A stretch of DNA of 64,000 nucleotides, from contig JAKPTO010000014.1 in assembly GCA_029555085.1 (NCBI GenBank), positions 567 to 64,566 on the forward strand, in the 5' to 3' direction. A program made the translations under genes and the position numbers. Positions 1 to 64,000 of the stretch are shown here, one piece after another. This DNA comes from a bacterium. Lineage in GTDB: Bacteria > Patescibacteriota > Patescibacteriia > UBA1558 > S5-K13. Each line of letters opens with the position of its first letter. The stretch's first letter is position 1. The notes beneath the pieces are model-generated. The model worked only from the letters and a program-made list of their open reading frames with translations, was not told the origin of the DNA and ran no database searches.

Positions 1-1410
1 GAGTATTTTACGGGCATTTTTCAAACTATGAATTATGGCCAAATTTAGGGTCTTATTTCCTATTTTTATACTTGCTTCTCTAAACCCCGAATTACCGCGT
101 AAAACTTTAAAATCTATAGCAGAATATTCTTTACCAGTTAAGAAATAATGAGCTGTTCTTATAGCTGATTCCATCACGCCCCCAGATGAAGCAAAAATTG
201 CTCCTCCGCCAGAGCCAGGTCCCATGGGGTTATCAAATTGCATTTTTTTCTCAAGTTTTAAATCAATATTGAAACTTTTTATAAGTTTTGCGCATTCTCT
301 TGTTGTAATTACAAAATCAACATCACGAATTCCTCCAACTGACATTTCTTCTCTGCATGACTCATATTTTTTTGCTGTACATGGCATGATACTAACCACA
401 ATAATATCGCGTGGATTAATTTTTGTTTTTTGAGCATAATAAGTTTTTATCAGAGCTCCAAACATTTGATGTGGAGATTTGCAACTTGATAGATGATTTA
501 AATATTCTGGATAAAATGTTTCTATAAAATTTATCCAAGCAGGACAACATGATGTAATAAGTGGTAGGTCTTTATTTTTCCTTATTCTTTCAATTAATTC
601 TGAGGCTTCTTCCATTATTGTTAGATCAGCTCCGAAGTTTGTATCAAAAACTTTTTTAAATCCAACTTTTTTTAGCGCGCTTACCATTTGACCTGTAACT
701 GAAATCCCCGCTTCTAATCCGAATTCTTCGCCAAGAGCGACTCTAATTGACGGAGCGGTTTGGGCTATTATGTGTTTTTTGGGATCTTTTAATAATTTTT
801 TTATTTCTTTATAAGATTCTTTTTCTCTTATTGCGTTTGTTGGACAAACTAGTGAACACTGACCACAACCAACGCAATTTGTATCGATTAATTTTTTGCC
901 TAATGATTTTGTAACAACTGTTGCATTGGCTCTTCCTTTGTAGCAAATTGCGTTTACTGTTTGAATGTCTCGGCATTTTTGAATACATCTTCCACATAAA
1001 ACACAATTTTTAAAATCCATTACAATATCATGAGATGAATCATCAAGTTCTTGAGATGCGTGTGGTTTAAATTTAAGTTCATCAATATCTGGCATGTTTG
1101 ATAATTTTAACCATTTCCTAAATTCTTCCTCATCTTCAAAATTACAACCCACAAGTTGCGCATTTATTTTTCTTTGTTTTATAATTCTTTCATTAGTTGT
1201 TTGAATTATCATTCCATCAGAAATATCATTATTACAACTCGTCATTAATTTTCCATTTACTTCAACTACACAGACCCCACATTTTCCATCTGAGCGTAAA
1301 TCAGGATGATAACAAAGAGTAGGAATTTTGATTCCATTTTTTGTAGCTAATTCAAGTATTGTACATTTTTTATTAACTTTTATTTTTTTACCGTCTATTG
1401 TAACTAACAT
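1..1410 (-). CDS. hydA: [FeFe]-hydrogenase catalytic subunit HydA, N-terminal ~470 aa (gene continues beyond window start)
   Basis: Not in ORF track (no stop in window); manual translation of minus strand from ATG at 1410: N-terminal 2Fe-2S ferredoxin-like Cys cluster, two 4Fe-4S ferredoxin motifs (CxxCxxCxxxCP), then H-cluster motifs L1 TSCCPAW and L2 MPCTAKKYE; L3 motif expected just beyond coordinate 1. Start is 2 nt from hydB stop. Confidence 0.8.
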   Translation of the reverse strand, partial: MLVTIDGKKIKVNKKCTILELATKNGIKIPTLCYHPDLRSDGKCGVCVVEVNGKLMTSCNNDISDGMIIQTTNERIIKQRKINAQLVGCNFEDEEEFRKWLKLSNMPDIDELKFKPHASQELDDSSHDIVMDFKNCVLCGRCIQKCRDIQTVNAICYKGRANATVVTKSLGKKLIDTNCVGCGQCSLVCPTNAIREKESYKEIKKLLKDPKKHIIAQTAPSIRVALGEEFGLEAGISVTGQMVSALKKVGFKKVFDTNFGADLTIMEEASELIERIRKNKDLPLITSCCPAWINFIETFYPEYLNHLSSCKSPHQMFGALIKTYYAQKTKINPRDIIVVSIMPCTAKKYESCREEMSVGGIRDVDFVITTRECAKLIKSFNIDLKLEKKMQFDNPMGPGSGGGAIFASSGGVMESAIRTAHYFLTGKEYSAIDFKVLRGNSGFREASIKIGNKTLNLAIIHSLKNARKIL

Positions 1411-1411
1411 T

Positions 1412-2491
1412 TTATTCTATTAATTTATCAAACTCATTTTTAAAATATTTTATTGCTGATTTCAATGCTATTGTTGAACTTTTTCCAAGTCCGCATTGAG
1501 AACCATTTGGGACAAAGTCAATTAGGTCTTGTATTATTTGAAATTCTTCTTTGGTCCATTTGCGTTTTAATATAACTTGAAATAATTGTAATAATCTGAA
1601 ATTTCCTTCTCTGCATGGGAGACATTTTCCACAATTTTCCTCATTAAAAAATTGTATTATTGAGCGACATATATCTGGAACACTTTTTTCATTATTAAAA
1701 AACATGATTCCTGTTTGAAAGAAGTTTCCCGTTTTTTCCATTTCTTTATATGAAAGAATTAAATCTTGTTGAAATGGTATGCATCCTCCAGAAGCGCCAA
1801 AAAAAATTGCATAAGGATCAATGGCTCCAACTTTTTCTGCTAAATATTTTAGTGTAATACCTTGGCGTTCTTCATAAACACCCGGACTTTGCACATCGCC
1901 TGAAACAGAAAAAAGCGTTAATTCGTTATCAAAATCATCTTCAAAAATAAGAGGAATTCTTGCAAGTGTTTCTATGTTATTTACACAGGTTTTTTCATCG
2001 TATAAACCACGCTCTGATGGATATGGAGGTTTGTGTCTTGTTTCTGCGCGTTTACCTTCTATGCTGTTTAAAATTGCAGTTTCTTCTCCGCATATATATG
2101 ATCCAGCGCCGATTACAATTGTTATTTTGTATTTAGATTTTTCTTTTATTATTTTTTCTAATTTTTCTTTATATTTTTTAAACTCCTCTCGTAAATAAAA
2201 AAAACATTGTTTAGTAGAAAGCGCATACATTGCAATGTTAATTCCCTCTATTACAATTTCAGGATTATTATCTAAAACAAATTTATCCTTAAATCTTCCC
2301 GGCTCACTTTCATCAGCATTGCAAATTAAATATTTTGCAGGACGAGACATTTTCCATTTTAGTCCTGTAGGAAAATTAGCGCCACCTCTTCCCATGAGTC
2401 CAGATTTTTCTACTTTTTTTATAAGCGCTTCTGGGCTTAATTTTTTTGCAACTTTGAAATTTTCAAAATTTGTTTTTCTTTTTATTTGCAT
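1412..2491 (-). CDS. hydB: NADH-binding flavoprotein subunit of bifurcating hydrogenase (NuoF/HoxF/HydB-like)
   Basis: 359 aa; GAGSYICGEETAILNSIEGKR...RHKPPYP motif typical of the NuoF 51-kDa family; C-terminal CxxCxxC-P 4Fe-4S site. Confidence 0.85.
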   Translation of the reverse strand: MQIKRKTNFENFKVAKKLSPEALIKKVEKSGLMGRGGANFPTGLKWKMSRPAKYLICNADESEPGRFKDKFVLDNNPEIVIEGINIAMYALSTKQCFFYLREEFKKYKEKLEKIIKEKSKYKITIVIGAGSYICGEETAILNSIEGKRAETRHKPPYPSERGLYDEKTCVNNIETLARIPLIFEDDFDNELTLFSVSGDVQSPGVYEERQGITLKYLAEKVGAIDPYAIFFGASGGCIPFQQDLILSYKEMEKTGNFFQTGIMFFNNEKSVPDICRSIIQFFNEENCGKCLPCREGNFRLLQLFQVILKRKWTKEEFQIIQDLIDFVPNGSQCGLGKSSTIALKSAIKYFKNEFDKLIE

Positions 2492-2523
2492 TGTTTTAGT
2501 AATTAACTGTTAATAACTGAATT

Positions 2524-2958
2524 TTATATTAGTTTCTGATCTTTGAATATTTGTTTTAATTTTTCCTCATTTAAATTTGTAAATAATTCATCGTTTATAG
2601 TCATTACCGGACCTTTATCGCACTCACCTAAACACTGACAAGATTCAATTATGAATTTTTTATTGTAGGTTCCAATTTTTGTATTAAGTAGTTTTTCCGC
2701 AAGTTTTATTAAATTTTCTCCGCCCTTTGAGTGGCATATTGGACTATCACAAATTTTTATGACTTTTTCGCTGGTTGTCCATAAATTAAATTTTTCATAA
2801 GAAGAAATAGTTTCAAATATTTCAGCTGGAGATAGTTGAAATTGTTTTGATGCCTCTAATATATCAGACTCAGATATGAATCCGTTTTTGTTTTGAATTT
2901 TTTGTAGATATTCTAATAAAAACTTCATAAAATTAATTTTATAACTATATTTTAACAC
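2524..2958 (-). CDS. hydC: thioredoxin-like [2Fe-2S] ferredoxin subunit (NuoE/HydC-like)
   Basis: 144 aa; CHSKGG...CQCLGECDKGPVMTIN 2Fe-2S ligand pattern of the NuoE family; directly upstream of hydB on the same strand. Confidence 0.8.
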   Translation of the reverse strand: MLKYSYKINFMKFLLEYLQKIQNKNGFISESDILEASKQFQLSPAEIFETISSYEKFNLWTTSEKVIKICDSPICHSKGGENLIKLAEKLLNTKIGTYNKKFIIESCQCLGECDKGPVMTINDELFTNLNEEKLKQIFKDQKLI

Positions 2959-3074
2959 AAAGACCTTTTATATAAAAGATTTTATTTTTATATGTTTTTG
3001 TGTGTATAAGTAACCATTGACTAATTTATAATTTTATTGTAAGATTGTTTAACACAAAAAAAGTGGAGGAAAAA

Positions 3075-3665
3075 ATGAATATTATTGAAAATTGGATCAA
3101 ATGTTGGAGGTTGTTCTTTCATGGCATCAAAAATGCAAAGGCGAAGCGTTTCTTCTATGAGCGCGAGACCTATGGGGAAGAGATTTTCAAGCTCGAGAGT
3201 CAGCTTGAGAAACTCGAAGAATCCAAAGACGTAGAGATTCCCAAGGACTCATTCCTTATGCTTCCTGTTCCTGCGGAAGTTTTGTTTTGTAATGTGTCCC
3301 CTGTAACGCGAGTGTCCTTTCGTATGGAGGATGATAGTGTCAGGGAAAGAATAATGGGAGTTTCTCATAGATATGATAAACCCTATATTATTAAAAAATC
3401 TGAAATTGGGCAAATTGCCAATGCTCTTGAGATAGGAGCTATGATGAAATTCGGATTTTTTAGAAACAATTTCCAAGAATTTCTCCTGGCAAATCCAGTT
3501 TCAGCGTTTTTGTCGTCCATGAATCCGGGAATAGGATTTCAAAATCCGTTTCTGGCAAAAGACATGATTGAATCCCCGAATATAAGGGTTAAATCAAGAA
3601 TATTCTTGAACGACGAGAATGTGGGGAATAAAACAATAGTTTTCATTAACTCGCAAGAGTTATAA
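3075..3665 (+). CDS. hypothetical protein (compositionally atypical, GC-rich 5' half)
   Basis: ORF track 3045..3665; GGAGGA Shine-Dalgarno at 3063-3068 favours the internal Met at 3075; followed by a strong intrinsic terminator; no recognisable domain. Confidence 0.5.
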   Translation: MNIIENWIKCWRLFFHGIKNAKAKRFFYERETYGEEIFKLESQLEKLEESKDVEIPKDSFLMLPVPAEVLFCNVSPVTRVSFRMEDDSVRERIMGVSHRYDKPYIIKKSEIGQIANALEIGAMMKFGFFRNNFQEFLLANPVSAFLSSMNPGIGFQNPFLAKDMIESPNIRVKSRIFLNDENVGNKTIVFINSQEL

Positions 3666-3687
3666 AAGCCATAAATTATTAAAACTA

Positions 3688-3725
3688 AAGCGATGACTTC
3701 GGTCATCGCTTTATTCTTTTTATTT
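3688..3725 (+). terminator. rho-independent terminator
   Basis: aagcgatgac-ttcg-gtcatcgctt perfect hairpin followed by T-rich run. Confidence 0.7.
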
Positions 3726-3780
3726 GATATGTGTGGATATAAAAATTATTCTGATTTTATTTTAATTAATTTCAAATATT

Positions 3781-4410
3781 TTAAATTTTTTCTTCTTTCT
3801 TTTTCTTTCTTTTTTTATAAAAAATTAGAGCAATTATTAAAACAAAAACAATTATTGAAATAATTGATAATTCTTTATAATATTTTTTGAAAATAGCTTG
3901 ATTTGCGCCAAAAAAATATCCCAACAATGCAAGAATTATATTCCAAATTAAAGAACCAAGTGTTGTAAAGAGCATAAAACTCCAGATATTCATTTTTGCA
4001 AGTCCGGCAGGGATGGAAATTAATTGTCTTATTTCAAAAATTAACCTCCCAATAAAAGTTGCTAATTTATCATATTTTAGGAAATAATCCTCTGCTTTTT
4101 TTATTTTGTGTTCGTTTAAAAGTAATAATTTTGCAACTTTTGTGTTTACTAGTTTGTATACTATTGTTCGCCCAAGCGTTAATGCTAAAAAATAATTTAC
4201 TAAAGCTCCGAGTAAACTACCAATTGTCCCACATAGTATAACTAAATAAATATTTAATTGTCCTTGTTGCGCTAAATAAGCTGCCGGAGGAATAACAATT
4301 TCAGATGGAAATGGAATAAAAGAACTCTCAATTGTCATAAGAGCTATAATACTTGGATAATTTAATTTTCCAAAAATAGAAAGGAAAAAATTTGTGATTG
4401 AATGAAGCAT
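3781..4410 (-). CDS. DedA/VTT-family membrane protein
   Basis: 209 aa, multi-TM; ESSFIPFPSEIVIPPAAYLA core typical of the DedA family. Confidence 0.7.
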   Translation of the reverse strand: MLHSITNFFLSIFGKLNYPSIIALMTIESSFIPFPSEIVIPPAAYLAQQGQLNIYLVILCGTIGSLLGALVNYFLALTLGRTIVYKLVNTKVAKLLLLNEHKIKKAEDYFLKYDKLATFIGRLIFEIRQLISIPAGLAKMNIWSFMLFTTLGSLIWNIILALLGYFFGANQAIFKKYYKELSIISIIVFVLIIALIFYKKRKKKKEEKI

Positions 4411-4706
4411 AATAATTTAAAATGAATCCTCTATATTATACAATATTAATCGTAAAACAGAAAATTTTAATTGTTATTGTTTTTTATTTTTTTATTTAAT
4501 TATTTTTATTCATTATGAAATTGGACATGATTTAAATTATATCATTTTTGGTAGAAAATAAAAAAGCCAATTGTAAAGTAAGTTTAGCTTTTTAACATCC
4601 GCCTTTTTGTAATTTATTTTAATTATTTAATGTTTGACTTTTTGAATTTTTCTGAAGATAGCCAAAAAATATGAAAGCTGTCCACAGTTTACTGCGGGTG
4701 ATTTTT

Positions 4707-7409
4707 TTATTTTTTAAGATATTTTTTATTATAATGAATAGCCTTATTGATGGCATTTATTAAATCTTGTGGTTTTGCACTACCCTTAAATAGATAGTCA
4801 CTTGCTCCTAGATTTTTTGCTTTGACCCTATCTTGTTCTGTATTTAAATTACTAAACATTATAACTGGAATATTTTTTAATAATTTTTCCTTTTTAATTT
4901 TTTCTAGAAAGGTGTATCCCTGCTCAGCTACAACATTTATCATTCCGTCTTTCTCTTTTTTTCTTATAATAATATCCAAAATAACCACATCTATGTTTTT
5001 TGTTTTTAACATATCCTCTGCTTCGCTTAAATCATGTGTTGAATAAAAATTGTATCCATGTTTTTCGAAATAAATTTTGTATAGATCAACAATACTTTGC
5101 TCATCTTCAATGAATAAAATTGAACAATTATTTATTTTTGTATTTTTTATAACTGGCTTTGTATTGCTTACTGATTTTTGATTTGTTGATTTCAAATTTG
5201 ATATTTGCAATGCAAAACTGAATGTTGCTCCCTCGCCTATTTTAGAATCTTCTAATTTTAATTCTCCCCCACTATCTTCTACAATATTTTTTGCTATATA
5301 AAGTCCCAATCCAGAACCATCTGGATGAATTGATGAAGCGGTGGATCCTCTTGAAAATTTACTAAATAATTTTTCCCTATCTTCTTCAGATACTCCACAA
5401 CCAGTATCAGAGACCAAAATTTTTAAAAATTTTTTGCCATTTTTATTGATTTTTTCAAATCCAATATTTATTGATCCTTTTTCAGTATAGAAAACTGCAT
5501 TATCTAATAAATTTGAAATAACATGAGTAATTTTTTTCTGATCACATAACACTTTTGGTATTTTAAAACTTGGTTTAGTAAGGTTTATTTTTAAATTTCT
5601 AGTTTTGACTAATTTTAAATTTTTCTTTTCTTTTATCATGTCATTGATTATCTTCTCAATATTTGTTTCAATTAATGCCATTTCGATTTTCTGTCCCTCG
5701 AGTTCAAAAGCATCCCAAAAATCAGATATAGTATTACTCATTCTTTCTAATCCAATCGATGCTATTTCCAATCCCCTATTAACTTCTAACGATTTATCCT
5801 CTATCATAGAAAATGCATTTTTCATTATAGAAAGGGGTGTATTTAATTGATGATTTACAGTACGTAAAAAATCACTTTTCATATTTAAAAGTTCTTCTAA
5901 GTGTCTGTTCTTTTCTTTTATGTCTTTTGTTTGTTCTTCTACTTTGTATTTCAACTCCCTGTTAAATTTATCGAGTTCTCTTTTTTTGTCATTTATCTCA
6001 TCATATAATCTTGCATTTTCTATTGCTATAGATGCTTGAGAACCTAAAGCGCTTAAAAGTTCTAAGTCCTCTTTTGTATATGCGTCCTTTGATAATTTAG
6101 CGCCCAAAACAACAATACCTATTAAATTATTATTACTAATAAGCGGTAAGCACAAAGAGGCCTCGATGTGTTCCATGTATCTTTTTAAATCAGAGAATCC
6201 TTTGGAATCTTTTTTTGTCTTTGCATTTCTAGATAACAAACTCAATTCATCTAACAAGAGAATGCTTTTTGTTTTTTGTAAGTATTGAGTAAGAAAATTA
6301 TCTTGTACTAAACTAATACCATTTTGTTCATTAAAACCAATTGTTTTTGCTATTTGATAATGAATTGGTTTTGAATTTATATTAACAAGGAGAACGCCCG
6401 CTCTATCTAAATTCATTGCAGGTTTTATAGTGTCCACGATAAGAGAAATTATTTTATCTAAATCATTGTATTTATTTAATTCTTGGCTTAAAAATATTAA
6501 AGAATTGTGGTAATTTGTTAAATTTTTGAAAAAATATTTATCAGAAACATTTTTTAATAAAGTTCTAAGCCATGAAAATATTGTTACAAATCCTATCGCT
6601 AGAAATATACCAGCTATATACGAAGTATTATTAAAAATTCCACCAAAGGATTTTAAATAAATCCATGCTATTAAATAAAAAAGTCCATATACAAAAATAG
6701 AAACTAATAAATGTATAAATATTTTTTTAATAATAATTCTAATGTCCATCAATCTATATCTTGTAATTGCGTACCCTGTGAAACCTATAAAAAATAACGC
6801 CATTGATGGACCTATTGAACTTGCTCTACTATATCCTAGGGTTGGTAAAATCAAATTTAATAAAATTCCTAGAATTAGCGATATTAAAAAACCAATAAAA
6901 AGATATTTAATTTGGTATCTTTCAATTCCTGAGCTTTTTTTATAATTCTTAATAGTATTTACAAAAGACCAGCTAATATATACTGCAAGCAATATTGCCA
7001 TTGCCCAATAAAGAGGTCCTGGAGTAAATTCAGTTCCCCATGGTTCTATTTTAATATCAAGTACATTTAACTTCGTTGGAGATAAAATTATAATTAATAA
7101 ACTGGGTATAAAAGCAAAAAAGAGTTTTAACTTTGAAATTTTTTTATCCGACGGAAATACAATAGAAAACCATAGTAAAAAAAATGGTATTAGCGCTGGA
7201 CCAACGATAGACATTTTTGTCCAAAATAAAGCTAGATTATAATTTTTAGATAAATCTGCCATTAAAACAGATAATGTCCAGAATACTACTAAAAAAGACA
7301 AAATAGAAAGTATTCTATTTTGTCTACTTCTGAAATTTTGAAAAAATACTATTAGCCCCAAAAAACAGGCTAATAGTATTGTGATAATTGGAAGAATCAA
7401 AAAGCTCAT
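4707..7409 (-). CDS. hybrid sensor histidine kinase (multi-TM N-term, GAF, HisKA, HATPase_c, C-terminal REC)
   Basis: 900 aa; ~7 N-terminal TM helices; H-box region SDFLRTVNHQLNTPL; ATP-lid DTGCGVS...GSGLGLYIAKNIV; C-terminal receiver with ILFIEDE...DVVILDIII. Confidence 0.8.
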   Translation of the reverse strand: MSFLILPIITILLACFLGLIVFFQNFRSRQNRILSILSFLVVFWTLSVLMADLSKNYNLALFWTKMSIVGPALIPFFLLWFSIVFPSDKKISKLKLFFAFIPSLLIIILSPTKLNVLDIKIEPWGTEFTPGPLYWAMAILLAVYISWSFVNTIKNYKKSSGIERYQIKYLFIGFLISLILGILLNLILPTLGYSRASSIGPSMALFFIGFTGYAITRYRLMDIRIIIKKIFIHLLVSIFVYGLFYLIAWIYLKSFGGIFNNTSYIAGIFLAIGFVTIFSWLRTLLKNVSDKYFFKNLTNYHNSLIFLSQELNKYNDLDKIISLIVDTIKPAMNLDRAGVLLVNINSKPIHYQIAKTIGFNEQNGISLVQDNFLTQYLQKTKSILLLDELSLLSRNAKTKKDSKGFSDLKRYMEHIEASLCLPLISNNNLIGIVVLGAKLSKDAYTKEDLELLSALGSQASIAIENARLYDEINDKKRELDKFNRELKYKVEEQTKDIKEKNRHLEELLNMKSDFLRTVNHQLNTPLSIMKNAFSMIEDKSLEVNRGLEIASIGLERMSNTISDFWDAFELEGQKIEMALIETNIEKIINDMIKEKKNLKLVKTRNLKINLTKPSFKIPKVLCDQKKITHVISNLLDNAVFYTEKGSINIGFEKINKNGKKFLKILVSDTGCGVSEEDREKLFSKFSRGSTASSIHPDGSGLGLYIAKNIVEDSGGELKLEDSKIGEGATFSFALQISNLKSTNQKSVSNTKPVIKNTKINNCSILFIEDEQSIVDLYKIYFEKHGYNFYSTHDLSEAEDMLKTKNIDVVILDIIIRKKEKDGMINVVAEQGYTFLEKIKKEKLLKNIPVIMFSNLNTEQDRVKAKNLGASDYLFKGSAKPQDLINAINKAIHYNKKYLKK

Positions 7410-7418
7410 TTTTTAAAA

Positions 7419-7817
7419 TTACTTTTTAGCCGGATGAACATATTTTTCTCCTCTTAAAAAATGTTTTTCTTCTATTTCTTTTGGTTTAAAAATCTTGACT
7501 GTAAATTTTCTTACTATATCTGGATTATATTTTTTGCAACTATATATATCTATAGATGCAAATTTCTGTGGAGTTAATGTATGAATTGAGAATCCGGATT
7601 CTACAATTGGAATCCATCCTGATATACCAGCTTTATCTGGATATTTAATTGGATCTGTATAAACAATAAATGGTTGAGATTGTTTGTGTACTTTTATTAA
7701 ATCTGCTAAATCATTTAGATATTTATAGCAAATATCCATACTATCAAGGGCTTTAGGATCGCATCCGTAGAGATCTAAAACCATATGATATCCAAAAATT
7801 TTTCTAGGGTTTTTCAT
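7419..7817 (-). CDS. speH: pyruvoyl-dependent S-adenosylmethionine decarboxylase-like proenzyme (SpeH/SpeD class 1 family)
   Basis: 132 aa; VLDLYGC and ESGFSIHTLTP self-processing (Glu-Ser) motif resembling AdoMetDC proenzymes. Confidence 0.55.
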   Translation of the reverse strand: MKNPRKIFGYHMVLDLYGCDPKALDSMDICYKYLNDLADLIKVHKQSQPFIVYTDPIKYPDKAGISGWIPIVESGFSIHTLTPQKFASIDIYSCKKYNPDIVRKFTVKIFKPKEIEEKHFLRGEKYVHPAKK

Positions 7818-7845
7818 TTTGTTTTAAATTGACATAATTATTAAA

Positions 7846-7870
7846 ATATGCTAATAAAATATTAGCATAT
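7846..7870. promoter_or_regulatory. 25-bp perfect palindrome (candidate operator) in the divergent speH / GNAT promoter region
   Basis: atatgctaataaaatattagcatat lies between a TTGACA (7829-7834) and -10-like hexamers, upstream of the AAGGAGGA SD and the ATG at 7902. Confidence 0.4.
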
Positions 7871-7901
7871 TAATTATAGTATAAAATTAAGGAGGAGTAA
7901 A

Positions 7902-8510
7902 ATGACAAAGAAAAAAAATAATCTTCTGTCTAAAATTTATTTGCTTCTTTTTTGGATAAGGAAAGTAAAAAACAATAGGGACAAAGATTTATTCGCTGAT
8001 TTGTGGCAAAAAACTTGGCTTGATCAAGGATATGCCACGGAAACAACTTTAGCAGAATTAATAAAGCATTATCGCAAATATGATGAGTTTGCGGAAGACT
8101 TTATTCTTTATTTTCTTGGTAAACCAATTGGAACCATAAGATTAATTATTGGTAAATTATTGCCAGTTGTTGAAGATTTTGAAGTCGAGAGTCAATATAA
8201 AGATATCGCTAATATGGAAATCACACTAATGACTCTTGATCGTAAATTTCAAAGACATGATCATTTAGCATCTTTACTACTTATGAGAGTTTTTTATAGA
8301 TTTGCAATAAAAAACAAATTCTATGGAGCTGTCATGGCAACAGATGCTAGATTATTTAAACTTTTGAACATCATGGGTTTTCACATGATCAAAATTGGTC
8401 CTGAGAAATTCTATGAAGGTTCAATAACAATTCCGGCTTATATTGATCTTAGAGAGACAGAAAAAAAAGTCTCGAAAAGAAATCCGGATTTGTACAAATT
8501 TTTTTCATAA
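7902..8510 (+). CDS. GNAT-fold acyltransferase-like protein (possibly N-acyl amino acid synthase/autoinducer-synthase-like)
   Basis: 202 aa; strong SD; general similarity to the GNAT/acyl-transferase fold (FEVES...ITLMTLD...LLL...A.K....GF); family assignment tentative. Confidence 0.4.
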   Translation: MTKKKNNLLSKIYLLLFWIRKVKNNRDKDLFADLWQKTWLDQGYATETTLAELIKHYRKYDEFAEDFILYFLGKPIGTIRLIIGKLLPVVEDFEVESQYKDIANMEITLMTLDRKFQRHDHLASLLLMRVFYRFAIKNKFYGAVMATDARLFKLLNIMGFHMIKIGPEKFYEGSITIPAYIDLRETEKKVSKRNPDLYKFFS

Positions 8511-8537
8511 GAGACGAACTAGTTCGTCTCTTTTTAT
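8511..8537 (+). terminator. rho-independent terminator
   Basis: gagacgaact/agttcgtctc perfect palindrome followed by TTTTTAT. Confidence 0.7.
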
Positions 8538-8567
8538 ATACTCGTAAGTTTTAATTTTAAAATAAAA

Positions 8568-8591
8568 AATTGCCACTATTAATAGGCAATT
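8568..8591. repeat. R module: hairpin (aattgcc-N10-ggcaatt) flanked by A- and T-tracts; second copy at 19404-19431
   Basis: ~45 nt (8561-8606) ~85% identical to 19397-19441; looks like a bidirectional terminator; marks one boundary of the GC-rich island. Confidence 0.55.
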
Positions 8592-8831
8592 TTATAGATC
8601 ATCGTGTTAGTACGAAATGGAGGTGTTTGTTGGATAAATTTTAGACCTTTTTTGAAGAAAATTCGGATTTGGAATTTTGAATGCTCTATTCCGTTGCCAC
8701 TCGCTGTTCCGCAAAAAATCATTCTTCGTAATTTTTATTTTATGCACACTCGATGCCATTTAGTGATCGCTTTTTAGATTGCTCTATTATAGGTTATCAT
8801 TTTTCTAAATTCATATTTTTATATAATTTAC

Positions 8832-11800
8832 TTATGCTTGTTTTTGACTATATTCATTATAGAGCACCTGAACCTCTTCCTTAGTTTTTAAACGTGGATC
8901 ATCTATCAATTTAATTTTTTTAGAGCTACCATTCACAGTGCGTTCGTATACAATTGTATGTGTTTTTATTTCTTGACCTTCCACAATCAGTGTGTAGTCA
9001 TTTTCTCGCACCTCAGTCGGAACAAAACCAGTTTTCTCCACAAGTTTTCTTGATGGAAGATTGATTTCAGAAACTCGAACCCGAAGACCTTTAAAATCCG
9101 GGATAGTATTTTTGGCGAAATCAAATATTTTGTTAATTGTTTCTGTTGCTACGCCCCTACCTTGCATTTCCGGAGTCAAGAACATACCACCTATATTGTA
9201 AAATCCAGGATTGTTTGGCAACTCATACAAAGCACTCAGACCTATTATCTCATCTTCTGTGTCGCGAAGTGCCCATTTGTAGTCAACGGTTTTTTCATCT
9301 TGTTTCTTTATGCGTTCTTTGAGAGCAAAATATGGGTAAAAAACATTGGAATTTTTTTCTGCCACACGATCAAGGTGCACGCGTTCAGCACGTGTTGTTT
9401 CAGTATAGTCATTGATACTACCGAAAGTAGTCACCATCTCCCCTGATTTAAATTTTGCTCCATAACCAACTTCATTCATAACTCGCTCAATGAGTTGTGT
9501 TGTTTGCGCGACCCATTCAACAGCATAAGCATTTGTTTTAAGTTGTCCATTCGCATCAAGCAACAAAGTACGGTCATTTTCGTTTGGTTCATTGCCAATT
9601 TTTATAACAGATTCATCTCGAATACCGTGCGTTTCTTCTAAAAAGGCAAGTGCAGTAGATTTATTTATTCCACGCATTACTAAATCTAGTTGCTCGCCTC
9701 TATTAGTTGTAATAACATCAAGTCCAAGCGATTCTGCCAATTGTTGAATTTGAGATATCTCATCTTCCAAACCTACGCGTGATACTTTAATACCTTCATC
9801 ATTTAAATCATAGAACGCGATATTGATTCTACGTTCATTGTTGTGAATATCAGCCAAAATATTTTCTCTGGAAAGCAGTGATTGAAGTCTGGTTATTTTT
9901 ATATCAATTTCTTCAATAGTAAAATTTTGAACTAGTTCACCGTTGTGATAATATGCCGCTCCGGTATCGGCACTAATCTCAAAATTAGCCGGATTCATTC
10001 CATTGGTTTCCAAGATTTCAGCAATAGAATCGTATTGTTTTCCCGAGCTAATCACAACCATAACACCGCGTTCATTAAGACGTTGTAATGATGCTACTGT
10101 TTTTGCGTTTATAAACCCTCCGTCTTCAAGTGTGCCGTTTAGATCCAGTATCACCGCTTTTGGTTTTTCTGTAAAAAATTGTTTGTCTTCTTCTTGTTCT
10201 TGCATTTCATAAGCTATACACAATTTACATAATTCAGAAAAATCATTCGCCAACTCTTGTAAGTTTCTGTTTTCAAGACCGTGAGATAGGTACTTTTTAC
10301 AAATTCGGACGAATTCACTATGAATAGGTTCAGGAATGCCTACATTTTTGTTTTGTATTGCGTCTAATTCTTTTTCAGGATATGGAAGGTTGCGCAATAC
10401 CTCCGTAGAATTAGCGGATTTTACTTGCAGTGGGAACATGCCAGGATTTGTTTTATATATTTTTTGAACTAATACACCTAGAATACGCATCATTTGCTTT
10501 GCTTCATATACTTGCTTGTCGCCCTCGTATAAAGGATCAATAATGCGATACGTCCCATCTTGCTCAACCATCACATTTCGTAAATTGAATTGACCAGCAA
10601 CGACGCCTCTTTCATGCAAGGAAGCAATATCCTTAATAACAGCTGAGATTTCTTTTAAAAACACAACCCATTCTTGTGGCTCTTTCATCTCGGCAACAAT
10701 ATCCTCTGCTTGATGGCCTTTAATAAGTTCCATAATGAGCATATTGCGTTCGCGGTCATATTCATAACATTGCGGAAAACGATTAGCCAAATCGCCGGCT
10801 TGTTGTTGTAATGCTTGAGTGTATTGATATTCTTCATCCAAATATTGCAAACCGATTTTAATAGCAACCTTTTTACCACTTTCCTCATTAATTGCTTCAA
10901 AAACTTTGGATTCCTTTCCTAAGCCAAGCATTTTTGAGAATTGATATTTCTTCCCATCTATAATAAGTCCGCCTTTTTGTTCAAAAATGGACATCCAGAT
11001 AGCTCGTTCTTGTGCAACAAAATCTTTAAATAATTTATCTTTTCGGTTTTCTGGAAAATTTAATCGTTGCCACACCTCCAGTAAACTTTGAAAATCTTTT
11101 GTGATTATTGGATGACCGGATTCGTGTCGCATACCGGTTATTCTACCAGCAATGCCATCGGCAAATTCAGGTAATCCGATCAAGACGCTGACAGTTTCTC
11201 CATTTTCTTTGGTTGCTGACAGAACAAACTGATTAAACATGTGTGAAATAGAGTACTCTGTCCAACGCTCAAACGGAATGGCGCGATATATTGATTCAAT
11301 ATCTGTATACACCTGAGGATTACAATAGTTTTCTACGGTTATTTTATTTTTCATATGTTCAAAAACTGCAATATCAATAACCCCATTTTCGTAATTTTGT
11401 AGTGCTGTATGCAACAGCTCTGTCCCAATAATATATGTCGCGACTTGTTCATCTTCTGGCCGTTTACCAAATACCGTGGTAATATCTAATGCTTCCAATA
11501 ATTTTATTTTTGAAATAAATCTTTTTACATTTTTATCGCACTGCTCTCCGTCTGGTAAGCCAAATTCCATGAGTTGATTGTTTGTAATCATTGACTTTAG
11601 AAACATCTCTCTTTGTTTAAGTAGTTGTTCACCTCTCTCAGTATATTCTATGGTTGCATTACCAAACTCACCGACATTTACTGAATATTCTTTATCCCTA
11701 ATGATTTGGCGATAGAAACTTAAAAGCATTCTAGAAAGCTCAAACTCTATTGATGATGCGTCACGTTCAGGACTGCCATTTATATCAATTAGTTGAATAT

Positions 11801-13919
11801 TGCCTTCTTGATCCATTAAAATATTTCCGAAATGTAGATCACCGTGAGTGAATTCAGGTATAACTGAATCGGAAAAATCACGATCAAGCATAGGAGTTGA
11901 TTTTTTTACCCACTCAAGCAACGTGCTCATATTAACTCGTGTTTCGCCGTTTATTTTTATTAGCTCATGGCGAGCAAATTCTTGTAAATTTTTATCGTCA
12001 ATATTTTGTAAGAACTCAAGACCGCGTTCAATTGAAGAAAGATGATGATCGGAAAAATATCGATCTTCCACATGTTTTTCTCCTTTTGACCACAGTTCTC
12101 GTTTTAAATCCATAAAAAGATTATTAAATTCGTTTTGTGTCACCTCTCTAGTTGGTTTTTTTCCAAAGTATTGGTCATCAAGCGAACCACCTTCAATAAA
12201 GGGTGATACATAATATACTTCATCATCTTTCACATTGCTATCAATCAATTCAGGTATAATGGAAATACCAACTTTCTGCATCTGACAGGTTCGTTGGATT
12301 TGTCGCAACAAATGTTCGTATTGATTTCCATACGGCGCTCTTTTTATGACAAATTTTTTACCTTGCTCGTTTTCCATAATGCTGACTGATGCGCCCATTG
12401 ATGTGCGTTTGTCCAAATTTCCTTCCTCGACCGGTTTTAATTGCTCATAGTAAAAAGGGTAATCATATTCTTCTATATAACGTGGGATGTATACATTATC
12501 TGAATCTCGCATCTGTTTATGTCCAAGAGGAATCCATTTATATCGTTCATTGCCATTTTTATCTCGCTTCAGAGCGCGGGTTGTCAATCGATGATGTGGA
12601 AAATAATCCCAACCGGGAACGAGCTGAAAGTTCATTTTTTTTGAGGTTCCATTTACGGTAATAGGTACAGCAGAAGGATTGAAGTCCAAAATACCCCGTC
12701 CATATTTTCCACCAGCATACTTTATTTCATTAAAGGCGCGATAATAAAATGCCATTCTTTTAATGTATTCTTCTTTGGAGTGTTTAGTATTAAACATATC
12801 TGGAGAAAGTGTTCCACGATAAAACGACATCCAACTTTCAAGACTGCCCAATATATCAATGGATTCTATAAGTTCGTCCAGTTCTGTCGCTTGATTTTTT
12901 TGCAAAGCATCTTCTATTTCCAAATTTTTTCGCTCTTCTTGCTTTTCCTTCATGATTTTCATAAGAATGCTGAACAGTTCCCCGTTTTCTCGCAGAGTAT
13001 CAATTGGGCTTTGATCGTCTTTAATATCTGGTATATTGAATTTAGCAAATTCGGAACGATGAGAAGAGATGTATTTGTTTATCTTGGTGACGGCTGATTC
13101 ATATTGTTGCTGTACGGTATCTTTTTTTTCTCTTAGACGATATTGCCATTTTTTTTCGTCCTGATCTTCAACATTTATCAAACATCGTCTTACTAATTCC
13201 GCCGCGTCAATAATTTTAACCGGATTTTCTCTATTATCCATATCTTCTTTGTTGCGACCGGACTGAGCATATGCCTGCTCATTAAGTTTTTCTAAAATTT
13301 TAAGCGTTTCCTGTGTCTCGTCTTGGTATCTTCCCAATGCACGATATAAATTACCTTCATATCCAATATTAATTTGCAGGCCAGGTGAATAAATCGTTTC
13401 TGCGCCACGTGCGATTTGTTGCAAGTTGGAAAAAGCGAGATAATTTGCCATATCAGGCAAGAGTTGTCTATCAGAAATGTCCGGATTTTTAAATTTTGGA
13501 GAAAATGAAAGGCCAAAAAAAACAATAGGTTGATTTTCTCTTATGGCTTCAACCATCGTGTGTATTATATTGGCGTCGTATTCTGGACTTCTATATGTAC
13601 TGCCAGTTCTTCGTATTTCCCCTGGACGTCCAGATAAATATTCAAGCAGAGCAACAGCTGTTACCTCGGGTGTTTTTTCAAATTCTCGTTTTTCTAAATT
13701 AGTAAGACCCTCAGGAGTATATTTTTCATAATATGATCGTAGAGAATCCTTAATGCGTCTGGAAATCTGTCCAGGAAATATCGTACTTTCGGGAATAAAA
13801 GGAGGTTTGTACTCGGGAGTTGTTGGGTATTCATTAATTTTATGTGATTCGTGGTTTTGCTCGATTATTTTTTGTTCTTGTTCTTTTTGTTGGTAATGTA
13901 AAGCATTTTTTTCTAGCAT
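8832..13919 (-). CDS. giant multidomain protein: PvcA/Dit1 isonitrile-synthase-like domain + APH-like kinase + second kinase-like domain + HAD hydrolase + C-terminal GNAT
   Basis: 1695 aa. aa~120-470: QPIVFFGLSFSPKFKNPD...LLPDMANYLAF...IYSPGLQINIGYEGNLY aligns by eye with PvcA QPIHFILPAFPAKSPNP...LPDMGEQVAL...VYAPGARITICSDGRVF. aa~505-720: THGDLHFGNILMD...LIDINGSPE (APH/choline-kinase Brenner motif). aa~990-1150: LGLGKESKVF...KKVAIKI glycine loop + VAIK but catalytic loop reads VVAGQFNLRN (no HRD Asp). aa~1254-1465: VILDLNGTL...VISSGK...INKST...GNEPNEND (HAD motifs, DxN not DxD). aa~1520-1660: GGMFLTPEMQGRGVATE GNAT motif A. Higher GC than flanks. Confidence 0.6.
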   Translation of the reverse strand: MLEKNALHYQQKEQEQKIIEQNHESHKINEYPTTPEYKPPFIPESTIFPGQISRRIKDSLRSYYEKYTPEGLTNLEKREFEKTPEVTAVALLEYLSGRPGEIRRTGSTYRSPEYDANIIHTMVEAIRENQPIVFFGLSFSPKFKNPDISDRQLLPDMANYLAFSNLQQIARGAETIYSPGLQINIGYEGNLYRALGRYQDETQETLKILEKLNEQAYAQSGRNKEDMDNRENPVKIIDAAELVRRCLINVEDQDEKKWQYRLREKKDTVQQQYESAVTKINKYISSHRSEFAKFNIPDIKDDQSPIDTLRENGELFSILMKIMKEKQEERKNLEIEDALQKNQATELDELIESIDILGSLESWMSFYRGTLSPDMFNTKHSKEEYIKRMAFYYRAFNEIKYAGGKYGRGILDFNPSAVPITVNGTSKKMNFQLVPGWDYFPHHRLTTRALKRDKNGNERYKWIPLGHKQMRDSDNVYIPRYIEEYDYPFYYEQLKPVEEGNLDKRTSMGASVSIMENEQGKKFVIKRAPYGNQYEHLLRQIQRTCQMQKVGISIIPELIDSNVKDDEVYYVSPFIEGGSLDDQYFGKKPTREVTQNEFNNLFMDLKRELWSKGEKHVEDRYFSDHHLSSIERGLEFLQNIDDKNLQEFARHELIKINGETRVNMSTLLEWVKKSTPMLDRDFSDSVIPEFTHGDLHFGNILMDQEGNIQLIDINGSPERDASSIEFELSRMLLSFYRQIIRDKEYSVNVGEFGNATIEYTERGEQLLKQREMFLKSMITNNQLMEFGLPDGEQCDKNVKRFISKIKLLEALDITTVFGKRPEDEQVATYIIGTELLHTALQNYENGVIDIAVFEHMKNKITVENYCNPQVYTDIESIYRAIPFERWTEYSISHMFNQFVLSATKENGETVSVLIGLPEFADGIAGRITGMRHESGHPIITKDFQSLLEVWQRLNFPENRKDKLFKDFVAQERAIWMSIFEQKGGLIIDGKKYQFSKMLGLGKESKVFEAINEESGKKVAIKIGLQYLDEEYQYTQALQQQAGDLANRFPQCYEYDRERNMLIMELIKGHQAEDIVAEMKEPQEWVVFLKEISAVIKDIASLHERGVVAGQFNLRNVMVEQDGTYRIIDPLYEGDKQVYEAKQMMRILGVLVQKIYKTNPGMFPLQVKSANSTEVLRNLPYPEKELDAIQNKNVGIPEPIHSEFVRICKKYLSHGLENRNLQELANDFSELCKLCIAYEMQEQEEDKQFFTEKPKAVILDLNGTLEDGGFINAKTVASLQRLNERGVMVVISSGKQYDSIAEILETNGMNPANFEISADTGAAYYHNGELVQNFTIEEIDIKITRLQSLLSRENILADIHNNERRINIAFYDLNDEGIKVSRVGLEDEISQIQQLAESLGLDVITTNRGEQLDLVMRGINKSTALAFLEETHGIRDESVIKIGNEPNENDRTLLLDANGQLKTNAYAVEWVAQTTQLIERVMNEVGYGAKFKSGEMVTTFGSINDYTETTRAERVHLDRVAEKNSNVFYPYFALKERIKKQDEKTVDYKWALRDTEDEIIGLSALYELPNNPGFYNIGGMFLTPEMQGRGVATETINKIFDFAKNTIPDFKGLRVRVSEINLPSRKLVEKTGFVPTEVRENDYTLIVEGQEIKTHTIVYERTVNGSSKKIKLIDDPRLKTKEEVQVLYNEYSQKQA

Positions 13920-14045
13920 ATGATTTTGTCAATCTTGATTAATATAATTATCACAATATCCATTTTTATTCTTATTGCTTGCTATAACTTATTGAGTTAA
14001 TATTTGTGTTTATATTTTAATAAACGTTTTTTTATCATCATAGCT

Positions 14046-14097
14046 ATATTATTTTTATTTTCTCACAATTCAAACAAAAAGTAAAATAAAAAAATCG
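14046..14097 (-). promoter_or_regulatory. L module: sigma70-like promoter (TTGAAT-N16-TAATAT on minus strand) upstream of the giant gene; near-identical copy at 19359-19405
   Basis: ~50 nt atattattttt(t)attttctcacaattcaaacaaaaagtaaaataaaaa repeated ~5.3 kb apart, each 65-180 nt upstream of a minus-strand start codon (13919 and 19288). Confidence 0.5.
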
Positions 14098-14120
14098 CTC
14101 TCAAAAAAGCGATTATTATT
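14087..14120 (-). terminator. rho-independent terminator for the mod-res-rSAM transcript
   Basis: minus-strand atcgct-tttttgag-agcgat hairpin followed by a T7 run, ~90 nt downstream of the radical-SAM stop. Confidence 0.55.
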
Positions 14121-14205
14121 GATCTGTTTTGAGTGGATTTTAAAATTCAAAGTGAATTATTATTCCTCTTTGCTATTTAGTAATTCCAATGAATGGAGGT
14201 ATTTT

Positions 14206-15198
14206 TTATTTCCTTACAAAAGTATTACAAGTGGAACAAGGAATGTCCACTAGATCTTTATTATTTGAATGAATTAATTTTTTGGAGAAAAAATTTCTTG
14301 AAAGTTTATAATATTTATTATTCCAAATATCTTTCAATTTTTGATTCAATATATTTCCATAAGAAAATCTATCAAAGTCCCCTCCGCAACATGGATACAA
14401 GCTTCCATCTGGTCTTATCATGCATCCTAAATATAACCAAAAACAAGTTCGTTTATATGTTTTTGTTTTAGGGCTATCATTATTATCATCATATCCCAAA
14501 TTTTCTTGTCTATATGTAATTCTGTCTACTTTTATTTCTCTCAAAAATTCATCAATCTGATTTAACTCGTCTTTTATATGATTAAAAGTGACAACCTGAA
14601 CATCTACAATGGGATATTTCTTTTTGTTTTTTATTTTATACTCCATTACATCCCTTAAGCCCTGTTTTACAATTTCTACATCTCCACCTTGTCTATACTG
14701 AGAGTATTTCTCTTGTGAAAAACCATCCAAACATGGTTCTAATACTGTAAGACCTGAGTCAAATAATTTTTTAATATCATCTTTTTTAAATAGATTAAAG
14801 TTTGTACTAATAAGAGTGCTTATGTTATTTTTGTTTGCATAAGATATCATCTCATATATATCTTTGTTTAGAAGTGGTTCGCCCATATCATACAATGATA
14901 CACGAAGCGCGTATTTTTTTATTTTATCAATAATACTTTTAAAATCTTCTAGTGTCATTATTCTTTTTTCTTTTGTATTGGTCTGCCATGACTGACACGA
15001 TGGGCATCTTAAATTGCACGCAGAACATGGATCTATTCTATAAATAAATGGCCTCGAGATACACCTTCCTCGTCTAAATGTCATTTCAAGAAATGAAATA
15101 ATAACATTTATGGCCTTAGTAAATGTCAAAAATGGGAGTAATGAAAAAAAATGTCTTTTAATGAATAAACCTAGCTTATTATAAAATGAAAGCTTCAT
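14206..15198 (-). CDS. radical SAM protein with SPASM/twitch-like Cys-rich C-terminus
   Basis: 330 aa; CNLRCPSC radical-SAM cluster motif (within CSACNLRCPSCQ); C-terminal CFWLYLGC...YPCCGGD...CSTC Cys cluster pattern; N-terminal hydrophobic segment; same strand as and downstream of mod-res. Confidence 0.6.
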   Translation of the reverse strand: MKLSFYNKLGLFIKRHFFSLLPFLTFTKAINVIISFLEMTFRRGRCISRPFIYRIDPCSACNLRCPSCQSWQTNTKEKRIMTLEDFKSIIDKIKKYALRVSLYDMGEPLLNKDIYEMISYANKNNISTLISTNFNLFKKDDIKKLFDSGLTVLEPCLDGFSQEKYSQYRQGGDVEIVKQGLRDVMEYKIKNKKKYPIVDVQVVTFNHIKDELNQIDEFLREIKVDRITYRQENLGYDDNNDSPKTKTYKRTCFWLYLGCMIRPDGSLYPCCGGDFDRFSYGNILNQKLKDIWNNKYYKLSRNFFSKKLIHSNNKDLVDIPCSTCNTFVRK

Positions 15199-15371
15199 AG
15201 AATTACTTGTTAATAAAATTTATTAAAATATTTAATGCTAATTAATATATTAACTTAAAAAAATTTTCAAGTAAAGATGAATCAATAATCTTTTGTATAT
15301 TTGGGACATCCTTGATCCCCAATGATCTGCGTAATTTATAAAAAATCGTTTTTAAAATAATAATTATTTAG

Positions 15372-15533
15372 CTAGTTATTTATGGTGGTGTGCGTTCGAA
15401 AAAATTTGAACTGATTTTGCTCAAAATTTATATGGCTGACGAAAATCCCCTCCCAATCCTCTTCCTTTTTGTCCACCTGCCTAGGCTTCGCTCCTAAAAC
15501 TCTTGGGCAAGATATTTTTTTGGTGTAATTCAT
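15372..15533 (-). CDS. possible small ORF (53 aa) in GC-rich res-rSAM intergenic region
   Basis: manual translation MNYTKKISCPRVLGAKPRQVDKKEEDWEGIFVSHINFEQNQFKFFRTHTTINN; no clear SD; below the ORF-track length cut-off; could equally be a gene remnant. Confidence 0.2.
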   Translation of the reverse strand: MNYTKKISCPRVLGAKPRQVDKKEEDWEGIFVSHINFEQNQFKFFRTHTTINN

Positions 15534-15569
15534 AAAGTTAAATATATCTCTTCATGCACTCGCTAAATT

Positions 15570-17708
15570 TCACATAGTTACCTTCTTACAAAAGTTCACA
15601 AACTCGTCTTTTGATAATAATTTTTCGTTACCTTCCACATACTGAAAAATACGCCATTTATCATCTCGCAAAATCGGTAAATAAAATATCTGATTGGTTA
15701 GTTTAGAAGCTTGTTTATATGCTTTTTTCAATTCTTCCAACTTCGTTTTATAGATATTATTATCAAAACCCCCGACCATATTTGCAGAAATATTTACACT
15801 TTTTACTTCAAAAATATGTATTCTATTAAAGCTGTCTTTCATCACAAAGTCTGGATATGAAGAATGCGGTGCGCCGAGATAATACTCAAACTTTATCGGC
15901 GAGTTTGCCACATAATTTTTACCCCACAGATACACTTGTTTCGTATCTAAAAACTCTGGTTCTGTTTCTCCAAATAAATCAGTTGCTCCGGCTTTTGGAT
16001 TCTTCCTCCCAACTGTTACTCTTTTACCAACTCGTCCATCGCCAACCGCTACATCATCTTTTGCAAGGTCCTTTAAGATACTCGTCCACGCACGCTCCGC
16101 TTCACTATCAAATGCAAACTTCTCTTTGCCGTCATTGCGTTTCCATACCCAGTCGCCAATATCTACATAATTGCCGTTGTCGGTGTAATGTGAAGTCAGA
16201 GCAAAGGAAACTTCTACTTCTTTTCCGTTTTCGTCTTTTACTACTTCCATGCTTTTCTCATAATCATTCACATATTGACTGCTTTCATTTGCTACGGTAT
16301 CAATATTTTCCACAAACTCACGCCATTTTGTATAAGTCGTCGCATAATTTTCGCCCATTTCTCGCACGCTGTTTTCGGCTTTCACAAAATTTCTCCATAA
16401 AGAAAAAATAGAACTCGGAGTAGATACGATTGATTGTTTTTTCAAGAATGTCGTTAGATTAAAACTGGCCTTTTTGGTCAAGGATTTTAACCGTGTTGTC
16501 TTAATTTTGATCTCATTAGTAATAATTTCGCTATCTTGCCACAATTTCACGCCAAAACTTTTTCGCAAGTCTCCGGGAACAATGCCCCAAATCCATGCGG
16601 TCATAGCTAGTCTTTGTGCGTCTTCTGATAATGATTCAAAATCAAGTAGTCGCGGGTTCCGTCTTACTCGCCCCATCACTTGCTCATCCAATTGCTTACT
16701 CTTACTATCCCGTATTTGAAAAAGCATACAGGCGCGTGGAATATCCCACCCCTCAGTAATCACCATTTTGAAAATGATAATATCAATCGTACTTGAATTT
16801 TCTTTTGCATAATCTTTCCACTTGCTCACAGGCAACTTTTTGGCCTTAAAAGTGTCGTTGGTGTCGCATTGCTTCTCGTTATTAACAATTAGCATCCACT
16901 TTAGATCCGTGTGTTCAGCTTTTTCCAGTTCCTTTTTAATCTCGGCAATTTCAGCATCCGCTTTGTCTTTGTTGCTAATCTGGATAATTAGACATGGGTT
17001 TACGCCCAGCATGTTGCGGTAATCTTTTTTTATTTCTTCAAACTTCGTAATCGCATCAGTCACTTTGGCATCAGGGTCGTCAACCAACTCAATATCTTTG
17101 ATCAGTTTCGCATTTACCGCGTCATCGTTTTTAATCTCAACATCAGGGTGTTGTCCACGCGAAAGTTTTGGCGTGGCAGAGAAGTTGTATATTTTGGTAA
17201 AGAATTTTTCTGATAAACTATCCAGATTGTTGGTGGCAATATGGCACTCGTCTTTTATTAAATAGACTTTTTTATCCAAGCCACCTATCAATTCCGTCCC
17301 AGTTACTGTGCGTAAAAATCCTTCCATTGCTCCTTGCATCAGTCGTCCGCCTTTTTTATATAAATCGCGAGGTAAAAGATAAACATTATAGTCGGTTGGC
17401 ACAAACAATCTCTCTTCACCTGCAATTTCGCTACTAATTAAATATGGCTTCAATTCCGGAAAATTTCCTTTTACTGAGTATTGTTGAAACTTCTCATAAT
17501 TTTGTGTGGCGAGATCGCCTTTTGAAAGTGTAGAAACAAGAAAAATCACATTTTTATCAGCTGATAAAATGCGGTTCATCATATCCGCCATCATATAGGT
17601 TTTACCACTTCCTGTTGGCGCTTTGAAAGTTATCTCATCTTGTGCAGAGGTGAGTTCAACAAGAGAAGTGACGGCGTTTTGCTGTAGGTCTATTGCTTCT
17701 TGTTTCAT
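15570..17708 (-). CDS. res: Type III restriction enzyme Res subunit (SF2 helicase + C-terminal PD-(D/E)xK nuclease)
   Basis: 712 aa; Walker A APTGSGKT, DEAH-like LIKDECH, C-terminal PDFVMKD...IFEVKS nuclease motif; start 2 nt after mod stop. Confidence 0.75.
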   Translation of the reverse strand: MKQEAIDLQQNAVTSLVELTSAQDEITFKAPTGSGKTYMMADMMNRILSADKNVIFLVSTLSKGDLATQNYEKFQQYSVKGNFPELKPYLISSEIAGEERLFVPTDYNVYLLPRDLYKKGGRLMQGAMEGFLRTVTGTELIGGLDKKVYLIKDECHIATNNLDSLSEKFFTKIYNFSATPKLSRGQHPDVEIKNDDAVNAKLIKDIELVDDPDAKVTDAITKFEEIKKDYRNMLGVNPCLIIQISNKDKADAEIAEIKKELEKAEHTDLKWMLIVNNEKQCDTNDTFKAKKLPVSKWKDYAKENSSTIDIIIFKMVITEGWDIPRACMLFQIRDSKSKQLDEQVMGRVRRNPRLLDFESLSEDAQRLAMTAWIWGIVPGDLRKSFGVKLWQDSEIITNEIKIKTTRLKSLTKKASFNLTTFLKKQSIVSTPSSIFSLWRNFVKAENSVREMGENYATTYTKWREFVENIDTVANESSQYVNDYEKSMEVVKDENGKEVEVSFALTSHYTDNGNYVDIGDWVWKRNDGKEKFAFDSEAERAWTSILKDLAKDDVAVGDGRVGKRVTVGRKNPKAGATDLFGETEPEFLDTKQVYLWGKNYVANSPIKFEYYLGAPHSSYPDFVMKDSFNRIHIFEVKSVNISANMVGGFDNNIYKTKLEELKKAYKQASKLTNQIFYLPILRDDKWRIFQYVEGNEKLLSKDEFVNFCKKVTM

Positions 17709-17710
17709 AA

Positions 17711-19288
17711 TTATTCGTCTTCAAGAGTTTTTTGTGTATTTTCAAAATTTTCACACACCCATTTTATTTTTTCTTTTACTCCAAGTTTTTCCTGCCCGTA
17801 CAAAGTTTCATCTATTTTTTCAAATGGTTCGTCAGAGTACGGTGCTACAGTGGCAATATCATAAACATCAAGATTGCCGTCGAGTGGTTTATTTTTCTCG
17901 TTCCACTTAAAATCTTTACTTCCGTCATAACATTCACCAGTCATTACTCGTTTGAGACGTTTGCTTGTTACATCATTCACAATTCCGTTTGGTGTGGTGT
18001 CGGTTATCTCATTGGCAGTGGCAAGAATAAACTGTCTTTTTCCACCATCTTCCTTATTAAGTTCCAGTACTGCTTGCCCAGTTGTCCCTGAACCAGCAAA
18101 GAAGTCGAGGATAATTAAATTTCTGTTAACTAAACCAATTAAATATTTGATTAGTGATATAGGTTTTGGGTTATCAAATATATTATTTTCTATTATGCTT
18201 ATCAATTCCTTCCCACCATCTTCATTTGTCCCAACCCCACATTCTTCTTTATTTATTATATTTGACGGTTTTTTCTTTCTTTCTCCCTCTCTTTCATACC
18301 TTATAGAGAATTCATTACTTTTTATATAAAATACTGTGCCATTTTTAACCTCTTTGTCTACTGTCTCTTGAGTCCATTTAAAATTACCTCTCAACTCAAA
18401 GTCCTTATCTGCTTTACCGTTTGCTATATTTATATTAGTTAGAAGTTGAGTTTTCTTTTTATAACCATCTTTAAATTCCCCATTAATCTTAAAAATAACA
18501 GAATCCTTATTAAATTTTATTGTTCGTATTGGGTTTCCACTGTTTAACAATGGCATATCTCCACCTACTATTATACCCGCACTCAAACCCTCGTCTCTTT
18601 TTCCATTTTGATAACATAAGACATATTCATATTTTTTTCTTATATCTTTACCCAAGCTGGGGGGGGTAGCGGTTTTATTCCACATAAAATTTGCTAAGAA
18701 ATTACTCTCCTCGAATACCTCATCAAAAAGCCCCTTTACATACGCTTGATTTTTATCATCAATACTACAAAAGATTACCCCATTATCACTTAAAAGCTGT
18801 CTAGCAAGAACTAGGCGCGGATAAAGCATAGAAAGCAGGTTGTCTCTCGTGATGGCATTGTTGTAATTTGTCTGTGCAAACTCTCCCATAGAGTCCTTGC
18901 CATATGGCGGATCAATATAGATCACATCAATCTTTCCGCGGTATTCAATCAGCAAATTGAGAAGTGCATCATAGTTATCTCCGATGATGAGTTTGTGTGT
19001 TTGTGCGTTCTTGTCTTGTACAAAACTCAATTCATTGTTTTTCTTAAAATACTTTATCGTGTCGGTCATTTTCTCCAGTCGTTTGTCAAAGTGAAAGCCT
19101 GTGCGTTTATATGTTGTTCCAAGCTCGGCGATCATAATCGCTTCATTGATAGTATCTGTATTTGTAATGAGTTTTTTCAAGAGATCAGCATTCGTTTTTT
19201 CTATAATCTTGTCGGCAATACGTTTATCTATCTCGGTTATGAGATCGTCTTTAACTTTTCTTATATTGTTTGTTGTAGTATCTTTCAT
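17711..19288 (-). CDS. mod: Type III R-M Mod DNA methyltransferase (beta-class, N6A/N4C)
   Basis: 525 aa; motif IV IDPPYGKD precedes motif I ILDFFAGSGTTG (beta-class order as in Type III Mod); contains a C8/G8 tract. Confidence 0.8.
   Translation of the reverse strand: MKDTTTNNIRKVKDDLITEIDKRIADKIIEKTNADLLKKLITNTDTINEAIMIAELGTTYKRTGFHFDKRLEKMTDTIKYFKKNNELSFVQDKNAQTHKLIIGDNYDALLNLLIEYRGKIDVIYIDPPYGKDSMGEFAQTNYNNAITRDNLLSMLYPRLVLARQLLSDNGVIFCSIDDKNQAYVKGLFDEVFEESNFLANFMWNKTATPPSLGKDIRKKYEYVLCYQNGKRDEGLSAGIIVGGDMPLLNSGNPIRTIKFNKDSVIFKINGEFKDGYKKKTQLLTNINIANGKADKDFELRGNFKWTQETVDKEVKNGTVFYIKSNEFSIRYEREGERKKKPSNIINKEECGVGTNEDGGKELISIIENNIFDNPKPISLIKYLIGLVNRNLIILDFFAGSGTTGQAVLELNKEDGGKRQFILATANEITDTTPNGIVNDVTSKRLKRVMTGECYDGSKDFKWNEKNKPLDGNLDVYDIATVAPYSDEPFEKIDETLYGQEKLGVKEKIKWVCENFENTQKTLEDE
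18659..18666. repeat. G8 (coding-strand C8) homopolymer inside mod
   Basis: ctgg+gggggg read directly; encodes ...ATPPS...; highly unusual in a ~27% GC background. Confidence 0.8.
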
Positions 19289-19358
19289 AGTTTTATTTCA
19301 TTAAATCATCAGTTTTTATTTCAAAGTTTTTTTGCTATATTTATTATGTTTATTATTA

Positions 19359-19441
19359 CAATATTATTTTTTATTTTCTCACAATTCAAACAAAAAGTAA
19401 AATAAAAATTGCCATTTAATAGACAATTTTATATATCATTG
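19359..19441. repeat. composite L+R module (promoter for mod operon plus hairpin) immediately downstream of tRNA-Ser
   Basis: L part 19359-19405 matches 14046-14097 (TTGAAT-N17-TAATAT on minus strand); R part 19397-19441 matches 8561-8606. Confidence 0.55.
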
Positions 19442-19453
19442 TGATAATTGTTT

Positions 19454-19545
<92 letters not shown>

Positions 19546-19583
19546 AATATCGTATATATGAGTATATTTTTTCGTTAATTTAT

Positions 19584-19658
19584 TGGCTGGGGAGGTAGGG
19601 TTCGAACCTACGCATGTCGGCTTCAAAGGCCGATGCCTTACCACTTGGCTACTCCCCA
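19584..19658 (-). tRNA. tRNA-Gln (anticodon UUG), CCA encoded
   Basis: revcomp TGGGGAGTAGCCAAGTGGTAAGGCATCGGCCTTTGAAGCCGAC...GGTTCGAACCCTACCTCCCCAGCCA; closely resembles canonical bacterial tRNA-Gln. Confidence 0.8.
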
Positions 19659-19739
19659 ATAAAAATAATAGATGTAAAATATTATCTCTTATTATTTAAG
19701 AAATGTCAATATCTGTGTATTTATTTAAATGTTTATTAT

Positions 19740-20201
19740 TTATTTTTTCTTGTCAGTATCTTCAACAACATTCACTAGCAAAAATGTTTCACTTTCTTGT
19801 CCTAATTTTATTGCGACTTTATGCTCGCCCAATGTTTTTATGTTTTGCTTTAATTCTATTTTTGAAGCGTCAATTTGTATTCCGTGTTTTTCTTGTAAGA
19901 TTTTTGACAATTGATCTGCGCTTATTCCACCAAATAAATTACCTTCGTTATTTGCCTTTGCGCTGATTGTAATTTTTAATTTAGAAATTTTATTCAATAA
20001 ATTATCTAATTTTTTTTGCTCGTTTATTTCTTTTTGTTTGTTGTTGCGAATTTTATTCTCTAGTTGTTTTATTTTTCTGTCATCAGCTAGTTCTGCTAAT
20101 TTTTGTGGAAATAAAAAATTCAAAGCATATCCAGGGGAAACTTCTTTTATTTCGTCTTTACGCGCTACATTTTTTACATCTTTTATAAATATTACTTTCA
20201 T
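19740..20201 (-). CDS. rplI: 50S ribosomal protein L9
   Basis: MKVIFIKDVKNVARKDEIKEVSPGYALNFLFPQKLAELA N-terminal L9 signature. Confidence 0.85.
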   Translation of the reverse strand: MKVIFIKDVKNVARKDEIKEVSPGYALNFLFPQKLAELADDRKIKQLENKIRNNKQKEINEQKKLDNLLNKISKLKITISAKANNEGNLFGGISADQLSKILQEKHGIQIDASKIELKQNIKTLGEHKVAIKLGQESETFLLVNVVEDTDKKK

Positions 20202-20212
20202 TTTATTGTATT

Positions 20213-21478
20213 TTATTGTAATAATTCTATTGCTTTATCGAGCTGAGGATCTTTGTTGTTATTATATTCCTCGTCAGATATTTTTATTTCAATATCTGGT
20301 TTGATACCCTCTTGATCTATTGCCCGATCATTTGGCGTTAACCATTTAGCTATTGTTAATTTAATTGAAGATCCGTCAGATAATTTTGTTAGATCTTGAA
20401 CACTGCCTTTACCGAATGTTGTTTCTCCCACAATTGTTGCAAGGCCATAATCCTGTAACGCTCCAGCAACTATTTCTGCTGCAGAGGCAGATCCTTGATT
20501 TACTAAAATAACTGTTTTTTTATCTTTTAATTTTGCTACACCATTTGATGAAAAATTTTGGATTTTTTCTTTGTTTTGTGAAACTTCTTTTACTATTATA
20601 TTGTTTTCTACCCAATAACTACTAACTTTTATTGCTGTTGTTAAAAATCCACCGGGATTATTTCTTAAATCTAGTATTATATATTTTTTATTTATAGCAT
20701 TCTGTACTGCTTTTTCAAATAAGGCTTCTGTATCTTGATTAAAATTAGTTATTTTTATATATGCAATATTTTTATCATTTAGTAATTTATCTGTCTGTGC
20801 GTTTCCAGTGCTTGTTTTAATGCTTTCATAATAAATTTCATCTCTTGTTATTGTTATGTCTTTTTCTTTTTCTTCGCCGTGTTTTATTGTAAGAGTAACA
20901 GTTGTGCCTTTATCTCCTCTTATCATTTGCGCGGCTTGACTTGGCGTCATAAATGATGTGTCAATCTGATCTATTGCTAAAATTTTATCACCAGCTTGTA
21001 AACCAGATTTTTCTGCCGGACTATTAGGTAAGGGCGCTATTATTGTTAATTTTTCATCTTTTATACCTATTTCAGCTCCTATTCCTTCAAATTTACCCTC
21101 TAATTCTTCGTTAAACGCTTTTGTTGTGTCTGGCGGTAAAAATATAGAATAAGGATCATTTAAAGAAGCTACGAGCCCAGATAGAGCTCCATAAAACATT
21201 TGAGAGTCCAAAACGCTAGAATCTATATATTTATCTCTTATCGTGTCCCATGTTTTCCAGAAAAGTTTAAAATCAACATTTTTTGATAAATAATCTGGCG
21301 CTTCTGCTTTTTTGTTTTTTAATTCGCCCTTTTGTTCGCCATGTATAAAATTTGGATTATCTGAATTTGATACGCCAACTAAAAGTCCAAGGAAAAAACT
21401 TATTCCAATAAGTATTGTAGTGAAAATAATTTTTTTTGTTTTTTTCAGGTCTTTATTTTGCAGTATTTCATTTTCCAT
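20213..21478 (-). CDS. ctpA: carboxyl-terminal processing protease (S41 family)
   Basis: N-terminal TM, PDZ-like region, ILVNQGSASAAEIVAGALQDYGLATIVGETTFGKGSVQ S41 core. Confidence 0.8.
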   Translation of the reverse strand: MENEILQNKDLKKTKKIIFTTILIGISFFLGLLVGVSNSDNPNFIHGEQKGELKNKKAEAPDYLSKNVDFKLFWKTWDTIRDKYIDSSVLDSQMFYGALSGLVASLNDPYSIFLPPDTTKAFNEELEGKFEGIGAEIGIKDEKLTIIAPLPNSPAEKSGLQAGDKILAIDQIDTSFMTPSQAAQMIRGDKGTTVTLTIKHGEEKEKDITITRDEIYYESIKTSTGNAQTDKLLNDKNIAYIKITNFNQDTEALFEKAVQNAINKKYIILDLRNNPGGFLTTAIKVSSYWVENNIIVKEVSQNKEKIQNFSSNGVAKLKDKKTVILVNQGSASAAEIVAGALQDYGLATIVGETTFGKGSVQDLTKLSDGSSIKLTIAKWLTPNDRAIDQEGIKPDIEIKISDEEYNNNKDPQLDKAIELLQ

Positions 21479-21482
21479 TGAT

Positions 21483-22739
21483 CTATTCCTCTCTTTTTAT
21501 ATTTGCTCCTAATTTGTTTAGTCTTTTTTCTATGTTTTCATATCCTCTGTCTATTTGTTGAATATTGTCAATGTGAGTTTCTCCTTGAGCAATAAGACCA
21601 GCAATAAGCATTGCAAGACCAGCTCTTATGTCAGGACTTTCCATTTTTTTCGCAGATAATTTCACTGGTCCATTTATTACAACTCTATGTGGGTCGCACA
21701 AAACTAATTTTGCACCCATTCTAGAAAGAAAATCTGTAAAAAATAATCTACTCTCATAAATTGTTTCGTGCATCATACTCATTCCATTTGCCTGTGTTAA
21801 AAGAACAGTATAGCAACTTTGAAGATCTGTCGGAAATCCAGGATATTCATGAGTTGTAATATCTACAGGTTTTAATTTTTTAAAATCTTTTATCTGTATA
21901 TAATTTTTTCCGATTTCTAAATTAACTCCCATTTGATTTAGGATTTTTATAGGAATTTCTAAATGACTTGGATCGCATTTGGTGATTTTAATATTGCTTC
22001 TAGTCGCTATTCCGATACATAAAAAACTCCCAGCTTCAATTCTGTCGGGAATTATTGTAAATTCTGTTGATTTTAATTTTTTAACTCCGTTTATAGTTAT
22101 GCTATGCGTTCCTGCTCCAACTATATTAGCCCCCATTTGATTAAGCATTTCACAAAGAGCAGCTACTTCTGGTTCACATGCTGCATTTTTTATTTCAGTT
22201 TTTCCATGCGATAAGACCGCTGCCATAATTAATGCTTCAGTTCCCGTGTGGCTAATTTTAGGAAATACATATTTACACCCACGCATTCCATTATTTATAA
22301 ATCTATATATTCCATTGTGAATTTCAATTTTTACATTCATGTCCCTTAGAAAATCTAAAAAAAAGTTAATCGGTCTTTTTCCTATTACACAACCGCCTGG
22401 GTGAGGAATTTCTACAATTTTAAATCTGTGAAGAAGCGGAGGAACAAACATAAGAGATGTTCTTATTTTTCTCGCGGTTTCGCTATTGAGTTTTTTGGGA
22501 TTTATGTTTTTTGCTGTAATTGCAATAGAATCTTTGCTTAATTTTTCAATCTTTGCTCCGAGATCTTTTAAAATTTCTATAGATAGATTAATATCAATAA
22601 TATTGGGTAGATTTTTTAGCACAACTCTTTCTTCCGTGAGAAGTGTTGCTGGAATAGCTTTTAACGCATTATTTTTAGCTCCTTTGACATCTATTTGTCC
22701 CTGGAGCTTTGCACCTCCTTGAATAATAAATTTAGGCAT
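21483..22739 (-). CDS. murA: UDP-N-acetylglucosamine 1-carboxyvinyltransferase
   Basis: 418 aa; KLQGQIDVKGAKNNALKAIPATLL N-terminus typical of MurA/EPT family. Confidence 0.8.
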   Translation of the reverse strand: MPKFIIQGGAKLQGQIDVKGAKNNALKAIPATLLTEERVVLKNLPNIIDINLSIEILKDLGAKIEKLSKDSIAITAKNINPKKLNSETARKIRTSLMFVPPLLHRFKIVEIPHPGGCVIGKRPINFFLDFLRDMNVKIEIHNGIYRFINNGMRGCKYVFPKISHTGTEALIMAAVLSHGKTEIKNAACEPEVAALCEMLNQMGANIVGAGTHSITINGVKKLKSTEFTIIPDRIEAGSFLCIGIATRSNIKITKCDPSHLEIPIKILNQMGVNLEIGKNYIQIKDFKKLKPVDITTHEYPGFPTDLQSCYTVLLTQANGMSMMHETIYESRLFFTDFLSRMGAKLVLCDPHRVVINGPVKLSAKKMESPDIRAGLAMLIAGLIAQGETHIDNIQQIDRGYENIEKRLNKLGANIKREE

Positions 22740-22828
22740 ACTATTATATAATTATATTGCTTATAATTGATATTTTACCTGAAAACAACAGCTTATGCAA
22801 ATATTTAATTTTTTAATTTATTAAATCT

Positions 22829-24148
22829 ATGCACATCGCTTTAAGAAAAATTTTAGTTTATATTTCAGTAATAATTTTTATTATTGCTTCTGCTTTTTTT
22901 ATTTTTTTATCATTTGGATATAGATATTCTTTTACAAAAAGGAAATTTGAAAAAACATCTGTTGCATATATTAAATCATATCCAAGGGGCGCAGATGTAT
23001 TTATAAATAAAAAGAAATACAAAACCAAAACTCCGATTCAGATAAATTATCTAAAACCAGATGTTTACAATATTGGTGTTGTAAAAGATAAATATCAAAA
23101 ATGGAGTAAACAGATTTATATAAAGGCCGAAGAAACAGTTTTTTTAGAAGATATTTCTTTGTTTTACTCAGATCCAGAAATTTCTATACTGAAAGATGGA
23201 TATTTTCAGGAAATTTCTATTTCGCCAAATAAAGAAATGATTTTATTTTACGATAATGAAAATAAAAATATCAATATATTTGATATAAAATCTAATAAAT
23301 TTTCCACTATCGAAAAAAATATTTTAGCAATCAATTATTCATTGTGGTCTCCGGATAATCAAAAATTATTACTTGAAGCAAATGATAAATATTTAATATC
23401 TTTTCCGTATTTAAATAAAACAGTTTTGGATTTATCACAATATTTAAATTTTAAAGTAAAAAGTTTCGCTTGGGACAAGTTTAATTCAAATATGCTTTAT
23501 ATAATTGATACATCTGGTAATTTATATGCATTTGATGTTGTGAATAAAAAATTAGAAAATAAAAAATTGAATAATATTCTTGCCGTCAAACCAGAGGGAG
23601 ATAAATTATTTTATATTCAAAAACAAAAAGATCAAACAATATTTACTTATTATAAAAAAAATCAACAAGATGCCGAATTTATAATTGTTCCATATAGCGA
23701 TAATTATGAATTTTTGGAACCATATAGAGATTATTTTTGTCTTTTAGATAAAAATTCATATAGAATGTATCTTATGGATCCAAATCAGAAAGATTATATT
23801 ATAAAGATACTTTACAATGTAGAAGATGTTTCGTGGGATTTATATAATAGAATTTTACTTTTAAAGAACGATTTAGAGATACGGACCTATGATGTAAAAA
23901 CTCAGGAAGAAAAAACAATAAACAGATCAAGTCAAAAAATAGATAATGTATTTTGGCATAGAAATAATAACCATATATTCTATGAATCAAATAATGAATT
24001 GAAGGTCATAGAACTTGATGATAGATGGGGAAGAAATGAATTTTTAATTACAAAAGATATGACATCGCTACATGTTTTAGAAAATAGACGCGGTAATATA
24101 TTGTATTATGTTACTAAAAATGGGTTTATAAAAAATATTATTCAATAG
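22829..24148 (+). CDS. membrane-anchored PEGA-domain protein with predicted beta-propeller-like repeats
   Basis: 439 aa; N-terminal TM; SYPRGADVFINKKKYKTKTPIQI...PDVYNIGV PEGA-like segment; rest low complexity/repetitive. Confidence 0.45.
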   Translation: MHIALRKILVYISVIIFIIASAFFIFLSFGYRYSFTKRKFEKTSVAYIKSYPRGADVFINKKKYKTKTPIQINYLKPDVYNIGVVKDKYQKWSKQIYIKAEETVFLEDISLFYSDPEISILKDGYFQEISISPNKEMILFYDNENKNINIFDIKSNKFSTIEKNILAINYSLWSPDNQKLLLEANDKYLISFPYLNKTVLDLSQYLNFKVKSFAWDKFNSNMLYIIDTSGNLYAFDVVNKKLENKKLNNILAVKPEGDKLFYIQKQKDQTIFTYYKKNQQDAEFIIVPYSDNYEFLEPYRDYFCLLDKNSYRMYLMDPNQKDYIIKILYNVEDVSWDLYNRILLLKNDLEIRTYDVKTQEEKTINRSSQKIDNVFWHRNNNHIFYESNNELKVIELDDRWGRNEFLITKDMTSLHVLENRRGNILYYVTKNGFIKNIIQ

Positions 24149-24180
24149 TTTTGGCGTTTGGATTTGAAAATTTTTAAAAT

Positions 24181-24208
24181 AAAACAACGACCTCGAGGTC
24201 GTTGTTTT
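24181..24208. terminator. bidirectional rho-independent terminator between convergent genes
   Basis: aaaacaacgacc-tcga-ggtcgttgtttt hairpin flanked by A/T tracts. Confidence 0.7.
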
Positions 24209-24225
24209 GAATTTATACAACAATA

Positions 24226-25212
24226 TTAATCTTTCGTATAATAGTTATTTATATCAAATGGAACATCGTCCTCATCTTTTACTATATTTTTAAAAGGGTT
24301 TTCTTTTGTTTCACTTTTAATTTCTTCTGGACTTTTTATTTCTTCTTGTTCGTTATAAATTTTTCTATATTTTGACGAATAATCATTCATTGTTTGATTC
24401 GCGTGTGATTGCATTAGTTTCATTGTTTCTTTTACAACTTTTTCTGTGGTTTCTTTTATTATTACTTCGATATTTTGAGGAATCGATGTTTTGCTTCTTC
24501 TTGCTAATAAATTGTTTGCTTCAAGCCAGGTATCAATTGATTCCCCTCCATCTGCCCACCAACCAGGAATAATATCATATTTCATGGTTCCTTGCTGAAT
24601 ATAAAAATTATTTACATCAGTAATTTCTAATTCGCCACGACCAGATGGTTTTAGATTTTTTATTACATCCCAAACTTGATTATCATATAAATATAGTCCA
24701 GTAACAGCTAAATTGCCAATAAATTGTTTTGGTTTTTCTACAATTTCTATAATTTTGTCTTTTTCTATTCGAGCAACTCCATAATGTTCTGGATGCTCAA
24801 CTTCTTTTAAGAAAATTCTTGCACCAATCGGAGTTTTTTCGAATGTTTCTATTGTTGTTGTTAAATTGTCTTCAAAAATATTGTCCCCTAACACAACAAC
24901 CATTTTATTATCACCAACAAAATCTTTTGTAAGTGATAGCGCCTGAGCAATTCCTCCGGCTTCTTCTTGTATTGCATAAGATAAATTAACTCCAAATTCA
25001 TGACCAGAACCAAGTAATTCTAAAAATCCTCCAGCGTGTCCCCTGCCTGAAACAATCATTATGTCTTTTATGCCCGCATCACGAAGTGTTTCTATTGGAT
25101 AATAAATCATCGGTCTATCGTAAACAGGAAGTAAATGTTTGTTTGTTATTTTTGTAAGTGGATGTAGTCTTGAGCCTGTTCCACCGGCTAATATTACCCC
25201 TTTTAATTTCAT
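24226..25212 (-). CDS. rmlA: glucose-1-phosphate thymidylyltransferase with ~90-aa low-complexity C-terminal extension
   Basis: MKLKGVILAGGTGSRLHPLTKITNKHLLPVYDRPMIYYPIETL typical RmlA N-terminus. Confidence 0.8.
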   Translation of the reverse strand: MKLKGVILAGGTGSRLHPLTKITNKHLLPVYDRPMIYYPIETLRDAGIKDIMIVSGRGHAGGFLELLGSGHEFGVNLSYAIQEEAGGIAQALSLTKDFVGDNKMVVVLGDNIFEDNLTTTIETFEKTPIGARIFLKEVEHPEHYGVARIEKDKIIEIVEKPKQFIGNLAVTGLYLYDNQVWDVIKNLKPSGRGELEITDVNNFYIQQGTMKYDIIPGWWADGGESIDTWLEANNLLARRSKTSIPQNIEVIIKETTEKVVKETMKLMQSHANQTMNDYSSKYRKIYNEQEEIKSPEEIKSETKENPFKNIVKDEDDVPFDINNYYTKD

Positions 25213-25424
25213 ATTATTTTCTCCCCAGCTTTAAACCATTAGATTTTAACTTTTGGTTTTTGGCTTTATATTTATTTTTTTAAGTTTAATATATCTTAGG
25301 TTAATATCTATAAATTTGCAAGCGATTTTTGATATTTTTTATCCACTTGACTTTTTTTTCATTTCTTGTATAATATACAAGTTAGGATAAATAAAATAGA
25401 TATATAATACATAGGAGGATAAAG

Positions 25425-25610
25425 ATGTTTCTTCCCAATTCATCACAGGACGCACCGGATACCAAATGCCCGGTGTGTAATATTGTCTGGAGATTTGGGG
25501 GAACCAAATCCCAGGGAGAATTTTTAGAAATTTGTCCTGCTTGCAAAGAAAAGCAGGACAAAAAAATCCCCCAGGGGAGCTTGCCCCTGGAGGGCACAAA
25601 AAATAATTAG
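25425..25610 (+). CDS. small zinc-ribbon protein (61 aa), compositionally atypical
   Basis: strong SD AGGAGGA 6 nt before ATG; CPVC...CPAC; followed by GGCGC-TTCG-GCGCC-TTTTT terminator; GC much higher than neighbours. Confidence 0.5.
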   Translation: MFLPNSSQDAPDTKCPVCNIVWRFGGTKSQGEFLEICPACKEKQDKKIPQGSLPLEGTKNN

Positions 25611-25628
25611 GCGCTTCGGCGCCTTTTT
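25609..25628. terminator. rho-independent terminator (serves small ORF and convergent rmlD)
   Basis: ggcgc-ttcg-gcgcc + T5. Confidence 0.7.
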
Positions 25629-25636
25629 GCTTTATA

Positions 25637-26476
25637 TTAAGAATCTAAATAATCTTTAAGTGCTTCTTTATAGCTTCGGAGTTTTGGAAATTTTATGTTA
25701 TTTAATATTGCATTGAGTGGTCTTTTTGATTTTGTGGGATATTGAGTATAGCTGATGGGATTTAATTTTGTATTTATATGTTTTATTGAAAAAATTTCTT
25801 TTGCAAAATCAAATGGAGTTATGGGACTCTCATTTACCAAATGATAAACTCCGTGAGGATAATTTTCTTCTATTAATTGTTTTATTGCGAAGCTCAAATC
25901 TTTTGTGTATGTTGGTTTTGAAATTTGATCTGTAATTAAATTTAATTCATCTCTTTCTTTTGCTAATTTTAACATTGTTTCTACAAAATTCATTCCTCTT
26001 TCTTTACCGAGTTGAGGATTTTTTCCATATAACCATGAACTTCTTACTAAATAAAATTTATCTAAATTTTCTTGTAATAATTTTTCACCCAATGCTTTTG
26101 ATTTGCCATAAATATTTATTGGATTTGTGATTGCATTTTCATCATAACCATTTATATTTTCGCCATCAAAAACATATTCTGTACTAATATGTAATAAAAC
26201 ACAAGAGCTGTTTTTACAGGCTCTGGCTAAATTAAGCACTCCATCTGCATTTATTTTGTTTGCTAAATCTTCTTGATCTTCGGCTTTTTCAACATCAATA
26301 TATCCAGCGCAATTTACAATTATTTCTGGTGTGAATTCTTGTAGTGTTGTCTCAATTTGTTCTGGATTTGTAATATCCAGGTCTTCTTTGTCGCTTAGAA
26401 GTAATTCATGATTTTTTAACACCTCAGAAATATCTCTACCTAGCATTCCATTTGCGCCTGTGATTAGTATTTTCAT
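25637..26476 (-). CDS. rmlD: dTDP-4-dehydrorhamnose reductase
   Basis: 279 aa; MKILITGANGMLG Rossmann start; RmlD-like length and motifs. Confidence 0.75.
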   Translation of the reverse strand: MKILITGANGMLGRDISEVLKNHELLLSDKEDLDITNPEQIETTLQEFTPEIIVNCAGYIDVEKAEDQEDLANKINADGVLNLARACKNSSCVLLHISTEYVFDGENINGYDENAITNPINIYGKSKALGEKLLQENLDKFYLVRSSWLYGKNPQLGKERGMNFVETMLKLAKERDELNLITDQISKPTYTKDLSFAIKQLIEENYPHGVYHLVNESPITPFDFAKEIFSIKHINTKLNPISYTQYPTKSKRPLNAILNNIKFPKLRSYKEALKDYLDS

Positions 26477-26477
26477 T

Positions 26478-27998
26478 TTATTTTCTATTTATATATTGTT
26501 TTTCATAATATTCAAGGTATTCGCCAGATTTTATTTCTTTCCACCAATTAATATTTTCTTTGTACCATTTTAAAGTTTCTTTTATTCCATCTTCAAAATT
26601 TATTTTTGGTTCCCAACCTAATTCATTTTTAATTTTTGAAAAGTCAATTGCATAACGTCTATCATGACCTCGTCTATCTGGAACCCGTTCAATCATTTCT
26701 TCGCCTTTATTAAAATAGTTCAAAATCAAATGAGTTATTTCTAGATTTGTTTTTTCACTATCTCCACCAACACAATATGTTTCTCCGATTTTTCCTTCAT
26801 GCAATATTAAATCCACTGCGCTGGAGTGATCATCAACATGAATCCAATCGCGGATATTCAATCCATCACCATAAAGAGGAATTTTTTTGTCTTCAATTAA
26901 GTTAGTTGCGAAAAGTGGAATTAATTTTTCTGGAAATTGATATGGGCCGTAATTATTTGAACAATTTGAAATTGTTATTGGGAGTCCGAATGTGTGAAAA
27001 TAAGCACATACTAGATGATCTGATGCTGCTTTTGAAGAGGAATATGGACTTCTTGGATTATACGCCATTAGTTCATGAAATTTTCCATCAGCTCCAAGTT
27101 CTCCAAATACTTCATCTGTTGATATGTGGTGGAATCTTTTTATGCCTAATTCTTTGGCAATTCTAAGTAATACATTTGTTCCCAGTATGTTTGTTCTTAT
27201 AAAAGTATCTGGATCCATGATTGATCTATCAACATGAGATTCTGCTGCAAAATGAACTACCCAGTCGCAATCTTTCATCGCCTTTTTTACATCTTCTTCG
27301 TTACATATGTCTCCTTTTATAAATGTATAATTAGGATTATCTTGTAATGATTCAAGATTTTTTAAGTTACCAGCATAAGTTAATTTATCCAAATTTACAA
27401 TTTTATAATTTGGATATTTTTTTAACATGTAATAAATAAAATTCGTTCCTATAAATCCTGCCCCACCAGTAATTAATATTTTTCTTTCCTTATTTGTACT
27501 CTGGGATAAATAATTATCTTTTGTTTTTTGTTGATATAGTTCTTCTCTTATCTTCATCCAAATTTTTCCAAGTTCATTTCTTCCTGTTCTGTTTTCTCCC
27601 CAGCCCCAAAAATCATCATACGGAGAATCCTCTATTATTAATTTGTTTTCTGTTTGTAGAAGTTTGTGTAAGACATACGGATTTTGTTCTACTTTGTTTC
27701 TGATGATATCCTCCATTATTGGAATTTTTATATCTTCCCAATTTTTTGGCACTTTGTCTTTATTAGCTTTAGCGATTTTGTAAGCATCATGGGCAGATTT
27801 TGCTTTATGTATTTGTTCAACTAGATCTGGGTCTGTTTCAAAAAAATGAGATGCCTGATAAGCGTGTTCAGATGTTTGCCATGTTCTTCCGCACCACTCA
27901 ACCTGAAAACTAGAAAAATTAGAAAAAACATAGAATTCTCTTTCAAAAAAACCAATTATGTTTCCAGATGTTTCAAGTTTTGAATCTCTAAATTGCAT
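26478..27998 (-). CDS. rmlB: fusion: N-terminal NADAR/YbiA (DUF1768) domain + dTDP-glucose 4,6-dehydratase
   Basis: aa 1-150 FSNFSSFQVEWCGRTWQTSEHAYQASHF and DDFWGWGENRTGRNELGKIWMKIREEL closely match E. coli YbiA; aa 170-506 KILITGGAGFIGTNF...YSSSKAASD RmlB SDR signature. Confidence 0.75.
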   Translation of the reverse strand: MQFRDSKLETSGNIIGFFEREFYVFSNFSSFQVEWCGRTWQTSEHAYQASHFFETDPDLVEQIHKAKSAHDAYKIAKANKDKVPKNWEDIKIPIMEDIIRNKVEQNPYVLHKLLQTENKLIIEDSPYDDFWGWGENRTGRNELGKIWMKIREELYQQKTKDNYLSQSTNKERKILITGGAGFIGTNFIYYMLKKYPNYKIVNLDKLTYAGNLKNLESLQDNPNYTFIKGDICNEEDVKKAMKDCDWVVHFAAESHVDRSIMDPDTFIRTNILGTNVLLRIAKELGIKRFHHISTDEVFGELGADGKFHELMAYNPRSPYSSSKAASDHLVCAYFHTFGLPITISNCSNNYGPYQFPEKLIPLFATNLIEDKKIPLYGDGLNIRDWIHVDDHSSAVDLILHEGKIGETYCVGGDSEKTNLEITHLILNYFNKGEEMIERVPDRRGHDRRYAIDFSKIKNELGWEPKINFEDGIKETLKWYKENINWWKEIKSGEYLEYYEKQYINRK

Positions 27999-28002
27999 AA
28001 GT

Positions 28003-28413
28003 TTAATTTATGTTATTTATAATTGTTTGGTATATTTTTTCTACTTTTTGTTTTTCATTTTCATTTGCGGGCCATAATTTTATTCCATCTCCGTCAAATC
28101 TTTGAAGAACATGAAAATGTGTATGCATTATTTCTTGCCCGGCTAATTTTCCATTGTTAATATTAATATTAAACCCACCTGATTTTAAAATATTTTTAAT
28201 TTTTATGCCAACTTCTTTCGCAATAATAGTCATTTTTGAAAGTATTTCATTGTCAGTTGTCTCAAACATTTCAAAGTGTTTTTTTGGGAGAACTAAAATA
28301 TGCCCAGGTGTTACAGGATTAATATCCAACATTACAAAAATATCATTATCTTCGTAAATTTTATAACTTGGCATTTCCCCTTTTATAATTTTACAAAAAA
28401 TACATTGCTCCAT
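28003..28413 (-). CDS. HIT-family (histidine triad) nucleotide hydrolase/transferase
   Basis: 136 aa; HTHFHVL histidine triad. Confidence 0.8.
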   Translation of the reverse strand: MEQCIFCKIIKGEMPSYKIYEDNDIFVMLDINPVTPGHILVLPKKHFEMFETTDNEILSKMTIIAKEVGIKIKNILKSGGFNININNGKLAGQEIMHTHFHVLQRFDGDGIKLWPANENEKQKVEKIYQTIINNIN

Positions 28414-28516
28414 AGATTTAATTATTTAATGATGATTTTTGAATTTATAATAAGTTATTAAATTGTTTAATGTTCAAATTTATTCAAAGTTTAGTAATTA
28501 AAACTTAAAACCCAAT

Positions 28517-29089
28517 TTATTCCCATTCAGGTTTAAATGTTTTTATAAACCATTTTGTTGCTAATGTTAAAATTACCATTACTATAAAAAATATAAACCA
28601 TTCTTCGATATAGTGTGGATTAAAAAATTTATCATTTATAAATCCCAATATTAAAGATATTGCAACAGCACCCCAATAATCTGTTGGTAGATTTAATAAC
28701 CATTTGCTATGCCAAAAAATATGATCCCCCTTAAAGTCTTTAATTGTGAAATGTGGATTTATTACAAACCACAAATAATCCCAAATTATTACAAATATTA
28801 AAAATATACAAATTATATTTAATTCTTGCGCAATAGTCCATTTAAGATTAAAGAAAAATGGTAGGTGAAATATTAACAAAACAAAAGTGAATATAAACAA
28901 ATGATAACCAGTTAATTCTTTTCCGCCCATTATTTTTTTGTATAGTTTTGAATACCATTTATTTGGATCGGGATGCCAAGTGGGAATATTTTTTGCCCAA
29001 CCATTTTCAGCCTCAATCTGTACTTCCAATGCAGCTAGAATAACAGCCATTATAAAAATATAAATTGCTCTAAAAATTATTGTTCCCAT
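28517..29089 (-). CDS. integral membrane protein, unknown function
   Basis: 190 aa, ~5 hydrophobic helices, Trp-rich. Confidence 0.45.
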   Translation of the reverse strand: MGTIIFRAIYIFIMAVILAALEVQIEAENGWAKNIPTWHPDPNKWYSKLYKKIMGGKELTGYHLFIFTFVLLIFHLPFFFNLKWTIAQELNIICIFLIFVIIWDYLWFVINPHFTIKDFKGDHIFWHSKWLLNLPTDYWGAVAISLILGFINDKFFNPHYIEEWFIFFIVMVILTLATKWFIKTFKPEWE

Positions 29090-29097
29090 ATTTTTTT

Positions 29098-29598
29098 TTA
29101 ATCAATCTTAAATGGTGAATTTTCCATATTTTCCCACCTTACTTCATCAACTTCTTCAATTTTTCCAGGTCCTTTGTACAATTTATCAGGTAGATTAATT
29201 GACCATGCTGGTTTTTCTGATATACATTTATATCCGTGGATAATGCCTGGGGGAACGATTACGCAAGTCGGATTTGTTTCCCCTACTTTAATTTTCATCT
29301 GAATAAATTTTTTATATTCTTCCCCTCCTCTATTATCCCAAAGATAAAGCATAAAATCTCCAGGACCAATAAAAACAAAACAATCTGATTGATGTTTATG
29401 TTCGTGTGGACCACGAGATATTCCCGGATTTGTTACAGAAACATAGCTCATTACTGGTTTGTATATACTGGATTGTGTATCTTCGCTTAATTCCGGAGCA
29501 TAATTTATTTCATCTTCCCTATAAACCTCACAAAGCCAACCACGCGGATCTTCATATTTTTCCAATCTTTTAATTACTAATCCTTTGAATAATTCCAT
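29098..29598 (-). CDS. rmlC: dTDP-4-dehydrorhamnose 3,5-epimerase-like cupin
   Basis: 166 aa; MELFKGLVIKRLEKYEDPRGWLCEVY resembles RmlC N-terminus (D-x-RG-x-F/L). Confidence 0.65.
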   Translation of the reverse strand: MELFKGLVIKRLEKYEDPRGWLCEVYREDEINYAPELSEDTQSSIYKPVMSYVSVTNPGISRGPHEHKHQSDCFVFIGPGDFMLYLWDNRGGEEYKKFIQMKIKVGETNPTCVIVPPGIIHGYKCISEKPAWSINLPDKLYKGPGKIEEVDEVRWENMENSPFKID

Positions 29599-29859
29599 AA
29601 CTTTATTTTTTTATATTATACTCAATGTTTAAGTATATAACTATAATCATTTTAAATCAATTGACAAAATATAAAATATATTATGTAACTTTTTTAATTT
29701 GAGATATTATTGCTGAAAACACGATAACTATCAATAAATATGTGAATAATTTATTTAAATCAACATAATTTGAAACAATGCCCGGTTTTATAAATTCAAG
29801 AATATAAAGTATTACATAAGAAAATATACTAATAAATGTAAAGTCAAGAATTAGAATTT

Positions 29860-31392
29860 TTATTTTATGTGCCATATTGATAAAATTTTGTTTTTTAATT
29901 CTGTATAATTTTTTATAAAATTTTCATAAATAGGATTTATTAATCTTTTATATGCTTGTTTTTTCGTAATTTTTTCATTACTAGTTAATTTTATTGATAT
30001 GTTTTTGATTTTGATTGTTTCGTTACCGAATTTTAAATCAGGAGAAGAAATTATAAACTTTAAATTTCCATTTTCTATTTTTGCATCCTCTAGATCGAAA
30101 TAAATTTTATTTTTTTGCCAATTATCTATTGTTTTTTCAGGTATTTTATATTGAGCAATAAAATATTTTATATCTTGTGATTCGGAATAATTTTTTAAAT
30201 TTGTTATTTCTGGATTAAAATATAATTCTTTTGAGAGAGCAATAATTCCGCGTGTTGAAATTTTTATATCATTTTTTGGCACATAAATTTTTGCCATTTG
30301 AGAACCATTATTGAAATTATACCATTTATGTTGTTCCGAGATGCGCAATTTTTTTCCATTTATAGAAACATCCTGAAGTCCGTTTTTGTGTGCCGTATAA
30401 AATGAAATTGTATTCCCCACAGCATATAATTCAGTTGGTTTTAATTCTAAGTTAAAAAATTTATACGCATATTCTGGATTGTCGCATAGATAAACTCTGT
30501 CTATCATAGAAATTTTACTTTGAGAGGTTTTTATATTTCTTATTATATTGTCGTCATTAGATAAAAATTCTATTCTATATGTCCCTTCTTTTAAATTTGG
30601 AATAAAAATTGATATATAATTTGGGTTTTCATTAGCGCCATCAGTTTTTATGTCATTATCTTCTAACATTTTTGAATAGATTATTTTTTCTGTATTATCA
30701 AAAATTTTGATAAAAACATGATCACTACCTTCGGTTCTGTTTATGTCATAAACTGTAAAAGTAAAATCAAGTGGTTCGTCTTTTATATATGTATAAAATT
30801 TATGTTCACCGCGCAGACAATTTGTTATTTCTATTTGTTTATCTGATTTTTTGTAATCTCTTATGAAAAAATGTTCTCCTATATTAAAATCATGAGCAGC
30901 AATTCCTGGCAATTGATGTAATTGATCATAGAATTCATCAATTGAATTGAAATCTTTATTTTTTTGCCATAATGTATTTTTTTCGTCTGATAGTTTGTCC
31001 CACTTTATATTATCAAATGTAATATTATATAGTGTATGAACTCTGTAGCTCCAACCTTCTTTATTGTCAGCGTATCCTATATATATAGCTTCTTGGTTTC
31101 CGGGATCAAATTCAATTTCTAGTTCAGCGTTATCAAATTTAATGGGGCTTCTAACTGTAAAATAAACAGGCTCATCATTTATTTCATAATAATTGCCGTG
31201 ATTTACAGTTCTATGTTCCGGGAAAATTACCGATATAAATGGATTTTTTTTATTTAAATTAGAGCTAGTATGCAATTTCCCATCCAAAGTTAAATCTTTT
31301 TGTATTAGATTATATAAAACAACAAAAAAAATACCAATCAATACAAGATTAAAAAATATTCTAAAAATTAAAAAAGTTTTTTTATGCTTCAT
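29860..31392 (-). CDS. membrane-anchored hypothetical protein
   Basis: 510 aa; single N-terminal TM; no recognised domain. Confidence 0.4.
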   Translation of the reverse strand: MKHKKTFLIFRIFFNLVLIGIFFVVLYNLIQKDLTLDGKLHTSSNLNKKNPFISVIFPEHRTVNHGNYYEINDEPVYFTVRSPIKFDNAELEIEFDPGNQEAIYIGYADNKEGWSYRVHTLYNITFDNIKWDKLSDEKNTLWQKNKDFNSIDEFYDQLHQLPGIAAHDFNIGEHFFIRDYKKSDKQIEITNCLRGEHKFYTYIKDEPLDFTFTVYDINRTEGSDHVFIKIFDNTEKIIYSKMLEDNDIKTDGANENPNYISIFIPNLKEGTYRIEFLSNDDNIIRNIKTSQSKISMIDRVYLCDNPEYAYKFFNLELKPTELYAVGNTISFYTAHKNGLQDVSINGKKLRISEQHKWYNFNNGSQMAKIYVPKNDIKISTRGIIALSKELYFNPEITNLKNYSESQDIKYFIAQYKIPEKTIDNWQKNKIYFDLEDAKIENGNLKFIISSPDLKFGNETIKIKNISIKLTSNEKITKKQAYKRLINPIYENFIKNYTELKNKILSIWHIK

Positions 31393-32989
31393 TTGTAAAA
31401 TTTATTTTATATAAAAAATATTCCTCTGTTTCAAAAATTGATTCTAATTTTATATTATTATTTTCTTTTGAAATTTCTTTTTTATTGTCAAAATAATACA
31501 TTGGTATTTTTATATCTTTAAAATTTTCTGTATTTTTGTAATTATAAATATTATCCCCATCTAAATAAACAACATTTCTTTCCGGAAATATAAATTTATC
31601 AGATCTATTTGTAAAAATTATAGCATTATTTTCCGTTGTTTTTAAAATATTTTTCTTTAAATTATAAAAATTATGTATATTATTGCTTATATTTTTTTGA
31701 CTATCAATGTCGTTATTATAAACCATCTGTTTAGACATAATAGCAAATATTCCTATTAGAATAGATATTATAATTATTGATAATTTATTTTTCTTCAATT
31801 TATTTATGGCGATAGATATTAAAACAGTGGAAAGAATAAAAAATGGCAATAAATATCTAATATAGGAACTTCCTATTGTTACAGAGCCAATTATTGCATT
31901 ATCAGATATTTGCCAACTTCCATAGTAAACAAAGAGATAAGCGCTTATTATAAACCATATCAGCATAAAGCCCAGGTCTTTTTTCGATAAACTTTTTCTT
32001 TTTATAAATAAAATTAATAGTGATAAAAATAATAATAAACAAAAGATCCAATTTAATTTTAAGAAAAAATTATAAATCACGCTAATTATATTTTTTATTT
32101 TAATTCCAAATGGAAAAATAATATTAAATACTTGTGTAAATATATTTGTATTTTCTGGGTTAACAATTCCACTCTGAACAACATTTTTGTCCAAATTTTC
32201 AGTATATGAAAATTTAAAATAAGAATCATTATAGGTTTTATTAAAATAAAGAACAGGATAAATTGTTATAATTAAAACAATAGCTGAAATTAAAAGTTTG
32301 TAATTAATTTTTACTTTGTAAAAAATTAGAATTAATAAAATACTGACTAAAATCCATAAAAACTCCGAAGTTCTCGTAATGATTGATAATCCAAGAAAAA
32401 ATCCCCAACAAATAAAATATATTATTTTTTTATCTTTTATTGCTGAAATTAAAAAATAATAAGAAATAATTAAAAGTGATATAAAAAGCAAATTATGCAT
32501 TAAAAGTTTCGAAGAAAAATACCAATACGCAGGATTTATTAAAACCAGTATTGAAGATATAATCGCTATTTTTTTATCAAAAATTTTTTTTACAAGAAGG
32601 TATAAAAAAACAACACCAAGTATTGAAAAAAATGGTGTGAGATATTGTATTATCCAAATACCAAAAATTTTTGCAATTGTTCCATAAATTAAAATAAGAC
32701 CTATAAAGCTTATTGGAATTAAATTAAAATTGTTTATAGCTACGCTTCTTGGGTGTATTAATTTTGCAACATTTTTTATTTCAGCTTCGTTATAGTCTAA
32801 TTTTTTTACTATTGAATTGTTTTTAGCAAAATTTTCCGTAAAAAAATAATTAGATGTTTCGTCTGGAGAATTAAATACTTTTATATTGTAATTATTGTGA
32901 ATATTAAAATAATTATAAAGATAGAAAAATAGGCATAATATAAAAATACCTAAAATAAAAACAATAATTTGTTTTTTATCTAAATTCAT
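31382..32989 (-). CDS. GT-C fold glycosyltransferase (ArnT/PMT, GT39/GT83-like)
   Basis: 535 aa; ~10 N-terminal TM helices then soluble C-terminal domain; GTIAKIFGIWIIQYLTPFFSILGVVFLYLLVKKIFDKKIAIISSIL resembles ArnT/PMT_2 family. Confidence 0.5.
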   Translation of the reverse strand: MNLDKKQIIVFILGIFILCLFFYLYNYFNIHNNYNIKVFNSPDETSNYFFTENFAKNNSIVKKLDYNEAEIKNVAKLIHPRSVAINNFNLIPISFIGLILIYGTIAKIFGIWIIQYLTPFFSILGVVFLYLLVKKIFDKKIAIISSILVLINPAYWYFSSKLLMHNLLFISLLIISYYFLISAIKDKKIIYFICWGFFLGLSIITRTSEFLWILVSILLILIFYKVKINYKLLISAIVLIITIYPVLYFNKTYNDSYFKFSYTENLDKNVVQSGIVNPENTNIFTQVFNIIFPFGIKIKNIISVIYNFFLKLNWIFCLLLFLSLLILFIKRKSLSKKDLGFMLIWFIISAYLFVYYGSWQISDNAIIGSVTIGSSYIRYLLPFFILSTVLISIAINKLKKNKLSIIIISILIGIFAIMSKQMVYNNDIDSQKNISNNIHNFYNLKKNILKTTENNAIIFTNRSDKFIFPERNVVYLDGDNIYNYKNTENFKDIKIPMYYFDNKKEISKENNNIKLESIFETEEYFLYKINFTNEA

Positions 32990-33038
32990 TCAAGTTTATT
33001 ATAACATTTTAACAATGCATCAACAAAATGAGCCATGT

Positions 33039-33566
33039 TTATAGTTGATAAACATAAAACCTGTTTTTCCCAAAATTAATAGTATTTTTTAGTTTTATGT
33101 GAGGTAGTGAAAATCTGTAACTTATAATTATTGTTCCGGGTTTGCACTCATTTTGTATTTTTCCACTAAGTTTTTTCATTATATCTGGAATTAAATAGCA
33201 ATATATCATATCAGCATCAGAAAGATCTATTTTTAAAAAATTTTGTTTAATAATTTTTATTTTACTTTTAATTATTAGAAGTCTTATTTTTGCTAATAAA
33301 CATACGAGAAATGAGTATTCTACCCCAATATATTTTGCATCTTTAAATTTTTTTTCTGCCTCGCTTAAAAACCAAGCAAATCCACAACCAAGCTCATAAA
33401 CATTAGAATTTTTTGCTATTGGATTTTGTTCTAATATTTTTTTAATAAAATTTTTATTTGTAGAAATGAGTGGCGCGTATCCACGAAATAAAATATTAAA
33501 AAATTGAATAGTAGAAAATACTATCAAAATAAACAGTATAAGAATTGTAAATATATTTAAAATCAT
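33039..33566 (-). CDS. small class I SAM-dependent methyltransferase
   Basis: 175 aa; N-terminal TM; VYELGCGFAWF motif I-like. Confidence 0.5.
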   Translation of the reverse strand: MILNIFTILILFILIVFSTIQFFNILFRGYAPLISTNKNFIKKILEQNPIAKNSNVYELGCGFAWFLSEAEKKFKDAKYIGVEYSFLVCLLAKIRLLIIKSKIKIIKQNFLKIDLSDADMIYCYLIPDIMKKLSGKIQNECKPGTIIISYRFSLPHIKLKNTINFGKNRFYVYQL

Positions 33567-33746
33567 AAAGTATAAAGTTATAGATTAATATTCTCATTTT
33601 TTTCAAGAAAAGTAAATAATGAGTCAATTAGCTAATATGAATATTTTTTAATTATATTAAAATTCCCAAATTCCAGCTTTGTATTTACCCTATTTGATTT
33701 ATATGCAATTTAAATATAGTAGTTTTTATGATAAAATATTTATATT

Positions 33747-35846
33747 ATGAAAATTAATTGGAAAACATATTATATAAGTTGCGTTATATTGCTTTCGGTT
33801 TTAATTTTAAATTTTTTTTATTTTCAAAATCAAATTTTATCAATTATTACAGGCATTTTGTATTTTTTATTTTTTGGGTTATTTTCCGGACATTTATTTT
33901 TTAGAAAATATAATATATTGTCAAAATTATTGTTTGGAATAATACTTCTTGTGTCATATATTATGATATTTGGAAGTATTTTTTATTATCTTTGGGGAAT
34001 TTATAATATTTCAATAATTATTATATGTGTTGTTGGGCCAATGTTTTTTGGATTTTCTTTAATTAGACACCCACTCAAAATAAATTTAAAAATTCAGAAA
34101 CCAAACTATTTGTTAATTTTTAAAATAATTCTTGCTTGCATATATTTGATTTTATGTTATTTACAATTCAAATATTTATATTCAAAAGGAGTAACTGAAT
34201 CAATTAATACACCCTGGAAGGTTATTTCTAGCAATTTTTTTATTTCATATTGCGCATCAACATTTATTTTATTGTTACTTTTTTATTTTGCTAAAAATAG
34301 AATTTTTGTAGTTTTTGCGAGTATTCATTATTTTTTATCATTTTCCGTAATTATTTTTATTTACAAACTGGGATTTGGTTACGATCCGTTTTTACATCAA
34401 GCTTCAGAAAAGATGATTTTTAATAATGGAGTATTCTTTCCCAAGCCATTTTATTACATAGGACAATATAGTTTAGTTGTTTTTTTATCAAAAATTTTTA
34501 TGATTCCAGTGGGGATCTTTGATAAAATTTTGTTACCAATGCTTTCGGCAATTTTTTTGCCAATAGTTATCTTTCAATCATTAAAAGATAATTTGAATAT
34601 AAAAAGAAAAGTAATTTTATGGTGTGTCTTGATATTTTTAATTATTCCATTTTCAAATTTTACCTACACAACGCCTCAGGCACTTGCTAATCTTCTCACA
34701 GTTGTTTTAATATTTTTATCTATTTCTTATGTAAATCGTAAATTGTTTAGTATAGTGCCGTTATTTTTAATAGCAGTATCAATATGTTTTATACATCCAA
34801 TAAGTGGATTGCCAGCAATTATTTTCGTAGCTTTGCTTTTGATTTTGTACGAATTCAAATTTCACGCATTTATAAAGCTTATTTTAACGATAATTGCATA
34901 TTTTGTTTCTTGCTTGTCTTTGCCTATTGCATTTTGGGTTTATAATAATATAAATAAAATAGATTTTTCAAAAATTGAACAATTTGCCAATAATAATTTA
35001 TTAACTAGTCTTTCTCCACAAAACATATCTTTTATAAGATTTGTAAATATTTTTGATTTTATTTATTTTTATTTTAATAATATAAATTTATTTATTTTAC
35101 TTATTTCATTACTTGGACTTGTTTTTGTTTTATACTATAGACAAATAAAACAATATATAATTTATATTTTAATGTTTTCAATACTCATAATTAATTATTT
35201 ATTGGTCATAAAATATATACAGTTTCCATTCTTATCGGTTTTTTCTACTAGAATATTTGATTTGAGTTTTTATTTTTTATTACCATTTTTTATTTTGGGA
35301 TTTGCTTCTATTTTGAATTCATTACTACAACATAAAAATATATTCAAAGTATTTATTTTTCTCTTTTTTTCTTTTATAATAACGGTTTCTTTTTACTTGA
35401 GCTATCCTAGATCAGATAAATATGGAAATTTTAAAGGATACAGCGTATCAGATACTCATTATAAAATAGTAGATTATATTGAAAATAATTTTCAAAAAAG
35501 CAATTATGTTGTTTTGGCGGATCAAAGCGTTGGCGCCGCAGTTATCAATAGCCATGGATTTAAAAAATATTTTAATGAGGAATTTTATTATTCACTACCA
35601 ACAAATATAAAAGATAATATTTATACAGATTTTATACAAATGACAAAAGAAGAGACGGATAAATTAAAAATAGCTCAAAGCGTTTCTGAAAAAACCGGAG
35701 CCGATGTTGTAATATTTGTTTTGAATAATTACTGGGATTATACTAGTAAATTACTAGAAGAACATAAAAAATTGTCTAATATGTGGGTAGAAGTTGATGT
35801 TGGAAAAGCTTATATATTTGAATATGTGTTGGCTATTAAGAATTAG
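33747..35846 (+). CDS. large polytopic membrane protein (possible GT-C/O-antigen-polymerase-like)
   Basis: 699 aa; >14 predicted TM segments, soluble C-terminal domain; no specific motif recognised. Confidence 0.4.
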   Translation: MKINWKTYYISCVILLSVLILNFFYFQNQILSIITGILYFLFFGLFSGHLFFRKYNILSKLLFGIILLVSYIMIFGSIFYYLWGIYNISIIIICVVGPMFFGFSLIRHPLKINLKIQKPNYLLIFKIILACIYLILCYLQFKYLYSKGVTESINTPWKVISSNFFISYCASTFILLLLFYFAKNRIFVVFASIHYFLSFSVIIFIYKLGFGYDPFLHQASEKMIFNNGVFFPKPFYYIGQYSLVVFLSKIFMIPVGIFDKILLPMLSAIFLPIVIFQSLKDNLNIKRKVILWCVLIFLIIPFSNFTYTTPQALANLLTVVLIFLSISYVNRKLFSIVPLFLIAVSICFIHPISGLPAIIFVALLLILYEFKFHAFIKLILTIIAYFVSCLSLPIAFWVYNNINKIDFSKIEQFANNNLLTSLSPQNISFIRFVNIFDFIYFYFNNINLFILLISLLGLVFVLYYRQIKQYIIYILMFSILIINYLLVIKYIQFPFLSVFSTRIFDLSFYFLLPFFILGFASILNSLLQHKNIFKVFIFLFFSFIITVSFYLSYPRSDKYGNFKGYSVSDTHYKIVDYIENNFQKSNYVVLADQSVGAAVINSHGFKKYFNEEFYYSLPTNIKDNIYTDFIQMTKEETDKLKIAQSVSEKTGADVVIFVLNNYWDYTSKLLEEHKKLSNMWVEVDVGKAYIFEYVLAIKN

Positions 35847-37014
35847 AATTTTTATTAAATTCTAATAATTTGTTTATATAATTTGATATCTGAAACTCTT
35901 TTGCTTTATCTATGCATACTTGTTTCATATTTTCGAGAGAGTTTTTATTTATATATATATATTCAAGTTTATTGCACAAATCGTTTAAATTTCCAGATTG
36001 AAACAAGTATCCATTTTCTTCATTAATTATAATTTCGGGAATTCCTCCTATTCTTGAAGCCAAAGTTGGAATTCCGTTTTTCATTGCTTCGTAAATAACC
36101 ATCGGTGAGTTTTCAAAACAAATTGATGGAACTATTAATAAGTCAGTATTTTTAAATAATTTTTCCTGAGTATTTTTATCGAATTCACCTTCAAAACTAA
36201 CATTGCTCATTGTTTGAGAAATGTTTTTAGTTTTTTCTGATAGAGAGCCTCGACCAGCAATTTTTAAACTAAATTTTTTTAAATCTAATTTTTTAAAAGC
36301 TTTTATTAGTAAATTAATTCCTTTGTGCTCCTCAAGTATTCCCAAATAAAGACAACGCAATTCATTGGATTTAGTTATTTCAATAGGTTTTCCCATGACT
36401 ATTGGATTATTTATGATTTTTGTGTTAGCTAATGGAAAGAATTTTCTTTTTAGGTGAATATTCAATAAAATTTCAGATGGACTTACAATTTTTTTTATAT
36501 TTTTAAATAAATTTTTGGTAAAAATTCTGTAAATTTTATTTTTAAATGAATCAATTTTGGAATTAGGAAGCAAAATCCCGGATGGCTCTATAAGTTGAAC
36601 ATCGTGAATTGTATGTATGTGATTTAATTTTAGTAATTCTATCGCTTTTAATATATTGTAGCCTAGGCCTAGAATATTATGCGTTAAAACCAAATCTGGT
36701 TTTTCTTTTTCTAAAATAGAATAAACAGTATTAAGGGAATATTCGTTGTGAAGTTGATTTATTCTCCATAGAAATCTAGTAAACCACATTTGATTATTAA
36801 TTTCTTGGAATGGAAAATATTTTTCAAAACCAATTCTATATATTTTTATACCATTTAAATCTTCTTCTGTGGTCGTTTTGTATTGCTTGGAACAGCTTAT
36901 AACAATAATTTCATGATTTAGTTTTTTTAATTCATGTATGATTAATTCTACGACAGATTCTGCTCCGCCTCCGCTGTCTGGATAAAAAAGTTGATTAATT
37001 ATACAAATTTTCAT
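35836..37014 (-). CDS. glycosyltransferase family 4
   Basis: 392 aa; C-terminal E-x7-E-like region ...SPMVIYEAMKNGIPTLASRIGGIPEII. Confidence 0.75.
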   Translation of the reverse strand: MKICIINQLFYPDSGGGAESVVELIIHELKKLNHEIIVISCSKQYKTTTEEDLNGIKIYRIGFEKYFPFQEINNQMWFTRFLWRINQLHNEYSLNTVYSILEKEKPDLVLTHNILGLGYNILKAIELLKLNHIHTIHDVQLIEPSGILLPNSKIDSFKNKIYRIFTKNLFKNIKKIVSPSEILLNIHLKRKFFPLANTKIINNPIVMGKPIEITKSNELRCLYLGILEEHKGINLLIKAFKKLDLKKFSLKIAGRGSLSEKTKNISQTMSNVSFEGEFDKNTQEKLFKNTDLLIVPSICFENSPMVIYEAMKNGIPTLASRIGGIPEIIINEENGYLFQSGNLNDLCNKLEYIYINKNSLENMKQVCIDKAKEFQISNYINKLLEFNKNSNS

Positions 37015-38137
37015 AAATTGAGTTTAATTTTTTTGTTAATTTATGCTCATTAAAATTTTCCTCTACTCTATGTCTTGCATTTTTTGAAAATTCTAATAAG
37101 TTACTGCTAAATAATTTTTCTATTTTTTGTTTTAAATCTAAATAATCGCCTGTTGTAAACGAAAATCCAGTTTTTCCATCAATTGGAACTTCTCTTACTC
37201 CGGGTAAATTCGAATAAATTACTGGTTTTCCACTTGCCATTGCCTCAATTTGAACAATTCCAAATGCTTCACTTCTGGTGAGTGATGGAAATACAAAACA
37301 ATCACAAGTAGAATAATATTTTTTTAATATTTGATTTGACGCATTTCCAACAAAGACTATTTTATTTTCAACTTTTAGTTGTTTTGATAGTTTTTCATAA
37401 TATTCTCGCATATCTCCGCTTCCTATAACAAGCAATCTGTAATCATCGTTTAATTCTTTTAGTGCTTTTATTAATATTTCCAAACCCTTAAAATAATGAG
37501 GAGTATCTAATCCCCCAACAAAAAGCAATATTTTTTTATTATGTAAATTGTGTTGGTTAATAATTTCCAAATTTTTTTCCTGTATTTCAAATTCATCTAA
37601 ATTTACACCAAATGGAAAATTAATTATTTTTGATTGAAATTTATTAAACAATTTAGGAGAATAGGATTTAAAATAATCAAATGTGCTTACCAATATTTTA
37701 TTACTATTTTTAAAGATAATTGGAGTTATAATTTTTTCATAAATTTTAAAAATAAATTGCTTTATTCCTTTGGCCTCTGGAATCATATGCCAAAATACAA
37801 CAATTTTTTTCTTCAATATTTTTGCAAATAAAACTACAAACAACGCAGTTCCATAAAACGGAAAATGTAAATGAATAATATCAGAATTTTTTATATATTT
37901 GTAGGTGTTAATATATCCAGCATTTCCAAATTCAAAAACAGGTTTGATCCTTTTTATTTTTACATTATCAATTATTTCCTCCAATTCAGCTTCTAATTTT
38001 TTATATTTAGGAGTTATAACAACTATTTCATAATTAAAAACATTTCCCATTTTTGCCTGAGACATACAGGCGTTTCCAATACCACTTCTGTATGGCGGGA
38101 AGGCGCATGTGATATGAGTAATGTTTAATTTTTGCAT
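36995..38137 (-). CDS. glycosyltransferase family 4
   Basis: 380 aa; ...FPSLTRSEAFGIVQIEAMASGKPVIYSNLPGVREV. Confidence 0.75.
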   Translation of the reverse strand: MQKLNITHITCAFPPYRSGIGNACMSQAKMGNVFNYEIVVITPKYKKLEAELEEIIDNVKIKRIKPVFEFGNAGYINTYKYIKNSDIIHLHFPFYGTALFVVLFAKILKKKIVVFWHMIPEAKGIKQFIFKIYEKIITPIIFKNSNKILVSTFDYFKSYSPKLFNKFQSKIINFPFGVNLDEFEIQEKNLEIINQHNLHNKKILLFVGGLDTPHYFKGLEILIKALKELNDDYRLLVIGSGDMREYYEKLSKQLKVENKIVFVGNASNQILKKYYSTCDCFVFPSLTRSEAFGIVQIEAMASGKPVIYSNLPGVREVPIDGKTGFSFTTGDYLDLKQKIEKLFSSNLLEFSKNARHRVEENFNEHKLTKKLNSIYENLYN

Positions 38138-38158
38138 AAATTCTTCAAGGTGGTTGGA

Positions 38159-38671
38159 TTATTGTTGTTTGAAAGTTTTTACAATGTTATCAAAATTATC
38201 ATAATCATTATTTATCCACAAATAATTATATTTTTCTCCTCTCAATAAATAAGCTATACTTTTTCCATTATCTTTATAAACAGAACCAGATAAATCATTT
38301 ATTGTTAATGATTCCTCTAAATACGAAGCATAGCTTTGGTCGAGAAATTTTTCTGTTTCTTTTGGTAAAAAAGTGAGAGACATTAATTCTTTGTCATCTT
38401 TTTTTATTACATATTTATCCTCAAGTTCTCCTATTTTTCCAGTGCTGGATTTTTCTATTACTTGATCGCTTAATGTTAAAAATTCATAATTTACATTATC
38501 AAAACTAAAATTATAAATAGAATCCATTTCTATTGTATTTTCTGTTATTTGGGGTTTTTGTTCTTCGTTTTTTACGCTAATTTTTGAGTATAAACGCAAG
38601 CCAAATTTTGCAATAAGTGCAAGCACGATTATTGCAAATAAAATTATTAATGTTTTGTTTTTCATTACCAT
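38159..38671 (-). CDS. membrane-anchored hypothetical protein
   Basis: 170 aa, N-terminal TM. Confidence 0.4.
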   Translation of the reverse strand: MVMKNKTLIILFAIIVLALIAKFGLRLYSKISVKNEEQKPQITENTIEMDSIYNFSFDNVNYEFLTLSDQVIEKSSTGKIGELEDKYVIKKDDKELMSLTFLPKETEKFLDQSYASYLEESLTINDLSGSVYKDNGKSIAYLLRGEKYNYLWINNDYDNFDNIVKTFKQQ

Positions 38672-39714
38672 TTTATAATTAATTTAATTAGATTATAATA
38701 AAGTGTCATTATTGGATTTCCTAAATATTTTAAAATTGGATTATTAATTTCTTGAAAATCAATAATTGGAGTAAATTTTTTTATCATATCAATATCTTTA
38801 ACGGTCCTTAGGGATTGGATTTTTTTTCTTGATGTTTTGAGGTATGACCAATTTTTAGCATTTAGGAAATAAAAATAACTTTTTACTTTATATTTTAACC
38901 ATTTATTTTTTAATGAGAATACCAAAAGAGCAAGTTCCATAATTATCATCATTGGAATAAGTAAAATTTTCGTTGCTGTTTTGTAGTATTTGTGAAAAAC
39001 TATCCACCTGTTTCTTTCTGTGTAATACATTCTCTTCCCAGTCCCGCCAAATTTATATTTGTGATAAATTACAGCGTCTGGATTGATCACATTTTTGTAT
39101 CCTAAAATTTGCGTTTTCCATCCCAAATCTAAGTCCTCTAAATCAAAAAACATTTCATTATCGAAAAGACCTACTTTTTCAATTAATTTTACTCTCGTCA
39201 TAACACAAGCACCTGAACAATAATTTACTTCGCTGAATTGAATTTGTCCCGTATCTACTACTCCATTTAGTGTACTATAACCAAATCCTAAATAATTGAT
39301 TTTATTCCCCGCTGTATTGATTTTGTTTGTTTCTGGGTGGAGCATGATTTTTGGTTGCAAGCAAGCTATTTCTGGATGATCCTCCATGGTTTTTGCTAAA
39401 ATATTTAACCAATCAGGCGTTACAATAACATCTTGATTTAACACAAGTATGTAATCGTAATTATTTTCTATTGCCCAATTTGCTCCACAATTATTGCCAC
39501 CTGTGTATCCTAAATTTTCCTTGTTCTCTATAAATTTTGCAAAAGGCATTCTTTCTTTTGCATAATTTAATGATTCATCTGTTGAATTGTTATCAACAAA
39601 AACAAGTTTCCATAAATCAGCTGGATATTTTGTTAATTTCAAGGAGTCAAAAAGATCTGGCATGTATTTCATGCCATTATAATTGGTAACGATTACCGCG
39701 ATTTTTTTGTTCAT
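38665..39714 (-). CDS. glycosyltransferase family 2 with C-terminal TM region
   Basis: 349 aa; IAVIVTNYNGMKYMPDLFDSL...FVDNNSTDES GT2 N-terminus; DxD region. Confidence 0.75.
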   Translation of the reverse strand: MNKKIAVIVTNYNGMKYMPDLFDSLKLTKYPADLWKLVFVDNNSTDESLNYAKERMPFAKFIENKENLGYTGGNNCGANWAIENNYDYILVLNQDVIVTPDWLNILAKTMEDHPEIACLQPKIMLHPETNKINTAGNKINYLGFGYSTLNGVVDTGQIQFSEVNYCSGACVMTRVKLIEKVGLFDNEMFFDLEDLDLGWKTQILGYKNVINPDAVIYHKYKFGGTGKRMYYTERNRWIVFHKYYKTATKILLIPMMIIMELALLVFSLKNKWLKYKVKSYFYFLNAKNWSYLKTSRKKIQSLRTVKDIDMIKKFTPIIDFQEINNPILKYLGNPIMTLYYNLIKLIIKW

Positions 39715-39719
39715 TTTAT

Positions 39720-40073
39720 TTAATTGTTAATATTATTTTCTCTTTTATCTTGTGCGTTATTTATAGCAATTTTTCTGGTAATTTTTGTAATATTCGTGTC
39801 AATTTTTTCAATACGAGAATAGATCCTAAATATTTGATAAAAAATTACTATAATTGATATATAAATTACAAAATCCGCGCCACGACCTATTCCAAATTGA
39901 TTTGCAATTTGAGTGGCTAATTCTGGACGCCAAAAAACAATTCCAACAGCAACCCAAATCAAAAACCAAAACAAAAATCCAGCTCTAGAAATTCTAGATT
40001 TTTTTAATTGCTTTATCAAATTTAAAACTGCAAAAACAAGAAATATTGTTATTATAATTTTTAAAATTGTCAT
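39720..40073 (-). CDS. DUF2304-family small membrane protein (companion of polyprenyl-phosphate GT2)
   Basis: 117 aa; 3 TM; GIGRGADFVIYISIIVIFYQIFRIYSRIEKID matches DUF2304 pattern. Confidence 0.6.
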   Translation of the reverse strand: MTILKIIITIFLVFAVLNLIKQLKKSRISRAGFLFWFLIWVAVGIVFWRPELATQIANQFGIGRGADFVIYISIIVIFYQIFRIYSRIEKIDTNITKITRKIAINNAQDKRENNINN

Positions 40074-40744
40074 CGAAATATTTTTTTAATAATTAAATCT
40101 TTTACTATGGTAATTCCCCCAGAAAAGTTTTGACCGAATCTATTATATATTACAGTCATGGGCACTTCTTTTATTTTTAATTTATATTTAAATGCTTTGT
40201 GTAGTATTTCGCTACAATGAGCTTTTCTATCATGCTCTATTTTAATTTTTTCCGCGGATTCACGCGTCATTGCACGAAACCCCGATTGTGGGTCTGTAGT
40301 TTTTATTCCAAACATTATTTTATTCACAATTCTTGCAAGTGGAAATATTATATTTTTTTTACTCCAAGGAATTTCTGATTGCTTTTCCATAAACCTGGAA
40401 CCAAAAACAATATCATAATCCCCGTTCATTATTGGATTTATTAAATCTTTTATTTCGTTGACTAAAAATTGTCCGTCAGCATCAAAATGAACTATAATAT
40501 CAGCTCCATTTTTGAGCGCATAATCATTTCCGGTCTGTAAACTTGCGCCTTGATCTCTGTTTATAATGTGCTCTAATAATACAACTGGATATTTTTTTAC
40601 AATTTCAGATGTTTTATCAGTAGAACTATCATTAATAACTACAATATTTTCATATTGTGTTGTAAGTTCATCGAGCACTGAAGAAATATTTTTTTCTTCA
40701 TTCCATGCAGGTATTATTATAAATATTTTTTTATTATTTTCCAT
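40070..40744 (-). CDS. polyprenyl-phosphate glycosyltransferase (DPM1-like GT2)
   Basis: 224 aa; IFIIIPAWNEEKNISSVLDEL...VINDSSTDKT. Confidence 0.75.
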   Translation of the reverse strand: MENNKKIFIIIPAWNEEKNISSVLDELTTQYENIVVINDSSTDKTSEIVKKYPVVLLEHIINRDQGASLQTGNDYALKNGADIIVHFDADGQFLVNEIKDLINPIMNGDYDIVFGSRFMEKQSEIPWSKKNIIFPLARIVNKIMFGIKTTDPQSGFRAMTRESAEKIKIEHDRKAHCSEILHKAFKYKLKIKEVPMTVIYNRFGQNFSGGITIVKDLIIKKIFR

Positions 40745-41814
40745 TATATTAAAGATTCTTTAAGGGATTCTTTTATTTTTTGAAATGTTTGTGTGTCTAT
40801 AGGTTTTCTTATGAGAAAATCTTTTTGATCTACTGAAGATTTTTCTGATTCTGTTTCATATCTTGGAGTGTTGTCATCTATCGTTGGTTTAATGATTTTT
40901 GAGTATAAATCATTATTTTCCCCACATTCTTCTTTTTTAAATCCAAGTTTTCCATTTTCTCCATAAACAGATTGCCATCTTATTTGCTCTTCTTCTTTCG
41001 TTTTCAATTCTTGTTCATTATATTTTTTATTCTTAATATCTTCTTTTATTCTTCTCAGATTTGCATTTTCAACTTTCCATTTTATATTAAAATTTGAGCC
41101 AAATAAAGATTGTTTTTGTTCATTAGCTACTATTGTTAATACTTTTTCAAATACTCTATCAATCGCCGTAGAAAATCCGCCTCCTCTTATTTTTGTTATT
41201 ATCTCCCCAGACGCCTCTAGACTGCAATTATCCTCAGATATACTTTTTAGGTCAGAGAATCTGAAACCAATTATTTTATTTGTTAAGTCTTTTGCTATAA
41301 GTACTAATCTTTGCCTTATTTCGCCACCAACACTTTCAAGAGTAAATGGTGTAGTATCAAACCAAGTTAAGGTATCACAAAATACATCTTGACCACTGCT
41401 TGTTTTTTCTGCAAAAGATCCATATGTGCTTACATAACCTTTCTCAACACTAGCCTCCGGCTTTTCAAGATCTTTCAGTAATTGATTTACGTGTTCTATC
41501 CATTGTTTTTTCCCCATTTCCTCCCCCACTTTTTCTAATACTTCCTTTTCAATATTTTGTATTTTTTCGTTTGCAATTTGCAATGCTTTAATTATTTCGT
41601 TATTTGATTCACTTATTGTGCTCTTTACCTCGGAATTACTATCGAACTGTTGTGATAAATTTTTAGCATCTTCTAGTGCATTATTAGTTATTTCCTTAAC
41701 TTCCCCTCTGGTTTCCTCAATTTTTTCTTCATCTGTTTTTTTTACCTCTTTTTCGATTGTTTCTGTTTGTTCAACTGATGATATGTTTTCTTGTTGGTTG
41801 GCGTTTTCCGACAT
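40744..41814 (-). CDS. acidic coiled-coil hypothetical protein
   Basis: 356 aa; Glu/Lys-rich, no recognised domain. Confidence 0.4.
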   Translation of the reverse strand: MSENANQQENISSVEQTETIEKEVKKTDEEKIEETRGEVKEITNNALEDAKNLSQQFDSNSEVKSTISESNNEIIKALQIANEKIQNIEKEVLEKVGEEMGKKQWIEHVNQLLKDLEKPEASVEKGYVSTYGSFAEKTSSGQDVFCDTLTWFDTTPFTLESVGGEIRQRLVLIAKDLTNKIIGFRFSDLKSISEDNCSLEASGEIITKIRGGGFSTAIDRVFEKVLTIVANEQKQSLFGSNFNIKWKVENANLRRIKEDIKNKKYNEQELKTKEEEQIRWQSVYGENGKLGFKKEECGENNDLYSKIIKPTIDDNTPRYETESEKSSVDQKDFLIRKPIDTQTFQKIKESLKESLI

Positions 41815-41972
41815 ATTTTATTTTAAATTATTTCGAATATTTTTAATTTTTTCCTCGTCTTGTTTCTGAATTATTTTATTTATTTTGATGTTACGGTTTT
41901 TTATAATAGCATTTATTGACTGAATAAAATTGTTTTTAATTATTTTTAATTTTTCAGTAATTGATAACATGG

Positions 41973-42887
41973 CTATTTAACATTTTTAAAATATTCAATG
42001 GTTTCTAATATTCCATCATTTAAACTTATTTTTGGAGTCCAGCCAATTTGTTCTTTTATTTTTTTAGAAGATAATTGACTTTTTACAACTTCGCCTTTTA
42101 TTGATGGTTTGTATTCTGGAGTGAGATTTGAGTTTGTTAATTTTCTTATTTTTTCATATAGGTTTATGATTGAAATATCGTTTGATGTTCCAATATTATA
42201 GATTTCATTTTTTGCTTTCTGAGCCAAGATAAGCGCATTCACAACATCTTTAACATATACAAAATCTCTGGATTGGTCACCACCATTAATATAACATTGT
42301 TTATTTTGCAATAAATTGCTTATAAATATCGCAATGACTCCCGCTTCTCCATGTGGATCTTGACGGGGTCCATATATGTTCGCTGGTCTTATTATTACAT
42401 AATTTAACCCATGGACTTTTTGATAAAAATTTAAGTATTTTTCAATTGCGAATTTTGATACAGCATAAGGACTAAGTGGTTTTGCTTCACATTCTTCATT
42501 CGTTGGAAAAAAATCAGCGGCATCATAAATTGCTCCACCAGTTGATGTAAATATTATTTTTTCAATTTTATATTTTACGCAATTGTCTAATAAATTTAAT
42601 GCGCCGAGTATGTTTATATCTGCATCTTCAATTGGGTTTTTTAAAGAATATGGAACACTTTTTTGAGCTGCTATGTGGTATACAATATCAAAGTTATGTT
42701 TATCAAAAATTTTTGATATTTTTTTATTTCTAATATCTGTTTTATAAAATGTTGCGAATTTATTAATAAATTCTTTTTTACCTGTTGATAAATCATCTAT
42801 TATAACAACTTCATGTTTATCATTGATTAATTTATCAACTAAGTGTGAGCCAACAAATCCAGCTCCGCCAGTTACTAATATTTTCAT
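41973..42887 (-). CDS. NAD-dependent sugar nucleotide epimerase/dehydratase (GalE-like SDR)
   Basis: 304 aa; MKILVTGGAGFVGSHLVDKL; YxxxK. Confidence 0.75.
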   Translation of the reverse strand: MKILVTGGAGFVGSHLVDKLINDKHEVVIIDDLSTGKKEFINKFATFYKTDIRNKKISKIFDKHNFDIVYHIAAQKSVPYSLKNPIEDADINILGALNLLDNCVKYKIEKIIFTSTGGAIYDAADFFPTNEECEAKPLSPYAVSKFAIEKYLNFYQKVHGLNYVIIRPANIYGPRQDPHGEAGVIAIFISNLLQNKQCYINGGDQSRDFVYVKDVVNALILAQKAKNEIYNIGTSNDISIINLYEKIRKLTNSNLTPEYKPSIKGEVVKSQLSSKKIKEQIGWTPKISLNDGILETIEYFKNVK

Positions 42888-42901
42888 ATATTTAGCTTTA
42901 G

Positions 42902-44065
42902 CTATTTATTATTTAAATATTGTTTTAATTCATCTACTTTGTCTAATTTTTCCCATGGTAAATTAAGATCGTTTCTTCCGAAATGACCATAAGTCGCAGT
43001 TTGTGCATAAATTGGTTTTAGTAGATCTAGATTTTTTATTATACCACTTGGAGTAAAATCAAAATGTTTTTTGATTATTTCTAAAATTTGTTCTTCCGGA
43101 ATTTTATTTGTTTCAAAACAATTTATCATTATTGAAACTGGTTTTGGATAACCAATAGCATAAGAAACCTCTATTTCTGCTCTATCAGCAAGACCTGCTG
43201 CTACTATATTTTTCACAGCATAACGAGCCATATAAGCTCCGCTTCTATCTTGTTTGTTTGGTCCTTTACCAGAAAAACATCCTCCGCCATGGCGACCCAT
43301 TCCACCATAAGTATCAACTATAATTTTTCTTCCAGTAAGTCCTGTGTCCGCAGCTGGTCCACCTTTTACAAATCTACCGGTTTCATTTACTAAAATTTTG
43401 ATATTGTCATTAAAATAATCACCGAGCACGGGTTTTATAACATGATTTTTTATGTCTTCCCTGAGTTGTTCTAAGGATATTTTTTCATCATGCTGGGCCG
43501 CTATTACAACAGTGTGTACGCTGTTTGGTTTACCATCTACATATTCTATTGTAATTTGTGATTTTCCATCTGGTCTTAAATATTTTAGCGTTCCGTTTTT
43601 TCTTACTTCAGCTAATCTTTGAGTCAATTTGTGTGCCATTGTAATTGGAAGTGGCATGAATTCCTCTGTTTCGTTGCAAGCATAACCAAACACCATGCCC
43701 TGGTCTCCAGCACCCATTTCTTTGTATTGTAGGTGTTCATGTTTTTCGCCCTGAGCAATGTCACTAGATTGTTCATCAATGGTTGTTATAACTGCGCAAC
43801 TCTTACAGTCAATTCCGTAATCAGGATTTGTATATCCAATTTTTTTCAATGTTTCTCTTACAATTTTTGGGATATCAACATAGGTGTTTGTTGTAATTTC
43901 ACCACCAACAATAACAAGACCTGTTGTCGTAAAAACTTCACAGCAACAATGACCATGCATATCTCCTTTTAAAATTTCATCTAAAATTGTGTCACTTATT
44001 TGATCACAGACTTTGTCTGGATGTCCTTCTGTGACTGATTCTGATGTAAATAAATATTTTTTCAT
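42902..44065 (-). CDS. metK: S-adenosylmethionine synthetase
   Basis: 387 aa; [29 protein letters not shown]-like motif. Confidence 0.9.
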
Positions 44066-44076
44066 TGTTTTATTGA

Positions 44077-45153
44077 TTATTTATTATTAAAAGGGCTTAA
44101 TTTTACTTTTTCCCTTTGAAAATGTTCTATTGTTGTTTTTAGTCCATTAACAAGTGGTGTCATCGGCATCCACGATAGAGTTTCTTTCGCCTTGTTAATG
44201 TTTGGAAATAATTTTCTTTGAAAATTTTCAAAATCATCCTGAAAAACAATTTTTGAGTTTGATCCCATAATTTGTATTATTGTTTCTGCAACATGTTTTA
44301 TGTTTATTTCATCCGGGTGACCTAAATTAATTGGTTCAAATACTGGACTATCTATAAGTTTTAATAATCCATCTATTAAATCATCAACATAGCAAAAAGA
44401 ACTGACTGAGTTTTCGTCTCCATTTATTACAATATCTCTATTTTCCATTGCATTATTTATAAAATCAGGAATCATTCTTCCATCTCCCAGAATCATTTTT
44501 GGTCCATATGTAGAAAATATTCTTGCAATGCTTATATCGAGATTAAACTTTTCATGATATGTTTTTACCATCATTTCAGCAAATCTTTTCCCCTCATTAT
44601 ATGGAGCTCTTGGCTCTAAATGGTCTGTTTTCCCATAATATGATTCAATTATAGGTTCTGTTACATCCTCTGCATTTCCATATATAGCAGAAGAAGAGGC
44701 AAATAAAAATTTTGCCTTATATTTTACTGCTAAATCTAGTGCATTTTTCAATGCTATTGAATTTGCATCTATTGTTTCTACTGAAAATTTAGACAAATCT
44801 TTGTAAGAAGTAGGGCAAGCAAGATATATTACATCTTGGATGCCTTGAAATTGTATTCTAAATTTATCTAGTTCTGACATGGATTCTAGATCAATTTTTT
44901 CACTCATATCATGTTTTATAAAAGCAAAATCAGGAAACTGAGTTAATATTTCTATGTTTTCAAATTTTCCAGTTACGAAATTATCAATACATATTACTTT
45001 ATTTTTTTCTAATAAATACTCTATTAAATTTGACCCTATAAATCCGGCTCCGCCTATGACTAATATGTTTTTTTTGTCAAAAATGACTCTCTTTTGATTA
45101 TCCACTTTTGGATTTTTTTTAAATATATTTAGCATATTTTTGTTCCCAATCAA
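44077..45153 (-). CDS. UDP-glucuronate decarboxylase-like NAD-dependent epimerase/dehydratase
   Basis: 358 aa; [14 protein letters not shown]...; similarity to UXS/ArnA-C family. Confidence 0.6.
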
Positions 45154-45169
45154 ATGGGTTTTAAAATTA

Positions 45170-45598
45170 TTAATTTTTATCTAATTTATTTTTTTTAAAC
45201 ACTTTTTGTTTATACATAATAAAATTCCAAATCATTCCAAGTATTGTTCCTAAAATTTTTCCAAGTATATCTGAAATACCAAAATAATGAACACTTACAA
45301 CAAGACATGCTCCAGATATCAATAAAGAGATTATTGTTACGGAAACAAAACTAAGATATTTTTTTATTATGTTTTGATTATCAGATTGAAATGTGAGATT
45401 TTTATTCATTATAAAACTAAACATATTAGCTACAAAGAAAGAAGATATGTGCGCTATTATGTAATATTTTGTAAAAAATTCACAATTTCTTGTTAGAGAT
45501 ATGTATATAAAAAAATCAATAACCGTATTGATGAGGCCAATAATTCCAAATTTTATTATTTGAATAATTAAATTTTTATATTTATTTATTAAATTCAT
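45170..45598 (-). CDS. GtrA-family membrane protein
   Basis: 142 aa, 4 TM; FGIIGLINTVIDFFIY. Confidence 0.65.
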   Translation of the reverse strand: MNLINKYKNLIIQIIKFGIIGLINTVIDFFIYISLTRNCEFFTKYYIIAHISSFFVANMFSFIMNKNLTFQSDNQNIIKKYLSFVSVTIISLLISGACLVVSVHYFGISDILGKILGTILGMIWNFIMYKQKVFKKNKLDKN

Positions 45599-47762
45599 CT
45601 TTTTTTAATAAACCTATATAAGATCCATAGTTTTGATTTTTATTATATGCGAAAAATTCATTTATTAATTTTCCACTTTTTTCGAAAATTTTTATATGTG
45701 CTCCACCACCAATACCAGGGGAAGTTATTATTTCATTTTGATAATCAGAGTCAACATCATAAATTTTTACATATACTTCTTTTTTATACGATGATTGGTA
45801 TGCCATAAAACTATTTATTAGTTCTCTTTTTGAATTATATATTAAAATATATGAAGAACTACCACTTTTAGGAGCAACAGCTATTTGCGCCTCATTTAAA
45901 AAATTATCTGTTTTACAATCAATATTTAATCCACCTCTAAAATTTTTATTACCAGCAAAAAAATTATCTTTTAAGCCGCCATTTTTATCAAAAATTTTAA
46001 TATGTGGTCCACCTCCAATCCCAGGAGCTGTTATTATTTCCATTTGTTTATCATTGTCATAGTCGCATACAGACACAGATAGTCCAAATTTATAATCTTT
46101 GTTATATGCATAGAAACTATTCAATAAAGTTCCTTGAAAATCATATATTTCTAATTTTGGTTCATTTGAATGTCCGATAATTATTTTCTCTCTTTTTGTA
46201 TTATATAAATCCCCTATGGATATTGAAGGTATTGATTTTGATTTTATTGTAAATTTTGCGAGCAATTTAAATTCATTGGAATATGTGTATATTACAGCAT
46301 TTGGCGCGCGAAATGACATTATAATTATTTCTTGTTTTCCATCTCCATCTACATCCCCAGATTCAACTCTGTGATAATTATAATTATTAGATGGAAGAAT
46401 TTTTTCAAGACTTGTTTTCGTTTTTTGATTAAATATTTTTATATTTAATTTATTAGAATAGTTTTGAGTAGTTATTATGGAGATTTCTTTATTAGCCTTA
46501 TGTCTCCGAGCTTCTATTATTGCCTGATTTACATCTAGCAAACCAAAACCAATTTGTTTTCTGTGACTAAAATTTTTAAAGGAAATATTTTTTGCACTGT
46601 CTTTTAATATTTGAATTATTTCCTCATTGGAAAATGTTCTGTCTATTGATTTTATAAGTGCAACTGCTCCAGTTACCATTGGCGCTGCGTATGATGTTCC
46701 ATATTGTGAATTGCCATATTTTTTTGAAAAAGCACTAAGCTGTGGTTGATAAACCTTGGTGCTGTAAATATTTTCTCCTGGTGCTAATATATCTATGCAA
46801 GATTCACCATAATTTGAAAAAGTAGATAATTGATTATCTTTATCCACAGAACCAACTCCAATTACAGTATTTTTCCCTAAGTCATAACATATGGGATATT
46901 TAGGATTTTTTGTTAAATCAGTTCCTGCGCCCATTTCATTTCCAGATGAAGCAACTACTATAACGCCTGCGTTGTAAGCTCTTTCTATAGAATTTCTTAG
47001 TATTTCATCATCATTATCACCTACAAAACTAAGATTAATTATATTTGCGCCGTTTTTTATAGCATAATCAATAGCGCGAGCTACATCATAGGTATTGCCA
47101 TTTCCTTGACTATCTAGTGCGCGAAGCGACATCATTTTTATTTTCCAAGCTACTCCAGTAATGCCCTCTTTATTACCACCAACAGCTCCGATTATTCCAG
47201 CAACTGCAGTTCCGTGATTTACCGCATGTTTATTGTACCCAACACTTAATTTAACACTATTATCAGATTTATTATTAACAAAATCCCATCCATAATAATC
47301 ATCAATATAGCCATTTTGATCATTATCAATTCCGTCATCTGGAATTTCTTTTCCGTTTTTCCAAATATTATCTTTTAAATCTGGGTGATTATAGTCAATT
47401 CCAGTATCAATTACAGCAACAATAACATCGTTTGCATCGGTTACCCAAGTCCAGGCTTGTTCAGCGTTTATTTGCTTTAAATAATCTTGAGAAATATATT
47501 CAGGATCATTTGGGTATGCAGATATATGATAATTATAATTTTGAGAAATTGATTTAATTTTTGGGTTAGATAATATTCTTTGTTTTACATTATCAAAATT
47601 ATCTAGAGAGATGTTTATTTTTCTAATGTCATTGTTTGTGGATTGTATTATAAATTCCCCAGTATTTTTATTCTGTATATCAAAAAAATAGGTAGAAAAT
47701 AAACACACCACTATTACTAAAAACATACCGATTTTGTTTTTGAAAATCAGTTTCATATACAA
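45582..47762 (-). CDS. secreted subtilisin-like serine protease (S8) with C-terminal FG-GAP/VCBS-like repeats
   Basis: 726 aa; catalytic triad contexts AVIDTGID, HGTAVAGIIG, GTSYAAPMVTGAVAL; C-terminal repeated DxDGDG/FG-GAP-like segments. Confidence 0.75.
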   Translation of the reverse strand: MYMKLIFKNKIGMFLVIVVCLFSTYFFDIQNKNTGEFIIQSTNNDIRKINISLDNFDNVKQRILSNPKIKSISQNYNYHISAYPNDPEYISQDYLKQINAEQAWTWVTDANDVIVAVIDTGIDYNHPDLKDNIWKNGKEIPDDGIDNDQNGYIDDYYGWDFVNNKSDNSVKLSVGYNKHAVNHGTAVAGIIGAVGGNKEGITGVAWKIKMMSLRALDSQGNGNTYDVARAIDYAIKNGANIINLSFVGDNDDEILRNSIERAYNAGVIVVASSGNEMGAGTDLTKNPKYPICYDLGKNTVIGVGSVDKDNQLSTFSNYGESCIDILAPGENIYSTKVYQPQLSAFSKKYGNSQYGTSYAAPMVTGAVALIKSIDRTFSNEEIIQILKDSAKNISFKNFSHRKQIGFGLLDVNQAIIEARRHKANKEISIITTQNYSNKLNIKIFNQKTKTSLEKILPSNNYNYHRVESGDVDGDGKQEIIIMSFRAPNAVIYTYSNEFKLLAKFTIKSKSIPSISIGDLYNTKREKIIIGHSNEPKLEIYDFQGTLLNSFYAYNKDYKFGLSVSVCDYDNDKQMEIITAPGIGGGPHIKIFDKNGGLKDNFFAGNKNFRGGLNIDCKTDNFLNEAQIAVAPKSGSSSYILIYNSKRELINSFMAYQSSYKKEVYVKIYDVDSDYQNEIITSPGIGGGAHIKIFEKSGKLINEFFAYNKNQNYGSYIGLLKKDEFNK

Positions 47763-47810
47763 TAAATTATATGCTATTTTTTATAATATAGCAAAGTTTT
47801 AGAGTGTAAA

Positions 47811-49283
47811 TTATGAGATATTATCAGCTTGAGATTTATTTTTTTTTAAGAATATACTCAATATGGTTTGTGTATCTGTTTTATCTAGTATTTTGAGTAA
47901 TAATATTGACAAAATGTATGAAAATATGCCAAAAATAATAGCAACTATAAGGTTTATGGTTTTGTTTGTAAATATAACCACTATATACATAATTCCACAA
48001 GCTAAAAGTATTTTTACAAAGTTTATTATTAATTCTCTGCTTTTATATTCTATTTTTCTAATTGAACTATTAATATTTAATACCAAATATAAAATAGATG
48101 ATAAAACAGAGGCAATAGCAGCTCCATTTTGGGCATAAATAGGAATTAATATAAAGTTTAAAATTATGCTTGTAATCATCATTATGCCGATATTTTTTGT
48201 ATGAATTTTTTGTAAGTTGCAAGCATTTAAAAATGCTCCAGTTGGGAATGTTAAAAATATAAATGGTAAATTGAGTATTAATATTTTTAAAGTTAACACT
48301 GAATCAAGAAAGTCTTTCCCATAAATTTTCAGTATTACCGGATACGCTACTGCAATAATTCCAAAACTAATGGACATACTTATCAGGAGTAAATATTTTA
48401 AACTTTTATTGAAAATACTGTATAATTTTTCTTTTTCATAGTTGTAAAAATGTGTAAAAGCTGGATAGAGAGACGCTGAAAAAGCCATTGGTATAAATTG
48501 AAATGCAAATGTTATTTTATATGCTAATGCATAACAACCAAGAGCTTTTTGTGTGGACATTTTTGAAAGTATGACTGAATCAATATTCCCAGAAATTCTT
48601 GTAAATATGGAAGATATTGCAAAAGGAAAAGCTGCAATTAAAAGTATTTTTATAAATTTTTTATCAAAACTTGCCTTAATCGACAGCTTATATTTAGAAG
48701 AAATAATAAAAGATGAATAAATAAGATTAATAGTACTCGCAAATAGTAAAGCAAAGAGCAAAGTAAATGGATCTTTTGTGGTTTGAAGTATTACATAACC
48801 AATAAATGCAACTATTATTTGAAATGCGACAGAAGAAATGCTTTCATATTTTAAATTATGCTTTCCGCGTAGAATAGCAAAAAACAATGAAGTAAAATTA
48901 TCTAGAATCATTATAAGAGATGAGAGTAAGATCATTTTTATTAGATAGTTTGAGTATCCTAAAATTTTAGAAGTAAATATTATTATAATAAATACAAAAA
49001 CAGAGTTTAGTAGTTTAATTCCCATTGCATTTGAAAGAAGTTTTTGATCTGATTCTTGATTTTTGGCAATTTCTCTATTTATTAAATTTGCAAGTCCAAA
49101 ATCTACAAAAACGGAAAATATTGTTGAAAAAGAAAGTGCAAAAAAATATTGAGCTGTATTTTCTGCACCTAATTGAGTTGCGAGATATGAAAAATATATA
49201 AATGAAATTATTTTTTGTAAAATAAGAGCACCGGTAAAATATCCGGTGTTTTTTACTATTTTATTTGACGGTGATTTATCCAT
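47811..49283 (-). CDS. MOP-superfamily polysaccharide/oligosaccharide flippase (Wzx-like)
   Basis: 490 aa; 12-14 TM; typical Wzx/MATE-like topology. Confidence 0.6.
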   Translation of the reverse strand: MDKSPSNKIVKNTGYFTGALILQKIISFIYFSYLATQLGAENTAQYFFALSFSTIFSVFVDFGLANLINREIAKNQESDQKLLSNAMGIKLLNSVFVFIIIIFTSKILGYSNYLIKMILLSSLIMILDNFTSLFFAILRGKHNLKYESISSVAFQIIVAFIGYVILQTTKDPFTLLFALLFASTINLIYSSFIISSKYKLSIKASFDKKFIKILLIAAFPFAISSIFTRISGNIDSVILSKMSTQKALGCYALAYKITFAFQFIPMAFSASLYPAFTHFYNYEKEKLYSIFNKSLKYLLLISMSISFGIIAVAYPVILKIYGKDFLDSVLTLKILILNLPFIFLTFPTGAFLNACNLQKIHTKNIGIMMITSIILNFILIPIYAQNGAAIASVLSSILYLVLNINSSIRKIEYKSRELIINFVKILLACGIMYIVVIFTNKTINLIVAIIFGIFSYILSILLLKILDKTDTQTILSIFLKKNKSQADNIS

Positions 49284-49368
49284 AGATATTATTTTATACT
49301 AAAAACAGTATAAATAAAAGACCCATCTAATGAAGGATCTTTTATAATTATATCGAATAAGTTTAAAA

Positions 49369-49770
49369 TTAACGTTTTGACCACTGTGGTGCTCTTCTTG
49401 CTTTCTTTAATCCTGGTTTTTTTCTTTCTTTTGAGCGAGGATCTCTTGTTAACAAACCTGCACTTTTCAATGTTTTTTTGTATTCCGGATCAATTTTTAT
49501 TAAAGATCTAGCAATTGCTAATCTTATTGATTCTGCTTGAGATTTTATGCCACCACCACTTGTTTTGATTGTGATTCTATATTTTCCAATGAGGTTTAAT
49601 ACTTTTAATGATTCTAGAGCTAAGTCAACAAGATTTTTATTTTTAAAATACTCATTTAAAGATTTGTCATTAACAGTTATTTCCCCTTTTTCTTGGTATA
49701 ATCTAACACTGCAGGTTGCTTCTTTTCTTCTCCCTATGCCGTATTGATATTGTTCTTTATTTGTTGCCAT
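49369..49770 (-). CDS. rpsI: 30S ribosomal protein S9
   Basis: C-terminus ...RDPRSKERKKPGLKKARRAPQWSKR. Confidence 0.9.
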   Translation of the reverse strand: MATNKEQYQYGIGRRKEATCSVRLYQEKGEITVNDKSLNEYFKNKNLVDLALESLKVLNLIGKYRITIKTSGGGIKSQAESIRLAIARSLIKIDPEYKKTLKSAGLLTRDPRSKERKKPGLKKARRAPQWSKR

Positions 49771-49784
49771 ATTTAATTAAGATA

Positions 49785-50144
49785 TTAATTTTTAAAGTGT
49801 AATCTTTTTATCATTTGATCTCTTAGTTTATTTTTTGGTAGCATTCTATATACTGCTTTTGTCAATACCCAGTCAGCTTTTTGTGGGAAAATATTTTTTA
49901 ATTGAGTAGTTTTTAAATGTCCAATGTATGGAGTTGGTCTTTGGTAAAGTTTTTGTTCTATTTTTTTACCAGATAATTTCATTTTTGAAACATTTAAAAC
50001 ATCAACAGAACCACCCATATCTATATTTGGTTTGTAATCAACTCTTGTTTTACCCATAAGATGCATGGCGATTTGAGTTGCAATTCTTCCCATTATTTTA
50101 TCTGTCGCATCTATTGTTAATTTTTCTCTTTTTATAGAACTCAT
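49785..50144 (-). CDS. rplM: 50S ribosomal protein L13
   Basis: LTIDATDKIMGRIATQIAMHLMGK matches L13 N-terminal signature. Confidence 0.85.
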   Translation of the reverse strand: MSSIKREKLTIDATDKIMGRIATQIAMHLMGKTRVDYKPNIDMGGSVDVLNVSKMKLSGKKIEQKLYQRPTPYIGHLKTTQLKNIFPQKADWVLTKAVYRMLPKNKLRDQMIKRLHFKN

Positions 50145-50149
50145 ATAAT

Positions 50150-50503
50150 TTATTTAGTAAATGTTATATATACCATTTCTGCTCCATCTCCTTTTCTTTC
50201 TCCTGATTTTGTAATTTTTAGATATCCGCCTTTTGTTTCTTTAAATTTTGGACCCCATATTTCAAGTAATTTTTTTACAGCTTTTACTGAGTTTAATTTT
50301 GTTATTAAATATCTTCTGGTTGCTACATCATTTTTAGCTGATTTTGTTATTAGTTTTTCTACATACGGTTTTATAACTTTTGCTTTTGCAGATGTTGTTT
50401 TTACTTTTTCAAATAAAATAACTTGACCAGCTAAATTTTTTATTAATGCTGTTCTTGGTCCTTTTTTTCTGTCTAATATTTTGTTCTTATTCTGATGTCG
50501 CAT
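50150..50503 (-). CDS. rplQ: 50S ribosomal protein L17
   Basis: MRHQNKNKILDRKKGPRTALIKNLAGQVI... matches L17. Confidence 0.85.
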   Translation of the reverse strand: MRHQNKNKILDRKKGPRTALIKNLAGQVILFEKVKTTSAKAKVIKPYVEKLITKSAKNDVATRRYLITKLNSVKAVKKLLEIWGPKFKETKGGYLKITKSGERKGDGAEMVYITFTK

Positions 50504-50570
50504 ATTATTAACTTTTAGTATTTAGTTTTTCAGCTATTAACCACAAAGAGCTGATAACTGATAATTGTCT

Positions 50571-51377
50571 TTATTTTTTAGATTTTTTCTCCTTTTTCTC
50601 TTTTTTTTCTTTCGTTGATTTTTCTTTTTTATCAACTTTTTCTTTTTTTTCTTCTTCTTGTTCTTCTTCTTGTTTTTCATCTTCCTGATTATAATCTTCT
50701 CCAGATAATAATGATAAATGATCAATTAATATTTTGCTAGCATTTTCAAAAGCTTCTCTTGGGGAAATAGTTCCATCTGTTTCAACTTTCATAATTAATT
50801 TCTCATAATTTGTAATTTTTCCTACTCTTACGGCTTCTATATTAAAACTTACATTAACAATTGGAGTAAATAATGAATCAATGCTAATTTCATCTACAGC
50901 TATGTCTTCGTTTGTTTTTTCTTCTACGGTTACATACCCCTTACCACGTTTTACTGTAAATTCTATTTCAATATCCGCATTTTTATCTGTCAAATGACCC
51001 AAAACAAGTTCTGGATTTACAATTTCAGCTTGGGCATTTTTTTCTATATCGCCAGCAGTAATTTTTTTCTCTCCTTTAGCTTTCAATATTAATTGAACAG
51101 GTTCTTCTTGATACATTTTTATTCTAATTTTTTTGATATTTAAAATTAGATCAACTATATCTTCTTTTAAATGTGGTAAAGAAGAAAATTCATGCTTGAC
51201 GCCTTTGATTTTAATTTTTGTTATAGCTGCTCCAGTAAGAGATGATAAAAGTACTCTCCTTAATGGATTTGCAATTGTAATTCCATAACCTGGAAAAAGA
51301 GGCTCTATGGTAATTTGAGTTTGGTTCTTTTTTACCTCTTTATATTCTATGTTGTTTGGTAAGGGAATTTTTTCCAT
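50571..51377 (-). CDS. rpoA: DNA-directed RNA polymerase alpha subunit, NTD only (no alpha-CTD; Glu/Lys-rich tail)
   Basis: 268 aa; ITIEPLFPGYGITIANPLRRVLLSSLTGAAI NTD signature; after ~aa 226 only EDEKQEEEQEEEKKEK... low-complexity tail; only 67 nt to next gene. Confidence 0.8.
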   Translation of the reverse strand: MEKIPLPNNIEYKEVKKNQTQITIEPLFPGYGITIANPLRRVLLSSLTGAAITKIKIKGVKHEFSSLPHLKEDIVDLILNIKKIRIKMYQEEPVQLILKAKGEKKITAGDIEKNAQAEIVNPELVLGHLTDKNADIEIEFTVKRGKGYVTVEEKTNEDIAVDEISIDSLFTPIVNVSFNIEAVRVGKITNYEKLIMKVETDGTISPREAFENASKILIDHLSLLSGEDYNQEDEKQEEEQEEEKKEKVDKKEKSTKEKKEKKEKKSKK

Positions 51378-51404
51378 TTTGATTTTTTGTTAAATTTATA
51401 AAGC

Positions 51405-52037
51405 TTATCTTGAGTAGAACCCAATGATAAGAGATGAATCAATAAAGTTGGCAACATCTTCAACATTTGGCTCTGCGGTTATTTGTGCTGTGAGATTTTT
51501 ATTGTCTAATGCAAGCCAAGTAGGTATGTCTTTTTCATTTTTGATTGCTTCTTTTATTTTTTCCCAATATTTACTTTTTGATTTAGTTTCTTTTACTTTT
51601 ATTTGATCTCCTAATTTTGTTGTGTAGGAGGCTATATTTACTGTGCGTCCATTTATTGTAAATTGAGAATGTGATATTAATTGTCTAGCTGCAATTCTAG
51701 ATGGAGCTAATTTTAATCTATAAATTACATTATCAAATCTTTTTTCAAGCAATGCCAACATTGTTTTACCAGCGTCTTTTTTATTTTTCATTGCTTTTTT
51801 TGCTAAATTATAAAACTGTGCTTCAAGCATTCCATAGATTCTTTTAGCTTTTTGTTTTTCTCTAAGTTGTTTTCCATATGCTGATAGTTTTGTCATGGCT
51901 CTTTTTGGACCATGAACTCCAGGTTTATAATTCTTTTTTATCATTGCACATTTAGCGCTTTTACATCTTTCTCCCTTTAGAAAAAGTTTTGCACCTTCTC
52001 TTCTACATTGTTTACATTTTGAACTGACTTTTCTCAT
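51405..52037 (-). CDS. rpsD: 30S ribosomal protein S4
   Basis: CKQCRREGAKLFLKGERC zinc-ribbon N-terminus of S4. Confidence 0.9.
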   Translation of the reverse strand: MRKVSSKCKQCRREGAKLFLKGERCKSAKCAMIKKNYKPGVHGPKRAMTKLSAYGKQLREKQKAKRIYGMLEAQFYNLAKKAMKNKKDAGKTMLALLEKRFDNVIYRLKLAPSRIAARQLISHSQFTINGRTVNIASYTTKLGDQIKVKETKSKSKYWEKIKEAIKNEKDIPTWLALDNKNLTAQITAEPNVEDVANFIDSSLIIGFYSR

Positions 52038-52062
52038 ATAAAATAAATTTATTTAATTAAAA

Positions 52063-52494
52063 TTAGACCCTTCTTGGTTTTGGTGCACGACAACCATTAT
52101 GTGGTATTGGTGTTACATCCTTTATTGAAATGATATTTAATCCCCCAGAATGTATGCCTCTTATTGAAGCGTCGCGTCCAGCACCGACTCCTTTTACAAA
52201 AACATCAACATCTTCAAGTCCGTAAACCTTAGCTTTTGTTACGGCATCTTTTGCAATTACTTCAGCAGCATAGGGAGTTGCTTTTTTAGGTCCTTTAAAT
52301 CCCATAATTCCAGCTGAACTCCAAGATAAAACATTACCATTATGATCAGTAAGGGTTATTATTGTATTATTATAGGTAGCGCTTATATATGCTCTTCCTC
52401 TTTTTACGCTAATTTTCTTTTTTTTCTTTGATTTTATTGCTTTTTTACCTGCCATATTATTTAATCGATTGTATGTTGCTAGATTAACTTCCAA
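52063..52494 (-). CDS. rpsK: 30S ribosomal protein S11
   Basis: ...GGLNIISIKDVTPIPHNGCRAPKPRRV. Confidence 0.9.
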   Translation of the reverse strand: MEVNLATYNRLNNMAGKKAIKSKKKKKISVKRGRAYISATYNNTIITLTDHNGNVLSWSSAGIMGFKGPKKATPYAAEVIAKDAVTKAKVYGLEDVDVFVKGVGAGRDASIRGIHSGGLNIISIKDVTPIPHNGCRAPKPRRV

Positions 52495-52522
52495 GAGTTA
52501 ATTATTGCAAATTAATTATTGA

Positions 52523-52912
52523 TTAAGTTTTTTGTGCTGCTGGTTTTCTACCTGAACCAGCTGATATACGTTTATTTCCCCTTACTGTGCGTGAATTTGT
52601 TTTTGTTCTTTGACCACGAGTTGGTAAATTTTTTGCATGTCTTGAGCCCCTGTATGATTTTATATCTTTTAATCTTTTGATATTCATAAGAATTTCTCTT
52701 CTTAGATCACCCTCTACTCTTAACTTTTTTTCTATGATAGCTCTTAATTTATTTAAATCTTCTTCTGATAAATCTTTTACTCTTGTGTCTGGATTAATTT
52801 TTGTTTCTTTTAATATTTTATTAGCTGTATTTTTACCTATACCATAAATATAAGTAAGAGATATCTCTATTCTTTTTTCCTGTGGTATATTTACTCCCGC
52901 TATTCTAGCCAT
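52523..52912 (-). CDS. rpsM: 30S ribosomal protein S13
   Basis: [26 protein letters not shown]. Confidence 0.9.
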
Positions 52913-52993
52913 AATGTTAATTTTTAAGTTCGAAGTTTGAAGTGTGAATTTTATAACTTTATACTTTGAACTTTATTCTTAATTGCTTAATTT

Positions 52994-53107
52994 TTAACCT
53001 TGTCTTTGTTTGTGCTTTGGATTTTTACAAATACATCTAAGTCGGCCATTTCTTCTAATCACCTTACAATCCCTACATATTTTTTTTACTGATGGTCTTA
53101 CTTTCAT
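52994..53107 (-). CDS. rpmJ: 50S ribosomal protein L36
   Basis: Not in ORF track (37 aa); manual translation [37 protein letters not shown]. Confidence 0.85.
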
Positions 53108-53270
53108 ATTTTTACATTTCGAACTCAATGAGGTTTAAGTCAATTAGCTCGATATAATTTTTTGTTAATTAAATAACTCTGGATAATTGATTATCTTTTA
53201 TAATATAATACTCAATTATACTAAGTTATTAAGGCTGAAATATTTAGTTTTCAAACCTCATATTTCAGAC

Positions 53271-53519
53271 TTAATATCTATAAGTTATTCTTCCGTGATT
53301 TAAATCATATGGAGTCATTTCTATTTTTACTTTGTCTCCGGGAAGAAGTCTTATTTTAAACATACGCATTTTGCCAGATAAATATGCTATTATTTCATGA
53401 CCATTATCTAACTGCACTTTAAACTGAGTTGCTGGCAACGCCTCTGTGACAACTCCATCTACTTCTATAAATTCTTTATTAATGTTTTTTTCTTTTTTGT
53501 TTTTCATAAATAACCTCAC
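53271..53519 (-). CDS. infA: translation initiation factor IF-1
   Basis: ...[43 protein letters not shown]. Confidence 0.85.
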
Positions 53520-53682
53520 TCAATTATTTAAGTGAGCTATATTAATTTATTCTATTTTTGTTAATTTGTCAAATAAAACAAACAATATAAAAGCTTATAT
53601 TATTTAAGTAAATTATAGCTTTTTTGAAAAATTTGTCAATAGTGATTTATATACATTAATGGCAATTTTTATCTGAAACAAA

Positions 53683-55905
53683 TTATTCTAAAAATCCTTC
53701 TTGAATTTTATCAAGGTTTGCGTTTGTTATCCCAAGGGAAAGTTTGGTGAATAAATCCATTAAATTATCCCATGTTACTTCGTGTTTCATACCTTTTAAA
53801 TCTATATACCATATTCTTCCTTTATCTTCTACTTGTAAAAGTAATTTGCCTTTTAATCTATTTCCTAGGGTTGTATATTTATTCTCTGATATTTGATTTA
53901 AATCTTTATTGGATATTCCTAAGGATAGTTTTTCAAATAAAGGAAGCGCATTAGCAAATGTTACTTCATATCTTTTTGAATCACCTGGATTTACATACCA
54001 TATTCTTCCTTTGTCTTCTACTTGTAATAAAAGTTTTCCCATTAATTTTGTTGCTAGTTTTTTGTCATAAACTTGATTAACTTGATTAACTGGTTTTGTA
54101 ACGGAAATATCTTCATGGTCATAATTTACAATGTTTGGCGTATCTGTTAGTGAAAAGCTTTTTACCATTTCATTAAATTCTTTTTTAGCATTGTTTATTT
54201 TTGTAGTATCATTTTCTTGTAGAGTAAGAGATATATTAATATATGCATTTTGTATTTTTATAAAATAATTTATACTATGGATAATTTTTTTCTTTTCGCT
54301 TGGTTTGTATATTTCTGATTCGAGCATTATAGCATCTTTTATTTCATTGTTTATACTATAATGAGCATTTGAATTTATTATTTTAAATTCAATATCAAGA
54401 TATGTACCCATTTGGTTAGATGTTTGTATCATTTGTTTTATGTTGTCTAAATATTCTTCATTGCTTAGATTTTCTGAATTATCGTTAGTCTTTTCTATTT
54501 TAATGCCAGCGAAAAAATTATCATTTGTTTTATTTAAAATAACAATTGGCGATGTTTTGGAATTTAATATTGCAATTGGTAAGTTATCTTTTGTTTTTAT
54601 GCTAAAAACGGGATCTTGATTTACATATTCGTATATTTCATTAAAAACTATATCAGAATCTCTAGTAATAAGAGAATTTATCATATTATCAATATTTGTT
54701 TTATCTTTATCATTTTTTCCATAATCATAAGATATTTGAATTAATATATTTTGTACTGGAAAAAGATATATGTTTTCCATTTCATTGTGGCTAGCTCCAT
54801 ATCTAGAGATTAATAATTTTTTACCCCATCTGCCATTGATATTAACATCTTCTATTTTATTAAAATTGACAGCTGTTGGAATAGTTATTGTGCTTTTATA
54901 TATTGATATAGCATGATCTACACTTATAAAATAAGGCATTTTTGACATTTCAAGCTCCAAATAACCAGAATCTTCATCATTTTCATTATATACTGATATT
55001 ATGCTTTCTTGTTCAAATGAAAATACCCAACCTTCGGGTTTTGTTATTATTAAATATGGGTTATTTTCGTTTAAGAAAAACGGAGCTGTTTCTAATATAT
55101 TCTGTCTTTTTATAAAATTCTTAGTTTTATTTAGCAAATGATTATCCTGTGGTGGAAGATTTTTGTTTTGATTTATCCACGAATTCAAAGAATTAATATT
55201 GGTAATATAACCCAAACTTCCAACTAAATCAGAATGGGTGCGACTTGTAATTCCTATAATATTGCCATTTTCATCTATTGCTGCTCCACCAGAATTGCCA
55301 AATGAAATTATTGCATCTGTTTTTATCCAATTTTTTCCATATTTTGATTCCTTACCACTTATGATGCCACTTGTTATTGTTATTGTATCCCCACCTATTG
55401 CTGGATATCCTAGGGCTATTACTTTATCATTTATATTTGTTGTATCAGTTGAATTAAGATTTAAATATGGAAAATTTTTTATTATTGGGCTTAAATTATT
55501 TATGATTTCTATTTTTAAAATAGCGACATCTAAATCTTTATTTCTTGCGATAAGTTTTGCGCTATATTTACAATCAGGTTTATTGTTAATTGTTTGAGGT
55601 ATGCACACTTTATAAGATGTTGGTAATTCACTTTCATCAAATTCATCTTCTTCTGTTACTACATGATAGTTTGTAAGTACAAGACCATTTTTATCTATAA
55701 TAATTCCAGAACCAGATCCACTTGTTGTTAAATAATTATCAGTATCCTCATAAAATGTATAAATTTTTACTATTGCTTTAAATGCGTCTTCTCTGGGTAA
55801 TTCGCTTGGGTCTACAATATATTCCTCTGCTTTTGTGAATTGAAAATTTGCCAATGCTAAAAATATAAACATTGGTAGGATAATCAAAATTTTTATTTTT
55901 TTCAT
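53683..55905 (-). CDS. secreted trypsin-like serine protease (S1C/HtrA-like) with C-terminal tandem-repeat domain
   Basis: 740 aa; signal/TM; TNYHVV (His), DLDVAILKI (Asp), GNSGGAAID (Ser); C-terminal two ~55-aa repeats sharing GKLLLQVEDKGRIWY. Confidence 0.7.
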   Translation of the reverse strand: MKKIKILIILPMFIFLALANFQFTKAEEYIVDPSELPREDAFKAIVKIYTFYEDTDNYLTTSGSGSGIIIDKNGLVLTNYHVVTEEDEFDESELPTSYKVCIPQTINNKPDCKYSAKLIARNKDLDVAILKIEIINNLSPIIKNFPYLNLNSTDTTNINDKVIALGYPAIGGDTITITSGIISGKESKYGKNWIKTDAIISFGNSGGAAIDENGNIIGITSRTHSDLVGSLGYITNINSLNSWINQNKNLPPQDNHLLNKTKNFIKRQNILETAPFFLNENNPYLIITKPEGWVFSFEQESIISVYNENDEDSGYLELEMSKMPYFISVDHAISIYKSTITIPTAVNFNKIEDVNINGRWGKKLLISRYGASHNEMENIYLFPVQNILIQISYDYGKNDKDKTNIDNMINSLITRDSDIVFNEIYEYVNQDPVFSIKTKDNLPIAILNSKTSPIVILNKTNDNFFAGIKIEKTNDNSENLSNEEYLDNIKQMIQTSNQMGTYLDIEFKIINSNAHYSINNEIKDAIMLESEIYKPSEKKKIIHSINYFIKIQNAYINISLTLQENDTTKINNAKKEFNEMVKSFSLTDTPNIVNYDHEDISVTKPVNQVNQVYDKKLATKLMGKLLLQVEDKGRIWYVNPGDSKRYEVTFANALPLFEKLSLGISNKDLNQISENKYTTLGNRLKGKLLLQVEDKGRIWYIDLKGMKHEVTWDNLMDLFTKLSLGITNANLDKIQEGFLE

Positions 55906-55914
55906 TTTTTTATT

Positions 55915-56547
55915 TTAATTTTTAAATTGTATAAAATTCTTCTTCGTTAGTTTCTTTAATTTTGTTAGTTTCTTTAATTTTTTATTTATCTTATTGCGTC
56001 GATAATGTAGGAATACTACTAAACCAATGATCACTATATTTATGAATAAAAACCATATACGTAATTTGGTCTTGGTAAATATTAACAATAGAGAAAATGC
56101 GAATATTAACGGATAGAAAATAAGGGTGAGATATATAGTATTCACTAATTTTGCTGCATTGAGACTATATTCTTCTTTTTTTAATTTTTTTTCTTCTGGT
56201 GTAAGAATTTTTGTAGGCTTCATAATGTTTGCTTTATTTTTTTGATTTTTTGATTTGGGAAAAATAAAAATCGAAATCAAGGATAAAATTCCAAACCAAA
56301 TAAGGGCATTTACGATGCCATTTAATAATAAAAAATCTCCGCCTGCTACAACGCCCGCAATGAATGCTAATATCACAATAATCCATTTTATTATATCGAA
56401 TATTCTTTTTTTACTAGACTTTACTTTATCTTCGTCTGGGTGTTTATTATTTTTCTTTTTTTTAGAGATTTTAGTAATTTCTGTACCGCAATAAGAGCAA
56501 AATTTTGCCTCTTTTAATAATTCTTCTCCGCACTTATGACAAAACAT
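55915..56547 (-). CDS. zinc-ribbon-domain membrane protein
   Basis: 210 aa; N-terminal CHKCGEELLKEAKFCSYCG then 4 TM. Confidence 0.5.
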   Translation of the reverse strand: MFCHKCGEELLKEAKFCSYCGTEITKISKKKKNNKHPDEDKVKSSKKRIFDIIKWIIVILAFIAGVVAGGDFLLLNGIVNALIWFGILSLISIFIFPKSKNQKNKANIMKPTKILTPEEKKLKKEEYSLNAAKLVNTIYLTLIFYPLIFAFSLLLIFTKTKLRIWFLFINIVIIGLVVFLHYRRNKINKKLKKLTKLKKLTKKNFIQFKN

Positions 56548-56574
56548 ATATTTGAATAAAATTGTAAGATTGGT

Positions 56575-58353
56575 TTATTCTAAAATCGCTTTTATTCTTC
56601 TTACGCCACTTGAAGCGGATTCTTCTTTTATAATTTTAAAATGTCCCAGTTCAGAAGTATTTTGTACATGTGGTCCACCACAAATTTCTTTGCTAAAATC
56701 TCCAATTGTATAAACATTTACTTGGTCTCCATATTTATTCCCAAAAAGTCCTATTGCCCCACATTTTTTTGCCTCATCAAGTGGTTTCAATTCGCACAAT
56801 ACTGGAATTGATTCTTTTATTTTTTTATTTACTAAATCTTCAATTATTTGTAATTGCTCCGGTGTTAACTTGTCAGGATGCGAAAAATCAAAACGCATTC
56901 TTTCTGTTGTTAAATTTGAACCGCGTTGCTCTACATGATTTCCTAATGTTTCTCGAAGTGCTTGATGTAGTAAATGAGTTGCTGTGTGATATTTGGTTAC
57001 AATTTCACTGTGATCCGCAAGTCCACCTTTGAACATTCCACAAGAAGCAGTTCTTGATAATTCTTTGTGTTTTCCAAATTCAGCATTGAATTCATCCATA
57101 TCAAAAGTTAATCCCCTTTCGTTTATCAAATCAATTGTCATTTCAACTGGAAATCCGTAAGTTGAATAAAGTTTAAAAGCATCAGAACCATTAACAGTAT
57201 TTAATTTATTAAACTCTTTTAATCCATTTTCAAGTGTTTTGGAAAATTTTTTTTCTTCTTCAATTAATTGATTTATTATAAAATTTTTATTTCTCTTGAG
57301 TTCTCCATAAAACTCATCCATAAGTTCAATTATGACTTCAGCAATTTTAAAAGTGAAAACATCTTTTATTCCAATTAATTTAGCATGACGAATCGCGTTT
57401 CTAATTAGTCGTCTTACGACATATCCTTGATTTAAATTTGATGGACAAATTCCCAAATCATCGCCCATTATAAATACAGCGCTTCTTATGTGGTCAGAAA
57501 TTATTCTAATTGATTTTAATTGCTTAAGATCGGGATTTTCAATGTTTGACAATTTTTTAATTTCATTAACGATTGGAACAAATAAATCTGTGTCATAAAC
57601 ATTATCTAAGTTGTTTAATATACAAGTTGCGCGTTCTAGTCCAAACCCAGTATCAATTTGTGGTTTGTCTAACAACTTATAAGTTCCATCTAAATTTTTG
57701 TAATAAAACATGAAAACATCATTCCAAATTTCTATATATTTTCCGCAATTACATCCTGGTTGGCAATTATCGCTACATTTTTCTAATCCAATATCGATAA
57801 ACATTTCCGTATCAGGCCCACATGGTCCACTTGCGCCAACTGGTCCCCAGAAATTATCCTTTTTTCCAAGTGGAAAAATTCTTTGATTTTCTTGCGCCTC
57901 TATTCCAATTGATTTAAAACATTCTTGCCAAATTTTTATTGATTCAGTATCTTTTTCAACATCTTTATCACCTTCAAAAACTGTTATGTATAATTTATTC
58001 GGATCTATTCCAAGCCATTTTTTGTTTGTTAAAAATTCAAAACTATATTCAATGGCTTCTTTTTTGCCATAAAATCCAAGTGGCCAATTTCCGAGCATTT
58101 CAAAAAATGTTAAGTGACTTGAGTCGCCAACTTCTCCAATGTCTCCAGTTCTTACGCATTTTTGACAATTTACAATTGCGCTATTTGCTGGGTGAGGTTC
58201 TCCCATAAGAAACGGAATTAAAGGTTGCATTCCGGCAGTATTAAATAAAGTAGTAGAGTCATTTTCTGGAATTAAAGAAGCGCTTGGTAGTTCCACATGT
58301 CCCCTTTCTTTAAAAAATTCTATATATTTTTTTCTAATTTCAGATGATAACAT
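56575..58353 (-). CDS. alaS: alanine--tRNA ligase, short form (catalytic + tRNA-binding + editing domains, no C-Ala domain)
   Basis: 592 aa; N-terminal LFNTAGMQP AlaRS motif; HTATHLLHQAL and C-terminal GGPHVQNTSELGHFKII...RRIKAI editing-domain motifs; ends there. Confidence 0.8.
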   Translation of the reverse strand: MLSSEIRKKYIEFFKERGHVELPSASLIPENDSTTLFNTAGMQPLIPFLMGEPHPANSAIVNCQKCVRTGDIGEVGDSSHLTFFEMLGNWPLGFYGKKEAIEYSFEFLTNKKWLGIDPNKLYITVFEGDKDVEKDTESIKIWQECFKSIGIEAQENQRIFPLGKKDNFWGPVGASGPCGPDTEMFIDIGLEKCSDNCQPGCNCGKYIEIWNDVFMFYYKNLDGTYKLLDKPQIDTGFGLERATCILNNLDNVYDTDLFVPIVNEIKKLSNIENPDLKQLKSIRIISDHIRSAVFIMGDDLGICPSNLNQGYVVRRLIRNAIRHAKLIGIKDVFTFKIAEVIIELMDEFYGELKRNKNFIINQLIEEEKKFSKTLENGLKEFNKLNTVNGSDAFKLYSTYGFPVEMTIDLINERGLTFDMDEFNAEFGKHKELSRTASCGMFKGGLADHSEIVTKYHTATHLLHQALRETLGNHVEQRGSNLTTERMRFDFSHPDKLTPEQLQIIEDLVNKKIKESIPVLCELKPLDEAKKCGAIGLFGNKYGDQVNVYTIGDFSKEICGGPHVQNTSELGHFKIIKEESASSGVRRIKAILE

Positions 58354-58619
58354 AAGTTTTATGCTATACCAATAATTCCCATAATTCTAATTAGTGATTC
58401 TAATTTTGTTTCGGTAATTAAATAAAATAATTTTGGATAAATTAAATCACTTTTTATTAATTATTTATATTATTTTTATAATTCGCATGTACATATAAGA
58501 ATTGCACTATTAATATTTTATATTTTATAGAATAAAAAGTAAAGAAAAATCCCTTAAAAAAGTAACGGAAAAAGAAGAACCCCCTTGAAGCTATTGCTAT
58601 AAGAGGGTTGTGGTAAGGA

Positions 58620-58949
58620 TTATTTCAGTAGTATTATTTTACGAGTGGGAGTGTATTTCCCACACGTAAGTTTGAACAGGTAGATTCCATTGGAAACCCT
58701 GTTTTTGTTTTTGTCAGTCCAATTCCATATTATTTTGTGATTTCCAGGGCTCATTTTTCCATTTACAAGAGTTACAATGTGTTGACCTTTTATGTTGTAA
58801 ACAGAAATATTAACAAATGCAGTTTCTTGTAAAGAAAAAGAGAGTTTTGTTTGGGAATTGGAATTGGAACTGGAAATAGTCAGAATGCCTTGACCATACG
58901 AAAAAGTAATGATCAAGACAAGTGTTGTAACTATTACTAGCTTTTTCAT
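58620..58949 (-). CDS. signal peptide + T9SS (Por) type C-terminal sorting domain only
   Basis: 109 aa; ...VYNIKGQHIVTLVNGKMSPGNHKIIWNWTDKNKNRVSNGIYLFKLTCGKYTPTRKIILLK; GC-rich relative to genome. Confidence 0.55.
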   Translation of the reverse strand: MKKLVIVTTLVLIITFSYGQGILTISSSNSNSQTKLSFSLQETAFVNISVYNIKGQHIVTLVNGKMSPGNHKIIWNWTDKNKNRVSNGIYLFKLTCGKYTPTRKIILLK

Positions 58950-59113
58950 ATGATCCTCCTTTGCTATAATTAATTATTCCATTTAATTACACTTTTGTCA
59001 ATAATTTAAATAAAAAAAGAGCTCCCTTTTGGCTTATGCCTCGAGGGAGCTTTGGAGGAATCGCTTAGTCCGCCCTTTAGGTGTGACTAGATTAGGCGGA
59101 CTTCAGCAGGAAA

Positions 59114-60994
59114 TTATTTTACTAGCATCACTTTTTTGATGGCAGAGTATTTTCCACTCACCATTTTGAAAAAGTAAATGCCAGTGGCAACGGAATGACC
59201 ATTTTGGTCTATTCCATTCCAGCTTATATTGTGTTCGCCGGAAGATTTGGTTTCGTTAATTAGGGTTTTAATCAACTGTCCCTTGATGTTGTAAACACCA
59301 ATCTCCACATTGCCAGATTTTGGCAGGTTATAAGAGACTGATGTTTGAGTTTTGAAGGGGTTTGGATATGCGTTGCCTAGAGTTGGAGTGATGGCGGGAG
59401 TTATTGAGTCATCATTGTCAACATATTGAGCCAAGCTTCTCGCCTGAACATCAATATGACTCAGACCTTCTGGGATTTGGATTTGTATCCCTTCGCCGGA
59501 ACGATTCATCTGAATTTTTTCAGGTTCAATGGAATGCCTTCGATCACTTGACCAACAGAGGTTTTCTGCTCCGTTCATGAAAATTACAGTGTTCCAGTCT
59601 TCACCATTTGGTAATTTGCCAAAAACACCAATACAATTTCCGCTGGTGTTAACTGTAATTGTATTTCCGGTTTGATTGAATGTCACTTCAGTGATGTTTG
59701 GCCAGGTTCCGTCATACGGTTGACCAATGCCAAGTCCTTGGACAATTGGTTCGTCTGGATGGTTCAAGTATACATTTCCCAGCCATTGATCGAACATGTT
59801 GGGGTAAAAGAAAAGTACTGATGATCGAGATATATTTGGAGCGGAATTATTGTTAAAATTCGTCCCATATAGATTTATATTACCAACATTATATTGTTGG
59901 CACATATCAAGATCATCTTGACTAAAAATACCATCACCACTCACATCTAATTTTATGGCTTGGTATGGGTGATATACACGCTCATATTGAGCACATTTTG
60001 TTATCATTCCAAATAGAGGATTAAAATTCCCTGTTTCAATTGAGGTGTATTCACTTTGGATCTGGTCGGGATCCAGATAAGTGAGGTTAGTTTTAATCAG
60101 TGTTTCGTACAGAAAAACGTCATTTACTCCAATTACATTAGGAGATGTCCATGACATTTGAAATGTACTGTATTCTGGATGCCACGCGTAAGCTAGACCA
60201 GGTAAATAATCAGTAACAAAAAAGTTACCATCTCCTGGATTGATTAGTCCGGGCGCGCCTCCAAAAATAGTTCTGGAATCCATAGTAACAATAGAGTTTG
60301 GAAGTGAATTCGGTAGCGAATTCACACTTAAATAACTCCAGAAACTCTGTCCGGGATAAACCCAGAAGTGATCTTGGTAGTAATTTTGATGAATTTCTAC
60401 TGGATTTACTAATGGAGCCATGGATAGTCTGTGCATTGGTTCCCACTTATTGATAATGTGAAATATATTATCCTGATACGGGCCAATCATATTCGCAAAG
60501 TGGGTTTCTCCAGAATTTTGTCCAGTTATCTGGAAATTTTCAGAACTACACAATCCAAGAGAGAATTTTGCCCCACCATTGGAATTGTCCCAAATATTAC
60601 CCATCACCACAAATGTCTTACTGGTATTTGGTTGAATAATGGTTCCAATATTCTGAAATTTTAAATCCATTATTGAATTATTGCTAGGATTCCATTGTCC
60701 ATCGTTGGTAACCATATAAAACTGAATGTTTGGTTCTGGAGCCGGGAGATTTAGATTCCAGCAAGAAAAATTCACGCATTGCAGAATAATCGGTTCTGTT
60801 TCACCGTTTTCTACGGTGAAGGTTATAAATACCTGATCCTCTGCATTGGTCAAAACAGTGATTGTGTCTTGAGGTGCGCCATTAACCATATTGGTTAAGT
60901 ACACATTCACTGTCGAATTCAGGGAAACCACGACCATCATCATAATGACAGCCAAAATAATTAGATTTTTTTTCATTGTTACCTCCAGTAACAT
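59114..60994 (-). CDS. secreted hypothetical protein with T9SS (Por) type C-terminal sorting domain
   Basis: 626 aa; signal peptide; C-terminus ...YPNPFKTQTSVSYNLPKSGNVEIGVYNIKGQLIKTL...GIYFFKMVSGKYSAIKKVMLVK; ~40% GC. Confidence 0.6.
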   Translation of the reverse strand: MLLEVTMKKNLIILAVIMMMVVVSLNSTVNVYLTNMVNGAPQDTITVLTNAEDQVFITFTVENGETEPIILQCVNFSCWNLNLPAPEPNIQFYMVTNDGQWNPSNNSIMDLKFQNIGTIIQPNTSKTFVVMGNIWDNSNGGAKFSLGLCSSENFQITGQNSGETHFANMIGPYQDNIFHIINKWEPMHRLSMAPLVNPVEIHQNYYQDHFWVYPGQSFWSYLSVNSLPNSLPNSIVTMDSRTIFGGAPGLINPGDGNFFVTDYLPGLAYAWHPEYSTFQMSWTSPNVIGVNDVFLYETLIKTNLTYLDPDQIQSEYTSIETGNFNPLFGMITKCAQYERVYHPYQAIKLDVSGDGIFSQDDLDMCQQYNVGNINLYGTNFNNNSAPNISRSSVLFFYPNMFDQWLGNVYLNHPDEPIVQGLGIGQPYDGTWPNITEVTFNQTGNTITVNTSGNCIGVFGKLPNGEDWNTVIFMNGAENLCWSSDRRHSIEPEKIQMNRSGEGIQIQIPEGLSHIDVQARSLAQYVDNDDSITPAITPTLGNAYPNPFKTQTSVSYNLPKSGNVEIGVYNIKGQLIKTLINETKSSGEHNISWNGIDQNGHSVATGIYFFKMVSGKYSAIKKVMLVK

Positions 60995-61088
60995 TTTTTG
61001 GTTTTATTTGTAAAAGAACAATAGCAAATAATAGCACAATTTATAAAAAAGTCAATACCACGATTAGGTTTATTTTAAGCCAAAATAC

Positions 61089-62006
61089 TTATTTATTTCT
61101 TCTAAAAATAATCAAAAAAATAATTATAGAAAGTATCATAATTCCCATTAGCACGCCAAAAATCCAAGGTTTATCAGCATATGGAAGATGAACATTCATT
61201 CCATAAAAACTTGAAATCATAGTTGGAAGAGTTAAAACAACGGTTATTGTGGTTAGAATTTTCATTGTTTTGTTTAATTTATTCGTAGTAATAACTTCGT
61301 ATGATTTTCTAATATTAACTAAGTTTGATAGACCACTTTTTGCTCGCTCTATTAATTGTTCGTTTAAAAGTTTTATATCATCAATCAATTCTTTGTCATC
61401 TTCATAAAGTTCAATTATTTTTCCCTGTCTCATTGTCTCTAAAATATGACGAAATGGAATTAATGCATTTAAGAATTCATTTAACAAAATTTCAAAGTTT
61501 AAAAAACTATAAACATCTTTATCTTTTAATTTTTCAATATTAAAACTAAAATAATTTATTTTTTTATGAATTGTTGTTAAGAGATTATTATACAAATATT
61601 CAGTTTGATTAATTATTTCTAAAAGTAATTTTGTTCTTTGCGTTGTGAAACATTCGTTTTTCTTTAGTAAATTTTTTATAAAAAGTGGTTCTTCTTGAGA
61701 AACAGAAAGTAAAAAATCCTGACCCATAACTAAAAGTATTGGATTTGTAAATATTTGATCTGTTGATTTTTTTTGTTTTGGAAATCTTGCAAAAATATAA
61801 ATTAACCCCTTTTTTATTTCCATACGAGGAGCTTCATATGGATCCAAAGCATCATTTAAAAGTCCATAATCTAAAGAAAATTTTGATGATAAGAGTTTTA
61901 ATTCCTCTTCTTGCAAATCAAATGCTATAATCGCACTACCAACTCTAAAATCTTTCAATTTTCTAAGTTTCGAACTTTTTAACATTTTTTGGTAGTAATT
62001 TATCAT
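61089..62006 (-). CDS. corA: CorA-family magnesium/cobalt transporter
   Basis: 305 aa; C-terminal two TM with YGMNV (GMN) motif. Confidence 0.8.
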   Translation of the reverse strand: MINYYQKMLKSSKLRKLKDFRVGSAIIAFDLQEEELKLLSSKFSLDYGLLNDALDPYEAPRMEIKKGLIYIFARFPKQKKSTDQIFTNPILLVMGQDFLLSVSQEEPLFIKNLLKKNECFTTQRTKLLLEIINQTEYLYNNLLTTIHKKINYFSFNIEKLKDKDVYSFLNFEILLNEFLNALIPFRHILETMRQGKIIELYEDDKELIDDIKLLNEQLIERAKSGLSNLVNIRKSYEVITTNKLNKTMKILTTITVVLTLPTMISSFYGMNVHLPYADKPWIFGVLMGIMILSIIIFLIIFRRNK

Positions 62007-62016
62007 AGTTTTAATT

Positions 62017-63081
62017 TTAAATTATAATGCCTCCGCCAAGACATTCATCTTTTTTATAGAACACCGCAGATTGTCCAGATGTAATGGCGCGTTGTTTTTC
62101 TTTAAAAATAGCTCTTATATTATTTTTGTGTTTTATAAGTTCACATTGTTGATCAATTTGCCTGTATCTAGTTTTAATATTACATTTTAATGGTAATTTT
62201 GCTTCCTTATGTGTCCATGATAAATCTGTAACTTCACATGATTCATAAAACAATTCTTCACTCCAAGAACCACGAGCTACAATTAACTGATTTTTTTCAA
62301 TATTTTTACTTACAACAAAATATGGTATTCCTCCACCAACGCCAATTCCTTTTCGTTGACCTATTGTATAATAGTAAACACCATCGTGTGTTCCTATTTT
62401 TTTCCCATCCGTTGTAATTATATCACCTTTCTTGGGTTTGATTTGAGTTTTTAAAAATTCAGAGATATTTACTTCCCCAATAAAACAAATTCCTTGTGAA
62501 TCTGGCTTTTCCGCTGTTGGCAATTTAGCGCGTTTAGCAATTTGTCTTATTTCTGATTTATTATATTCACCGATCGGGAAAATAATTTTTGATAATTGTT
62601 TTTGATTTAAAGTATATAGAAAATAACTTTGATCTTTGTTTGAATCTTTTCCTTTTAACAAATGATAAATATTTTTTTCATCTTTTTTTATTCTTGCATA
62701 ATGTCCAGTTGATATAAAATCAGCACCAATACGAGTAACTTTATCTAAAAATAATTTGAATTTTATTTCTTTATTGCACATTATATCTGGATTTGGTGTA
62801 ATTCCTTTTTTATATCCATCAAATAAATAATCAACAACTTTTTCTTTGTATTCTTTTTCAAAGTTGAGTGTGTAAATAGGAATTTTTAAATGATCCGCTG
62901 TTCTAAGTGCATATTCATGATCTTCTTTCCATGGGCATTTGAATTTTCCAATGTCTGTTGACCAATTTTTCATATAATAAGCAACTACATTATATCCTTG
63001 CTCTTTTAATAAAAAAGCAGCGACAGATGAATCAACTCCGCCGCTTAAGCCAATAGCGACATTTATTTTTTTGCTTAACAT
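62017..63081 (-). CDS. mnmA: tRNA-specific 2-thiouridylase
   Basis: VAIGLSGGVDSSVAAFLLKEQGYNVVAYYMKNW PP-loop. Confidence 0.85.
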   Translation of the reverse strand: MLSKKINVAIGLSGGVDSSVAAFLLKEQGYNVVAYYMKNWSTDIGKFKCPWKEDHEYALRTADHLKIPIYTLNFEKEYKEKVVDYLFDGYKKGITPNPDIMCNKEIKFKLFLDKVTRIGADFISTGHYARIKKDEKNIYHLLKGKDSNKDQSYFLYTLNQKQLSKIIFPIGEYNKSEIRQIAKRAKLPTAEKPDSQGICFIGEVNISEFLKTQIKPKKGDIITTDGKKIGTHDGVYYYTIGQRKGIGVGGGIPYFVVSKNIEKNQLIVARGSWSEELFYESCEVTDLSWTHKEAKLPLKCNIKTRYRQIDQQCELIKHKNNIRAIFKEKQRAITSGQSAVFYKKDECLGGGIII

Positions 63082-63084
63082 TAA

Positions 63085-64000
63085 TTATTCAATTTTAAAA
63101 ATTTCTAATCCATTTTTGATTGCATTTAACGCAAGATTCATTCTTTCGTTACTCTGAGCATATAGTGTAAACAACCTCTCACCTTTTTTGACTCTATTTC
63201 CAAATTCTTTATTTAAATAAATTCCAGCTAGTTTGTCATTTGGTGCTCCAAGTGTACGACAAACATCATTTATTGCTTTTTGGTTAACGAGAAATATTTT
63301 TCCATTTCTTTTTGCAGTAATATAATTTTTTACAGCGCCAATTGTAATATCCTCTGAATCAATATTTGCTTTTCCGCCTTGTGCTTTTATAATTTCTTGC
63401 ATTTTTTTCCAAGCCTCGCCACTTTGTAATTGTTTCCATGCTAAACCTTCCCCCTGTCCTTTTTTAGCTTTTTTACAAAGCTCCAACACATGAGCAGACA
63501 TTCTAATTCCTTCACTTTCTAAATCTCCCGGTCTATTTTCTTTTTGTTGTAGTACTCGAAGTACATCACGAGCCTCAAGAGCAGGACCGATTCCTTTTCC
63601 TATTGGATCTCTAACTGGTAATATCACAACATCAATTTTTACCTTAAATTTTTTTGCCAAATATTCAAATTTTTCTTTTATAATTTTTGCATCAGCCAAT
63701 GTTGGAATTTTTGTTGTTTCGCCAACCGGTAAATCAATTACAATATGTGTTGCAGATACTGCAATTTTTTTAGCCATGATTGATATAATGGCTTTATCAT
63801 AACTTTCTAAAGACATTGGGTAATTAATTTTTATAATTCTGTCATCCGCTGGCGCTAAATCAAGTCCACCACCCCACACAAGACACGCATTTGTTTTTTC
63901 TACTATTTGTTTTAATTTTTTCACATCATGATCTACGGGACACAATACCTCCATAGTATCAGCAGTTCCAGCAACTGAAGTAATTGCACGAGAAGATGTT
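63085..64000 (-). CDS. thymidine/AMP phosphorylase family protein, C-terminal part (N-terminus beyond window)
   Basis: frame open to window end: ...SSRAITSVAGTADTMEVL..., KAQGG and C-terminal PYNP_C-like domain (LGAPNDKLAGIYLNKEFGNRVKKGERLFTLYA). Confidence 0.65.
   Translation of the reverse strand, partial: TSSRAITSVAGTADTMEVLCPVDHDVKKLKQIVEKTNACLVWGGGLDLAPADDRIIKINYPMSLESYDKAIISIMAKKIAVSATHIVIDLPVGETTKIPTLADAKIIKEKFEYLAKKFKVKIDVVILPVRDPIGKGIGPALEARDVLRVLQQKENRPGDLESEGIRMSAHVLELCKKAKKGQGEGLAWKQLQSGEAWKKMQEIIKAQGGKANIDSEDITIGAVKNYITAKRNGKIFLVNQKAINDVCRTLGAPNDKLAGIYLNKEFGNRVKKGERLFTLYAQSNERMNLALNAIKNGLEIFKIE

Follow-up and report, generated by a model that had tools for sequence, protein, structure and literature searches.

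How two genes whose products end in a type IX secretion system (T9SS) sorting domain, a tail of the Bacteroidota/FCB group, come to stand in a genome of the Patescibacteria, and what the tail would do there, is the question raised by one locus of contig JAKPTO010000014.1. The stretch analysed, referred to below as the window, comprises 64,000 nucleotides, and the locus occupies its positions 58,550-61,050. The best explanation, to which we assign a probability of about 0.55, is that this segment is a two-gene cassette for exported proteins, resident in and exchanged within a Komeilibacteria-type clade, in which the C-terminal sorting domain (CTD) has been retained without a T9SS of the clade's own.

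Gene pair and expression signals

The cassette, its genes and the signals around them are listed from the upstream end of the minus strand.

58,550-61,050, no strand assigned: replaceable cassette, DNA identity to the nearest relative 37-74% inside these limits
61,028-61,055, minus strand: promoter-like site of the big gene, TTGACT-16-TATTAT with TG before the -10 element, judged by its match to the consensus (10/12)
59,114-60,976, minus strand: big cassette gene, an ORF for a putative Sec-type signal peptide, an uncharacterised variable module of ~510 aa and a C-terminal T9SS type A-like CTD
59,020-59,108, minus strand: two GC-rich stem-loops 3' of the big gene, RNA fold -39.2 kcal/mol, z -3.91
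58,973-59,001, minus strand: promoter-like site of the small gene, TTGACA-17-AATAAT with TG before the -10 element, judged by its match to the consensus (11/12)
58,620-58,949, minus strand: small cassette gene, an ORF of 109 aa with putative signal peptide, S/N-rich linker and CTD only
58,578-58,609, minus strand: stem-loop and U-rich tract 3' of the small gene, RNA fold -15.9 kcal/mol, z -4.32

An earlier sequence-only reading of the window had described the big product as a protein of 626 aa. The corresponding ORF is real and is the longest version in the ORF list (59,114-60,994), but the gene itself starts at ATG 60,976 and encodes 620 aa. This start is preceded by GGAGG 5 nt upstream and agrees with the equivalent Met (MKK/MRK) in all relatives, as well as with the NCBI call of 620 aa. 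As for the small gene, it has AGGAGG 5 nt upstream, and the same reading's description of its product as a signal peptide plus CTD is borne out, the linker between the two being short. The N-termini of the two proteins read MKKNLIILAVIMMMVVVSL... and MKKLVIVTTLVLIITFSYG..., and their signal peptides were judged by eye; from the n-h-c shape of these N-termini and a conserved VNA↓Y site we infer Sec export of both products.

According to the consensus score, the promoter-like site of the small gene is the best in the region, and that of the big gene is among the two best minus-strand sites. The GC-rich hairpins that had been noticed after the genes are indeed stable stem-loops 3' of each gene (z -3.9 and -4.3), and none of 200 shuffles was as stable as the pair that follows the big gene. 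The second stem-loop of this pair (59,020-59,051), followed by a T-run, is a likely intrinsic terminator, as is the stem-loop at 58,578-58,609 for the small gene. Each gene would form a transcription unit of its own, with promoter-like site, Shine-Dalgarno sequence and terminator hairpin, and a Sec-type signal peptide would carry each product across a single membrane.

C-terminal domain

The tail of the big protein lies at the very end of its gene.

59,117-59,368, minus strand: CTD of the big protein, residues 543-626 (626-aa numbering), NPF...YNIKGQ...GIYFFKM...KKVMLVK

The TIGR04183 check proposed in the sequence-only reading was run, and both proteins exceed the cut-off of 23 bits (40.0 bits at residues 543-623 of the big protein and 32.1 bits at residues 32-106 of the small one). 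With PF18962 (Por_Secre_tail), the big protein reaches 37.1 bits, and the small one reaches 23.0, under the gathering score of 27; in Pfam scoring, FlgD_ig (PF13860) outranks Por_Secre_tail in both proteins. The two CTDs end 0-3 residues before the stop codon and share 47% identity. The canonical CTD pattern had been claimed for both ORFs, which holds for TIGR04183 but not in full, as the small protein has no PNPF motif. The assignment of the tail to the T9SS/FCB type stands: it is a true TIGR04183-type CTD, with its nearest outside relatives in the FCB-group phyla (Cloacimonetes, Zixibacteria, KSB1, Latescibacterota, Ignavibacteriota, and Bacteroidota). Run over the 64 kb in six frames, a CTD HMM tuned to the clade finds these two CTD ORFs and no others.

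The structure model of the CTD alone (pLDDT 88.1) is a six-strand beta-sandwich. Its top PDB matches reported by Foldseek are FlgD Ig domains (E 1e-4), followed by PorZ, PorU, and T9SS substrate CTDs (E 2e-3 to 2e-2), and the fold, which fits both, does not discriminate between them. Among 8 CTDs of the clade, N33, G36, K85, and K90 are invariant (Asn and Gly within YN-x-K/R-G, and a pair of C-terminal lysines), and G32 is invariant in an alignment of 39 CTDs. The importance of two surface motifs, L-beta3-beta4 and C-t., for the working of the T9SS has been demonstrated in P. gingivalis (PMC11285876), and the invariant residues of the clade fall within these motifs as defined there.

Variable module and protein family

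The remainder of the big protein is taken up by a module of a different kind.

59,375-60,913, minus strand: variable N-terminal and middle module, residues 28-540 (626-aa numbering), with a dockerin-like D-x-S-G-D-G loop

The module has no Pfam match, the CTD families being the only ones found in the big protein, and a profile search against the PDB returned nothing for it at E <= 1. Dockerin_1 (PF00404) is not found in the window protein at E <= 0.1, and the D-x-S-G-D-G-like loop is single; this family is matched by 6 of 24 remote members, all 24 of which match Por_Secre_tail in the Pfam scan. The full-length AlphaFold model (5 sequences) has a pLDDT of 38.7 and is confident solely in the CTD and a pre-CTD beta domain, with AF2 pLDDT < 50 across the variable module; because the model of this module is poor, a surface or adhesin role for the protein rests on context.

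The family profile yields 56 relatives among 1.84 billion representatives, with the PNPF motif in 49 of them. A profile search from the 24 remote members is dominated by CTD-only matches, the true members among the matches listed being P0040 and P0045. Members named by their source databases are PJC01978.1 (Komeilibacteria), MBP9802563.1, and MDD3284484.1 (both Patescibacteria group), and outside the family matches are confined to the CTD at 30-50% identity. Judging from these searches, the N-terminal module is an undescribed family. The ectodomain of the big protein would be modular: its N-terminal part would be Ig-like, its core would contain a dockerin-like calcium loop, and the pre-CTD beta domain would follow. 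In the protein as a whole, this highly variable ectodomain would be joined to a T9SS type A-like beta-sandwich at the C-terminus. The small protein would be the beta-sandwich alone, probably originating from a local duplication.

A slot with exchanged alleles

The cassette is flanked by conserved genes.

61,089-62,006, minus strand: CorA, upstream flank, Pfam CorA 138.9 bits, 93% aa identity to locus L017
56,575-58,353, minus strand: alanyl-tRNA synthetase (AlaRS), downstream flank, 592 aa, Pfam tRNA-synt_2c and tRNA_SAD, 78-86% aa identity across the clade

The order MnmA-(CorA)-big-small-AlaRS recurs in at least 10 distinct locus versions (from 7 or more NCBI assemblies and, in addition, metagenome contigs), and the slot is occupied by a family member in L001, L003, L005/L006, L017, L018, L023/L024, L025, and L027. 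The flanking genes are 78-93% identical, in contrast to 33-69% for the big gene. Thus, between the window and L017 identity amounts to 93% for CorA, 91% for MnmA, and 86% for AlaRS, but only to 44% for the big gene and 53% for the small one. A sliding DNA comparison of the same two loci gives 90-95% over MnmA and CorA and 80-87% over AlaRS, with breakpoints at ~61,017-61,050 and ~58,550. Between L005 and L018, AlaRS (93%) and the small gene (89%) are close, whereas the big gene is 39% identical. The window and L001, in turn, share 69% in the big gene with just 82% in AlaRS.

Alleles are also mosaic. L017 is 49-63% identical to the window in the N-terminal part and 19-23% in the middle; against L018, the respective values are 23-38% and 56-62%. 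Orthologs of the small gene are present in L003, L005, L017, and L018, which makes five lineages counting the window. As for selection, dN/dS equals 0.07-0.15 for the big gene and ~0.25 for the small one, and within the CTD pN is 0.27-0.29 vs a pS of 0.65-0.76. Identity between alleles is 52-59% in the CTD vs 60-72% in the rest of the protein. The CTD stands at the extreme C-terminus in every slot allele, and none of the alleles seen there is truncated.

Cargo of a mobile element or phage was rejected, as no integrase, transposase, terminal repeats or meaningful phage homology occurs at the cassette. Its edges show only AT-rich chance matches in place of terminal repeats, and no mobile-element genes were found there. 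In a comparison with PHROGs, the big protein has no match and the small ORF a marginal one alone (E 0.004), and no relatives were found among 2.9 million viral contigs.

The recent event at the locus is best read from these comparisons as allele replacement inside the clade. The CTD, perhaps together with the whole gene, would originally come from an FCB-group lineage, at a time that precedes the diversification of the clade sampled. From that time on, the slot that CorA/MnmA and AlaRS enclose would have behaved like a surface-antigen locus, in which recombination between lineages swaps whole alleles and domain blocks, with purifying selection acting on each allele. The cassette proteins are probably located at the surface, and contact with hosts, phages or substrates would fall to the variable ectodomain.

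Role of the CTD

CPR bacteria, or Patescibacteria, are expected to have no classical outer membrane. No T9SS-like Pfam families are found among ~32 scanned ORFs of the window, including every ORF of at least 490 aa, and neither such families nor further CTD ORFs are found in the flanks of related loci. T9SS genes are reported to be absent outside the FCB phyla, and for the FCB group the accepted view is that sorting tails and T9SS machinery strictly go together (PMC11285876). That the clade lacks T9SS-like and PorU-like genes is assumed from the literature, the 64 kb of the window, and the flanks of related loci. No link between T9SS CTDs or FlgD-Ig domains and CPR/Patescibacteria was found in the literature.

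Since both an outer membrane and a T9SS are expected to be absent, the CTD is most likely no outer-membrane export signal in its producer. Most likely it would be a retained extracellular beta-sandwich module that serves attachment or recognition at the cell surface. The conserved T9SS-motif residues, the strict C-terminal position, and the stand-alone CTD gene would be somewhat unexpected of a generic Ig-like role and count against it.

The C-terminal position, which is invariably extreme, would also suit a T9SS-independent pathway of the clade's own that recognises and cleaves the CTD and anchors the cargo to the envelope, with a C25-family (PorU-like) peptidase as the candidate sortase. At locus L021, a gene for a Peptidase_C25 protein with C25 propeptide is flanked by two members of the family and by one more protein that bears a CTD, all within one compositionally distinct island. 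The flippase of L021 shares 39-40% identity with its counterparts in the window and in L018, a hint of a related organism. However, L021 is labelled just 'bacterium' at NCBI, its C25 protein has no match to the PorU model NF033707, and no C25 gene was found in the window (~32 ORFs scanned) or near the syntenic slots. We regard such a pathway as unlikely.

A target outside the producer is quite unlikely as well. In this case, Komeilibacteria would live on T9SS-bearing FCB hosts, whose PorV/PorU/PorZ complex would recognise exported CTD proteins externally. The outcome would be either an adhesin tethered, perhaps covalently, to the host surface or a jammed host secretion, with the stand-alone CTD protein in the role of competitor or decoy. 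Those residues that all CTDs of the clade conserve do sit in the two T9SS-recognition motifs, purifying selection keeps the CTD where the machinery is expected to be absent, the cassette is hypervariable, as expected of a host-interface protein, and the closest outside CTDs come from FCB taxa. One source habitat, moreover, is a winery wastewater-treatment lagoon, and FCB taxa are common in habitats of this kind. Against this, the conserved Gly and Lys may be merely structural, and neither a host nor PorU processing of exogenous CTD proteins is on record. CTDs are, in addition, reportedly poorly interchangeable even between Bacteroidota species (PMC11285876). If the CTD were directed at a host after all, the variable ectodomain and the rapid turnover of alleles would reflect an arms race, and the phylum to which the host of an uncultured CPR lineage belongs would be predictable from the sequence type of the CTD.

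The possibility that the CTD is a functionless remnant travelling with laterally acquired cargo, raised in the sequence-only reading, appears very doubtful. A producer expected to lack a T9SS and the somewhat faster evolution of the CTD (the 52-59% vs 60-72% above) would agree with it. In contrast, the tail is kept by 49 of the 56 representatives of the family and by every slot allele, none of which is seen truncated, and the low dN/dS of the big gene, together with a CTD pN far under pS, disfavours mere baggage. The same is true of the separate gene for signal peptide plus CTD, conserved in five lineages at a dN/dS of ~0.25, and of the residues that stay invariant within the T9SS-recognition motifs.

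Composition and origin

The big gene has a GC content of 38.3% and a GC3 of 0.352, and the small gene 32.7% and 0.318, respectively. For the 47 other ORFs of the window, mean GC3 equals 0.174 (sd 0.030), which corresponds to z = +5.9 for the big gene and +4.8 for the small one. The cassette is thus compositionally foreign, although the patch of ~40% GC described earlier applies to the big gene rather than to the small one. Translational selection was rejected as the source of the high GC3: codons ending in G and codons ending in C become more frequent in parallel, whatever the degeneracy class, and GC3 is lowest in the genes for ribosomal proteins.

With GC3 5-6 SD above the other genes of the window and a CTD type otherwise known from FCB phyla, a direct and recent import of the window cassette from an FCB-group donor, as the sequence-only reading had proposed, would be a possible source. 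Nevertheless, it is highly improbable. The search for the nearest donors of the big protein returned syntenic genes of other Patescibacteria as the best whole-protein relatives (60-69% identity) and no FCB protein that matches the cargo, and the same slot is filled in at least 10 locus versions. The same high GC3 is found in 8 of 9 lineages. It stays elevated despite saturated synonymous sites among type-A alleles, and an old acquisition that was simply inherited vertically afterwards does not account for it either. Komeilibacteria genomes range from ~36 to 53% GC (per genome names), and the family member in L026 is compositionally native in a 46%-GC genome, so a donor pool within the phylum or GC-biased gene conversion would explain the composition equally well.

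The genome had been called CPR-like, which agrees with relatives labelled 'Patescibacteria group bacterium' and 'Candidatus Komeilibacteria bacterium S5_K13' at NCBI. An ortholog is present in the single amplified genome S5_K13 (L006/L008), assigned to Cand. Komeilibacteria by 16S and GTDB marker typing with 0% contamination, and the neighbouring genes include a form-III-like RuBisCO, an AMP phosphorylase, and an IF-2B-family gene. Apart from the compositional jump, nothing suggests that the contig is chimeric, as the earlier reading had allowed, or mis-binned from an FCB genome as its true owner. This is hardly conceivable given that independent assembly yielded the identical protein with the same neighbours and junctions on at least 23 contigs, in 40 blocks of the JGI, ENA, Logan, and NCBI collections, that synteny of the slot extends over 7 or more NCBI assemblies and over metagenome contigs, and that a contig of 45 kb and the genome of a single cell both contain it.

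Comparison with known systems

The cassette proteins resemble T9SS type A CTD cargo (TIGR04183/PF18962) in the putative Sec signal peptide and the predicted C-terminal beta-sandwich of ~80 aa with an HMM score above cut-off, in the conserved Gly between beta3 and beta4 and a last strand rich in Lys, and in a CTD identity of 40-50% to proteins of Cloacimonetes, Zixibacteria, and KSB1. They differ in that the producer is a Patescibacterium, for which T9SS genes are reported absent and an outer membrane is expected to be absent, that all named or syntenic members of the cargo-module family are from Patescibacteria, and that the window genes occupy a recombining, hypervariable slot.

As for the small protein, PorA of Porphyromonas gingivalis is likewise small and consists of almost only a CTD; it acts in T9SS and PorXY-SigP signalling (PMC7712824). 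The 109-aa ORF, a signal peptide and CTD without cargo, is similar to it in architecture, but no sign of a T9SS or of PorXY-SigP signalling is seen around this ORF. The Ig-like domain of the FlgD hook cap (PF13860; PDB 3osv and 3c12) provides the best Pfam score and the best Foldseek matches and has the same beta-sandwich topology. However, the cassette proteins have no FlgD N-terminal domain, and flagellar genes are absent nearby. FlgD itself, the flagellar hook-capping protein, was rejected, since the NCBIfam FlgD models score 12-32 bits vs cut-offs of 230-383 and cover the Ig part alone.

Hypervariable surface-protein or antigen loci set between conserved housekeeping genes, such as capsule or O-antigen loci or adhesin replacement islands, share with this slot the sharp identity breakpoints at conserved flanks, the conflict between allele trees and species tree, the mosaic alleles, and the atypical composition. 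In contrast to them, the cassette consists of two genes only and carries no signatures of mobile elements or site-specific recombination.

Implications

For annotation, two cautions follow from this locus: a TIGR04183 match alone implies neither T9SS cargo nor FCB ancestry of a contig, and the high GC of a gene alone gives no date for its transfer. A family that bears this tail is firmly resident in the Patescibacteria, as confirmed by a single-cell genome, which contrasts with the strict co-occurrence of tail and T9SS described for the FCB group (PMC11285876). It would mean either a second, T9SS-independent life of the domain in presumed single-membrane bacteria or a pointer to T9SS-bearing hosts. 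How CPR bacteria recognise their hosts and attach to them is largely obscure, and this conserved, hypervariable, presumably exported protein pair is a concrete candidate for CPR host attachment.

Genes and their signals

The genes between MnmA/CorA and AlaRS (the cassette, 58,550-61,050) are real, intact and conserved:

59114-60994, minus strand: big open reading frame, longest form
58620-58949, minus strand: small open reading frame, 109 aa

The most likely start of the big gene is the ATG at 60976, since GGAGG sits 5 nt upstream, all relatives begin at the equivalent MKK/MRK, and NCBI's own gene call has 620 aa. The ATG of the small gene is preceded by AGGAGG, also at 5 nt. The two best matches to promoter-like sites on the minus strand fall just upstream of the big and the small gene, one each, and 3' of each gene lies a stable stem-loop ending in T-rich sequence, at −39.2 kcal/mol (z −3.9) for the big gene and −15.9 kcal/mol (z −4.3) for the small one; each gene thus seems to be transcribed on its own. 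The N-termini are those of typical Sec-type signal sequences, with an n-region rich in lysine and a hydrophobic core, and a VNA|YLTNM site is conserved among orthologs. Judged by these signals, both products look exported.

C-terminal domain

According to TIGR04183, the NCBIfam model of the T9SS type A sorting domain (cut-off 23 bits), the big and small proteins score 40.0 and 32.1 bits, respectively, which confirms the T9SS-type tails that the sequence-only reading had assigned to both genes; the domain (CTD) is of bona fide TIGR04183 type. The PNPF motif, also assigned to both, is present in the big protein and missing from the small one. As for the description of the 109-aa product as essentially signal peptide and CTD, it agrees with the architecture found (signal peptide, linker, CTD). 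In Pfam, FlgD_ig outscores Por_Secre_tail in both proteins, and the small one does not reach the gathering score of PF18962. The AlphaFold model of the CTD alone (39 input sequences, pLDDT 88.1) is a confident six-strand sandwich for which Foldseek ranks FlgD Ig domains first in PDB; the predicted fold suits a T9SS CTD without being diagnostic of one.

Two C-terminal lysines and, in YN-x-K/R-G, the Asn and Gly are among the residues that do not vary in eight CTDs of the clade; they map to two motifs, that of the beta3-beta4 loop and the C-terminal one, which matter for T9SS function according to mutagenesis in P. gingivalis (PMC11285876). The allele at the related locus L017, P0035 (6729-8603), extends 13 residues beyond the usual ...KKVILMK end (NLSAEIRSTYSQL); C-terminal extensions are tolerated in P. 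gingivalis (PMC11285876). The small protein's CTD has 47% identity to that of the big protein, more than to any outside CTD, so it is likely to derive from local duplication. By sequence, both carry a T9SS type A CTD; they are not classed as "T9SS cargo", a category defined by co-occurrence with the machinery, which is not expected here.

Host genome

The exact 626-aa product occurs on at least 23 contigs, several of about 72 kb, with one and the same set of neighbours throughout (40 collection blocks from JGI, ENA, Logan, and NCBI), which excludes the chimeric join for which a check had been proposed. The gene order is IF-2B-family gene, form-III-like RuBisCO, AMP-phosphorylase-like gene, MnmA, CorA, cassette, AlaRS, IF1, S13, S11, S4, RpoA, L17, L13, and S9. 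In all clade members a DUF8128 and TrwB/TraG-like coupling ATPase pair adjoins the RuBisCO/AMP-phosphorylase genes (L009 782-4012, upstream of the window's end; L003; L018). AlaRS (window 56575-58353, minus strand) has 592-593 aa in every member, with catalytic and tRNA_SAD domains; a typical bacterial AlaRS has about 870 aa.

The clade belongs to Patescibacteria. Full-length relatives are labelled "Patescibacteria group bacterium", and one in the GTDB species set belongs to "Candidatus Komeilibacteria bacterium S5_K13" (Patescibacteria group > Parcubacteria group > Ca. Komeiliibacteriota). S5_K13, classified via 16S and GTDB markers, is a single amplified genome whose source was the wastewater lagoon of a winery; its completeness is 82.7%, its contamination 0%, and its GC content 31.5% (PMC8241940). 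The CPR host proposed from sequence alone is therefore a sound assignment. The public title of L007 (= L003; CAYLQO010000004.1), "uncultured Gammaproteobacteria bacterium", is probably wrong, as its genes and an AlaRS identity of 80-87% assign it to this Komeilibacteria-like clade.

Cargo family

Residues 28-540, i.e. the big protein without its CTD (626-aa numbering), have no match in Pfam, PDB, or PHROG. With a profile from five orthologs, only 56 relatives are found at E <= 1e-3 among 1.84 billion representative proteins; 49 carry the PNPF tail motif, and a few others end in a CTD-like sequence that lacks this motif. Among remote members Pfam reports Por_Secre_tail in 24 of 24 and Dockerin_1 in 6. 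All members of known provenance are Patescibacteria: the syntenic loci, PJC01978.1 (Ca. Komeilibacteria, UniRef name "Dockerin domain-containing protein"), and MBP9802563.1 (Patescibacteria group). Outside the family, matches cover the CTD only, at 30-50% identity, and come from Cloacimonetes, Zixibacteria, KSB1, Latescibacterota, Ignavibacteriota, Bacteroidota, and Poribacteria. Such a distribution contradicts the recent FCB donor suggested previously.

In L026, a 46%-GC genome, the family member is compositionally native and adjoins ValRS, TyrRS, and ArgRS. L021, a 428-kb contig of low GC, has a GC-richer island (7906-15665, GC3 about 0.4 vs 0.2-0.26) with two family members, a third CTD protein of sortilin/BNR type, and a Peptidase_C25 with C25 propeptide, which has no CTD and no match to the PorU model. 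An IS110 transposase lies alongside, and an integrase gene about 7 kb off, at the locus edge. The L021 flippase, with 39-40% identity to the window's, hints at a related organism, which is not proof.

A recombining slot

Eight further locus versions have a family member between MnmA/CorA and AlaRS: L001, L003, L005/L006, L017, L018 (a 345-kb contig), L023/L024, L025, and L027. In the window, L003, L005, L017, and L018 the small CTD gene comes next after the big one. In L001 (2424-3441) and L023 (4317-4700) a PDDEXK_3 nuclease-fold gene takes its place, with no detectable remnant of the small ORF; L001 additionally has a 142-aa ORF at that position. Flanking proteins share 78-93% identity across slot lineages, and according to the identity matrices big-protein relationships are discordant with those of the flanks.

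Amino acid identity between versions of the slot
Window and L017 (closest by flanks): CorA 93%, MnmA 91%, AlaRS 86%, big 44%, small 53%
L005 and L018: AlaRS 93%, big 39%, small 89%
Window and L001: AlaRS 82%, big 69%, small gene absent in L001

The big-gene alleles are mosaics. The L017 allele has 49-63% identity to the window's in the N-terminal third and 19-23% in the middle, while against L018 the pattern is reversed (23-38% and 56-62%). For the window CTD, identity is 75% with that of L017 vs 57-62% with the CTDs in the window's own allele group. At the DNA level, window and L017 share 90-95% across MnmA and CorA, break at about 61,017-61,050, drop to 37-65% within the big gene, partially recover (69-74%) between the CTD-coding end and the small-gene start, and exceed 80% again from about 58,550. 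The slot is hypervariable and recombining. No repeats, integrase, or transposase are found at the cassette edges; the simplest mechanism would be homologous recombination anchored in the flanks, possibly also in the conserved CTD-coding segment.

Composition

The foreign composition noted earlier holds: compared with 47 other window ORFs (mean GC3 0.174, sd 0.030), the big gene has GC3 of 0.352 (z +5.9) and the small gene 0.318 (z +4.8); codon positions 1 and 2 are similar to the flanks. Synonymous sites are saturated among window-type alleles (divergence at least that of AlaRS), yet in 8 of 9 lineages GC3 is still two- to threefold that of the flanks, the exception being L027 (0.215). By a simple mutation-bias argument, one old transfer would be expected to have ameliorated already. 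Candidate causes are repeated import from GC-richer relatives such as L026 (Komeilibacteria genome names span about 36-53% GC), recombination-hot-spot activity with GC-biased gene conversion, and selection. Translational selection is an unlikely source, since G- and C-ending codons are both raised, in every degeneracy class.

Other features of the window

3045-3665, plus strand, opposite to almost all genes: 206-aa ORF with the window's maximal GC3 (0.415) and no Pfam match
8832-13919, minus strand: 1695-aa multidomain protein (DIT1_PvcA, ABC1/protein kinase, HAD hydrolase, GNAT), 36% GC in a genome of about 27%, unusual for a reduced genome
15570-19288, minus strand: type III restriction-modification pair (ResIII helicase, 712 aa; N6_N4 methylase, 525 aa)
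45582-47762, minus strand: subtilase S8 with FG-GAP repeats
53683-55905, minus strand: trypsin-like protein, 740 aa

The restriction-modification pair has raised GC3 (0.31-0.37) and adjoins tRNA-Ser and tRNA-Gln (19455-19658), and is therefore another laterally acquired island. Both proteases are apparently secreted, and neither has a CTD; relatives of the trypsin-like protein share a conserved C-terminal "...WxNLMDLFxxLSLGI..." tail that may be a sorting or anchoring signal of another kind.

Selection and possible role

The big gene has dN/dS of 0.07-0.15 among the four window-type alleles; that of the small gene is about 0.25, and the CTD has pN of 0.27-0.29 vs pS of 0.65-0.76. The proteins and their CTDs are thus maintained by selection, and the suggestion that the CTD is non-functional baggage is probably wrong. 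T9SS genes are reported to be absent outside FCB phyla (PMC11285876), and none occur in the flanks or among about 32 window ORFs scanned, including every ORF of at least 490 aa; hence, in the producer, the CTD is probably not a signal for outer-membrane export.

Among the more adventurous readings, the clade may have its own, unrecognised CTD-processing pathway, for which the C25 peptidase adjoining CTD genes in L021 is the sole lead, or the CTD may be recognised by the surface attachment complex of a T9SS-bearing host. As for the preferred reading, both products would leave the cell via Sec and function outside it, where the CTD would be a retained extracellular beta-sandwich for attachment or recognition and the variable module a diversifying contact surface.
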